Positions 1 through 64,000 of a DNA stretch of 64,000 bases are shown here, piece by piece. Every line of letters begins with the position of its first letter. The stretch's first letter is position 1. The DNA is from Ylistrum balloti (Eukaryota). A model generated the notes under the pieces. The model made no database searches and had not been told where the DNA came from. It was given only the letters and a program-made list of their open reading frames with translations. The stretch lies in assembly GCF_031769215.1 (NCBI RefSeq), contig NW_026781890.1:248001-312000 (forward strand), written 5' to 3'. The translations under genes were made by a program, and so were the position numbers.

Positions 1-724
1 CTCCACAGATGAGCCATTAAATAGCATAAATCATAACATTATATGAGAGATGTCTGCCATTGTTGTTCAGCATATTTGATACATTCATTGACCTTGAAAT
101 GGAGGAGACTACAGAATCTAATGGGATAAAGGCCAAAGATATTTTCAATACCGGCATGGAGGTTTTGATTATTAAATAGTGGGCTTAAGATAAAAGAAAC
201 AATGCCCATATTTACTAACAGTACTTATAAGGAGATATTTTACAGCTCTCTAGATACCATTGCTACACAGGTATATACAATACAGCTGTGAACCCACCAG
301 TGGTAGATTTCATGCCATGGTGAGGGAGAATTCTACATATTTACTATAAAGATATAGCCCAGCTGGATCCGATTTACAAAAATTAAAAAAAATACCAAAA
401 AATACTGTTCTGTGTGCTAGATTCCTAATTGTCCTAAAAATATTTCAAAACATACAGGCTTGTAGCCTATATTTAAGGATTGATTAAGGAGACAAAATTG
501 ATATCTTGAATTTGAACACTGACTTAAGTGTAACCATAGGAATAGTTCTATGATTATAGGTTCTAAAGATATAACTGCTTGGTGATTAAAGCTTATTTGT
601 TGTAGCTTGTATTTAAGGAATTTCCTACAACTGTATTACAGTCAAATGTCTTCACAACCAAAAATCTGTGCGCAAGTGTTATTGTACAAAAATGTACTAG
701 ATTGTAATCACATTAAACCTTTAG

Positions 725-946
725 GCGCCAAACATTTCTCACGATGTACAGCTCAGCACCAAATATTTCTCACGATGTACAGTTCAGCGCCAAATATTTT
801 CCGGAAAATATCCGAAAACAATGGCAAAAATTGTCGACTAAAGTCGCCTATGGCTGCCTGTCTGCATGTCGACTTTAGTCGCCTATGGCAGCCTGTCTGC
901 ATGTCAACTTTAGTCGCCTATGGCAGCCTGTCTGCATATCAACTTT
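725..946. repeat. Two short adjacent tandem repeats: 31-bp unit x~2.5 (725-799) and 35-bp unit x3 (841-946)
   Basis: gcgcca/gcacca recurs at 725, 756, 787; gtcgcctatgg recurs at 843, 878, 913. Confidence 0.85.
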
Positions 947-1239
947 AGGGTTAAGATGCAATCAGCTAAATGTGTGTTGTTATGCTAGAATGGTCGCAAA
1001 ACTTACAAAATTGTTAGAGTGTGCTAATGGACAGGATTCTGCTATGCATCATAGTGCTAGGATGCGAAGCTTTATTGTGCTGAAACAATATAAGGTGAAT
1101 TGTGTTACTTGAATGTAATTGTATGCATGTGCTAACATGCACAATTCTGCAATATGTCCAAATTGTTTGAATGTGGCTTTGCTAAATCATATGAGTTGGC
1201 TTAAATGCCTGATTGTATGTATAATGTTTATTATTTTGC

Positions 1240-1545
1240 TAGCATGTGAATCAGCTAAATTGTGTATGTGTGTTAGAATTCATGATTCTGCTGAATATGT
1301 ATTATAATGCTAGGATGTGATTCAGCTAAATTGTGTGGGTTAGAATTCATGATTCTGCTGAATATGTATTATAATGCTAGGATGTGATTCAGCTAAATTG
1401 TGTGGGTTAGAATTCATGATTCTGCTTAATATGTATTATAATGCTAGGATGTGATTCAGCTAAATTGTGTGTGTTAGAATTCATGATTCTGCTTAATATG
1501 TATTATAATGCTAGCATGTGATTCTGCTAAATTTTACGCATTTGC
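1240..1545. repeat. 67-bp minisatellite, ~4 good copies inside a longer degenerate tract (~950-1710)
   Basis: gattctgct(g/t)aatatg at 1284, 1351, 1418, 1485. Confidence 0.85.
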
Positions 1546-2306
1546 CAAAATGTCTGATTCTGCTGAGTGTGTATTAACATTAACCTTAACATTTAGCATG
1601 TTATAACTACCAATAACGGCTGACATGACATGTAGTGTTACAATGTAAATCTGCTTAATTGTATGACATTGTGTGTGTTAAAAATGCTGATTCTGCTAAA
1701 AGTATATTATGCTGTTGAAATATTATTACACTAGAGTGATGCTGCTAAAGAAATGGGTGTGGTGCATATTCCAAACTCCACAGCCTGTATCATACAGACA
1801 GAGGGTTTGGACTTTGTAGCAAACACCTGTGCTGTTTAAGGTATAACATGCGGAAATCAAAATTTTATTGTGTGAAAAACAAATATTTGGCTCAAATTTG
1901 ATTATGCTAAAACTAGCATTGCTGTGTATGCAAGTATGATTATTGACAAGAATGTTATAGAATACTGTATATAGGACAAATACATTACAGATAAGGTAGA
2001 AATCTGTTTTAGTAACACCAGCCACCACCCCTACCATCCTTTGGGAATTACTTTGTAAAGTTAGGTGTGTGATGTGGTAGTACTGATTTCTCAAACAGAA
2101 GTGAACTAGTACATTTAAACATCTTTATCATTTTGCAAGTATTGGTGAAGTGTTGTTAGCTGCACCATAAGTTACTTTGCCTACTGTTGCAAATTGAAAA
2201 TGCCGAAATGTTTTAACTTTCAATTTACGAATTAAGTCACAATAAGGTTACTGATAGGTAGGGTATGAAACCCAAACTTCAAGAAAATTTGAAAATGTTT
2301 ACCATC

Positions 2307-2487
2307 AGTTTATAAATTAAGTTAGAAGTAGGTATTTGATGGGAGAATAGGTTTATAAATTAAGTTAGAGGTAGGCATTTGATAGGGAGAGGAGGTTTAT
2401 AAATTAAGTTAGAGGTAGGCATTTGATAGGGAGAGGAGGTTTATAAATTAAGTTAGAAGTAGGCATTTAATAGGGAGAGAAGGTTTG
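2307..2487. repeat. 44-bp minisatellite x~4
   Basis: tataaattaagttaga(g/a)gtagg recurs at about 2311, 2354, 2398, 2442. Confidence 0.9.
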
Positions 2488-5400
2488 AACCATTAATTTA
2501 TAGAATCTAATCACATAGAACATATGTAGTATTGTAGTTATAGTGTGAGATTTACATCAACGCCCTTGACAGTTCATAGAGTAGGACATTCCAGTTGTTT
2601 TTCTGTTTATCATGTTAACATAGTAACTTACTATGTTGTTAATTGTTAATTGGTATTTAATTACACTGTAGAACCAGTATAAAACTTCAGGAAAATCTTT
2701 ATATACCAGATTTTCTGTGTTTGACAACACTTTTGTTTATCATTATATAGAGACATTTTAGTGTATGGCACTGTAAAATAAGTTCCCTTTTGTACCAATG
2801 GTATTAAGCCTAAACTCCCTTGTAATCATTCATCAGTTTTACACAAGCACTGTTCCAAAACATTTACATCCTGTGTGTTGATGTTAGTATATCATACCTA
2901 TATTTAAGCTGTGGTTAGCTGTTTGTTCCCACTAATGGAATCAAATATGTTCTCATTAATATTATATATAAGTCACCATGAAGTATTGCCCAGTCATGTT
3001 TCTATTAATCATTGTAATTTTATTCTTCCATGTTGAGGTACTGGTACAGGGTTGTAAATAAGTTTAAATTGATCATAAGGGTTCCTTTTTCTCATGATTT
3101 AAAGACTGTAACATTTGAGACAAATTCTATAACATTGTATGCAGATTAGGACATCGATCACACATAACGTATACCTGTAAATACTAGATATATAAAGAAT
3201 TTTACATGAGTTCCTATTTGACTCGTATAATTTAGGAAGCAAATCTCAGTATTTTTCATTTTTGCAGGCTATATTGTTTAATATTTCATTATCTATACCT
3301 TAAATATAAAGGAACCCATTTGGTAAATGTATTTAACAGTGATGTAGCTGAACTCAGTATCTGTATAATTTTCACTTTCTTTATTTGTTGCTTAATGTCA
3401 TCAATTTCTAAGGTAATCAGGCCCTCCAGAATAACTGATCAATCAGGCGAGTATTAACTATTTCCTGCCTTTGAGGCAACTGACCAATCAGACAAGAGAT
3501 TTCTATTCACTGCCTCCAAAACCATTGATTTTCTGCTCATGGAAATGAAGTGATATCATAGACTACACTCTTTACGTGATACTGCCATACTCTTTATACA
3601 ATGTACATCTTAATATTTTTAACATGTATTAAACAGATAATAAATTTAAAGGTATGTTTTTACCTGTGAATAGCTCTCATTTCAGTAGTTCCAATGGTAG
3701 GCATGCAAATTTCAATTCTATTGTGCTATGTAGTGTCTTCATGTAGAAATTGATATTCTGTTGAACTAAGGGATTAAATGTGTTAATAAAGTTACGATCC
3801 ATGTATGCCATATATTGCCAGTTCAGATTTACATAGAGAGCAGCTACATCACTGATAAAAGCGTTGTCAGACTAATACATATGAATTAAAATAGACCATC
3901 TGTATGTATAAAGACTTCATTGAAGCAAACATCGTAACTTAGGTAAATATTTTCTGATGGTTTATTTATATCTTGAGATAACAGTTATGTTCTGTGCCAA
4001 CATGTAAAGATTTTACATTTTTTGATACATTTCTATGTTTATATGTAGATTACTGTGTATGTGTTGTTTTCTAGAATATTTCACCAATAATTGTTAACAT
4101 TGGATGAAATTGTTAAGGTCAGAGGTCAAAAATAGCACAGCTATTGGAATAATTCCCAGTGAAACTATATCGCTCACCCTTGACCCCCTCTAATAGAATT
4201 CAGTTCTTGATCTGATACTCTAGAACCCAATAATTATGTCATTATATAGTTTCCCTTGTCAAGATATTGAGCCAGTTCATTGAAATTGTAGGCAGCCATC
4301 TTGGATTTTGACAATTAAGATTACTATGGCCGTTTCTCGTAGGTCTATGTTCCCCTTGTCCCTCTTTGATTTTGAGACTGACAGGAAAATAGTGGAGAGG
4401 CATCAATGAAATTCTAAAGTTCAGTTTAGAAAATGATTTAAGATTCAATTGATCTTTCACATACTTGTTTGATTTTTCTCAAATTTCACTCACAGATGGG
4501 ATTTCTTTGTTTAATAAATAATGTCACTATATTTATTTTAAACTGTTATTATATAAATCACTCACCTATCAATAAAAGTGATTACTTATCTGTTAGAGCG
4601 ACAGAGTGGAAATATAACATGGAAGATGATACAGATTCAATAAAGATCATATGATGGATGTCACTAAGATCCCACTGGGATCTCTTTTATTTTTTTCAGA
4701 AATTCTATATTTTATTTTTTTTGTTAGAAAAACATTGATTTATGTTGTAAAATGTCTGAACAGCCACCATACGTAATGTGTTGTTATAGATTTATAGAGT
4801 TATAAGATATGAGATTTGTGGTGTAGTGAAGTCAAATTGTTATTACCTTCAAGCATTAAATATTCCCTATATATTTAAACACATTGTTGAGTTTTTGTCA
4901 ATTTTTACTTATCTGGTGTTTTTGATCTGAAACCTGCTGTAGCAAATCATCTCGTTCATCACAAGATTTTTCTCCATATGCCAGACTTCTCAAGAATCAT
5001 GCCATTTCAAGTTAAGCTTTAATTTGTCTACGCCTTTAATTGAATATGGTTAAATTATGGTCAGTATTTAAAGTATATTAACCATGGTATATTTGTCCCT
5101 AAACTGTTTACACTGTAGGCATGAAGGATTTTTTTAACAAAGCTGTAGTTGTACTTACAATGTTGCGAAACATCATATAACATTTATTGAAATTGGACAT
5201 TATTGAAATTTTGACAAATCCATGTTAGCAAATATTTGACCATTTTGTGAAATGAGGAAAAAAATTAAGTCGTGTTTGCTAACCTATTATCATACCAGGT
5301 GTTACAGGAGAGTGAACATCTTCAATTAACCGACAACGACCAACTAATAAATCCAAGTAACATATAGCAACAGGCACTAAGGAAGACAATCTCTCCAAAT

Positions 5401-5497
5401 GAGTCGCCATGAACAAATTTTCATCATTTCTAATGACCCATCCAACAAGGAGGGGAACATTATCTGTTACCTGTTACCTGTTCATAGACACCACTTG

Positions 5498-8330
5498 TTA
5501 AGTTATCTCAGCTAATTGAGGTGCATTTTGTTGAGTCAACTCGTTGTCAGGTTGTGCCACATAAACACTAGGATAAAACTTGAACGTTACTTGTTGCCAG
5601 TGTTTGTTCAAAAGACTCTTAAAAGTGTTTGGGGTAGCGGCTTCTATTACAGTGTTTGGAAGAGAATTCCAAAGATCCAATACACGTCGACTAAAAGTCC
5701 CTTTAATGACATTTGTCCTGCTATGCTTCTTGAAAAGTTTTTTACTATTACCTATTATCTAGTAGAGGCTGTGGACATCGTAAATAGTTTGTCTTTGTCA
5801 AGTTTGTCAATGTTGTTTAGGATTTTATATACCTCAACCATATCGTTTCTTTTACGTCTCTACTCTAAAGTTGGAAGACCTAGCTTTTTTAACCTGGCAT
5901 GATATGGTAAGTTCTCTATGGAAGTGTACTTTCTTGGTGACCCTGCGCTGAACATTCTCAATTGCAATCTGATCTTTTACTAAGACAGGTGACCATACCT
6001 GAGTAGCATACTCAAGATTGGGACGTATTAAACTTTTATACAAGTTTAAAAACATAGCAATGTCCATGAAGACAAAAGTTCTAAAGATTAATCCAGCAAC
6101 ACGATTCCCTTTGTTAACTGCTTGACTCACATGTTTACTAAATTTTAATGTGTTGTCGAACACTACACCTAAATATTTTCCTTTGTAAACCTTTTCTATT
6201 TGTTTGTTAGATGAAAAATAATATTTTGTGTTCTGATCAATGTTGCCGATGTTTAGGTGTTTGTATTTCATTGTGTTCTAAGACATTTTCCAGTCTATTG
6301 TCCACTTGATAATGTTGTCAATGTCTGATTGGAGCTCTTGTGATTTAGATAGGTTAATGTTGCTTTTGAAAAGTTTGGAGTTGTCAGCGAACAATTTCAT
6401 AGTGCTGTGTTGTGTTACGTCAGAGAGGTCATTGATATAGATCAGAAATAGAACAGGACCAAGGACACTGCCTTGGGGTACACCGCTTGTCACATCAACT
6501 AGACCAGACTTCTCGCCTTTGATAGATACTTGTTGTTTTAGGTTAGTAAGAAAGTCTTCAATCCACCTCAAAGCTTTTTCAATGATGCCGTAGGCTTCTA
6601 TTTTTTTCAAGAGGCGTTTATGGGGCACTTTGTCAATAGTTTTGCTGAAATCCAAATAAATTGTATCGATATTTTCTCTATTGTCAATGGCTTCTGACCA
6701 ATGTTCTATAACTTCCAATAGGTTTGTGGTACACGACTTCCCTGACCTGAAGCCATGTTGGTGTTCAGAAAATGATTCATTTTTGTCCACGTGTTCTACA
6801 ATTTTGTCTCGCACTATCCTCTGTAATATATGCCAGGAACTGATGTAAAACTGATAGGGCGATAGTTTTCAACTTTGTTGTGGTTTCCACTTTTAAATAT
6901 CGGTGTTATATTGGCAATACGCCAGTCATCGGAGATTTTGCCCTCGTCCAATGATTTCCTGAATAAGATTAATGGTTTGGGAATTTCGTCAGCTGTTTCA
7001 ACGATGAATTTTGGATGGAAAATGTCTGGACCTGGGGATTTGTTTGGCTTTAGTTTCTTGATAGCTTTTAAAATTATGCTGTGATTGATTTCAATATCTG
7101 AAAGTTCAGTTTGGTACGGTCTGTGAGGAAAGTTTGGTTCTTTATCGATGTCAGGAGGATTGAAGATTTTTCCAAAGAAGTTGTTCAGTTAATTGGCGGT
7201 TTCCCAGATTCTATTGGTTCTACTACCGTCAGCTTTTTCCACGTTGGTTACAGACATACCTGTTCGTGTTTTTTCTCGAACATATTTCCAGAAGAGTTTA
7301 CTGTTTTCTTCAATGTTATGAGCCAATTTCTTCTCATATGTGAAGTGGGAACGTCGGATTTAGTGTGTGGCAGCATTTCTAACTTTCTGGTAAGCTCCGA
7401 AATTACTTCCAGTTTGGCAATGCAGATAACGAATCCACTTGCGGCGAATCGACTGCTTGGCCTCTATATCAAGATGTGATATCCATCGTACACGATTTTG
7501 AGTTGCCTTGTTCACGAGTATTTTATCATCTACTAACTCGGATAAGGTTATAGCAAAGACCCTTCAAGAATGGTTTAATGTCATGTCGACCTCTTGTAGA
7601 GTATTTTGTCACTAGGTGAATTAAAGTTCCTCATTAATGGCATCAAAGTTACCTTTGTCATAATTTCTCCTTTCTGGCTTGTTTGGTGTCCCTTCATGTG
7701 AAATACACAATTTAAAACCAAGTAAAATATGGTCTCTTCTTCCTATGCTAGGTAAGTAGTCCACTTCTTCAATCATTCCTTCCTCATTACTGAAAACTTT
7801 GTCAAGGACTGTGGGATTCTGACCTTCCCGGTACCGTGTTGGATATTGAAAGGTGTCTCGGATACATTCAAGAAAGTGTGTTTCAGAAACGCTTGTGGTC
7901 CATTCAGACCAATCAATTTCTGGAAAGCTGAAATCAGGAGGTAGCTGGCATTCCTAGATCGGATTTCCCTCAAAAGGCTAACTAGTTGTATAAAATTTTC
8001 TTGTGTGATATTAGGACTGCGGTAGATGTTAGCCACAAGAAGCTTATTTCCGTTATTTATTCTTAGCTCTACAGACAGATGCTCATAAAATGTTGTGGCA
8101 TATGTCACCTTTTCCACTGTTAGATGTTCGACAGTGTAAATAGCTACTCCACGTCCATTATCCTTGTTAATGAAAATTTAAAGCCTGGTATATTATAAAA
8201 GCATACGTCCAGTGGTAATGATTTGTTCTTTGGGTGAATTTCAGTTAACAATATCATGCTTGGGGATTTCTCTATCACAAGTGTTTTAAGCTCTTCTAAT
8301 TGTTTGTGGTCAGGACATCCACATTTGCAT
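5498..8330 (-). pseudogene. LINE ORF2 (APE endonuclease + reverse transcriptase), fragmented
   Basis: GRGVAIY...LLVANIYRSPN (endonuclease, ~8020-8170). QHGFRSGKSCTTNLL, YLDFSK, GVPQGSVLGPVLFLIYINDL, LFADNSK (RT, 6278-6814). RPNLEYATQVWSP and LWNSLP (CR1-type C-terminus). The ORF2 start position is approximate. Confidence 0.92.
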
Positions 8331-8385
8331 AAAAAATGAGGAGGTTGATAAGAGAATCACTATTTACAGATGTAAAACTTATGTC

Positions 8386-9468
8386 CTATTCTGATTGATC
8401 TCCATGGGTCCCAGCAAAGGGTTGCAGGTTTGGGACACCGCTTAATACTGTCTGATCGGGATCAAAATTGTCAAGCGTTTCCATATCATTGTACTGTGAT
8501 TCTGAATGTGGATTCCTGTGTACGAGATGTCTAGAAGCTCCAATAGGACTAAATGGTGGGGCACTTGACAAGGAGGATGTTGTATTCATTGCGTGTACAG
8601 AATCATTATCAAAGTCTCCGTAATGTTCCTTGGTTGCTGCTTGGCTGATATCGGAAGTTGTTTTTTTCTTGCTCCTTTTATCTTTGAGCTCTTCTTGTTG
8701 TTGCTTTGTTGAGTCACGTTTTATATCTACTTTCTAGAGACGAGTGGGACATTTCTTAGCAATGTTGGTCACATTTTCAAGGTTTTGTTTCCTTTGTTGT
8801 TTATTGCTTAGTACGACTTTTACAGGACGAATTTTGGCTTCAGCGTATCTACCAATTCTAAAATGTGTTAGAATATCCAAGTTGGGTACATCAAGTTGTT
8901 ATAAGTCTGATGTCCTCTTCATCTTCCATTTTCTTTTGCTTGCCATCACTATTGATTTTTTCAGGAATGTTGAATATGACAATGTTTGTGTTTCTCCTCC
9001 GTCGATCATCAAGTTCCCTTACTCTTTCATCTATAACTTTTTCAATACCTGCCTTGATTTCTCCACATCTGTTACATGTACTTCCTTGGTGTTTTTCGAT
9101 AGCTTTGCTAACTTATCATCATGATCTGATTCAAGATTTTCTACTTTAACATCCAGCTTCTCTGTTTCCTTTTCAAGATTAGCAAGTCTTTTATAGTGGG
9201 TATGTTTGACATCGGAGATAGTTTTACTGATGTTTTCCAGTGTGGGTAGAATGTATGTTCAAGAGAGGCATGTACATCTGAAGTCCGACATTTCACCGTC
9301 AGCTAGTAAATTGACAATATTTCCATTCACATTAGCACAGGCAGGACAGAAATTCAAATGACAACCATTGCATGCTATGGACAATCTGAAAACAGGTTCC
9401 CGATCGCATCTTGAGCAAACATCATCTGGCGGAGCCTTTTTCTTCTTACGAGTATGCTAATCTGCCAT
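8386..9468 (-). pseudogene. LINE ORF1 with N-terminal PHD finger and coiled coil, disrupted
   Basis: ATG at 9468, then CSRC...CNGCHLNFCPAC...CTCLS (PHD-like Cys pattern), a heptad-rich segment and ELDDRRRRNTNIVIFNIPE typical of CR1/L2 ORF1. Internal stops and frameshifts. Confidence 0.8.
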
Positions 9469-9519
9469 CGTGATTCAATCTTTAGGACCAATTCTCACAG
9501 TATACTATAGTATCTGAAT

Positions 9520-9898
9520 TAGCATGGTTACCATGCCAGTCATATGTACAGTAGATAATGGAGGAATCAGTATCAAGATAACATAATTCTAATATCGAAA
9601 TTGATTAGCAGTAAAACAAATGAATACTATCAGTTAGCAGTGTACTAGCATGGTTTCAATGCCGGTCAAGTGACAACAAACTTTTACAATTTAAAAGGTC
9701 AATCACTCAACTGCAGTTAACCAGCACGGTTACCATGCCTGTCACATAACAGTTGATAGAGCTATTATTCTCTACAAACTAACAGTAATTAATTACGTAG
9801 CACCGTTACCATGGCAATCACAGAAAGCTACTACACAAGATGTCTGGTCTAGTGATGGATATATGAAGATCAGACTAGCACGGTTACCATGCCAGTCT
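9520..9898 (-). promoter_or_regulatory. Five copies of a 23-bp motif (TGACnGGCATGGTAACCRTGCTA, LINE sense) in the LINE 5' UTR; RFX X-box-like
   Basis: Copies start (plus coordinates) at 9520, 9646, 9722, 9798, 9876 with unrelated spacers. The CATGGTAAC core matches the RFX half-site. Regulatory function is inferred. Confidence 0.55.
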
Positions 9899-11097
9899 GT
9901 AAGAAACTCACAGGTTGTCTGGTCAAGTAGCATAGGTATTAAACATGCACATGTGTATAAATTGTTTGTGTTTGTGTTTGTAATATGGTCAGAATATATG
10001 TGTATATGACTAAGAACTTAACAGACTTTGCTAGGTAAATGAAAAATAAAACCGGAGACTAATTATTCTCTGTGTCTTCGTCAGTATCCGATTGCAGAAC
10101 ATCATGTGTAACCCCACTGTGCCCCCGTTCGCGTTGTGTTCCCGAAGAAAAAGCCAAGTCCAAATTCCTTTCTACTTGTTGTTTATATATAGCACAGTGA
10201 AGTCCACAAGAAGGCTCGCTCCCTATCACGCTTCCGTAGAGTCAGTCCCACAAACGGAAGTTGTCCCTTTGGCATCCCTAGATCCAAGTGCAATGAGCAG
10301 CGAAAACTGCCCAGTATTTATAGGGGAATCCAAAAGTCCGACAACTCCGCAGGTGGAAATTCCTCAAGAACAATGGTTGATCCTGGCGACCCAACCATAT
10401 CAATAATCTGTCAAAATGATACCGATTTGGACACAAAATGCAGAATCTTGGCGCCATTTGTTATTGTGTATGGGATAAGTGCTGATGGATTGGGGATGCA
10501 CATTTAGTGGAACGACCGTTGATTGGTCCATTCCCCAATCCCAGGAAGCTATTGTCTGGAATGACAATTGGTACTACCAGTCTTCAGACCATCGCATATT
10601 GGTCACTATTTACATATAAAATAATCAAATACTTAACAATTACGCAGAACCTAACATCTGCTAAATCGGTCATGTTTACCTTACATACTCATAATGCTGT
10701 ACTAAGCAACTATATACAATTCACTATCTAAACTATTATTTTCTCATGACCTTGAAATATTTTACGTTATAATTATACAATCATCGTTACTCTAACTGCA
10801 CTGCACTGTTTATATATACACATCACATTTGTTTATATGAATTCTGGCTACCATAGTTTACATAAGTCCCTACTTGCCTATGCAGTGCTGGACATGTAAA
10901 GGTCATATTTGGTGCAATATACTATGTACATATTTAACACTCAATTCCTGTTATAAGCTAAATTAAACAACAATGAATTCATGAAAATTATTATTTTCAT
11001 ATTTTAAATTTCCAACCAACATTATATACAATAAAATACTGCTTCCTGTTCATATAACCATTTCCGGTTTAACAACAGAGTGATCTACTTGATAGTG

Positions 11098-11824
11098 TCA
11101 CACATGTTCTGGAGATTCACAACCCCTTCCAATGTCTTTTCTGAAAATTTTTATCCAAGATTCTGCTAATTTTGGACCAGGATGAACACCATCTCTGTAA
11201 AGTGAGAAGTTTGTTTTGTAATGGGTCTTCCTCACGCGTTTTCCACCTTTACTGTTTTTGTACAGTTATTCACTCTCACAGTGGTTTCCACTAAGTCTGA
11301 GTTAGAGTGACAATGTGAGAATTTAATAGATCAACTTGGCGTTGCAGCTCATTATCATCAACGTCGTCGTTCTTGTCAGGGACACATTTATACTCGTTCC
11401 ATTTTTTAAATTGAAATATGAGGGCAGTCTACAAATCATATAAATGCCTTAGGCTGATTTTCAACAAAAGTTTGAGCAGACTGAGACTGTCTTAATATTT
11501 CATGAACTAAAATGTCATCTTTACAACGCAAGGACAATTGTTTCCCAGTCTTCACAGTGAAATGTTCCACTCCACATGTATACAAGTGCCATTATTCTCA
11601 ACTGCCCTCCTCAAACGTGATTTTAGAATATCCACTGGTGTCTCAGCTCTGTAACCAGCCTCAAACCACTTTTTGAATGGGAAGTTATTTGTATCACAAA
11701 CATTAGAAAGCTTAAAACCTTTGCTATCCGTTAGAGGAATAGGTGTTCTCACAGTTCTTGTTGGCTTGTTATTCGAACCATCATCTGTATTTTGAAGGAA
11801 TTTATCAAGACGTTTCACACTCAC
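11098..11824 (-). pseudogene. Decayed SGNH/GDSL-esterase-like ORF, probably transposon-derived
   Basis: Motifs in correct order across frameshifts: PLTDSKG (11717-11731, block I), VYMWSGT, DNELQRQVDLLNSHI and NFSLYRDGVHPGPKLAESW (DGVHP at 11179-11193, block V). Confidence 0.6.
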
Positions 11825-12089
11825 CAGAATGGTCTGTAATCATACACACTAAACACAAGCTCCAGTAAAGTGCCTTTACCTGACCAGCACTGTAAGGTAA
11901 GGCCCACAAGTATACAGGTAAACTTTACTGGTGAGTAGAATTCACACATCTTTACACAATGTTCATAAACTCAATAAGATCGTGCGTCTTCTGCTTCGAT
12001 ACCTTATATTGTAGCAAATCACCAGATTCAAAGTCAACTTTTTCCTCCATGTGCCAAAATTCTCTCAAAAATCATTCAATTTCGAGTTC

Positions 12090-12270
12090 AACTTTTGTTT
12101 TATGAAAACAATAAAACAATTCAGCCAACAAAGGGACACAAATAGTTCCCATAGGTGTAAGAATTGTCTGATTGAAGATCTTATTTCCGAACTCGACGAG
12201 GATGTCCACCAGAAACTCGATCTTCTTTTATGATGGTATCGTCCTCTGTATATTTTGTCTTTGATGTGGA
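12090..12270 (-). mobile_element. Penelope-like element reverse transcriptase remnant
   Basis: Translates KYTEDDTIIKKIEFLVDILVEFGNKIFNQTILTPMGTICVPLLAELF, resembling the PLE RT QxxGIPMGTxCAPLLAxLF region. Confidence 0.6.
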
Positions 12271-15109
12271 CGTACCAAATAGTTCACGACTGAAAAAAGG
12301 AACCAGAATAATTAACTTTATGATACCTTTTCACTGAGATTATTCACGATTGATAAAAACAGAAAATAAAACTTTATTGTGGTGCTACATCACTTATATA
12401 TATTAATTTAAACGTCAATTTGAAGTATTTAGCATTATGTTAATTTTTCGCTTTTATTATCATTATTTTCGCGTATCTTTTCCATTTTCTATGTAAATAT
12501 ATTCACATAGATACGGTAACCATGTACATATTTTTCTGATTAAATTGTTTGTAACGTAATCGCAAACACCTGATATAAAACACAGATGTAACGGTGTAGA
12601 GGATAACTGTAAAGATCGACCGAACACACATAAACTATAACAGTAGTATGTTCTCACTGGGCTGTCAGTTAGGTTTCTTCTACAGTGGAGGACTCCTGTA
12701 CCTGTAGGACAAGCTCAACACGATTAATTACTCGACCTACACATGATTAGTGGCGACAAGGGACCAACAAGTGTCTTCGCTAAAACACTACATATCTGAT
12801 ATAGATCTCACGTTCTACATATTTATCTGCACCGGTAAGGACTCTGATTATCATATTATGCCACTTCGTTCGGAGTTTACAGCTGTACTGGACAAAGCAA
12901 TGCTATTGGATATTATTATGTAACAGGTATGTGGTTTTATTCATATGTACTGAATTCATGTTTAATTACTGTTGTAAATCAGGAAAAGTATGCTTATTTT
13001 GTTTTCTTGTCTAAATTGATTAAGTGGTTTCTTTATTGCAAGACTTTGGGTGTAGGTAACTAAGACCAACGATAACACACGTAAATTATCAATGTTGAAT
13101 TAATCCACTTCACACGAGTAATTAATGTATTAGATTTCTCATGTGTTTAACGTATTAATTAATTTAGAATGTTTTATATTGGGAATCAAATATACTGAAA
13201 AATGTTATATTAATATCATGTGCTCTATGCATTTTTTGTTTATTAGTTCCTATACCATATTGTATATCAGTCGAAGAAATGTCCGCTGAAGGCTACTTAG
13301 TATATCATATACCAGTAGAAGAAAAAAAAAACACGACACATTCACTGCCAAACGCTGTATAACTGACATAAATGTATCTAAACGACATGAAGATGTGTAA
13401 GTGAATACAAATATGGCTCAGTAATGTTCGTTATAGTGGGCTGGCTAGTTGTATTTCCTGTTGTGTGATACAGACCTGGTTTTTTTAGGTCTTTTTTTTA
13501 CAATGTTTACTACGTACGACAGCAAAGCGTGTGCCTAGGCAGAGCATGTCGCCCCAGGACACACCAAAGAACAAGGCTAGAGGGTTACACACAAACGACA
13601 TAGTGAATAGAATATTTCAACACATTTCTCATGAAACATTTGTTTCATCCTTCAATGATTAATGCTAAGAAGTGTGGAAATCTGGAAAGGAAAGGTAGCG
13701 ACCGAAACTAGCGTTAAAGTTTACTGAGGTACTAGATTGTTCAACAGGTTTGGTTAACTTTCAATAATGTCTGGAAAATATGAAAAGTGACTTCTGTTGT
13801 TTATATATAATTCTATCACGTGTCGATGATGACAGGGAATCGAAATACAATCGTTCTTATGTTAAGATAATGATAGGCAGATGCACTTACCTCTAATTTA
13901 ACAAATTCAAATATGAATGTTGGATATTTTAAGAGAGCGTCAAGTATATGTGTATATGGATTCAAAAAGACATGTGGGATATATCTGCAGGCCTAAAGGT
14001 CCTCCTGCATACTTCAATATCAACTGTCTCAACAGATTGCACAATAGCTGCACAGTTATACAAATCTAGAGTTCGACAGACTGACACGTGATAAATCTTT
14101 CAGCATTCGTTTGTGACCTCTTCAGCACATCTTTCGACTTTGCATTTTCTTCTTTGTGGTTACAAGTATTGAAAACAAATGATTAAAAAATAGAATTTTA
14201 ATCAAATTTAATCAGAGTTTTAAAGGAAATGTTGCATTGTTTTATTTGTAGGTTCAAAACAATATGATATTTGCTACATAGAAGTATATCATGTAAGAGA
14301 TATATAAATGATCTCTTATTGTCATATATATAAACTTTAAATGGCATTTTAATTAATACAATGATAATTAACGATAAATGATGGATTTTTTCCATTATCT
14401 AATAAAATGCGGTTTTCAGGTGATCAACATTTGGTTGTATTTGCTTCAGTTGTTGGAGACATCAATTTGAAGAAGAAAACAAGATATAACAGAAAATTGC
14501 AAACATCTTTTTTAAAGTAGACATTGGTACTGGTTGTATCTGTCTGATTATTCTTGATTTTGTGGATGAGTGAAATCTTTGGGGACTCTACAACATAGCT
14601 GATAATTAAGGTTAAGCTGATAATACAAACCTCTAACACCAGTGTATTGTATATGTATGTTAATTGTCAACTGACACCAGACATTTATGAGTTTTACTTA
14701 AGTACGTTACACATTGTTGAAAGGTTACAGTGACAACTTCAGAGATACAGTTTAATGAGTTCATTCTTGGAGATGTTTGCCTTTAAATAAATATTTCAGT
14801 AGTTTTCTGATTTTTGCGGATTTGTTTCTGTCGCTTATTTACAACCTGTGCGGTCTCAACAGTGATATATAATGTTCAATACATTTATTGTTGGAACTCT
14901 TTGATGTGGAATTTTATGATAAAAGCAGTCTATATATCAGTGAGCGTTACATTTAGACTAAGATCGGTACACTGCTGTCTTACAGACAGTTCCAGTCGGA
15001 TGATGGGACCTTTGTTATGCCGAGTAAAATGTACAGATAATTGCATCCTGAAGGCTTGTTGAACGTGTGAGCAAAAATGATGTTTGGAGTAAAAATACAA
15101 AACATGGAT

Positions 15110-15744
15110 TGTCTGGAGTAATATAAAGCCTTAATTGTCTGTATTAGGCCTTGAGTAATATAAAGCATGAATTGTCAGTACTAGACCTTGTGTAATATAA
15201 AGCTTTAATTGTCAGTACTAGACCTTGTGTAATATAAAGCATGGATTGCCAGTACTAGACCTTGTGTAATATAAAGCATGAATTGCCAGTACTAGACCTT
15301 GTGTAATATAAAGTATGAATTGTCAGTACTAGGCCTTGTGCAATATAAAGCATGAATTGTCTGTACTAGACCTTGTGTAATATAAAGTATGAATTGTCTG
15401 TACTAGGCCTTGTGTAATATAAAGCATGGATTGTCTGTAATAGACCTTGTGTAATATAAAGTATGAATTGTCTGTACTAGACCTTGTGTAATATAAAGCA
15501 TGAATTGTCAGTACTAAGCATTGTGTAATATATATAGCCTTAATTGTCCGTATTAGGCCTTGTGTAATATAAAGTATGAATTGTCAGTACTAGGCCTTGT
15601 GTAATATAAAGTATGAATTGTCAGTACTAGACCTTGTGTAATATAAAGTATGAATTGTCAGTACTAGACCTTGTGTAATATAAAGCAAGAATTGTCAGTA
15701 CTAGGCCTTGACTAATATTAAGCCTTAATTGTCAGTACTAAGCC
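15110..15744. repeat. 37-bp minisatellite, at least ~17 copies, running into an assembly gap
   Basis: Unit aattgtcagtactagaccttgtgtaatataaagcatg; period 37 (15182, 15219). Confidence 0.93.
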
Positions 15745-15885
15745 NNNNNNNNNNNNNNNNNNNNNNNNNNNNNNNNNNNNNNNNNNNNNNNNNNNNNNNN
15801 NNNNNNNNNNNNNNNNNNNNNNNNNNNNNNNNNNNNNNNNNNNNNNNNNNNNNNNNNNNNNNNNNNNNNNNNNNNNNNNNNNNNN
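15745..15885. other. Assembly gap (141 N)
   Basis: Run of N directly after the 37-bp array. Confidence 0.99.
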
Positions 15886-16760
15886 CATGTGGCTCACATC
15901 TGATAATCAGTACACATTCTGGACCCTATTGACCTGTCATCCTCGATACTACATGAGTTACGAACTCTTTCACTCTCTACAATCCCTGAATATGTCATAG
16001 CAAACCTGAAGGTTTCATGTGCATCACCATGTGGATAAGACCAGTTTGATCATCAAATGAATCACGAGGTCGCACAGCGGTATGTTGCATTGGCTTTGAA
16101 GTTGAATGTCTCTCCTTTGTAATATTCAAAGGAGCGTATCAGTCTGTGATTACTACGTCCATTTCTCGTGGGACCCTCTATAGATCAATCAAATTACTCT
16201 GCGTGTGCCTTCAAATTTTGTCATGACAAGTTCCAGAGGTGCAGAATGCGAAAGTAATCGTAACCCCTGGATTATAGAGGATGTTGATAAGTGTGATGGT
16301 GGTGGTTACATGTTACCTTTTATAAAGTGATGTATGTGTTTTGATTTTAACATAACATCACAACGTACAGTGTTCATAGCTGGTCAGACCTTAAAGGAAC
16401 AATTATGAAATTTGAAATTTGAAGCTTATTTCTGTTTTTCATATGAGTTAATAACCCTTTCAATCTTTTTTTATCTCATTTATTTCTTTAGATAGTGTAT
16501 TTTAAAAGTTTTGCTACATCCAATTTCTTTGTACATGGTATATTAGTTATCTAAAAACAAATCGTACTTTAACAGTGAATCCTCTCGTTTGGTAAAAAAA
16601 ATTACAGCGAATCTTTTCTTCGTTTTATTTTAGGTATGTCTTCATGGACGAAAGTTCTTCGATGGATTGTCTGTGAAACTGAGTAGTAAAGTTATGGTTG
16701 ACAGGAAACCAACATACCCAGAGATATTCATTTTCAATTACCATTATTATCATCAAAACC

Positions 16761-19700
16761 ATGAAAGCGGGATATATCAAGGAAATCCAGGTGTTTTTAT
16801 ACATGTGCATAGTTGGAAGCTTTGTGTCATCCCTTGATTCTGAAAGATGTGACGTTCCAGTCTGTATGAATAAGACGAGTCTCTTGCCATCCATTAATAT
16901 GTTTAGTCTCCATGGCAACTATGTGCCTTTCAAAGGGATGGCGTACTTACTTTCGCCACCACAAGGTATGCACTGCTATATAAATCTCACCACCATTTTA
17001 CACAACTACAATTTCACCCACGATCCAGCTGTAGCTGTATTGTCTCTCCATTGTCAGCGACCGTACGTCATACATATGAGTGGGTATACTGGGGATTCCC
17101 TCAGCCATATCTGGTACTACTTCCAAATGCAAGGATGCAGAACAACCTACATGAGTTTGAACCGCTTATCTACTGTTGTCGACCTGAAAACCATCACCCT
17201 GCCTGGTAGGGCTTACATACACACCAATGCTACAGACTGTCTTTCACCAAACCAATCCATTCCGAAATGTCACAGCATTTATAACTTACATTCTATATGG
17301 ATAACTCATTCTTATCGCTACCCAGAACAGGACCTCGATGACTTGTTTCATTGCGCTGATACGTTCCCTAATATGACAGAACTAACTATAACCAATATGT
17401 CTCTAACGGAACTGCCACCGTCTGTTATAAGAAAGATTCCTAACGTTCAATCCTTAGAAATATCTAATTGTCAACTCACACTTCCACCCAAAGACTTTCC
17501 ATGGACAGACCAATCAGTTAGGTTAAAGGGTAATCTCACCATGGAAGACTATTTCTTGGAACATTATGGAAAACCGTTTAACATAGAAATGGATCCCAAT
17601 CTGTATAGAAGAATTCTGAATCTCAATTTTAATCGAATAACAAATCTATCAAATGTCTCGTTTAGAGGCTATCTCCAAATGATACAATTGTCGGGAAATG
17701 GGCTGGTTGAAATCGGATCTTCAACATTTTACCATCTCGTTGGTATTCAGCATATTGACTTGTCTATAAACAAGCTGCAGTCGTTACCGGAAGTTCTTTT
17801 CCAAGGTCTAAGCAGTCTTCGTCATATTGATTTAGGTAGCAATGCGATAAAGTCATTACCTGCTCTAGTTTTCAAAGACGTAACAAACGTTGTATATCTA
17901 AACCTTGCTAACAATTCCCTGGTTCATCTACCTTCTGGTGTTTTTTCAACATTATCACAATTGAAAGAAATCCATTTAGAGTATAACCAATTGGTGACAA
18001 TAGAAGCCAGATCGTTTCTCATGACTTCTATTACCCTAACCAAGTTGTATTTTGATAGTAACCCACTCAAGGTCATTCCTGACATCGTGTTCTACCTGCG
18101 CTACCTCAGTACCGCTTTTCTCAGGAATACAAACATATCTTTTAACAACTTGACAGAGATCACGTCACGTGTCAACTGGCCTCGCATGACTGATGCCGTT
18201 ATGGACTCCACCAGTAGTGCCAATCTAGACCTTAATAAACCAGCTGTCACATTAAGAAAGGTGGACCTTACCGGAAGTGCAATAACAACAGTATGGATGA
18301 CACAAAATTTAACACAATTTCAGCACACATTTCTTCTTCTTGTTTTTCGCCATTTTCATTTCATTTTAGAAGAAAATAGTGTAACTTGTGATTGTAATAT
18401 CGGCACATTCTCAAAGTGGATTCATAAGCAAAAGCAAGATGGACTTTTCACTGGAAAAGAATATTTCTTCAAAGAATGGTTTTGCAAATACCCAGTTGAA
18501 CTCAGGGGCAGACTACTCCTTGATGTAAAACCAGAAGAGACTTACTGTGCTATTAACGTGTCTAACTGCCCAGAAGAATGTTGGTGCTACAAGCGATCTG
18601 TGTCGAACGTAATCATTGTGGACTGTCGAGGCCGAAGACTGGAGACATTACCGACTGTTTTGCCAGACGGTCGTCTCGACTTATGGTTCCACCAGAACAA
18701 CATTACTGTGCTAAAACACAAGACTTATCTGTCTAGAGTAAGACAGCTCGTCCTCAGTCACAATAACCTAGAACTCATCGAAAGCTCGGCAATATCTTCT
18801 CTCACCAATGCAATGCTACTTCACCTCGATTCAAATCTCTTAGCGACACTGCCAGTTCAATTTCGGGACATACAAGCATCATCGATATTGCTTAAGAACA
18901 ATCCTTTTCGGTGTGATTGCAATACTCTATGGATGAAGTCATGGATATTAAAACACCAAAGTCGTATTCATGACTGGACAAATATTGCATGTAACAGCCA
19001 TAACGACGACGGAGAGCAGTTTGTAGGTCTCTCCGACAACGAATTTGTTTGTGTGGAGGATTTTGACTCCATGAAGCACGTCATCACTCCAGCTGTGTCT
19101 AGTTCACTCTCTCTGGCAGTATTTTTGATAGCACTGGGGTTACTCTATATCTATCGCCTGGAAATGAAAGTCCTCCTGTATATTTACTGTGGTATCCATC
19201 CATTCGACAAAGACAAGAAAGGAGGAAAAGAGATAATAGATGCAGCTGTAATACACGCTGCGGGAATTACAGACTGGGTGATGAAAAACATTGTCACTTA
19301 TCTCGAGGAGGACGCACAACATTATATTATCTGTGAGATAAACAGGGATTTTGTTGCGGGGTTTTCTTATCAGGAGAATATAGTAAGTATAGTACGGAAA
19401 AGCAAACGGATGATTTTAGTCCTCTCGGACGAGATGACGGACACACACGACATGTTTAAAGTTGCATGGAGAGAGGCACAATTGAAAATCAAAGAAAAAA
19501 GAACGAATTATGTTATTGTAATAGGCCACAACAGGTCTCGAAAGAAGCTTACTAACAAAGACCTTAAACGCTACTTGAAAAGAGGAAGGTTTGTGCATAC
19601 AGGTGAAAGTCTCTTTCACGAGAAAATATTATATTCAATGCCTAATTATAAACACACTGCTGACAACGGTGTAGTTCGGGGCCTTCCTGACATTCGAAAA

Positions 19701-20516
19701 TGCATACAGAATACATATGATGCGGATGACAAAGAAGAAATTGAATTCGATGCATTCCTTGCCTACGGCGAAACTGATAGAAACTTTGCTGTCAACGACC
19801 TTAGAATAGACTTGGAGAAAAATGGATATACTTTAATTATACCAGATCGTGACTTTCCCCCAGGAGCATCAAAGGAGGAAAATGTGCTCCTGGCTGTATC
19901 AAGTTGTCACCACACGCTTTTCATCGTGTCAGGGGAACATCTAGAGGACGAATGGTCTCTATTCACCTTCCGATCAGCCAGCGAGAAATCCTTACGCAAC
20001 AAGAGTAATCATCTTATCCTCTTGTCCGCACAAAAAGAGGATATAAACATTGTGGATGAAGAAGTCCGATATCATCTAAAGACACAAGTAAGTCTTGATG
20101 TACATAGTCCCTGGTTCTGGGATAGACTCCATAAGGCTTTGCCACCAAAGGCTAATCGTCAAGGTCAAGGTCAGCAAGGTGTCGTAGACGACAAGGAAAA
20201 CATTACAGATATAGAAAGAATAAAAATGCTGAAAGAAGAAGAAAATGAAGAAAAGTTGAAAGAAATCGAAAGAATAAAAATGTTCAAGGAAGACAAGAAT
20301 GAGGACAACGAAAAGGAAAAATACGAGGAAAGAATGAAAAATGGGAATTCATTTCTTCTGCATGAAAAAGATTTATTCGACAATGACGTGGACATCAAAC
20401 AAATCGATGGCAATGAGAGTATTTTGTTCAAAGCAAAAATGAAAGAAGCTGAAATAGAAAATGAAGCAGAAAAAGATAACGAAAGCCAAAAAGAAATGGA
20501 AATTACTTTTGTATAG
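16761..20516 (+). CDS. Toll-like receptor, multiple-cysteine-cluster (protostome-type) ectodomain, twin TIR domains, ~1251 aa, uninterrupted CDS
   Basis: First in-frame ATG at 16761 gives a signal-peptide-like N-terminus. LxxLxLxxN LRRs; internal LRRCT (VTCDC...CKYP) followed by LRRNT (CPEECWC...VDC); second LRR block with LRRCT (NPFRCDC). TM at ~19080-19155; TIR1 ~19233-19643; TIR2 ~19746-20144 (FDAF...RDFPPG...WFWDRL); charged tail; TAG at 20514-20516. Confidence 0.95.
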   Translation: MKAGYIKEIQVFLYMCIVGSFVSSLDSERCDVPVCMNKTSLLPSINMFSLHGNYVPFKGMAYLLSPPQGMHCYINLTTILHNYNFTHDPAVAVLSLHCQRPYVIHMSGYTGDSLSHIWYYFQMQGCRTTYMSLNRLSTVVDLKTITLPGRAYIHTNATDCLSPNQSIPKCHSIYNLHSIWITHSYRYPEQDLDDLFHCADTFPNMTELTITNMSLTELPPSVIRKIPNVQSLEISNCQLTLPPKDFPWTDQSVRLKGNLTMEDYFLEHYGKPFNIEMDPNLYRRILNLNFNRITNLSNVSFRGYLQMIQLSGNGLVEIGSSTFYHLVGIQHIDLSINKLQSLPEVLFQGLSSLRHIDLGSNAIKSLPALVFKDVTNVVYLNLANNSLVHLPSGVFSTLSQLKEIHLEYNQLVTIEARSFLMTSITLTKLYFDSNPLKVIPDIVFYLRYLSTAFLRNTNISFNNLTEITSRVNWPRMTDAVMDSTSSANLDLNKPAVTLRKVDLTGSAITTVWMTQNLTQFQHTFLLLVFRHFHFILEENSVTCDCNIGTFSKWIHKQKQDGLFTGKEYFFKEWFCKYPVELRGRLLLDVKPEETYCAINVSNCPEECWCYKRSVSNVIIVDCRGRRLETLPTVLPDGRLDLWFHQNNITVLKHKTYLSRVRQLVLSHNNLELIESSAISSLTNAMLLHLDSNLLATLPVQFRDIQASSILLKNNPFRCDCNTLWMKSWILKHQSRIHDWTNIACNSHNDDGEQFVGLSDNEFVCVEDFDSMKHVITPAVSSSLSLAVFLIALGLLYIYRLEMKVLLYIYCGIHPFDKDKKGGKEIIDAAVIHAAGITDWVMKNIVTYLEEDAQHYIICEINRDFVAGFSYQENIVSIVRKSKRMILVLSDEMTDTHDMFKVAWREAQLKIKEKRTNYVIVIGHNRSRKKLTNKDLKRYLKRGRFVHTGESLFHEKILYSMPNYKHTADNGVVRGLPDIRKCIQNTYDADDKEEIEFDAFLAYGETDRNFAVNDLRIDLEKNGYTLIIPDRDFPPGASKEENVLLAVSSCHHTLFIVSGEHLEDEWSLFTFRSASEKSLRNKSNHLILLSAQKEDINIVDEEVRYHLKTQVSLDVHSPWFWDRLHKALPPKANRQGQGQQGVVDDKENITDIERIKMLKEEENEEKLKEIERIKMFKEDKNEDNEKEKYEERMKNGNSFLLHEKDLFDNDVDIKQIDGNESILFKAKMKEAEIENEAEKDNESQKEMEITFV

Positions 20517-20679
20517 AAGGTTTGGCGTTACAGGAACCCATTTATTCAAAGTCTCGTTCTGTTAAGAACCAATACCGAATTCCTTCAGATCTTAAATTCG
20601 TGCAGAAAATTCCTCGCTGTAAGTGTTTATAACGACGTAGAAAACCTATACATAGATACTTCGTAGCGTGTGTGTGTAA

Positions 20680-20938
20680 AGGTTTCGCTGTATGTGTCAA
20701 GAATGAGATGATAAAGAAAAAGTAAAGGTTTCACAGCATGTGTCAAGAATGAGATATTAAAGAAAAAGGAAATGTTTCGTAGTATGTGTCAGGAATAAGA
20801 TAATAAAGAAAAATGTAAAAGTTTCACAGTATGTGTCAAGATTGAGATAATAAAGAAAAAGTAAAGGTTTCGCAGTAAGTGTCAAGAATGAGGTGATAAA
20901 GAAAAATGTAAATGTTTCGCAGTATGTGTCGAGGATAA
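20680..20938. repeat. ~46-47-bp minisatellite x~5.5, probably in the TLR 3' UTR
   Basis: tgtgtcaagaatgaga-like core at about 20693, 20740, 20785, 20832, 20878, 20925. Confidence 0.85.
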
Positions 20939-20991
20939 AATTATATAGAATTTTTTCAGAGAAAATATTAAGGATAAGAATTTCAATTTTC

Positions 20992-21463
20992 AATAACGTA
21001 GAACAAAGTTGGACAATGTTAGTTTGATGTGTACAGTATTTAATGACGTAGAACAAAGTTGGACAATGTTTGCTTTATGTGTACAGTATGTAATGACGTA
21101 GAACAAAGTTGGACAATGTTTGCTTTACGTGTACAGTATCTAATGACGTAGAACAAAGTTGGACAATGTTTGCTTTATGTGTACAATATTTAATGACGTA
21201 GAACAAAGTTGGACAATGTTTGCTTTATGTGTACAGTATCTAATGACGAAGAACAAAGTTGGACAATGCTTAATTTATGTGTACAGTATGTAATGACGTA
21301 GAACAAAGTTGGACAATGTTTGCGTTATGTGTACAGTATCTAATGACGTAGAACAAAGTTGGACAATGTTTGCTTTATGTGTACAGTATGTAATGACGTA
21401 GAACAAAGTTGGACAATGTTTGCTTTATGTGTACAGTATGTAATGACGTAGAACAAAGTTGGA
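20992..21463. repeat. 50-bp minisatellite x~9.5
   Basis: aatgacgtagaacaaagttggacaatg recurs every 50 bp (21042, 21092, ...). Confidence 0.95.
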
Positions 21464-24400
21464 GAATTGACGAGAAACTTTAAATGAATTAACAGTCCCA
21501 GTTAAATAGATCTAATAACATTCATGTTAAGATTATTAAAATAAGTATACTGTATACAGCTCAAGTGTTTTATCCTCAGGTATTCCTTTTTGCAGAAATG
21601 GAAAGACAAAAATTAGACAAAAAAAAAAAAAACGAAAAAAAAAAGACTACACAAAAAAAATGCACGTGTAATAAATATGTAATATTGAGAATCATGTGAC
21701 AGGAACGTACAAGTAGAGTGTGTATATCTGACATTAAAAAAGCGACACACGCTGCCTAGTTATATATCCCTGTATTTTATTGTCAAAAATTGTACTAGCT
21801 TTTTATGTGTTGTTTTATGGTAGTTAAATTGTCAATTCTGTTTCAGGGAAATCTAAATGATTAGGTACAGTATAATTTATATATAATGTTTCCTCTTCTG
21901 CATTATTTATATGCATATATTATGTCTTATCATCATAAAAACAGGTCACACTACTTGACATTTCATTGGACCAAAGATGACGACTTGATATTTTTATGTA
22001 GTGATATAGAATTCAGATGTGTCGAGTGTCCGCCTTTCTATAAACATTGGCAGTTTATGGATAATTGACAGATTGGGTATCTCTTAATTTCAAAGTTTTA
22101 ACTATCGATTAATCAATCAGTTTCAACTCAGAACTAGATTTAATGTTAATATTATTATAAATGTTATACAAAGAAAATAGCAATGTAATTCGGATTTGAA
22201 ATGGTACAATATTAAAAATGCCGTCTCATGGTCGGAATATCTGTGCAAATTAATTGAGATCTAGAAAGGAAATTGGAATTTTAAACTTCAGTCTCGATCA
22301 CTATATGTAAAATGTATACACAAGTTATGCTTTATCACGTGTGTTCTGCATTACCATTATCTATTATCATGAATGACAATAAAATTTTAAGTTTGGAATT
22401 TGATTCTTGTGATTTCATTGGCCTCAAACTTGTCATAACTACATGTGTATTAATGTGTAACACGAAGCCTTAGGGATTCCTCGCAATTACCGACCTTTTT
22501 AAATAATAAGTAATTTATAAAGAAAACTTATCCTTGACATCAAACACAACTAACACTGTGGGGTTGGGGTTATCGTGATTTAAATCGCTTTTGCTGTACC
22601 ACTGTATGATGGGGTATGTCTCGAGGATGTCTGATTTTCTCTTGTCATAGAGGTTTATCTCGCTTCAGCTGAGATTCCAGGCGCTATTGACAGGTAATAC
22701 ACAAGTTACGGAAGAGGTTTTTTTTCGATGATTTATTTATCCCGCCATTGCCTTCCCGTGTCCATGTTTACTTAACTTTGGGCATCTAGATGTCATTGAC
22801 AAACTTGTCACCTGTAACACAAAGCATCCCTCTGTTCGGTTATCTTGACCTGTTTAACTAACAAACATGTAGCGTGTAGGGCGACATGGGTCAGCTGACT
22901 ACTACGAGACAAAATGGCGCTGAAAGAGTCAGCTTTGGTATAAATCTTGTCAAGGAAGGAGAAAAAACCTCGGTATATACATACATACATACATGTGCCA
23001 TAAACATCTTCATTAAGTGTGTTGTTTAACAGCCTTTAAATGTCTACTACTCGGTAACTTTTTTTAAAAATTAGATAAGCAGAATAAATCATTATTTTTC
23101 AATGTTAAATAAGTGATCGTTATAATTCTTCTTTTACCGAGAATATCATGAAGTTGAAGGACCTGGTTTGTATCAGTACCATAAGAAAGCTCACAAGTCT
23201 CCAAACGATACAAAACTAAACAAAAATATATATTATATATTGATTCTATGCTAAAACGATTCAACTATTGGTTATTGCTTACTCACCCCCCACCCCCTCT
23301 CACCAGCAACCCATACCCACTCCCTTGTTGAAATTTAAGAGCGGTGTTATTCAAAACGTGTGTGTTTTTTGTACTTTTAGGGGGGGAAATATACATAACT
23401 AAAAAGTGTATTTCCTCAACCTGTCACGTTTCGACAAATCGTTGTAATTATTACAATAACACATCAATACTGGATGAAATATGCCGATTGCAATTAAATA
23501 ATCACTAATATTTCACAGTGTCAAAATCTGCCATCAGAGACTAAATAATGTATTCACTGACGTGATTAATCAATACGATATACAGGATAAGACGATAGCC
23601 TTCATTTCGGAAATCCCATTTGTCACCAATTCTTTTTTTTAGATATTCCATTTCTTTATTACACATTAAATCTAACTCTAAAGAAAGGTATTTTCTAGAT
23701 TTTTTATGATAACCAATAGGATTTTACATATCCGGAAAACACAATCAGTTAATTAACGTTTTACGTGTTAGATTTTAATCAATGTATTCACACTTTCTCC
23801 GGGCCACGAACTGACATCTACGGTACATTTAAATTACATTTTTTTAATATACGCCCCATTAGTCAGCAAAATCAAGAAAAGTTTTACATCATGGTGGATA
23901 CAATATATAGAGAAAGAGAATGTACAATATATCATACAGTTGTTTTATTTTATCTTTTCTTCATCGATTAGCGTCGTGTATATATTTACTCAGAGAACAT
24001 ATTTTTTAAAAACATTTTCTACTCTAAATCAATATAAATACAAATGGATTTTTCTAAAAGTAATTTTATGTACTTTATCTTGATTCATGGATAAAATCGT
24101 ATTTATTCTTGATGAATTGTCTCGTAGCGTGCATATTACAGAATCGTCTAGAACTTTGGGTATTATTGTATCGACCAACTCCGACTGATAAACACTATAA
24201 AGATATACGTATTTCACTGATACAAATTCTAGAATTTTTTAAGGAATATATTTCGCTTATTGAAATGGTAAAGTATCATTATAGATAAGGTGTTTATAAA
24301 TGTGACATTTGGAGGATATTTCTATTAAATGTTGTAGGAATTTAAACCAATACTTAATTATTCTAGATTTCCTGTAATGACCTAGTTCACAATATACAAT

Positions 24401-24554
24401 ATGTTTTGTGGAAGTTTTTTTTTAATTAAAAAATAATATTTAGTTTATAATATCTTGTTTACATCTAAATATGTACATTAATCTACACAAATTAGATCAT
24501 CCATGTCCTTTTCTCATTTCAATGTGCTACTCCTTTTTGGACTATGACAACTTT

Positions 24555-24810
24555 CGTTTTCGTTTTTCGATATTCATTGTAAGATTCCATTTTTTTCAGA
24601 ATTTGAAATTATTGAGTAGATCTTGTAATCCTTGACCAGTCTCTGAAAACAAAACCATATCATCACCATCAAGCATAAGAAACAAGCTCAAGACTTGAAA
24701 TTCTTAATGCTAATTACAATGTGTTATACAAAACAGGATTCAAGATCGTTGACAAACAAAGAAAAAGTATTGGGGACAGTAATTCCCTGGAAGAGACCGA
24801 TCTCGATTTA
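24555..24810 (-). mobile_element. Short non-LTR retrotransposon RT remnant (different family from the 5-10 kb element)
   Basis: GLFQG/LLSPIL/SLFVNDLE with two frameshifts, then LFLML(DG)DDMVLFSETGQGLQDLLN...KWNLTMNIEK, i.e. a decayed YADD region. Confidence 0.7.
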
Positions 24811-24854
24811 GACGAAATAATTTGACACGTAGTAATCGATTAAAATTTCTGCGT

Positions 24855-25662
24855 TGTCCTCTTAGCCTCTGGGCACCAGATTCACATTTCCCTGGTCCCC
24901 AAGGAGTAAGATCTACTTTTTTTCAATATCCAGTCTGCTTTATTGAAAATGCTGCAAAACAAATTTGGACAAAGTCCAGTCATTCTTCCAAAATCATGAC
25001 AAAATACCTTTATCATAACAGAAGAATCTTAAACCCTTCCTCCGTTTCCCCAGTGTAGTCCAAGTCCCTTAGGCTCCAAGGCCACCAATAAACAAATCTG
25101 TATCCCTTCCTCCATTTCCCCAATGTTGTCCAAGTCCCTTAGGCTCCAAGACCAACAATAAACAAATCTGTATCCCTTCCTTCATTTCCCCAATGTAGTC
25201 CATGTCCCTTAGGCTCCAAGACCAACAATAAACAAATCTGTATCCCTTCCTTCATTTCCCCAATGTAGTCCATGTCCCTTAGGCTCCAAGACCAACAATA
25301 AACAAATCTGTATCCCTTCCTCCATTTCCCCAATGTAGTCCAAGTCCCTTAGGCTCCAAGACCAACAATACACAAATCTGTACCACTTCCTCCGTTCCCC
25401 CAGTGTAGTCCAAGTCCCTTAGGCTCCAAGACCAACAATACACAAATCTGTATCCCTTCCTTCATTTCCCCAATGTTGTCCAAGTCCCTTAGGCTCCAAG
25501 ACCACCAATAAACAAATCTGTACCACTTCCTCCAATAATACCATTGTCCCAACAGAAGGATTTTAGGCTAATCTTAAATTAGCTCTATAGGGACCATCTT
25601 CTTGGTGTGGGGATTGGGGTAGGGGTGGGGGTAGGGTTGACCTACCAGGCCAGGTGAGCTAA
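24855..25662 (-). mobile_element. Putative non-autonomous Helentron-like (HINE/DINE-1-like) element carrying a 70-bp internal array
   Basis: The minus strand begins TTTAGCTCACCTGG, the terminus type also seen at 33664, and encloses the 70-bp array. The far end is degenerate and its position approximate. Confidence 0.45.
25034..25533. repeat. 70-bp tandem repeat x~7
   Basis: aggctccaag at 25071, 25141, 25211, 25281, 25351, 25421, 25491. Confidence 0.95.
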
Positions 25663-26010
25663 ACAAGATCCCCTGGGACTTTGGTACCCTCTTATTTGCC
25701 ATTGATCATATGCTGTATTGATAGGTTCATTATTCATGGAAACAACAAGCATGGACAAAGGAATTATAGAAAACAACTTTCATTTCTAAAATACAAGATG
25801 GCCACCTGTCAAACATTTTGTTTTACCAATCAGTCTCCAAGTATTCAAAACCAAGGGGAACTTTTATATGAAATTTGTGAAAGATCCATCCAACACTGGA
25901 AATAGTGATAACAAGATTTGATTCGAGACTGATTATTGGCCATCCAAAAGATGTGGGGTAATTGAAAGAGCCTATAATTTGATGGTAAACTTTTCAACTT
26001 ATCTTAATGG
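25661..26010 (-). mobile_element. 3' part of a second Helentron-like non-autonomous element related to the 32874-33664 copy
   Basis: Ends (minus) ...GTCCCAGGGGATCTTGTT. Shares caagatggcc(a/g)cctgt and gaaatttg(t/a)gaaagatccatc with the 33-kb copy. The far boundary is approximate. Confidence 0.5.
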
Positions 26011-27376
26011 ATGGAAATGAAAAGACCAAAAGTGTTCTGACATTTTCTTCAATTTTTTCTTTATTTCTATACATCTAAGCATACCTGACCAATATTAAAG
26101 AAAAAATGGAATGAGCAAGGTCTTTTCCCCCCAGATATGCTGTACACTTTTGATAAATCTGCAATGATCTTATACAACATATTAATGTGGATATAAGGTT
26201 TAATTTACACTGGTGATATTCATCTTTATGTACACCTGATGTTATTTGGAAATTTTGGTTTGATGCAAGATACTGCCCAGATACTTTCATATTAACTAGT
26301 GAAAATGAAACTTGTGGTATTCAAACTCGCATATCAAAAAATGTGTGTACATATCTGTAAATGTGTGTACATATCTGTAAATGCGTGTACAAATTATTTT
26401 GAGTCATGCAGTAATTCTTAAAAATTTAGTAATCTGTGATGGTATAAATAATCTTGCTCATTCCTTTTAAATCATTCCAGAATGTCAAACCAAGGAAAAA
26501 TAATACAAAAAGTTCACCGTTATTTTATCCTGCCTTGGCAAAATAAAATTGCCAAGTAATATAAAAAATGACCGATGTCAGTAACAGATAAAATGATAGC
26601 TCTGTGTAGGTGCTTAACTGCTTGTCACCAATACTTAACATTTACCCTGGTTGTGGCTAGTTCACACAAAGTGAACTTGGCTGAACTGTACTTTCAGCAG
26701 TAAACTGTGAAGCATATATTTACATTAACATTCGCATATAAAGATTCATCAGATACATTTTCTGATATTGTAGTTTACTAAAATAAACTGTCTGTTGGGG
26801 GTTTAAATTTGTGCTCTTTCTTTATGTCCAAACCCAAATATAACACACTTAAAACCCCACAAGAATATTACCTCCAATACAGTATTTAGTCCTTGTGAAA
26901 AAAAAAAAATCAAACCTCCTGACAAATCCTTTATTTTTCAATCAAACTTTGCACATACTAATTTTGAATTCCAAATGGTAGCCTTGGTTTGTTTTGTATT
27001 CTCAAATAATTGTTTACTATACTCCTGCTAAATCATGAATATTAAATCAAAATAAAACTTTTAGGTCTGTACCTAACTTCAAATCTTTAGTGACTTAAAG
27101 CAAATGTGAATACAGAAGTGAATCCTTCATTTTTTGTTACTACACTTAGGAGAGTAAGTCTACAGCTCATATAACAATAATATTTTGAATACATATTTCA
27201 AATACGTTTTTGTACATTACACCTTTGTAAAATCCCATTTTCTTCAATATTAGAATGGATATTTTCTCGCAACTGTTACTTCTTGGCAATTTAACTTGAG
27301 GTTAAAATATCCTCGGAAAAGCCATGATTTGAAAACGGTATATGATAACAAATATAGATTTCCAGAATTAGATGAT

Positions 27377-30300
27377 CTATTTCTTGCGACCTCCTCTTTC
27401 CTTCAGCTGAAGTTGAACTGTCGCTCCTTTCATGAAATTGTAGTAAGCTAGAGAGTTGGAGTCTTTCATGAAAATTCCCTGTGTATAAAGAGTCATCATA
27501 TTAGTGGGATGTAATAAAAGATATCTTTAACCTTTCAAAAAAAATTATGCAATTTCAATTGGAATACTTAGAGATATTTGGATTTTTCAACCCATGCATG
27601 ATGTACAAATATAAAACACAGTAAAATATATACAGTGAGAAATTCAGATATATAACATAATTAATAGCCAGCCAACATTTGTATGATATAATCCAGAATT
27701 CAACTAAACTTGTAAAAGCAAAGATGGGTGAAACAAATGTATCCCATATTCCTACATAGCCGTCAATGTACAATAGGTGAATTTATGTACATGTGTAAGA
27801 GCTTCACACAAGACTACAGATTACCATCCCTGTGCTTTACAGTTTACAGCTACTAATACAGGTCTATTTACAGATTTCCACAACCATGATTTTTATAAAA
27901 GTAATTACCTCGTATTGGAGCTTCTGTTTTCCAGCTGGAAGTCCAAGACTCTCATTCAGCTTAGCTTTCATTACAGAGATCTGAAAACAAATCATTGTAA
28001 CAGTGTGAAGGAATTTCAGCTGTATCAGTAAAACCTTTGAGGTGTGAAGAAATTTCAGGTGTAGCAGTAAAACCTTTGAGGTGTGAAGAAATTTCAGGTG
28101 TAGCAGTAAAACCTTTGAGGTGTGAAGAAATTTCAGGTGTAGCAGTAAAACCTTTGAGGTGTGAAGGAATTTCAGGTGTAGCAGTAAAACCTTTGAGGTG
28201 TGAAGGAATTTCAGGTGTAGCAGTAAAAACCTTTGAGGTGTGAAGGAATTTCAGGTGTAGCAGTAAAAACCTAGAGGCAGTGAACGTAAATGAGAGCATC
28301 TGAACATTTAAATGAAACAAAAGTCTTAGGAAAAGGTGACAAAAAGTAGACAGCCCGTTAGAGTATGTAGAATTCTAACATCACTTCAATAAGGTAATCA
28401 ACTTACAGACTTCTTTAATCTTATAACTAATTGATCGTAAACAAATAAATTGTAAATATGGTTGGAGAGGTAGGAAGCCTATTAATGATCATGCTATCCT
28501 TCTCATCAATATACTTTAACTTGCATCTAAAATTTACCTCCTATTTATATTATTCCTTGATCCAGATTTCTATCCAATTTATATATTTCTGAAGATTTCC
28601 CTTCACCAACATATTTCTGTAGTCATGATTGACATCATATACGTCAATACGTTACTGTAGTGATTGTAGTCCCTCTGTCTCTTCCTATACATTTCTGTAA
28701 CCTAGAATTCCCTCTCATCGATATACGTCATTAAGTAACTGTAGTGACTGTAGTCCCTCTGTCTCTTCCTATACATTTCTGTAACCTAGAATTCCCTCTC
28801 ATCGATATACGTCATTAAGTTACTGTAGTGACTGTAGTCCCTCTCTGTCTCTTCCCATACATTTCTGTAACCTAGAATTCCCTCTCATCGATATACGTCA
28901 TTAAGTTACTGTAGTGACTGTAGTCCCTCTCTGTCTCTTCCCATACATTTCTGTAACCTAGAATTCCCTCTCATCGATATACGTCATTAAGTTACTGTAG
29001 TGACTGTAGTCCCTCTCTGTCTCTTCCCATACATTTCTGTAACCTAGAATTCCCTCTCATCGATATACGTCATTAAGTTACTGTAGTGACTGTAGTCCCT
29101 CTCTGTCTCTTCCCATACATTTCTGTAACCTAGAATTCCCTCTCATCGATATACGTCATTAAGTTACTGTAGTGACTGTAGTCCCTCTCTGTCTCTTCCT
29201 ATACATCTCTGTAACCTAGAATTCCCTCTCATCGATATACGTCATTAAGTTACTGTAGTGACTGTAGTCCCTCTCTGTCTCTTCCTATACATCTCTGTAA
29301 CCTAGAATTCCCTCCCATCAATATACGTCATTAAGTTACTGTAGTGACTGTAGTCCCTCTGTCTCTTCCTATACATTTCTGTAACCTAGAATTCCCTCTC
29401 ATCGATATACGTCATTATGTTACTGTAGTGACTGTAGTCCCTCTCTGTCTCTTCCTATACATTTCTGTAACCTAGAATTCCCTCTCATCAATATACGTCA
29501 TTAAGTTACTGTAGTGACTGTAGTCCCTCTCTGTCTCTTCCTATACATTTCTGTAACCTAGAATTCCCTCCCATCAATATACGTCATTAAGTTACTGTAG
29601 TGACTGTAGTCCCTCTGTCTCTTCCTATACATTTCTGTAACCTAGAATTCCCTCTCATCGATATACGTCATTATGTTACTGTAGTGACTGTAGTCCCTCT
29701 CTGTCTCTTCCTATACATCTCTGTAACCTAGAATTCCCTCTCATCAATATACGTCATTAAGTTACTGTAGTGACTGTAGTCCCTCTGTCTCTTCCTATAC
29801 ATTTCTGTAACCTAGAATTCCCTCCCATCAATATACGTCATTAAGTTACTGTAGTGACTGTAGTCCCTCTGTCTCTTCCTATACATTTCTGTAACCTAGA
29901 ATTCCCTCTCATCGATATACGTCATTAAGTTACTGTAGTGACTGTAGTCCCTCTGTCTCTTCCTATACATTTCTGTAACCTAGAATTCCCTCTCATCGAT
30001 ATACGTCATTAAGTAACTGTAGTGACTGTAGTCCCTCTGTCTCTTCCCATACATTTCTGTAACCTAGAATTCCCTCTCATCGATATACGTCATTAAGTAA
30101 CTGTAGTGACTGTAGTCCCTCTGTCTCTTCCTATACATTTCTGTAACCTAGAATTCCCTCCCATCAATATACGTCATTAAGTTACTGTAGTGACTGTAGT
30201 CCCTCTGTCTCTTCCCATACATTTCTATAACCTAGAATTCCCTCCCATCAATATACGTCATTAAGTTACTGTAGTGACTGTAGTCCCTCTGTCTCTTCCC

Positions 30301-33300
30301 ATACATTTCTGTAACCTAGAATTCCCTCTCATCGATATACGTCATTAAGTAACTGTAGTGACTGTAGTCCCTCTGTCTCTTCCTATACATTTCTGTAACC
30401 TAGAATTCCCTCCCATCAATATACGTCATTAAGTTACTGTAGTGACTGTAGTCCCTCTCTGTCTCTTCCTATACATTTCTGTAACCTAGAATTCCCTCTC
30501 ATCAATATACGTCATTAAGTTACTGTAGTGACTGTAGTCCCTCTCTGTCTCTTCCTATACATTTCTGTAACCTAGAATTCCCTCCCATCAATATACGTCA
30601 TTAAGTTACTGTAGTGACTGTAGTCCCTCTCTGTCTCTTCCCATACATCTCTGTAACCTAGAATTCCCTCTCATCAATATACGTCATTAAGTAACTGTAG
30701 TGACTGTAGTCCCTCTCTGTCTCTTCCCATACATCTCTGTAACCTAGAATTCCCTCTCATCGATATACGTCATTAAGTTACTGTAGTGACTGTAGTCCCT
30801 CTCTGTCTCTTCCTATACATCTCTGTAACCTAGAATTCCCTCTCATCGATATACGTCATTATGTTACTGTAGTGACTGTAGTCCCTCTCTGTCTCTTCCT
30901 ATACATCTCTGTAACCTAGAATTCCCTCCCATCAATATACGTCATTAAGTAACTGTAGTGACTGTAGTCCCTCTCTGTCTCTTCCTATACATCTCTGTAA
31001 CCTAGAATTCCCTCTCATCGATATACGTCATTAAGTTACTGTAGTGACTGTAGTCCCTCTCTGTCTCTTCCTACACATCTCTGTAACTTAGAATTCCCTC
31101 TCATCGATATACGTCATTAAGTTACTGTAGTGACTGTAGTCCCTCTCTGTCTCTTCCTATACATTTCTGTAACCTAGAATTCCCTCTCATCGATATACGT
31201 CATTATGTTACTGTAGTGACTGTAGTCCCTCTCTGTCTCTTCCTATACATTTCTGTAACCTAGAATTCCCTCTCATCGATATACGTCATTATGTTACTGT
31301 AGTGACTGTAGTCCCTCTCTGTCTCTTCCTATACATTTCTGTAACCTAGAATTCCCTCTCATCGATATACGTCATTAAGTTACTGTAGTGACTGTAGTCC
31401 CTCTCTGTCTCTTCCTATACATTTCTGTAACCTAGAATTCCCTCTCATCGATATACGTCATTAAGTTACTGTAGTGACTGTAGTCCTTCTTTGTCTCTTC
31501 CTATACATTTCTGTAACCTAGAATTCCCTCTCATCGATATACGTCATTAAGTTACTGTAGTGACTGTAGTCCCTCTGTCTCTTCCTATACATCTCTGTAA
31601 CCTAGAATTCCCTCCCATCAATATACATCATTAAGTTACTGTAGTGACTGTAGTCCCTCTCTGTCTCTTCCTATACATTTCTGTAACCTAGAATTCCCTC
31701 TCATCGATATACGTCATTAAGTTACTGTAGTGACTGTAGTCCCTCTCTGTCTCTTCCTATACATTTCTGTAACCTAGAATTCCCTCTCATCGATATACGT
31801 CATTAAGTTACTGTAGTGACTGTAGTCCCTCTCTGTCTCTTCCTATACATTTCTGTAACCTAGAATTCCCTCTCATCAATATACGTCATTAAGTTACTGT
31901 AGTGACTGTAGTCCCTCTGTCTCTTCCTATACATCTCTGTAACCTAGAATTCCCTCTCATCGATGTAAACATATCATTTAGATTTCCTTCCCTTCCCTAA
32001 CTCTATAGAGTCCAGATTACTCAAACATCTACACTGCCTGTCTCTTCAGCACTATGTGTGAGTTTGACTACTATACATACCGTGTCTGTAAGAGGAAGAG
32101 TAAAGGACAGTGTCTGACCATTCAGCTTCCATTCTGCCTTTTCTGTAACCTTGGGGATGACCACTTTGAAGGTAACCGGTCCCTAAAGTACACAAAAAGA
32201 CAACGATGGTTATGAAAGAAATTAGAAAGCATTATCAAAATATTTCAAATACTTTCAGAAGCTATAAAACAAGCAGCCATGGATGACACTTTAACCATGA
32301 ACATGTTCTAATCTGTGATATTTTGTCAGGAACATTATTCATAAAATACATAAAATCTCTAATACAAATTTGATGTTCTGCAGTATATATCAATATCTAA
32401 TTCTCTAAAAGAAGAACATATTTCACACATACTTCCTGACCAAAACTTAAGTTTGATACCATATAAAAATGCCAATAAAACACATTTAATAATCAAATCA
32501 TGCCAACAGTTTAACAAATAATAGTTTACCTTGTTTCTTTTGAGGAATTCTCCTTCAGGAACAAGCTGGTCCTCTGTTTTTTGTTTCTTTGCCATTGGTT
32601 CATCCTCCATTGAGGGCGGCGGGGGATGGTGACTCTTGTGAGGTGGACCTGGGGGTCTGTTGCCCATCAGGGAAGGTGGATAATTTGGGGGATGGGGAGG
32701 GCCATGAGGCATCATATGTTGTGGCATGTGCATTTGAGGATGGATTCCTTTATAGAAAAAAATGAAATAGTAAAATGGTAACATCAGAGTCTTGAACACT
32801 TCAATGCATCAAAACCTATTTACATTATAGGATAATTACATCTACACAATCTATAATTGTATTTTTTCTTAAGAACAAGAGATCCGAAAGGGATCCTGGT
32901 GTCCACCATCGTTTGATCTTTATTTGCTCTTTGAGTTTTGGGTCTTCTCCCTCATTTCTCTTCTCTGTTTTTCCTCTTAATTATGAGACAACTGAACATT
33001 CGTTTGCAGAAATAGTGATGAGAATCTTTACCTGTCAAATCCAAGAGAGTTGCCTGAAAGCCATTTTGTTTTTTCTGATCAATCCCAAAATCAAACAGGC
33101 ACAAGTAGAGATCAAAGGGAACATACATATTAAATCTGAGAGATCCATATGGTACTTCTTAGGAAATAAGGAAATAGGAATCTTTATGATGGCACCTGTT
33201 GGCCATTTTTCCCTTATCAGTACCAAAACCAAACAGGCACAACTAGGGATCAAGAGTAACATACACATGAAATTTGAAAAAAGAACCTACGCTAACAAAC

Positions 33301-36300
33301 TTTCTCTGTCAAAATCAAAGATTGTTTTTCTGATCAAACCCAAAATCAAACGGAAATTACTAGGGACAAAGTGACCTCTACACTTGAAATTTGAGAAAAA
33401 GATCATTAATTCTCCAGAAATAGTGATAACAAACTTTCAAATTCAAAATCCAAGATGGCCGCCTGTAAGCTGTGTGGTTTCTCTGATCAGTCGCAAAATT
33501 AAATTGGTACAACTAAGGACAAAGAGACCTACATATGAAATTTGAGAAAGATCCATCAAGTACTTCTCAAGAAAATGCGATAACAAAAATTGTTTATGGA
33601 TGGACACACCACGGACATAGGGCGATTTGAATAGTCAACCATTTGATGATGGTGGGCTAAAAATCTTCTAATCAATCAAGAATCATTCTAGCTGTCAGAA
33701 GAGTTACTCACCCAGAGGCATGGGTGGCCTTGGTGGCAGCACCATTAGGCCACCACGGGGCTGTTGCATCAGCGGTTGTGGCATATGCTGCTGTTGTGGA
33801 GGCCGCGGAGGCATCTTCTGTACAGGTGCTAGCTTCGGAGCCTGTGGGGGAGGGGGTTGGGATTTAGGAGGTGGAGGTGGTGGTGCAGCCTTGGGAGGAG
33901 GAGGCTGTTTGGGTATGGCTGGTCCAATCTTTTCCTTCTCCTCATCTGGTCTACAACATTAAATAAGACATTGATATATTCAAATAAAGTACTTAGGAAC
34001 AATATTGTCAATTTACTATAACATGTCTTTTTTCCATTTAAGACAACCATAAAAATAAATAGTAAAGCAAACTAAATCTAAACCAAATCACAATGGTTGT
34101 AAAACTAGATCTGATATCAGAAAAAGGCAACAGGTAATTCTATGTCTGTTTTCCTGATCACATTGAAGATTACATTTGTTTCATTTACAACTAGTATAGA
34201 CAAGATAATAGATACGTACAGGAGTCCTTTGACTTTGTGTATGACAGCAATCTGCTCCTCTATGGTGATATTCTCACGTGCCTTCTGTGTGACTTTCTCC
34301 ATGGAAGCTGTGTGTCCATCCCACACAACCTTTTTCTCTTTCTTCTCCTCTTCACCGATCTGAAAAATAAATTATTCAACTTTTAAAAAATTTCTACAAC
34401 AAAACATGTACAGATAAATGACAAGTCAAATCATTGTAAGCAATAATTCAGTACTTAGATAAAATATGTGGTTTTAAGTAGACAAGTTAAATCAATACTT
34501 CTGAGCTAGTCCAGAGTGTTTCCATTTAAATGCTAAAATACAGTATACAGTTTAATCCAATGAACTTTCACTCAATGATAATACAAGACACTTGCCTTTG
34601 TCATAAAATGTTGAAAAACCCTTTTGTTGTAAATTAAAATTTGTAGTAGTGTATTGTTAAAACTGCCAGACAAGTCTTATGATATCATATTTTCAATTGA
34701 CAACCAAATTTTTTAAAATATAAAGATAAGCACACTTAATTTCAGATCTTTTCCATACCTTTTTACCAATCTGGGTCTCCTCCACACCAGCACCAAAGAT
34801 GTCAGTACGCCTCTCAGCCAACATTTTCAAGCTACTCTCAATGGCCGAGCCTGGAGCAAACACCTCTTCCTGATCACGCTTCTCTGTAATTGTTCTCTTA
34901 CGGGCTTCAATCCACTTAGGATCCAGCAAACCTGATCAAAGCAACATCATGATAAAACCAAACAGATCAAAAAGAAAGATCTCCAGCTTCTTACAAATCC
35001 TACAACTTAGTGTTTCAACTTAGTATCATTATTACACATAAAACAGCCAGGTGATTATTAACAAGAATCCATGTCCTATCAACCCTTATGTGTCTAGTAA
35101 GGAAAGTTTGTTTTTATTAAATAAATACAGTGGTCTCTATTGGATTGACAAGACGTTTATTAGAAAAAAGTCTTGCCTGACTTTAAGTGTCTAGCAAGAT
35201 AAGAAAGTTGTCTTACAGATTCTCATATGTCTATGTGGACAGTGTTTGTTAACTGGAATCAATGGAAGCTGTCTTACCGACCCTCATGCGTCTATGCGGA
35301 CAGTATGTCAGAGGTGACATGGTGATTATCATGTGTCTGTGGACAGTATGTCAGAGGTGACATGGTGATTATCATGTGTCTGTGGACAGTATGTCAGAGG
35401 TGACATGGTGATTATCATGTGTCTGTGGACAGTATGTCAGAGGTGACATGGTGATTATCATGTGTCTGTGGACAGTATGTCAGAGGTGACATGGTGATTA
35501 TCATGTGTCTGTGGACAGTATGTTACAGGTGACAAGGCAATTATCATGATTCAGTGGTGGTTTCTTACCAATCCTCATATGCTCCTGCACCTTGTGGGCG
35601 GGGATCTTTTCGCCAGTGATAGGTGACACAAGATACTGGTCAGAGGTATCCTCAAGAGGGAGGGCCTTGGCTGGAGAATAAAATCATAGAACCACACTAT
35701 TATTATATCTTAAAGACCACACCTACATGACAATCTGCATACAACACTATCATTCAAGCATTCTGTGTCCTTCACATTAATCATTTATTTTCTGTCACAA
35801 CTTACAGAGATAGTAAGCGTGACTCATTATATCTAAATATTCCCTAACAAAACATGACTGATATAAGTCCCTTCTAACATGTATCTTCTAAGTCCTTGGC
35901 TTTCACTGAAAGAAGGATCGAAGTCCCTTCAAACATAATCCTTCTATGTCCTTACCCTGAGATGAAGGATCAAACTCCCTTTGCACACAACCCTAACATT
36001 TTGCTTCACTTATTTCATTACCTTTTGGATCATAGTCTTTCCTAACCACCACTTGATCTGGCATCGGGGGGAGTGGTGGCGCTGGTATATCACTAGGAGG
36101 TGGGGGAGGTGGAGGAGCAGGTGCTGGTGGCTGAGGTGGAGCAACTTCATGTAGCTCCTCCTCGTCTTCGTCTGCAGAGGAAGACGACTCATCCATGTCC
36201 TGTAAACAAGTAGCATACTTATAAAACACACAGTAGAAATACAGAACAACCTAGAAGTTATAGACAGGATAAAACATCATCCACTTCCTAATACATGCAC

Positions 36301-39300
36301 GGTTTTCTTATCGGATCTAATAAAATATAGAAGATAAACGAACCTCTGAACAACAGAGTGGAATAATATACACTCATGCCATGATTTATTGTATTGAAAA
36401 GAATAAAAATATGGAAATGGTAATAAAAATAATAAGTTAAAATATCAAGATGGAAAAGACTGCTTTATTTTTTATTCATAAATTAAACTAGACTAAGTTC
36501 TGAAAGAAATCTGTGAACAAGATTGAAAAGCAGCAAAGGGCAAGGTTTTTTTAAAAATATTTATAAAAGTTGGGAAAACATCTGAGACCTAATGTCCTAT
36601 AAGTATACATGAGCAGAAGTTTGTCCCCCAGGTCCCAGGAGGATACTATACACTATGCAATGTGCTCTTAAAAAAAAGGGATAAAATCCAGGTATAAGAA
36701 AGCACCTCAGGAGTTCTTTTTCTTATACTCTAATTTTTCAAAATATTATTGAATTGAGAAAATCGAGAATAAGATAAATTGGTGAAAAACTGAAAAAGGA
36801 AATCTGCAGACAAAATCAAAATGCTTAAAAATCATGCAGAAAAAAATGAGTAGAATTGCTTTGTAAAAAAACACTTAATATCATAGGTATAAAGTCTATC
36901 AAGTTTGAAAGAAATTGGTTCAAAGCTGAGAGAAGAAATATCTGGGCAAGATGAACATTACGAAACAACAAGGGCAATAACTCTTCAAACTACAGACAAA
37001 TCAAACTGTCAACTGTGAAAGATATCAGTTGAAAACTGAAAGGGAAGATTTAGGGACAAATATGAGTTTACAACTGACAGACAATGACATACCATAATAT
37101 GTCCCATCAACATTTTTGACAGGTGTATTCAAACTACCTGTACCTTATTATGATTAAATATGAACTTTTTGACAAAAATGAGAGCTGAGAACAGCATAGC
37201 TCACAGGTTGAGGACATATTTCGTGTGAACACCAATGTGTATTCTGATGAGTCATTAACATCCTTTTACCTGTAGCTCACCAATGTGTATTCTGATGTGT
37301 CATTAACATCCTCTTACCTGTAGCTCACCAATGTGTATTCTGATGAATCATTAACATCCTTTAACCTATATCTCACCAATGTGTATTCTGATGAATCATT
37401 AACATCCTTTTACCTGTAGCTCACCAATGTGTATTCTGATGTGTCATTAACATCCTTTAACCTATATCTCACCAATGTGTATTCTGATGTGTCATTAACA
37501 TCCTTTAACCTATATCTCACCAATGTGTATTCTGATGTGTCATTAACATCCTTTAACCTGTAGCTCACCAATGTGTATTCTGATGTGTCATTAACATCCT
37601 TTAACCTATATCTCACCAATGTGTATTCTGATGAGTCATTAACATCCTTTTACCTGTAGCTCACCAATGTGTATTCTGATGTGTCATTAACATCCTTTTA
37701 CCTGTAGCTCACCAATGTGTATTCTGATGTGTCATTAACATCCTTTTACCTGTAGCTCACCAATGTGTATTCTGATGTGTCATTAACATCCTTTTACCTG
37801 TAGCTCACCAATGTGTATTCTGATGAATCATTAACATCCTTTAACCTATAGCTCACCAATGTGTATTCTGATGTGTCATTAACATCCTTTTACCTGTAGC
37901 TCACCAATGTGTATTCTGATGAGTCATTAACATCCTTTTACCTGTAGCTCACCAATGTGTATTCTGATGAATCATTAACATCCTTTAACCTATAGCTCAC
38001 CAATGTGTATTCTGATGTGTCATTAACATCCTTTTACCTGTAGCTCACCAATGTGTATTCTGATGTGTCATTAACATCCTTTTACCTGTAGCTCACCAAT
38101 GTGTATTCTGATGAGTCATTAACATCCTTTTACCTGTAGCTCACCAATGTGTATTCTGATGTGTCATTAACATCCTTTTACCTGTAGCTCACCAATGTGT
38201 ATTCTGATGTGTCATTAACATCCTTTTACCTGTAGCTCACCAATGTGTATTCTGATGTGTCATTAACATCCTTTTACCTGTAGCTCACCAATGTGTATTC
38301 TGATGTGTCATTAACATCCTTTTACCTGTAGCTCACCAATGTGTATTCTGATGTGTCATTAACATCCTTTTACCTGTAGCTCTATTTCTGTTTGCCGTGC
38401 CTTTCCTACATTCTTTTCTATCTCCACTTCCTCTTCGTCGTCAGATTCTACCTCCATCTCTTCTCCCTCATCAACCTATAAAGCCAGAAGACACATAAGT
38501 CACAGTGATTTTCTCACTTGACATAAGACCCTGTTGTTTGAACTACATACTTGTGTAAAAACTTACTTTTTAACAATAAAACTGAATATAAGACAAAAAT
38601 TAAGATGCACAATTTTTTTCAAAATCTACAATATTTTTAAGTTTGAACTCTTGGACTTACCTCCCCTCTATCTATTCTCTCCTGAGCAAGAACACGAGCT
38701 CCCACCTCAGAGGGTGTGGTCGGAGGTGGCAGGTTACCTGGAGAAATTATATGTCAGCTATTACCATAACACAAAGTATAAATCAATGCATACATCTAAT
38801 GTCAGTGTCACCCATATTCCCCTAAGTCTCCCTTCCTCTAATGTCAGTGTCACCCATATTCCCTTAAGTCTCCCTTCCCCTAATGTCAGTGTCACCCATA
38901 TTCCCTAAAGTCTCCCATCCCCTAATGTCAGTGTCACCCATATTCCCTAAAGTCTCCCTTCCCCTAATGTCAGTGTCACCCATATTCCCTAAAGTCTCCC
39001 TTCCCCTAATGTCAGTGTCACCCATATTCCCTAAAGTCTCCCTTCCCCTAATGTCAGTGTCCCCCATATTCCCTAAAGTCTCCCTTCCCCTAATGTCAGT
39101 GTCACCCATATTCCCTAAAGTCTCCCTTCCCCTAATGTCAGTGTCACCCATATTCCCTAAAGTCTCCCTTCCCCTAATGTCAGTGTCACCCATATTCCCT
39201 AAAGTCTCCCTTCCCCTAATGTCAGTGTCACCCATATTTCCTAAAGTCTCCCTTCCCCTAATGTCAGTGTCACCCATATTCCCTAAAGTCTCCATTCCTC

Positions 39301-42300
39301 TAATGTCAGTGTCACCCATATTCCCTAAAGTCTCCCTTCCCCTAATGTCAGTGTCACCCATATTCCCCTAAAGTCTCCCTTCCCCTAATGTCAGTGTCAC
39401 CCATATTCCCTAAAGTCTCCCTTCCCCTAATGTCAGTGTCACCCATATTCCCTAAAGTCTCCCTTCCCCTAATGTCAGTGTCACCCATATTCCCTAAAGT
39501 CTCCCTTCCCCTAATGTCAGTGTCACCCATATTCCCTTAAGTCTCCCTTCCCCTAATGTCAGTGTCACCCACATTCCCTAAAGTCTCCCTTCCCCTAATG
39601 TCAGTGTCACCCACATTCCCTAAAGTCTCCCTTCCCCTAATGTCAGTGTCACCCATATTCCCTAAAGTCTCCCTTCCCCTAATGTCAGTGTCACCCATAT
39701 TCCCTAAAGTCTCCCTTCCCCTAATGTCAGTGTCACCCATATTCCCTTAAGTCTCCCTTCCCCTAATGTCAGTGTCACCCATATTCCCTAAAGTCTCCCT
39801 TCCCCTAATGTCAGTGTCACTCATATTCCCTAAAGTCTCCCTTCCCCTAATGTCAGTGTCACCCATATTCCCTTAAGTCTCCCTTCCCCTAGTGTCAGTG
39901 TCACCCATATTCCCTTAAGTCTCCCTTCCCATTGCGAACAACCTTTTGTCTTTACTCCTTTTCCCGATATTTTTCAGTCAAACTACATTTACACGACCAC
40001 TTTCATCCCCCCAAACCAGAAATATTATCAAACATTGTAGAGGAAATCTTGCCTTCACAGCTTCAAAAAGAAATATAAAATAACTGTGTTTGTCAGTGAC
40101 ATAACAACTGCTTACCATAGAAACTAGTTCAATGTGTAATATTATGTACAATCATATAGAGGTTTCAAATGCTTAGTTGTTTAAATAGTAAAAGCTAAAT
40201 GCACTATTAACAATAACATTAACAAAACAAAGTATTCCAATACTAGAGAATTTGGTCAAACTGAAGGTGTTCAGACATTTAATCCTATCATCATGCTACT
40301 TTTCACTATTGCCCTTTCTCAATGTTTATAGAGTGAATGTAAAAAGTAGACTTAGTAGAATTAGATGCTGATGTCAAAATATGTTTTTATGAAATCTGAA
40401 ACCCTGGGTGGATGTTTCCTTGAGTGAATGTTTCCCTGTATGCAGCATCAAAGTAGTATATAGGGAACTATCAGGTGTTGGTGAATACATTATACTGGGA
40501 TAACACCTACTTTACACAAAGATTACAGGTGTCAAGTATCATCTCAAAACATTTGTTCCTAAAACATCAGGAAATGGTTGGAAAATAAGATGAACAGAAT
40601 TTGTTTCAGGGCATCTGTGAATATTTACCTTGTTCACTGGGCTGGAAGTCCACTGTTTCCACCACAACAAAATCATGCCAGTCAACCTGTGCATAGGCCA
40701 CTGAATAACAGATAGGGTCACAGAAATTAATTTACATGTAATTAGAGAACAGATCTTATAGACAAAATTAAATTAAACACCTATATGGCACTGAACAAAT
40801 TCTAGAAAATATTAACAGCCACACTCTGATATGATGTACTGACCCCTTTCTCTCTCAATAGCCTCGGCCTCCTTCCTTCGCTCCCTCTCCTGGTATTTGG
40901 CCCACTCTACACGGTACTTCACCTGGTTTAGTACCTTGTGATAGTCATCACTCTCTGACTTGAGTTGTGCTAGTAAGTCCTTGGGAGGGATCAAGATCTG
41001 ATGATATAAATACAAGGTTTATCATCAAGCAGTGTACCCTGTTACTCTCCCTGACTAATTATATATTTCACACCTTAGTATCCTGTTATTAATATTGATT
41101 ACAGACCTTTGTATAATGTTCAACAAAATTGGTGAAATCACCTTTAAAACTAGGAGTTTTACCTGAAAAATGTTGAGACATTGATTACAGACCTTGGTAT
41201 ACTGTTCCACAAGTTTGGTGAAGTAGTTGAAGAGACTGTGCTGGGGTCGGAGAAAGTCAAATTGATAATTTCTTTGCTCCCTGTTCATCAAATTGGTAAG
41301 GAACTGTCGTCCATTTCTGGCCACAAACTGGGCAGTTAGTTTGACCACGTCCCTGTAAACAAAACAATAAGTATCACTCAAAACACTTAAGGCGTATAAC
41401 AATTGTCAGAAAATTATCAATACTATTGTAATGTTAAATTTACTATTTATACCAAAACTGTACAGATATGTAGATGACAAAAACACAAAACCACACAATT
41501 TGGATTTAATCAACTTCAGCTGCAAAGTCTGATGCTCAAACAATGGTGTTACTGCATCCCTGTGTTTGAAGAGGCAAGTTGTTGATAAAACAATTAATGA
41601 AAAAATAAAAACTATTCTAACATTCAGAATAAAGAAGGGACATAAAATAAGAAGAGGATCAAATAATCTGATTTTAATTGTTAATGGTAATACAATTGTA
41701 CTTGTCCTATATAACTAGAGACTGATCAACTCTTTAAATCATCATATATATTAACTAGGAAAATAAATATTTACTTACAGGTCAAAAGCTGATATAGAAG
41801 GAGGGTCAGCAACAAATTCAAACTCAGCAGGTGGTTCAGTGGGTATGATGGGGATATCAATGATCCGAGCCTGCTCCAACATAGGCTTCTGTAGTCCTGG
41901 TACTGACTGTCCACCAAACTAAAACACCACAAAAAATGTCCTGTTCTCAAGTATTCATGTAAACAGCCAGTCAATTCAAACATTTATTATTCAGGGCTCT
42001 CACACCCCATTTTGGGCCCAGGAATTGGGAAAAATAATGGTGTTTTCCTTAGAATTGGGAAAACTTGGGGTCTAATTGGGAAAAAAAGATACTATTTTGC
42101 ATATTTGGCCCCAAATTTGGCAGATCGAGAGCCCTGTTATTAATGAACCTATTCAAATGTACTGATTGATGTTTTCTTTTAAATCACTCACTGATATTAA
42201 CGAAGCATATCTTTAAATATTGAAATTGTCTATTTAACATAATACATAAATTTAATCTGGACGCAGTCAATCTTTTTAATCTGTATCTGTTTTTAAAAAT

Positions 42301-45209
42301 TCATTATGAAATACTTGTTCTTAAATAAATCACATGCAAATATTCTGTGCTGTGTACCAATGGTTTGTTATACATAATTGGAGCCAAAAGTCATGTCATC
42401 TGACACACGCACGATGTGACAGCAAAAGAGATGAAAGAAATCACACTTGATCAATGCTAATAAAGTGCTGTGTATGTGTATAATTGGTGGTAGCATGTGC
42501 TTACAGCAATAAATTACAACCTGCAACAATTGCAATTATTCATACCATTGACCTTAACAGAACACACATGGAGTGATTCATACAACATCAATGTCCCTCT
42601 AAAAAGTTTGGTTATGTACAATATCTCCAGGCGTTCACACGATCAAAGTAAATATCAAAAGATGAATGATTGCAATTCTACAATCAGATAAGCAAAGAAG
42701 ATAACTTATTGAAAGTTATCCAGCCAAATTCAATAATTTGTTGTCATCAAGTTTTTGGGATCCATGTCAAAGGTCTCAATAAGTATATATTCCGAAAACA
42801 TTTCCTTCACCATATCATTATAATATACTTAAAATATTTACTTACAAGTACAGCAAATCATTTATCTTATTGATTGTAAAATATTTGATGTAGTGTACAA
42901 GGGAGTTACCTGTACACTTTTACAGTTAAGACTACTTGCCAGCTGGAAATATTTACCAATCCTTTTGATTATAAAAGGTGGGGTACTTGTATTAATGATT
43001 TACACTAAGCTAGTGCTACACAATTACCTTTGGAGCTGAAGGTTCTTGTCCTACAATGAAATAAAAAGCAAATTTTAAAACAAATAACAAAACATAATTA
43101 ATTCAAATGTCATAATTTCCTTAAAATCATTTTGACATTACAGGAGAGGTACTTGTTGGTATCAAGATCAGAGATGACCATTTACCAGTGACGTGTGAAA
43201 TAGTACCATTATATAGAATCATTACGAAAAGACATTTTTTAAATATATTTTATGAATATGTAAGTATTTAACAAGTTAAAAATGAAATCTTAAGGTTAAC
43301 TTGTCCACATTTCAGAATATTTCAGGGTGAAATTTAAGTAATACATGTATCACTGCTTTGTATACCTACAGTATAGTGACCTATGTCAAATTTAACTGGT
43401 CCCATAGTGTATGGTCAGACCAAATATAAATACAAATGGACATTCCAAATCACTTTCGTTGAAATCTCTTAGAACAAATATGTATAAACCAGATTTTCAT
43501 TATGGCTGTCATAATCATTGATAATAATCATTTTGGATAACTGATTAACTATCAGAACCACAAGTGTAACATTTCATCTTTTTTTAATCAGAATAACTTC
43601 AGTAATGCTTGAAGTTCAATTGAAAATTGATCATGTAAAAGTAAAATTTTGAGGTTAAAATACAATATCAACTTTTATCAACAACCAAATCTCAACAACA
43701 ACATTAACAATGTCAGAATCTTACCTCTGCCTTCCTTAAACTCCTTCACCTTGTGTTGATAGTATGCATGGTAGGGATCAGAAGGGTTCAAAAAGTTGAA
43801 TTTTGGGTTGTTAACTTCATTCTGACGAATCCTACTCTCAAATTCTGGACCATTTCTGGCTACAAAGCTAGCAGTCTTATCAACAATATCTGAAGTTTAG
43901 TGTTAAAGATCAATAAACAGAATAAGAAATTAAATAGTTATCAGTACTTACTGATGATTACATTACTTAGTTATTGATATCTCTCTTTACTTACTTGTGA
44001 AAGTAATAAATAATATTCAAATTCTTTTTTGATTATCTTTATGATTTCAATTTTTCATCCAGCTATCACCACATTTTTATTTTTGCATCATATCCATTAC
44101 AAGTACACATGGATACTTAGCTGTCAGAACAATAAACAGTTTTTGTCCATCACTATCTAGGTAAGTTGATTTTGCATGAAAATGAAAGTTTCAGTCTGAT
44201 GATAGAAAAACTTGTCCCTTATAGTGTTAATCAATGTTTACATCATTGCCTTAGATTTTAAAATGATCTACTTTTAGTAACTATCAGATATGATGTAGTT
44301 TTGAACAAGTGTGGCAATAAACATTTTAGTCAAAATCAGATGATTTTCTTGGCCTGTTTACCTAACAAATCTTCTTTACTTAGACTACTGATGGGACAAG
44401 CATGACATACAACTGGAACTGTAAACAAGACCCCATTTAGACTTACATTATGACAATAGCTGGTCACCCTCTTTCAGTTGTCGACTACCATTCATTGACC
44501 AGTAAGAAATAGAACCTAGTTCCATATAAATAATATACAAATTAAAATATGTATCATCTTGAAAATATGTTTTCATGTAGAATAAATCAGTTTTAACTCC
44601 ATCGATTTTCAAATAATTTTCAGCATGTTTCATGCATAATATAGTATAAAATAATGACAAAGGGTTTTCCCTTGATGTTTTAGGTATTTTTTTTTTTCAT
44701 CATGGTATCTATATTACTTCTACGTTGATATTACAAAATTAGGAAGTAAACAATGCACATTGAGACAAAGACTTGGTAATGTAATACAGTATTACACCTT
44801 CCTGGACAAGGTACTATATAAAATGTAAATGTGACCAAAAAATCAGCTTAAAATGATGTGGGGACGAAACGACCGCTTGTCGTTAAAGTGGCAATGCAAC
44901 TCTCAAACCTCCACAGAAAATGACCAAACGTTAAACAGTGGTAATCATTAAACCAACAAAAGGGATTCGTTATGAACTGATTATGAATGGTGAACAGATC
45001 ACGAAAACTGGAGACCGAGTTAGCTAGTTCACACGTGAACGTCGCCGAGCATACGTTCAAACAAGCGTACGCACTTCTCACAATTGAAGGATACTCCTCA
45101 CTTCTGGAGGCGGATAAATTATTCCGATGACTGGTTTAGCTGCTGCAACTTCTTCGTTTGATTTTCCTTCTGGCACAGCGGCCATCGGGGTTCCTTCGAT
45201 GGGCGGCAT
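27377..45209 (-). CDS. SF3A1: Splicing factor 3A subunit 1 (SF3a120/Prp21), complete, 18 coding exons, 777 aa
   Basis: Exons: 45095-45209, 43725-43889, 43028-43050, 41779-41918, 41193-41352, 40844-40997, 40629-40700, 38661-38737, 38374-38475, 36022-36199, 35569-35670, 34759-34931, 34220-34359, 33712-33950, 32530-32747, 32081-32182, 27909-27980, 27377-27478. All introns are GT-AG with consistent phases; total 2334 nt. Two SURP domains (NIVDKTASFVARNG, DVVKLTAQFVARNG), AYAQVDWHDFVVVETVDF, Pro-rich region, ubiquitin-like C-terminus ending KERGGRKK*. Confidence 0.97.
28005..28272. repeat. 39-bp minisatellite x~7 in SF3A1 intron 16
   Basis: Unit aggtgtgaag(a/g)aatttcaggtgtagcagtaaaacctttg. Confidence 0.95.
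28657..31964. repeat. 84/86-bp satellite-like array x~39 in SF3A1 intron 16
   Basis: Unit ctgtagtgactgtagtccct(ct)ctgtctcttcctatacatttctgtaacctagaattccctctcatcgatatacgtcattaagtta; highly homogeneous. Confidence 0.98.
32874..33664 (-). mobile_element. Non-autonomous Helentron-like (HINE/DINE-1-like) element in SF3A1 intron 14
   Basis: The minus strand starts TTTTTAGCCCACC with a hairpin and a GTCC-like microsatellite, has internal degenerate repeats, and ends with palindrome GATCC-CTTTC-GGATC plus TCTTGTT. Confidence 0.6.
35297..35525. repeat. 43-bp minisatellite x~5 in SF3A1 intron 11
   Basis: ggacagtatgtcagaggtgacatggtgattatcatgtgtctgt; period 43 (35341, 35384). Confidence 0.93.
37230..38382. 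repeat. 48-bp minisatellite x~24 that includes the SF3A1 exon 9 donor site
   Basis: Minus-strand unit GAGCTACAG|GTAAAAGGATGTTAATGACACATCAGAATACACATTGGT; the first copy overlaps the exon end at 38374. Confidence 0.97.
38796..39930. repeat. 42-bp minisatellite x~27 in SF3A1 intron 7
   Basis: taatgtcagtgtcacccatattccctaaagtctcccttcccc; matches the 14-aa periodicity of the spurious ORFs. Confidence 0.97.
41992..42136. mobile_element. hAT-like MITE (145 bp) in SF3A1 intron 3
   Basis: 10-bp TIR cagggctctc / gagagccctg; 8-bp TSD ttattatt / ttattaat (1 mismatch). Confidence 0.8.
43890..45094 (-). other. SF3A1: U12-type (minor spliceosome) GT-AG intron 1 of SF3A1
   Basis: 5' splice site GTATCCTTC. 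Branch site TCTTTAAC (43902-43909) ends 12 nt before the exon, with no polypyrimidine tract. Confidence 0.85.
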
Positions 45210-45480
45210 CGTCTGAAATCGGTTAAATTCCAACCATAAACTAATGGCCTCGCGCAAGGTACTTCCAAGTTCAAGGTTGTTCCCTAATCGACGTTAGTAA
45301 AATGCTTTAAAATTGCTCTGAAATGTCCCTTTCACGAAGCCGCTGACTGACTCTGATCAGAAATAAAATCTCGCGAGATAACCGTCATATTTTTACCATT
45401 AGTTGCTGAGGACGCTTGCTGTTCTGTCATGTTGTTGATGCGAAAACAATATGGATAGGTGTTAGTTAACAAAAGTCACT
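45210..45480. promoter_or_regulatory. Divergent SF3A1/ZBBX promoter region with ATCTCGCGAGAT palindrome; likely includes ZBBX non-coding exon 1
   Basis: CpG-rich. SF3A1 ATG at 45209 (minus) and a plus-strand donor CACT|GTAAGT at 45480/45481. Palindrome at 45368-45379; GTTGCTGAGG (X-box-like half-site) at 45402-45411. Confidence 0.7.
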
Positions 45481-46659
45481 GTAAGTACATGTTTTGTTAC
45501 TTTTAAGTATCAATTAACAATTCAAAAAGAATTCTGAAGAAAAAAATCTGGTAGCATGTGTTGACTGAACATGTATGCCGGTCACCGTGATAACAACAGT
45601 AAATAAACAAGGAACCAACTTGCCGGAAGGGTTTTCTCTACAACTGTTAGAAACACGCGTAAATACCACTGTAAGTGATCTGTTTAGCCTATTTGTTTAT
45701 TATTTATTATATGAATGCACAAAGAATGATTGATGGTGCAATGAATAGGATACAATCATAACGGATATTGAGCTACATTGTAGTTCACTTAATCCCAACC
45801 GCGAAAATATCTTCGTCCTAATGTAACTTTCAGTAAAACGTTGAAGAGGACAAATAATTCTATTTAAATTGATGTTGTGAAAATTCACGATATCATACGT
45901 TTATACCAATACGAAATCGGTGTAGATTCACTTTTTGTAAATATGCCTGCATTTATGATCCTTTCAGAACTTAAGTTGGAAAATAATTCAGACGTTTCCG
46001 TGAGGAGTCGGTATTTACTTAAAACATGTATACATCCTAATCAGACTACACAGGGAGCCCTCCAATGCATATACACAACTATTCTACTTGTGATTTGATG
46101 TCATAGAAAACTTGCAGCGCATACGACATAACACTTTATCTGTAAATGCACCTACTTCACCTGTACCTTTGAGTATACAGATTTGTCACATTTTTTTTTC
46201 GTGGCGGATTTCTGAACTTTGTTTGTATTTTAGTGGGGCTCATTTTGAGTAATTGTTTATTTCGATATCCCCACAAAGTGTTTTTTTAATAGATATCACT
46301 CAGCCTTAGTATGTTTTAATCTCAACTTTTCATAATTATCAGGAGGAAGTTCTCTCAGAATATATCTGAATCTCATAAGTTTGCCAAATGATGCATAGAC
46401 CAGGACTTCAAGTCTACTGCACAGTGCTTACTAAATCTACTTTATTTACTTAAATGTTCATTATTCCTGCTATGCTAAACCTTGGATGGGACACAAACCC
46501 CTTTCTGCTGAAAGGAGTAATGCAAACATGTGGAAAAAAGCCTAAGAGTTGATATATAGTTGACTAATTGGCTGACAACACAAAATGTACCCTTTGTTAC
46601 TTTGCCATTTTTTTGTAAGTTCTGCAGAGATCAGAGGCCATGATATCTATTATCTATGT

Positions 46660-46865
46660 CTGGGTTTTCCATAATTTTGTTAGTAGTAGGCTGTGTAGTG
46701 AAAGTAGGAGGCTGGCGAAGCAAGCCAACCCGAGCCGCAACGTGGCAAGGTGGGGGTGGCCTGTCGTGTACAGAACATTATTACGGAACTGGATTGGTGT
46801 AGGCGGCCAAATAATCAAAGTAGCCAGTCAAATTGGCCGGCGACTGGCTCTTATGGAAAACCCTG
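46660..46865. mobile_element. TIR MITE (206 bp), hAT-like termini with a 6-bp TSD
   Basis: 14-bp TIR ctgggttttccata / tatggaaaaccctg (1 mismatch), flanked on both sides by CTATGT. Confidence 0.75.
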
Positions 46866-47267
46866 CTATGTACAAGCAAAGCACTGAAAGCAGTCTGTAC
46901 AACTGCATGTAAATATCATAACAGAATAGTCAAACTCCTGACATGATTGAAGCTGTGATCAAGATGATCAAACAAAGTACAGAATTTTAAGTTGATAGGA
47001 AAATAAAGGAAAAGAAACAGACTATTTATTATTCAAGGCCTAATTGACCAAATTGACTCTGGAAACTAAACAAAAGTAGAGTCTGAAATTCTCATCGCCT
47101 TCATATTTGAACATCTATCATCATTGTTAATGTTTGATACCATAAAACGCTATAGTCTAACTAATGAAAACCCTTGACTTCTACATAGTTATGTTTATAT
47201 CTCACCCTAAATCTTTCCTTTCATTTTTGACAGGATCCAAGAATTTAGTCCCCCAGTATCGGTACAG

Positions 47268-50200
47268 ATGAGATTAGACCAGCCTAGCACGATGTCAGGA
47301 TTCAACACAAATACAAATAAAAAGGAAGATGTCTCCACCAAACTTAAAGCCATGTAAGTTTTCTATATTATATCAGCAGCTAGTCCCGTAGTTCTTTTTT
47401 TTTTTTTTTCAAATTGAGCAGACTGCTGTAGCTCAGCCAGAATAGCGTTAGACTTTGCAAGCTCCTGGGAAGATCCAAGGTATGTCACTAGTTCATTGAT
47501 CCTTGCTCTGGATGGTTTGTGCTTCTTAAGAAGCTGAGAAACAGACTTCCCTGTATTGTAATAGTTGTGTCCTGAAACTTGACAGTTTACTCCTTTGGAT
47601 GGCATGCAGTGGACCACCATATGTAGCTTCTACAAGGAGACTGTCCAAAAGTAACAGATAGTAAACTTAGCAAAGAAATCAATAAATTCAGCTGTTAATG
47701 ATATGGTAACTTGGTAAGTATAGTGATCTGATTACGATCTTCTGTGGTGATATTTTGCGAGCCTGATAGGAAACATTTTTTATAATAAAAGGAACAAGAA
47801 ATAGAAATGTGTTATAATCATGTTTATAATCTTCATATAAATAACATCACCTACAGAAACTTGAATTGTTTTTTATGTAAATGTTCCATTTATTTTTTCA
47901 TTGTTCTCTTAGGTCTTATTATACGTAAGTAACTGAGAACCACTTCCAGAAATCTCTTACTATGAGCCTCTCTGTCTCTGCATGCATGCACACAAACTGG
48001 AGTAAAGATTGATGTGTTCATTTATCAATATATTTCATAAACTTTAAAATCATTAGAATGAAATTTAAAGCAATCTTTGACAGAATGCAACAGTGTATTA
48101 ATTAATTCAGTGTTTGATGAAATAAAATGTCATAAATTTAGAGGGAAAATATGTTGTTGCAATATTATAACGATGGCATCAACATTTTTCTATATTATAT
48201 CTACCAGAGTACAACCCAGTTTTAGTTTTATTTTTCCCATATTTGGAAAACATGTAATCTGTAATGAATTCCATTGACCTCCATCAAAATTAAATGATGA
48301 AGGAGCTTACATAAAAAAAATTCATGAGGAATTTTTGTTTTAATATATGATTGCGCATTCATCTGAATATGAACCTCTCCCTTCATTATCAAAGTTTACT
48401 TACTCTATTTACATATTACACATATCCAAACATACAGCATGTTTGTCACATCAATAGGTCACCTTGCATTGATCTAGCTCTTTGCAATCTACACCCAGCT
48501 TTCCACTTAATTATACATCACCATACAGGACAAGAAAACACAGATTCTGTTTTCTATTCTTATACCTATGTGGAAACAGCATTTTCTGTGAATTCTGGAA
48601 TTGAAGAATTCTAAAGATGTTATTTTTTCATCATCTCCTTTTCACACTTTGTGTATATCATGTATATTTCGTCAATCTCATTTACAAAGTTGTAATTGTG
48701 ACAGATGTTCATGTGTTTAAATATTGTGAAATAAAAACCCTGCAATTGTATGTTTGTGATTTCATGTTTGAAACACCAAGCATAGTTGTCCTGGTTCTGC
48801 AATTTGATTACCTATGAGATGAAAATTGTTGGTCATCGTGAGTAGTCTCATGTTTGTGGTATAAAGTATATATATTCATGTCTTTATCAATTCTGTGTTT
48901 TGTGATTATTTTCTTATCATTTACCACTAGATATTAAATCAATTCCAGCAAATTATTTTCAATCTGTAAAAGACCATCACCACATTCACTTTTCAAATGC
49001 TTTTTAAAATCACACTACTTCTCTGTTTATCAGCTATGATGACATGATGGTCAAGACAATAATTATATTGTCTTTTGTCCAATAGGTTACCTACATTGTC
49101 CATTTATCATCTGTACAATACTACAATATATAAATGATTTTCATGTCCATCATCTATGAAATATCGGCTACAGGCCTTAGTCCTTCATAATGCATAAACA
49201 AATGTCCTTTATCCTGAAAATACTCACAGGAATAACAAAATGTCTGCCAGATTGCTAAGATACTTGAATTTTCATTTATCAGTTATTCCTGTTTGCCAAT
49301 ATCTTTCAATTTAGAATTGTAATTGTGGGGAAATGACCATTAGTTGGTCAGTCATCATTTTGACAACTAGGTGAAAAGAATTAACTTATGATGGATTAAT
49401 TCTGTCAATTTTGTTTTAGAACTGTACTGAGAACTTCAACAACTTTCACATAAATTGAAAACAAAAAATCCAAACAAACAAATAAAACAGAAGTAAGATA
49501 ATTTGGTATATGGAAAATTACATTATAATCTCAATAGACCAAATGTCAATTATTCCCTCACTTAATGGAACAGACTTCCTGAGGAACAGAAACACAAACA
49601 TATCTCATGATTTTGTATGGTTGACATAACTGTTAATCTAGCAAATGAAAAGAGAAGAAAGTTAATACAAAAGATCAAACTTTCAAAAAGCTAAACAAAG
49701 ATCTTATGACCATGATTACGGAAATCCCGATGTAAAATCCTTGTTTAGTATCAAGTGTGTGATTTAATTGTTTTTTCATTAGGTCAAACTTAAGATACTT
49801 CAAAATATATGATACAGGCTTTGAAAATTATACATGTTTTTGAGATAATGAATTGTTTACTTGCTTTAAGTATTTGAAAATATTTTCTGTTCTGATTTAC
49901 ATACATATATATAGAATTGTGAAGACAAAGTTAATTATCTCTAATGATTTCAAGCCATGTATCAGCTATCTTCAGGCGATATCATGTAATCTAAATGGTC
50001 TGTGTAAATACATATAGTGATGTTTATTGAAATATGCAATTTAGTTATCAATATGTGTAAAGGAAGTGAAGTTTGAACGGATATGTAGACATTTTACCAT
50101 GATTTACTGGTATGTATATATTTTTACCTGTAAGTAAAAAGCTGACGACGTTTGAAGTTGTAATAATTGGTATAGCAATTAGACACTTTTTTTATTTCTA

Positions 50201-53200
50201 GTAATATTCGGAAAGCTAAAGGAGAAACCAAACAACTGGAAACAGAAAGTAAGAAAATGGAGGAGCGACTGAAAGAGTTAAGGATGGCCATGAACAGAGA
50301 GAAGGAGGAGAGGGAGTAAGTCAATAGATTATACTGTGTCAGTTATCTCCCTTTGTCTCTATCGTGTACATTCCAGTAACGAGCACTAAATGTCTGTGTC
50401 ATCTCCACTTGTCCTCATCATCTGCAATCCTATGGAGAGCACTGACTTATCTATCTCTTCATAAACCTGTAGAGAGCACTGAGTGTGTTGTGTCAGTAAT
50501 CTCCCCTTGTTTTCATATAGCGAGTGCTGACTATGTCATTTATATCCCCTTTTCTTCATGGTTTGCTAAAAAATACAATTGTGCCTGTAAATTAAACCAT
50601 AAAAAACCTATATTACTCTAACTTGTTATTATTAATTTATTTGATAAGGAGGTTTTGATTCTTTTTGCTAATTAGATTAGATAAATATTTAACCAAGATT
50701 TTTTTTTTTTTGCGATTTGAATTTAATCCTCATAAATCTTGTTTGAAATTTTTTCTGTACAGGAGACAGGGTGGAGGTTATTGGAGTCGTGGTCAGACTG
50801 GACATCTCAACAGCTATGCTACTGATGTACTCAATACAAAGCCTGCAAAGGTCCCTGCTGCCAAGGTAACACAAATGCTATAAAGACCCATTATTTACAA
50901 GCACTCCCACTAATTTTATATAGACTTGCTAAACCATATAAATTGAGTGTTGATTATGAAGAGACAGTAGAACAAGTAAATTGATCTTCTATCCTTGTAT
51001 AAAGTTTTCTATGATAAACATATCAGTAAGCAAGCCTATTTTTATCATTCTTACAGGATGGCAAGAGGAAAGTTAAAGTGCTGAAAGATACCACTTTAGG
51101 TAAGTTAATAGTTTGGTAACAGAATGGTCCTATGACAAATGTGTTTATGATCATAGAAAGAGTACCTGAAAACCAACTTTTTTTATGATCAGCTATGGGC
51201 CATCAGATTCTCCTGTGGTAAACAGGAAGAAAATCACAGACCTTTCAACTAGGATTCATTTCTTTGATCTGATGTGAAAATGTTTGGTGTCACTTATACT
51301 CAACCACATGGGTTTTTTCTACAGGTATCCTGATTTCTCCTCATGTGCTAAGATTTACATTGTCATCCGAGCTGACAGGATCGATTGTTATCACCTCTCC
51401 TACAATTGTTGTAAACTAGATAAAGTTTATACATTTCATATTTCAAAGCTACATGTCACAAAATGAATTATTTCGTTTCCAGATGTACCAGACAGACCTA
51501 AGCATCCAGGTACTATGGGATACATAGCTAAACAGGACGCATCACTTACCCCCAGAAGTAGGAACATCAAAGGACCTAAGTGTGGGCAGTGTGAAGAGAA
51601 GAGGGCTGCAGTGGTCAGTACATGGTCAAAAAACCCAAATAACCTGTTCTTGTCATGAATTCTGATGTAAATTATACAGTATTACAGACAGTATGTAGTT
51701 AATGATTTAATCTCATTAATAATAGTTTTGTAGTCATTTGATTACCTGTCATGTTTATCCTCAGAAATTTAAATCAGAGATATATTTCGACAGCATTATT
51801 AGACAGAATTTAGTCAATTAGTTGAATATGTACCATATAAGTGTCATGTATTAAACTGAGATCATAGTGGTTTTTAATAGACTTTGATTCAGCCATCTGA
51901 TATCACATTCATTTTAACAGGCTGTTTTTGTTACACGATTAATTGTGACTGAGTTCAAATCTAACTTTTTTCAGTAATATATGTGATTAATTTGATTGAT
52001 AGCTTAACAGAATGGTCTGGGTTTTTTTTGTAAAACAGTCTTGTGTTCAGTGTTCGGAACACTACTGTGCCAGCTGCTTTGCCGCCTTTCACCTGAGGGG
52101 TGCTCTGAAGAAACATAGATCTGTCCCACTCTCGGTATGTTTATTGTTAATATTACACTGAATTGTCTCCCTCTCTCAGTATGTTTGTTGTTAATATTAC
52201 ACTGATCTATTCCTCTCTGAGTATACTTGTTTTCAATGGTACACAAATCAAAATTTAATCTTTTTTGCACAGAATTATATTACTGGGCTAATGAAAGAAA
52301 AAGGGAGGTAATAATCATATTATGATTTAATCCCCAGGCATCTGGACCGCGTGTTTGTATGTCACCTCGACCACCACAGCCAAGCAATGGAGATAGGTAG
52401 GTATTATTTCTGATGAGCCATCTGATTATTTCATTTAGTTCAGCTGATATTATATGAAATTATATATATTATATACTCACTACACTTGTTAAATCATCGG
52501 ATCTGAAATAAAATTTAAAGATTTGTTTTTGGTTTTTTATAAAATGAAAAATTTTCCCACAAATTTGACAAACTAAGTGAGATAGTAAAATGTCTATATT
52601 CATACAAAACATACTGTGTAATATTTATCATCCTGCATGTTAACATGTCACATCACACACACAATCAGATGTTTAGTTTGAAAGAGGTTAACCTCTGATC
52701 AGAATTACAAACAGAAAATTAAAAAAATACACATGTTAAATAAAATACAGACTTCTTTCTTTCAATGCTGTAGAAGTGACTTGAAGCTAAGAGAGGTCAA
52801 ACAAATATTTTCACAAAACATACTCAAATTTTGTTTGTCATATTCATTTTTTTTCATTCAAAGTAATATTTTGAATTATGTGAAAGGTCTCTGTTTACTT
52901 GAAAGAAATATCAGAGAATACCCTAAATTCTCGAAAACAAGCTTATCTCAAAAATAAGCTTATCCTGTAGATAAGCCTGAAGTCTCTTACATAAGTAAAC
53001 CACTATTTGTTTATTATAATCAGAGAAAGTAACTCACATATCATTTTCGAGTTTTTAGGGCATTATCTTTTAAATGTGTTTGAATGTGTTTGATACTCTG
53101 ACAATCAGAGAAAGGTAAAAAGGTAAAAAGGTGTAGACACAGGTATGCTGTTACATGGCTGTTTATCCTTACTGTTTATATCTTTTCCAGGAGTATAGAT

Positions 53201-56200
53201 TTCCATGCCCCACCCCCGGCTGAGGGAGCTGAGGACCCTTACCTCGCAAAGATTCGGGTAATTAAAACATCTTCACTAGATAGTTAAAGTATATCAACAC
53301 TTTCTTTATGACAATACAATGCAACAAATAAAGATCGAGTGAAGAACCCATTCTTGTGTCCAGTCAAACAAACTTGACAATCAGGCCGCTGTTGCTCAGT
53401 TAATAGCAGTTACTAGTGGTTAGTAGAAAATGGAAATTGCTGCCACTGAACAAAAAGTGTTCAATGAAAAACCGATACTCCAAATTAATCTATCAGACCT
53501 ATCTGAACAAACTTACAACTGTAGAATAAAAAAAGTGTTACCAATTTTGTTTCATTCATTTTTGAAAATATTCACTAATCACTGCTTAGCTGTAATCAGC
53601 CTTTGAAAAGCTTGCTGCAGATTATACCTTAAATATTAATTCTTCAATCTGAAACCAAATTGTTTACTTGATTTACGTATACTAAAAGACACTTAAAAAG
53701 GTTAAGATGACTTACAAAGGTATGATTACATTATATATTGTATCAGAAAAAGACACTTACAAAGGTATGATGACATTATATATTGTATCAGAAAAAGACA
53801 CTTAAAAAGGTAAGATGACATTATATATTGTATCAGAAAAAGACACTTAAAAAGGTAAAGATAACATTATATATTGTATCAGAAAAAGACACTTAAAAAG
53901 GTATGATGACATTATATATTGTATCAGAAAAAGACACTTAAAAAGGTAAGATGACATTATATATTGTATCAGAAAAAGACACTTAAAAAGATATGATGAC
54001 ATTATATATTGTATCAGAAAAAGACACTTAAAAAGGTAAGATGACATTATATATTGTATCAGAAAAAGACACTTAAAAAGGTATGATGACATTATATATT
54101 GTATCAGAAAAAGACACTTACAAAGGTATGATGACATTATATATTGTATCAGAAAAAGACACTTAAAAAGGTAAGATGACATTATATATTGTATCAGAAA
54201 AAGACACTTAAAAAGATATGATGACATTATATATTGTATCAGAAAAAGACACTTAAAAAGGTATGATGACATTATATATTGTATCAGAAAAAGACACTTA
54301 CAAAGGTATGATGACATTATATATTGTATCAGAAAAAGACACTTACAAAGGTATGATGACATTATATATTGTATCAGAAAAAGACACTTAAAAAGGTATG
54401 ATGACATTATATATTGTATCAGAAAAAGACACTTACAAAGGTATGATGACATTATATATTGTATCAGAAAAAGACACTTAAAAAGGTAAGATGACATTAT
54501 ATATTGTATCAGAAAAAGACACTTAAAAAGGTAAGATGACATTATATATTGTATCAGAAAAAGACACTTAAAAAGATATGATGACATTATATATTGTATC
54601 AGAAAAAGACACTTAAAAAGATATGATGACATTATATATTATATCAGACGTCATGTTCTGGTGCATGTTTACCTTATGATTCTATAGTATAATTTGTAAA
54701 TACAGGACATTTCATGTTACTCTATTTGTTTGCTTTTGCTTTTTTGAGATTTTCTGAAGGTTGCTCTCTCATTCTTCAGGCTCAGAGGGACCGTAACAGC
54801 CCTGAAGGAGCCAGTGGATCGTTTGACCAGAATGGTCTGATGGAAGGGGAGTATAATGAGGCAGAGAGTGCAGCATCATTCCAGCAGGCATTGTTAGCCT
54901 GGAGAAATGGTAACAATAGTGATGTTCCAACAACCCCTCCCAAACCTGTGTCTCAGAAACGGATCAGTCCCAGAAAGGTTGCTTACTCTCCTGTCAAAAC
55001 TCCAAGTAAGACAACATCATAATTGATTTGTTTTGTCATTGTTTCTTAATCTGTTGGTACATGTAAGTCTAAGAGCATCAAATCTTGTGAAAGCCATCAA
55101 AACCAAAGCATGGTGATTCAAATATCTCGACAGAATCTCCTATGGGACCAATTTCCATCTTGATCAAGTTAATAAAGATGAATCATAGATATGAGATATG
55201 TAGAGAATATAAAATATATCTCATTCAATTTTTGGAAAAAAGACATGATAATTTTCTGAAACCTGTTGTGTTGAATTGTATCCTTGAATACAGTATATTA
55301 TATCAGTTTCAATAAGATTTCTTTATCACCTTTGTTTTTATTTTTTCCCACTAATCCTTGCAAATGATATACCGATGATACCTAGACATGAGGTAGAAAT
55401 GTTTTACACTAGATAGAAATATTTCATCTGATCATTATCTGTAACAATTCAGTTAGGTTTTAGTATAAATAAGTTTGAAGGAAAACAAGATATTTGTGAT
55501 TCAACTTGTGTACACAATGTTAAGTGACTTAGGAGTATATGTTATGTCTTTTCCTCCATGCAGCTGTACAGGTGGAGTTTGGAACATCAACAATACAAGA
55601 AAAAGAAAACATAGAAATAAAGTTTACGTCCAACATGTCTTACGCTGATCGACTTTTACTGAAGAAGCACAGGAGGACAGAGGTGGGTAAGATGGCCACC
55701 CCCAGACTTGGGGACTGGGAAGGACAGGATGAGCCTGACCCAAGATCTAGGTCTATTACTCCCTACCAAGAACGCAGGACCAGAGATCGGCATCAGACAC
55801 CACGTCAGGACCCCTGGTTAGCTGGACCATCTACACCTCGTGTGGAGCCATTATTCTCCTCCAGGGAAGAAGAGTGTAAGACCTTAAACAGATATTGTTT
55901 TATGTTTTCAGGTTCTCTAGCATTTAAATGTAGCTACGCACTTGCAATTAAACTGCTGTTTAACATAAGACTCATTTGCACATTTAAGTTAATGAGGATG
56001 TTATAAGCATATATATATGTGAGTGTGTGTGTGTGTTTATGTGTGTGTGTAAGGGTGTGTGTTTGTTTTGTTTATAATTATATGCCAATCAAAAATATTT
56101 TGCTTCGTCAACAGATTATTTTCATAATTGATAGTCTTAATCAACATAATTTATATCAATTTTAATAAAAGAATGTATTTCTCTTTGGCATGGGGCAGTT

Positions 56201-59200
56201 GTATAGTGATATAAATTTTACAGGAGTCTACAGTTCTATTTGGTGTAAAAGCAGCCAATGAAATGTGATCTAACAACTTAGCTGTGCTATATAGGTGGTA
56301 ATATAAATATTCATTAGGTTTATGGTTGAATATGTTTCTTTAAACATTTATATGTTATATATAGTACAACCAGTCAACTTCCAAGCCCTTTATGAAGCAG
56401 TGAAGTATTCTGAGACTGGGTCCAATCAACCATCACGAACGGTCAGTGGTGGAATGACCATTGAAGAGATAGACGATGTTGTTAGCCCTGTAAGTATGAT
56501 GTTTTAAGCTGACCTAAGGTCAGAATGCTGACTTGATCACATCTTGTGGTGACATTATGGTTCAGAACTTTGCAGTTACTATGATACCCTTGTTCTGTAT
56601 TGATCTAGCCTTGACCTCTAGCATGGGCTATGTAATGGACCTCTTGAAATGTCAATAGTTTATGGTTTCCTGAAACTAAATCTCCTATTTATACACACTG
56701 ACTTCATTTTAATTAAAAATGAATTATTTAAGATATTTATTCATTTTTAAGGTGCTTTCACAATATCATTATGAATTGAGGTGATATTTCTCTAACTTAA
56801 TGATACGTCCCTACCTATAAATAAACTTTAAGTTCTATAAATAACATTTATAGGTTAAGAAGAAGAAGTTGTACTTTAAGTTAATAGGCTGTTCTACTCT
56901 ATGTTAATTTCTATGAGAACTGAGAAAAATCTGTGTTTTGTTTGAATTGTTTGAATAAATTTTAATTGGATTCAATTTTTGGGGGCTTTCAGTTATTGTG
57001 TTACAATAAATCTTGTAGATGCCAAGAAGTATGTACTGTAATAGTGTAAGTATTGGGTATTACACATATATATTGGCTAGACTTTAGACGTTGTGTAGAT
57101 CTGTACATCTGTACATTGATACATTTATATAATTCAGCTCATGTTTTTGTTTATGTCTGTAGAAGCATCATAAGTGACTGCACTGTGCATGTTATGCCTA
57201 TGTAGTACCTTTGATATATACAGTATTAAACTTTAATTGTGATGTATTAAATTACTCCTTAGATTATCAACTTATATACAAATGATTTAAGGCGTTAACT
57301 GGTTATAAAAGATTATCGAATTGTTTACAAATAATGTAAACAGTGAACTGGTTATAACAGATTATCAAGTTATCTACAAATAATGTTAACTGTTAACTGG
57401 TTATAAAAGATTATTAAGTTATCTACAAATAATGTTAACTGTTAACTGGTTATAAAAGATTATCAAGTTATCTACAAATATTGTAAACAGTGAACTGGTT
57501 ATAACAGATTATCAAGTTATCTACAAATAATGTTAACTGTAAACTGGTTAAAAAAGATTATCAAGTTATCTACAAATAATGTTAACTGTAAACTGGTTAT
57601 AACAGATTATTAAGTTATCTACAAATAATGTTAACTGTAAACTGGTTATAAAAGATTATCAAATCATTTACAAATATTGTAAACAGTGAACTGGTTATAA
57701 CAGATTATCAAGTTATCTACAAATATTGTAAACAGTGAACTGGTTATAACAGATTATCAAGTTATCTACAAATAATGTAAACAGTGAACTGGTTATAACA
57801 GATTATCAAGTTATCTACAAATAATGTAAACAGTGAACTGGTTATAACAGATTATCAAGTTATCTACAAATAATGTTAACTGTTAACTGGTTATAAAAGA
57901 TTATCAAGTTATCTACAAATATTGTAAACAGTGAACTGGTTATAACAGATTATCAAGTTATCTACAAATAATGTAAACAGTGAACTGGTTATAACAGATT
58001 ATCAAGTTATCTACAAATAATGTTAACTGTTAACTGGTTATAAAAGATTATCAAGTTATCTACAAATATTGTAAACAGTGAACTGGTTATAACAGATTAT
58101 CAAGTTATCTACAAATAATGTTAACTGTAAACTGATTAAAAAAGATTATCAAGTTATCTACAAATAATGTAAACAGTGAACTGGTTATAAAAGATTATCA
58201 AGTTATCTACAAATATTGTAAACAGTGAACTGGTTATAACAGATTATCAAGTTATCTACAAATAATGTTAACTGTAAACTGGTTATAACAGATTATCAAG
58301 TTATCTACAAATAATGTTAACTGTAAACTGGTTATAAAAGATTATCAAATCATTTACAAATATTGTAAACAGTGAACTGGTTATAACAGATTATCAAGTT
58401 ATCTACAAATAATGTTAACTGTAAACTGGTTATAAAAGATTATCAGATCATTTACAAATAATGTTAACTGTAAACTGGTTATAACAGATTATCAAGTTAT
58501 CTACAAATAATGTTAACTGTAAACTGGTTATAACAGATTATCAAGTTATCTACAAATATTGTAAACCGTGAACTGGTTATAACAGATTATCAACTTATAT
58601 ACAAATGATTTAAGCCGTAAACTGGTTATAAAAGATTATCAAATCATTTACAAATATTGTAAACAGTGAACTGGTTATAACAGATTATAAAGTTATCTAC
58701 AAATAATGTTAACTGTAAACTGGTTATAAAAGATTATCAAATCATTTACAAATAATGTAAACAGTGAACTGGTTATAAGATCAGTCTTTATCTGTTAATA
58801 AGGATATGTTAGGCACAATACATTAAGGGGTTACCTGTATGTACTATCACATTAATGTGTAAATTATCTCCCTTAAAATATAATTCAACAACATGTTTAA
58901 TTATAATTAGCATTACTGTAACATTTGCTTCTGTAAGAAGACATAAGATCTAGTAAACAAAATAACTCTTTAAAACCTTTGATACATTTGATTTGTAAGA
59001 ACAATGTGTAGATGAGACATGAACTACTTGGCTGTTCACTTGATATGTACAAGGATCACTTCCCTTCATCAGTCCATACCAGTGACAAAACAGGCACTCA
59101 ATCTTTAAAACAACCATATTATTAACCTTCTCTGAACCCATTTTTGGATAAACAATGCTTAGAATTCAGAAAAATAAAAGCCTCTCCCATTAGCATAAAA

Positions 59201-62200
59201 AAAATGTCTGATGTTTAATGTCTGTAATAAGTGTAATGGTTTTTTTTACTTCAGGACAGTATGTTAGAGAATGACATATGCCACACAGTAAGTGTCTGTG
59301 TTGACTTTAACGCCAGGGACACAACACATACTTGTGTGATTATCACTTATGGTGATACACTTTGTTCAATGTTTTCAACTGTAAAACACTGTCATAATCC
59401 ATGCAATTGATCAATGCATTTTATCATCACTGATTAAATCCCATCATTAAGTAAAATTGAATCAGCCATGATGATGTTTAAAATGATAAGCTAATGGTCT
59501 TGTCACAAATTGTAATTATCATTTATCAATTAATGTTGAACTGATTCAAAGTACCAGTCACAGTTCCCTCTTTATGCACTCAAGTCTGTTTCCTTATTGT
59601 CACTTATGAGTTTTATTTCTCACCATAAGAATTTACTCACTATTCAACACCAATCCTTTAATTAAATATTTAACTGTTTTATTGTAAGATTGAAACAATA
59701 TACGGTATAATCAACTACATAATATGGTACTATAGTTGTATTGTATAGAATTGTTTTTATTGATCATTTGACAATTAATTCTGATGATAAAAAAAAGCAG
59801 ATTTTGCAGAAGTCGGGTGATCTGCTGCCTTAATACTTAATGTTCTGTAAATGATATCTCTGGACATACATAGTGTGGTAAGAACTCTCTGCTGTGTCAA
59901 AATTGAATAATTTAATAAAATCTCACTGATGTATTGATGAAGTTTTCCCTCAATTTGCTAATGATATGGTATAAAGTTTAGTGTTATATTCTTGAATTTT
60001 CTACTAAATGATTGATGTGTGTATTGTTCTATAGGATAAAGATATTTAGACAATTTTAGTGTAATCTATATCCTGTATGTTGTTCTAATGCATTAATTAT
60101 TAGGGAAAGCATTTAGTTAGATTCTACAATAGCTGTACCTGTACCATGACAAATTTGATTGGTGTCTCGCTTGTAATGCAGTGTCCCTGGTTCATTTAAG
60201 TAACCTAATAATGCGGATAAAATGAGTCAAATTCAAGGTGAAAAACATTTCCCATTCCAGTTTCAGGAGAAATGCTGACTGAAGTTGTATATTAGTGGTG
60301 TATATTGTAATCACTGAATCATTAACTATGACAGAATGAGACGCAGAGCCATTCAGTTCATGTGTTGTGTGAAATTTTCAGGCTCTGAAGAAAGTTGAGG
60401 AGACATCAGCATGTCTGGTTGAGGAGCTGGATGATCCAGAAGACTGGAGTCTTAATCAAAATGGGTAGGTATAGACACTCTATAGTAATGTGATACTATT
60501 TCTGGTTTAATATACAAACCAGTGGCCTCCCACTACTTGAGGTACTGATTGGACTATTATAGAGAAACCCTGCAGGACTCATTCTGCTGAATAGTTGCAA
60601 CAATTGACTTTTTTTTCTAATATTTCTATATAATTTTTCCTTTCCTTTCCTGGCTAACGATACCTATTGAGCAGTTATGTTGTAGGAGTTGTGCCTGCTG
60701 TCCCCATGATATCATAAGATTGGTTTTCTTTTCTTTTGGTCTTTGTGTTCATCAGCATCAAATGCCACACTGATGAAGGACAAATAAGCTGTATGATGCA
60801 GTTTAATTCATTTTTAGCCTGACTGTTTCTCACTCTAAGTTATAAAAAGATGCTATGCACTTGAGTGTCTTTTGTACAATTCACCCAAGTGATTTCTAAT
60901 TTAGAAAGTGTATGAATTCTGTCTCCTGTTTAAGGAAGGGTGCAAATTCTCTCCCCTGATTGATGAAGGGTATGAATTCTGTCCTGGCATGGAGAAAGGG
61001 TATGAATTCTGTCCTTGCATGGAGAAAGGGTATGAATTCTGTCCTCGCATGGAGAAGGGTATGAATTCTGTCTCCTGATTAAGAAAGGATATAAATTCTC
61101 TCCCCTGATTGAGGAAAGATATGAATTCTGTCCTCTGACCGAGCTAGAGTACTAGATCAAATTCTGGAAATTTGTTAGTCTATTATCATTATGCTGTGAC
61201 TCAGTGGAGTAACATACTGCTGTGTCCATGTTATGACACTTTAGAATTACAACACCTTTGATTGGCTCCATGATCTTTTTAGGCTATATAAAACCTTCAA
61301 TAACTACATGTAATATTTAGCAAGAAATATTGTTAGCTGTTAACCAGAAAGGATACAAATTGTACATGATAAAATTGGCACTATAATGCTGCTCTCTCCT
61401 TCATGTCTTCTTCAGTCACAGTCACAATATCTCTTAAGATTAATGGTCATGATGTCATATGTCTAGATTTAGGGATGTATGGTTGTTTGATTTCCCTCTA
61501 TCTTTGGTGACCAAGAATACAGCAAAACTAGATCCTTGTGAATATTATCAACCATACAGTAAATGAAAGTGTTTCTTTGGCAGACTCAGTTGAAATTATT
61601 TCCAGATGTCTCTGGCTGTTACAAGGATGTGAAACTCACAACATCCAGCCAATAAGCTTAAATAGATTTTTGTGTCATTAAGAGCTAGAAACATGCGAGG
61701 ATAATATCATTTGTTATGAGTGGAAATGGAAATTTGTTGGAAGGAGTTTATTGTTTATATTTAAGACGATATGAAACAAAATGATGTAAGTGATTAGTTT
61801 TCTTACCTTAGTTACTGTTTTTTTTTTACTCTAGGTCATCCTCTAACTATCATCAAAATATGGTTTTTGACACCAACACACCCAAGTCTCGTAAATCCCT
61901 CAGAACGCCAAAGACACCTGGCCGTAAAACCAAGACAAACCTTCAGACTGATACTGATATGGTTACTCAAGATCCTGAGGACTACACCAGAGTTCAGCCA
62001 CCTTTGCAAACAGAACCAAATCTTGCCAGGTCTACGCACCACAAAACTAAAAAAAGTTATGTGGAATATTCATCTTCTGACACATCAACACATCCTCTTA
62101 CCATGCCTGACACAGCAACAAGGAAACCGCCAACATCTTCAGCTAAGTCACGCCCTCAATCAAGTGCGAAATCCCGACCTCAATCATCTGCTAAGTCACG

Positions 62201-63455
62201 ACCACAATCATCAGCTCGGACCAAGAGTCGTCAAAATAGCTACACACAGTCACGCCCTGGTTCGAGGGCCAAAAGTCGTACAAACTCACGTATGGAAGGG
62301 TATGTGTCATCTAATTAATCGTTAACGAATCATGACAATTTATCAGATCTGAATCTTCCGAAAGTTTCATGTATTGCTTTCCTTACTTTGATATAGGACA
62401 TGTATTATTCAATGAATTTTTCCTGATGGCAGAAATATTGAATACTCTAATCCTAGTTTCTTACATGTGAGATTTACTATTGCAAATTTTGTGTTAGAAG
62501 CAATTTGAATTTTTACGATGGAAGTAATAATGATGATAATAGTTATCTGTCATATAGTCTGCCTTGTAGTAAGGTAGTACTGCTAACTTGTTATGTTGAA
62601 GAAATAAGAATGTCAGTTTTCATAATGTTAACAGTTATAGATTTTGAAAACATTTGTCTTGTTATAACAAATGAAGTGTAACTTTTCTCAGGAGTGATAG
62701 ATATGTTTAATTTTATGGAATTTGAAGTGTATGACATGTCCATTAATACATTTGTATCTGTCTTTAGAGATGGTGTCCTTACTAAGGGACCCAGTCAGGG
62801 GTTGCTGCAGGTCGCCATGATGAACCAAAATGACATTTTAGGGGACAGACAGAAAAGCTACAGCTCAGCGTTTAATGAATTCTTTATGTTAGGTGTACAA
62901 CCTGAACAGACGGAGAGAACAATGACACCATCTAAACATAAAGACAGTCGTACCGAAAAGGTCAAGGTCAGCAGCCAGTGTAAGTAACTACAGTCAAGGT
63001 CTTTTGATATTGATGCAAAGGTCGGTGTTAAATATGTTAAGATTTACAGCTCTCCTTGGAAGTAAATAATTATGTAAAAATAAAATAAAATAAAATGAAG
63101 ATTTTATTCCAAATCCAACGATGAATGGTATTTGATATTTAAGGAACTTATGCCATATTTGTGTTAAAGTGTATCAGATGGCCCCTCGCTCCTGGCGACC
63201 TGACAGTAGTCTAGCTGATACAGTGGACACAGAGACTGTACAGAAAGACAGTGATGCCATTGAGATGGTTGAAGCCACCACACCTGTTCCCCTTGATATC
63301 ACCGACCAGCCCAACCCTCTGGACGTTGGAGGCCGCGCCAGTGTTCTATCCTTCATCAACAATGAGATGGATTGTATTACCCAGAGGGCCGAAGCCAACA
63401 TGGTGTCCCTCCTTACGAAGGAGCTCTCTTTTGATGATGAGACAGAATTACAGTT
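47268..63455 (+). CDS. ZBBX: Zinc finger B-box domain-containing protein (ZBBX), 3' end beyond the window
   Basis: Exons: 47268 (or 47292)-47353, [47913-47924], 50202-50315, 50763-50865, 51057-51099, 51483-51613, 52039-52134, 52338-52396, 53191-53257, 54780-55005, 55564-55875, 56365-56489, [57019-57045], [59255-59287], 60382-60464, 61835-62299, 62768-62979, 63170-63455. Phases are consistent; brackets mark tentative exons. N-terminal coiled coil; B-box [37 protein letters not shown]; [21 protein letters not shown] and [14 protein letters not shown] match ZBBX conserved blocks as I recall them. Confidence 0.9.
53685..54647. repeat. 45-bp minisatellite x~21 in a ZBBX intron
   Basis: gatgacattatatattgtatcagaaaaagacactta(a/c)aaaggta(a/t); matches the 15-aa periodicity of the spurious minus-strand ORF. 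Confidence 0.97.
57297..58778. repeat. 49-bp minisatellite x~30 in a ZBBX intron
   Basis: ctggttataacagattatcaagttatctacaaataatgttaactgtaaa with two alternating subtypes; period 49 (57299, 57348). Confidence 0.96.
60910..61135. repeat. Degenerate ~30-bp minisatellite x~7
   Basis: Recurring ggtatgaattctgtc core. Confidence 0.8.
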
Positions 63456-64000
63456 GTAAGTGTATATTTATTATGATAGATAAATATGATGTTTGATTAT
63501 CAGTGATGTCATGAGCCACTTGTTTGCCAAAAGAGATAATCAGGTTGCTTTCCTTCCAACGAGACTGGTTTTTTTTATTGTGAGTGAGCTGTTCAGGACC
63601 ATCTCCCAAAGTTTCACCTATCTACTACAAACATATATATTTCAATACTTTATTGTTTTTTTCAGTTCTGTACTTTGTATATATCACACATTTAGCAAAG
63701 TTTTGTGAGGAAAAGCTATGCTCACCCTATATAACCTAATATTTGTTATCAAGGTGCTTTCTTTTTTCAGTCAGTATTTGACTTAGTATGCTGACTTTCA
63801 CAGATTGTTTTTTTAATCCAATATTGATGCTATGGAGATTTATTGTGAAAGAAAGATGATTTTTTTTAACACAAAATGAAGAATGTTGAATGGCTTGCTC
63901 CTCTTCCATCATAGCTGGAGCTATAACATACAAATTTTACAGACAATATCCAGTACATTTATGTTACTGGTTACTACCATTATATCTACCATTTTATTGG

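What the first reader, a model, noticed from the sequence alone, without database searches (positions are those of the whole stretch)
16761..20516. Toll-like receptor with two tandem TIR domains behind a Toll-type multi-cysteine-cluster ectodomain
Seen: one ORF with signal peptide, LRRs, an internal LRRCT/LRRNT pair, TM, and then two complete TIR folds (~19233-19643 and ~19746-20144) joined by a ~35-aa linker. Known: canonical TLRs have one TIR and assemble TIR pairs by receptor dimerisation; twin-TIR TLRs have been reported in some lophotrochozoans but are functionally poorly characterised. Inference: a covalent TIR pair could pre-form an adaptor-binding surface or auto-inhibit.
Basis: partly seen in the sequence, partly recalled or inferred. 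Interest (0 to 1): 0.7.

Follow-up and report, generated by a model that had tools for sequence, protein, structure and literature searches.

The report
Scallop twin-TIR Toll receptor gene
This is an intact scallop gene for a Toll-type immune receptor with two signalling (TIR) domains in a row, a bivalve-specific receptor class that is already published and partly tested; the only new element is a prediction that the two domains stack head-to-tail like the first two links of a MyD88 signalling chain.

Summary
Window 16761-20516 (+) is one uninterrupted 1251-codon ORF. It encodes a signal-peptide-like N-terminus, an LRR ectodomain with an internal LRRCT/LRRNT cysteine pair and a second LRRCT, one TM helix and two TIR domains. 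Each TIR passes Pfam's cut-off when scanned alone (30.3 and 37.2 bits against 21.3).

The class is not new. Orthologues at 82-89% identity are annotated in three scallops. Relatives at 40-56% with the same two-TIR layout occur in oysters, mussels, unionids and clams, one of them named 'Twin-TIR-TLR'. Papers from 2014-2023 describe this class (Toll-2, twin-TIR, SPP-2TIR), including two copies in a scallop. A published reporter assay gave full length > TIR-2 only > TIR-1 only.

- TIR1 and TIR2 are separate old clades, and both are under strong constraint.
- TIR2 is canonical. TIR1 has lost the BB-loop proline in 36 of 38 relatives.
- A controlled complex prediction (0.72 against a best control of 0.01) docks the TIR1 BB loop on the βD/βE/αE face of TIR2. 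That is the head-to-tail contact of MyD88/MAL assemblies.

This suggests a covalent two-subunit seed for adaptor assembly. It is a hypothesis and may reflect the model's memory of solved filaments.

The parts
12602..12927 (+). Probable non-coding first exon (5' UTR) of the receptor gene; inferred only
   Evidence: The block is single-copy in the window's own genome. It is 67% identical over 350 nt to the equivalent position about 3 kb upstream of the Pecten orthologue. It ends in CAG|GTATGT, a consensus splice donor. No transcript data were available.
16620..16634 (+). Candidate 3' splice acceptor (pyrimidine tract followed by AG) ahead of the coding exon; inferred
   Evidence: The sequence reads ttcgttttattttag|g. 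Similarity to the Pecten locus starts at 16686, 75 nt before the ATG.
16761..20516 (+). Complete coding sequence of a twin-TIR Toll-like receptor: 1251 aa plus stop, in a single exon
   Evidence: ORF with no stops. The orthologous CDS are likewise uninterrupted in Pecten (L019 6001-9783) and Argopecten (L020 3001-6738). Overall dN/dS against Pecten is 0.09.
16761..16832 (+). Signal-peptide-like N-terminus (aa 1-24)
   Evidence: Hydrophobic core at aa 8-17, Kyte-Doolittle about 2 over 11 residues, followed by SS|LD. No signal-peptide predictor was available, so this is inferred.
16836..17360 (+). N-terminal cysteine-bearing module (aa 26-200) with no family match
   Evidence: No Pfam hit. C72, C98, C126, C170 and C198 are kept in 30-34 of 38 relatives. 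The AF2 model is confident here (pLDDT about 90) and shows long strands unlike the LRR part. The atlas search gave only a weak lead (0.88, ECPIP).
17361..18380 (+). First LRR block (aa 201-540)
   Evidence: Pfam LRR_8, LRR_5 and LRR_4. The AF2 model has short strands about every 24 residues. LxxLxLxxN motifs occur at aa 305, 329, 353, 377, 401 and 426.
18381..18635 (+). Internal LRRCT (C543, C545, C575, C596) followed by LRRNT (C603, C607, C609, C622)
   Evidence: All eight Cys are kept in 37-38 of 38 relatives. The best structural matches of the ectodomain model are Toll-type receptors with this same layout.
18636..19058 (+). Second, short LRR block and membrane-proximal LRRCT (C718, C720, C744, C764)
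   Evidence: LRR_8 in the 18201-19199 piece. The Cys are kept in 37 of 38 relatives.
19089..19160 (+). Transmembrane helix (aa ~777-800)
   Evidence: It is the only 19-residue window with Kyte-Doolittle above 1.6.
19167..19223 (+). Juxtamembrane motif KVLLYIYxGxHPFDKD (aa 803-821)
   Evidence: It is the best-conserved stretch of the protein: 95-100% identical among scallops and 84% to oysters.
19224..19646 (+). TIR1 (aa 822-962), the divergent membrane-proximal TIR, with BB loop RDFVAGFSYQEN at aa 862-873
   Evidence: PF01582 at 30.3 bits when scanned alone. PDB sequence matches to the TLR7 and TLR3 TIRs. The AF2 model shows β-α alternation at pLDDT 86-93. Forms its own clade at 100/100. dN/dS 0.021. 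The BB-loop Pro is replaced by A/V/I in 36 of 38 relatives.
19647..19733 (+). Inter-TIR linker (aa 963-991; 25-41 aa in relatives)
   Evidence: Lengths. dN/dS 0.17. pLDDT is low at model residues 163-168, followed by a short helix at 176-184.
19734..20150 (+). TIR2 (aa 992-1130), the canonical TIR, with box 1 FDAFLAY, BB loop DRDFPPGASKEEN and box 3 WFW
   Evidence: PF01582 at 37.2 bits when scanned alone. PDB sequence hits to the TLR10, TLR1 and TLR6 TIRs. VIA-align Z 18.9 to Hydra TRR-2 TIR and 17.8 to MyD88 TIR over model residues 191-328. Its clade sits among the single-TIR TLRs of the same genome.
20151..20513 (+). Acidic/lysine-rich C-terminal tail (aa 1131-1251) ending T-F-V
   Evidence: 25 E and 18 K among 121 residues. 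No Pfam hit. It is the fastest-evolving part (dN/dS 0.31), yet the last three residues are T/S-x-V in all four scallops.

Best explanation
The ORF is a functional, single-exon gene of a pectinid scallop. It encodes a twin-TIR Toll-like receptor of the bivalve class published as Toll-2, twin-TIR TLR or SPP-2TIR. I put that identification at about 0.97.

Proposed mechanism (inferred, about 0.5). The Toll-type ectodomain dimerises on ligand binding. In the cytoplasm, TIR2 is the canonical adaptor-facing domain. TIR1 is an ancient, strongly constrained extra TIR. Its BB loop, which has lost the usual proline, is permanently docked on the βD/βE/αE ('EE') face of TIR2 in the same chain. That is the head-to-tail contact that builds each strand of MyD88 and MAL TIR assemblies. 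Each receptor chain would therefore carry a ready-made two-subunit strand whose free end is the intact BB surface of TIR2. Published work indicates that incoming MyD88 TIR domains dock on such a BB surface. Receptor dimerisation would then place two such strands side by side, giving a four-TIR nucleus. Nucleation of the adaptor assembly would be easier than with a single-TIR receptor.

Shown here: domain identity, conservation and clade structure. Predicted only: the TIR1-TIR2 contact. Inferred: seeding of MyD88.
For: Identity:
- Both TIRs pass Pfam's cut-off when scanned separately.
- Orthologues at 82-89% identity exist in Pecten, Mizuhopecten and Argopecten. Relatives at 40-56% with the same architecture occur across bivalves, including 'Twin-TIR-TLR [Cyclina sinensis]'.
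- TIR1 is 139-141 aa, TIR2 138-143 aa and the linker 25-41 aa in 37 of the 38 relatives.
- The ectodomain model (pLDDT 90.2) best matches Drosophila Toll 4LXR (E 7e-20), Aedes Toll5A and C. elegans TOL-1.

Division of labour between the two TIRs:
- TIR2 keeps FDAF, RDFxPG and WFW. TIR1 has RDF[VI][AVI]GF, without the Pro, in 36 of 38 relatives.
- Most other TLR loci of this genome matched only the TIR2 part of the twin-TIR query.
- TIR1 and TIR2 are each one clade at 100/100, and TIR2 lies among the single-TIR TLRs.
- TIR1 is not decaying: dN/dS is 0.021 against 0.053 for TIR2 and 0.31 for the tail.

Predicted contact:
- The AF2 model of the linked pair has pLDDT 82.6 and pTM 0.81.
- The complex test of TIR1 with TIR2 scored 0.72 against a best control of 0.01. 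That mark was reached by 51 of 78 solved complexes and 2 of 108 mismatched pairs. The three runs agreed in at least 95% of contacts, and the partner's pLDDT was at least 81.
- The interface is TIR1 861-873 against TIR2 1077, 1083-1087, 1108-1112 and 1116-1126.
- This matches the BB-surface/EE-surface intrastrand interface described for MyD88, including the residue at the 'Pro position' sitting between βE and αE (PMC8110528).
- The interface columns are more conserved than the rest of each domain (permutation p 0.011 and 0.018).

Published assay: full length > TIR-2 only > TIR-1 only in S2 cells (PMC4929906). This fits TIR2 as the adaptor-facing unit and TIR1 as an enhancer.
Against: - The interface is a prediction. 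MyD88, MAL and TRIF/TRAM filaments with this contact are solved, so the score may reflect memory of a generic TIR-TIR mode.
- The controls were unrelated proteins, not other TIRs, so specificity for this pair was not tested.
- I could not read the AF2 coordinates, so I do not know whether the linked model uses the same interface.
- BB loops and αE helices are conserved in most TIRs, so the conservation enrichment is weak support.
- The apparent size covariation between position 866 and position 1126 rests on only one informative independent pair.
- The published assay used over-expression of a unionid receptor in insect cells with a shrimp promoter.
- TIR1's own EE face (LFxEKxLYSMP) is also nearly invariant. 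The model does not explain this.
- The genome's second twin-TIR copy has ADC in place of RDF in TIR1 and Leu in place of Pro in TIR2.
Confidence: 0.55

Rival explanations
1. Simple valency. The two TIRs act independently, and each recruits MyD88, so the receptor binds more adaptor molecules. This is the explanation offered by Cao et al. 2016.
For: Both single-TIR constructs kept some activity, and the full receptor was the strongest (PMC4929906). Both domains are strongly constrained.
Against: TIR1 lacks the BB-loop proline in 36 of 38 relatives and has non-canonical box 1 and box 3 motifs. The two domains are predicted to pack together through that very loop rather than to be free. The TIR-1-only construct was the weakest.
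Confidence: 0.2
2. Dual adaptor use. TIR1 recruits a different TIR adaptor from TIR2 (a SARM-, TRIF- or TIRAP-like protein, or one of the many bivalve TIR-only proteins). One receptor would then feed two pathways.
For: TIR1 has its own invariant surface motifs (RDFxxGFSxQEN and LFxEKxLYSMP). Its best PDB sequence matches are the TLR7 and TLR3 TIRs rather than TLR1/2/6/10. From my own knowledge, TLR3 also lacks the BB-loop proline and does not signal through MyD88.
Against: There is no direct evidence for a second adaptor. The predicted intramolecular contact already uses the TIR1 BB loop. The PDB matches for TIR1 are weak (E 1.9e-6 and 1.4e-3).
Confidence: 0.13
3. Auto-inhibition. TIR1 masks TIR2 until ligand binding releases it.
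For: A confident intramolecular TIR1-TIR2 contact is predicted. A degenerate TIR could act as a pseudo-partner.
Against: The predicted contact covers the EE face of TIR2, not the BB face on which incoming MyD88 is thought to dock. Deleting TIR1 lowered rather than raised reporter activity.
Confidence: 0.08
4. Artefact or dying gene. The second TIR would come from an assembly duplication, a fused neighbour or a pseudogene.
For: There is a 141-N gap 0.9 kb upstream of the ATG.
Against: TIR1 and TIR2 are only 20% identical, so this is not a recent duplication artefact. The same architecture occurs in 38 proteins from independent assemblies. dN/dS is 0.02-0.05 in both TIRs. The frame has no stops.
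Confidence: 0.01

Closest known systems
Bivalve twin-TIR TLRs, also called the Toll-2 family or SPP-2TIR (HcToll-2 of Hyriopsis cumingii, Ren 2014; Cao 2016, PMC4929906; Gerdol 2017 as cited in PMC5845394 and PMC6836662; Saco 2023, PMC10279657; Cyclina sinensis 'Twin-TIR-TLR')
   Same: The whole architecture is shared: signal peptide, multi-cysteine-cluster LRR ectodomain, one TM and TIR1-linker-TIR2. The window protein is 44% identical over 96% of the cytoplasmic query to the Cyclina protein and 82-89% identical to scallop orthologues. This genome has two such loci, as reported for Chlamys farreri and for the Pacific oyster.
   Different: Nothing of kind differs. The long E/K-rich tail ending T/S-x-V is specific to scallops. 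The head-to-tail packing proposed here is not in the papers I read.
Drosophila Toll, Aedes Toll5A and C. elegans TOL-1 (protostome-type, multi-cysteine-cluster Toll receptors)
   Same: These are the best structural matches of the ectodomain model: 4LXR E 7.4e-20, 7B1C E 1e-17 and 8SUF E 3.4e-15. The layout of LRRCT, LRRNT, LRR and LRRCT ahead of the TM is shared.
   Different: Those receptors have a single TIR. TM-scores are only about 0.4. The first 175 residues of the scallop ectodomain have no family match. Whether the ligand is Spätzle-like was not tested.
[quoted passage not shown]
   Same: The predicted TIR1-to-TIR2 contact uses the BB loop of one TIR and the βD, βE and αE elements of the next. 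The residue at the proline position sits between βE and αE. This is the published intrastrand interface.
   Different: In the scallop receptor the two subunits are covalently linked and non-identical (20% identity). The docking loop has A/V/I in place of Pro. No assembly has been observed; the contact is a prediction.
Vertebrate TLR1/2/6/10 and TLR3/7 TIR domains
   Same: TIR2 matches the TLR10 and TLR1 TIRs (E 5.8e-12 and 4.9e-11). TIR1 matches the TLR7 and TLR3 TIRs (E 1.9e-6 and 1.4e-3).
   Different: Identity is 20-25%. Those receptors carry one TIR per chain and form TIR pairs only through receptor dimerisation.

Membership tests
Twin-TIR TLR (Toll-2 / SPP-2TIR) of bivalves | Two TIR domains in tandem in one chain, each recognisable on its own | tested here: met
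   PF01582 scores 30.3 and 37.2 bits on separate halves against a cut-off of 21.3. hhalign of TIR1 against TIR2 gives 98.9% probability. The AF2 model shows TIR-like β-α alternation in both halves. A structural match was obtained only for TIR2; TIR1 was not searched alone.
Twin-TIR TLR (Toll-2 / SPP-2TIR) of bivalves | Type I membrane receptor: signal peptide, LRR ectodomain, single TM | tested here: met
   LRR_8 at E 2.2e-32. One TM at aa 777-800. Hydrophobic N-terminal core; the signal peptide is inferred because no predictor was available.
Twin-TIR TLR (Toll-2 / SPP-2TIR) of bivalves | Multi-cysteine-cluster (protostome-type) ectodomain with an internal LRRCT-LRRNT pair | tested here: met
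   Twelve Cys in CxC...C...C, CxxxCxC...C and CxC...C...C patterns are kept in 37-38 of 38 relatives. The best fold matches are Toll, Toll5A and TOL-1. The Pfam LRRCT and LRRNT models did not score.
Twin-TIR TLR (Toll-2 / SPP-2TIR) of bivalves | Homology to named members, with TIR1 and TIR2 each grouping with their counterparts | tested here: met
   E 1.9e-80, 44% identity and 96% coverage to the Cyclina sinensis Twin-TIR-TLR. The TIR1 clade and the TIR2 clade each have 100/100 support.
Twin-TIR TLR (Toll-2 / SPP-2TIR) of bivalves | Origin of TIR1 by internal duplication of the receptor's own TIR (Saco 2023) | tested here: inconclusive
   The free tree does not join TIR1 and TIR2. However, the AU test does not reject their union (p 0.31). 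TIR1 sits on a long branch.
Twin-TIR TLR (Toll-2 / SPP-2TIR) of bivalves | Activates an NF-kB/AMP read-out, with both TIRs contributing | not testable with these tools
   This is known only from a published assay on a unionid member (PMC4929906).
Head-to-tail (BB surface to EE surface) TIR signalling strand, as in MyD88/MAL | The BB loop of one TIR is buried against βD, βE and αE of the next | tested here: inconclusive
   Predicted with ipSAE 0.72 against a best control of 0.01, with interface residues 861-873 and 1077-1126. This matches the published definition. It is a model only, and no TIR-versus-TIR control was run.
Head-to-tail (BB surface to EE surface) TIR signalling strand, as in MyD88/MAL | Conserved BB-loop proline in the docking loop | tested here: not met
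   TIR1 has A/V/I at this position in 36 of 38 relatives; TIR2 keeps Pro in 32 of 38. In MyD88 the P200A mutant reduced but did not abolish signalling.

The most novel reading that the evidence does not exclude
The tandem TIRs form a hard-wired intrastrand dimer. The proline-less BB loop of TIR1 is permanently docked on the EE face of TIR2. Each chain then presents a two-subunit strand, and a ligand-induced receptor dimer presents a complete 2x2 nucleus for MyD88 TIR polymerisation. If so, this would be a natural covalent form of the seed that vertebrate receptors have to assemble from separate receptor and bridging-adaptor TIRs. It would also give a tractable, monodisperse model for the still unseen receptor-to-adaptor step of TLR signalling.
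Probability: 0.4. Interest if true: 0.55.

Novelty: already known. Interest (0 to 1): 0.27.

Why it matters
As a gene, this is a routine member of a published bivalve receptor class, and it adds nothing to the catalogue.

The possible value is structural. No experimental structure shows how a receptor TIR hands over to adaptor TIRs. If the two TIRs of this receptor really sit in the MyD88-type head-to-tail contact, the roughly 330-residue cytoplasmic region would be a naturally tethered receptor-side seed. Such a seed could be expressed, crystallised or used to nucleate MyD88 assembly in vitro.

The model would also explain why the tandem form signals more strongly than single-TIR Tolls in the published assay. 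It would explain as well why TIR1 has been kept under tight constraint across bivalves despite losing the canonical proline.

Tried and rejected
- Covariation across the predicted interface. Position 866 (A/V/I) and position 1126 (A/S/G) look size-compensating: I always pairs with G, and A never does. Only one informative phylogenetically independent pair exists, so this is not evidence.
- Structural match for TIR1 alone. Every listed VIA-align row fell on TIR2, model residues 187-333.
- AF2 coordinates were not readable, so the interface of the linked model could not be compared with that of the complex run.
- N-terminal 175 aa. There was no Pfam hit, and the atlas gave only a sub-threshold lead (0.88 to ECPIP/C21orf62 clusters). 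I do not adopt that lead.
- Nested-gene idea. The Argopecten orthologue lies inside a photolyase-family gene on the other strand. No PF00875 exon lies on the window's contig. Only that one domain was searched.
- dS between the scallop genera is saturated (about 1.2 or not computable). The dN/dS values are therefore rough, and only their ranking across domains is used.
- NADase (SARM1-like) activity. By my own recollection of the W-x-x-x-E motif, neither TIR has the glutamate. I had no reference sequence in hand to align, so this was not properly tested.
- The large profile search was not run. The word search already settled family membership, and no claim here rests on absence of relatives.
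- Earlier scan notes for this window (a LINE 5' UTR repeat and an SF3A1 donor array) do not bear on this gene.

Full report

Yes. The only ORF of at least 100 aa between 15000 and 22500 runs 16698..20516 on the + strand. From the ATG at 16761 it encodes 1251 residues without a stop.

Pfam on the whole protein gives LRR_8 (E 2.2e-32), LRR_5, LRR_4 and TIR with two matched stretches. I then scanned the two halves of the cytoplasmic region separately:
- 19200-19700 scores PF01582 at 30.3 bits (E 4.5e-7).
- 19701-20201 scores PF01582 at 37.2 bits (E 3.3e-9).
- The curated cut-off is 21.3 bits.

The remaining features are also present:
- There is one TM-grade hydrophobic segment, at aa 777-800.
- The N-terminus has a signal-peptide-like core at aa 8-17.
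- Twelve cysteines form an LRRCT (C543/545/575/596), an LRRNT (C603/607/609/622) and a second LRRCT (C718/720/744/764). They are kept in 37-38 of 38 relatives.
- The Pfam LRRCT and LRRNT models did not score. That part therefore rests on the cysteine pattern and on the fold.

**2. What it is**

A word search with the cytoplasmic part (aa 800-1140) found full-length relatives with the same Pfam content:
- 89% identity in Pecten maximus, 86% in Mizuhopecten yessoensis and 82% in Argopecten irradians.
- 40-56% identity in pearl oyster, oysters, mussels, unionids and heterodont clams.
- One of these is named 'Twin-TIR-TLR [Cyclina sinensis]'.

The window therefore comes from a pectinid scallop. 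I did not identify the species.

The architecture is rigid across these 38 proteins. In all but one, TIR1 is 139-141 aa and TIR2 138-143 aa. The linker is 25-41 aa in all 38.

The orthologous coding sequences in Pecten and Argopecten are likewise single uninterrupted exons.

The window's own genome (648.5 Mb) holds exactly two twin-TIR loci among the candidates scored. One is this gene. The other is a 36%-identical copy on contig C390 that also has two TIRs.

An AF2 model of the ectodomain (pLDDT 90.2, pTM 0.80) best matches Drosophila Toll in its Spätzle complex (4LXR, E 7.4e-20), Aedes Toll5A and C. elegans TOL-1. This supports the 'Toll-type multi-cysteine-cluster' description, although TM-scores are only about 0.4.

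**3. What is already known**

The class is published:
- A Toll with tandem TIRs (HcToll-2) was described in Hyriopsis cumingii in 2014. The name 'twin-TIR' comes from Gerdol et al. 2017, who reported two such loci in the Pacific oyster. Both points are as cited in PMC5845394.
- Saco et al. [quoted passage not shown]
- Cao et al. [quoted passage not shown] These included two Toll-2 genes in the scallop Chlamys farreri, and no complete tandem-TIR Toll was found in gastropods.
In S2 cells the order was full length > TIR-2 only > TIR-1 only.

The finding is therefore correct, but it is not new.

**4. The two TIRs are not equivalent**

TIR1 and TIR2 of this protein share 20% identity. Their profiles match at 98.9% probability.

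In a maximum-likelihood tree of 57 TIRs, TIR1 sequences form one clade and TIR2 sequences another, each with 100/100 support. The TIR2 clade lies among the single-TIR TLRs of the same genome, and TIR1 sits on a long branch. The AU test does not reject a TIR1+TIR2 union (p 0.31). Internal duplication therefore remains possible but is not shown.

Within the genome, most other TLR loci matched only the TIR2 part of the twin-TIR query. The nearest non-twin relative of TIR1 is a single-TIR receptor on C55 with a long open frame (31% identity).

Motif comparison:
- TIR2 keeps the canonical boxes: FDAFLAY, DRDFPPGASKEEN (Pro in 32 of 38 relatives) and WFW.
- TIR1 has ExIDxxVIH, RDF[VI][AVI]GFSxQEN (Pro lost in 36 of 38) and LFxEKxLYSMP.
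- These TIR1 motifs are themselves nearly invariant across bivalves.

TIR1 is not a decaying domain. Against Pecten, dN/dS by region is as follows:

| Region | dN/dS |
|---|---|
| TIR1 | 0.021 |
| TIR2 | 0.053 |
| Linker | 0.17 |
| C-terminal tail | 0.31 |

dS is saturated, so only the ranking should be trusted.

By sequence against the PDB, TIR2 is closest to the TLR10, TLR1 and TLR6 TIRs, and TIR1 to the TLR7 and TLR3 TIRs.

**5. How it most likely works**

An AF2 model of aa 803-1135 built from 36 relatives has pLDDT 82.6 and pTM 0.81. Both halves show TIR-like β-α alternation. A pTM that high for two domains joined by a flexible linker implies a defined mutual orientation. I could not inspect the coordinates. 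The structural matches listed all fall on TIR2 (Z 18.9 to Hydra TRR-2 TIR, 17.8 to MyD88 TIR).

I then ran the controlled complex test with TIR1 (815-965) and TIR2 (985-1135) as separate chains:
- The score was 0.72, against 0.01 for the best of three controls.
- That mark was reached by 51 of 78 solved complexes and by 2 of 108 mismatched pairs.
- The three runs agreed in at least 95% of contacts, and the partner's pLDDT was at least 81.
- The interface is TIR1 residues 861-862, 864-871 and 873, which are the BB loop and the start of αB.
- These contact TIR2 residues 1077, 1083-1087 (βD), 1108-1112 (βE) and 1116-1126 (EE loop and αE).

This is the definition of the 'BB surface-EE surface' intrastrand contact of MyD88 and MAL assemblies. 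It extends to the residue at the proline position (A866 here), which lies between βE and αE (PMC8110528). That paper also argues that incoming MyD88 TIRs dock with their EE face on a free BB face.

The predicted polarity therefore leaves the intact BB loop of TIR2 free for the adaptor. The chain would be a covalent two-subunit strand, TIR1 then TIR2 then MyD88. A ligand-induced receptor dimer would supply a 2x2 nucleus.

This fits two observations. The published activity order is full length > TIR-2 only > TIR-1 only. TIR1 also has a proline-less yet invariant BB loop.

**6. Limits of the mechanism**

- The contact is a prediction and may be recalled from solved filaments.
- The controls were unrelated proteins, not other TIRs.
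- The interface columns are more conserved than the rest of each domain (p 0.011 and 0.018), but BB loops and αE helices are conserved in TIRs generally.
- The suggestive pairing of A866 with A1126 and of I866 with G1126 has only one informative independent contrast.
- I rate the identification at about 0.97 and the head-to-tail mechanism at about 0.5.

**7. Rivals**

- Independent valency is the explanation given by Cao et al. It is weakened by TIR1's degenerate motifs and by the predicted packing.
- A second adaptor for TIR1 cannot be excluded. TIR1's own EE face is invariant and is not explained by my model.
- Auto-inhibition fits poorly. The predicted contact does not cover the BB face of TIR2, and deleting TIR1 lowers activity.
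- An assembly or pseudogene artefact is excluded by the 20% identity between the TIRs, by the conservation in 38 independent proteins and by the low dN/dS.

**8. Gene model and surroundings (inferred)**

A single-copy block at 12602-12933 is conserved at the equivalent position upstream of the Pecten orthologue. It ends in CAG|GTATGT.

A pyrimidine tract followed by AG lies at 16620-16634. Together these suggest a non-coding first exon and a 3.7-kb intron, which contains the N gap at 15745-15885. I left the gap as it is.

Two tandem arrays follow the stop codon.

**9. Verdict**

This is a real and correctly read gene, an ordinary member of a known bivalve receptor class. Interest is low as a discovery. 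It is moderate only for the testable structural hypothesis that the tandem TIRs are a pre-built head-to-tail seed.

Noticed in passing
window 12602-12933 (+) and 16620-16634: A single-copy block is conserved with the Pecten locus at the same relative position upstream of the orthologue. It ends in a consensus splice donor (CAG|GTATGT at 12927/12928). A pyrimidine-tract/AG acceptor candidate lies about 125 nt before the ATG. Together they probably mark a non-coding exon 1 and a 3.7-kb 5' UTR intron of the receptor gene.
   Followed up: partly
window 20676-20930 and 20992-21467: Two tandem repeat arrays lie directly downstream of the stop codon, in the likely 3' UTR or flank. The first is 46 nt x 5.5 copies at 85% matches. 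The second is 50 nt x 9.5 copies at 93% matches.
   Followed up: no
window 16836-17360 (aa 26-200): The N-terminal ectodomain module has five well-conserved cysteines and no Pfam match. In the confident AF2 model it has long β-strands unlike the LRR solenoid that follows. The atlas search gave only a sub-threshold lead to ECPIP/C21orf62-like clusters (0.88). The fold was not identified.
   Followed up: partly
window 20505-20513 (last three codons, T-F-V): The C-terminus ends T/S-x-V in all four scallop orthologues, although the tail evolves fast. Several unionid relatives end T-R-F/V/L, and other relatives end T-K-L, T-A-V or T-E-F. This looks like a class I PDZ-binding motif. It was not tested.
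   Followed up: no
window 19167-19223 (aa 803-821): The juxtamembrane motif KVLLYIYxGxHPFDKD is the most conserved stretch of the whole protein. It is 95-100% identical among scallops and 84% identical to oysters, which is more than either TIR.
   Followed up: no
G000:C390:2761179-2762156 (-), locus L002: This is the second twin-TIR TLR locus of the same genome (open frame 1169 aa, 36% identical in the cytoplasmic part). It is fast-evolving: TIR1 has ADC in place of RDF, and TIR2 has Leu in place of the BB-loop Pro.
   Followed up: partly
L020 (Argopecten irradians CM084277.1), whole locus, minus strand: The Argopecten orthologue lies inside the span of a photolyase/cryptochrome-family gene (PF00875) called on the opposite strand. 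No PF00875 exon was found on the window's contig, so the nesting may not be shared.
   Followed up: partly
window 15745-15885: A run of 141 N lies 0.9 kb upstream of the start codon, inside the putative 5' UTR intron. I left it as it is.
   Followed up: no
window 30001-32000 and 38001-40000: These stretches have strongly negative GC skew (-0.39 and -0.48) and raised GC content compared with their neighbours. The second one lies just downstream of a repeat array noted earlier by the scan at 37230-38382. I did not examine them.
   Followed up: no
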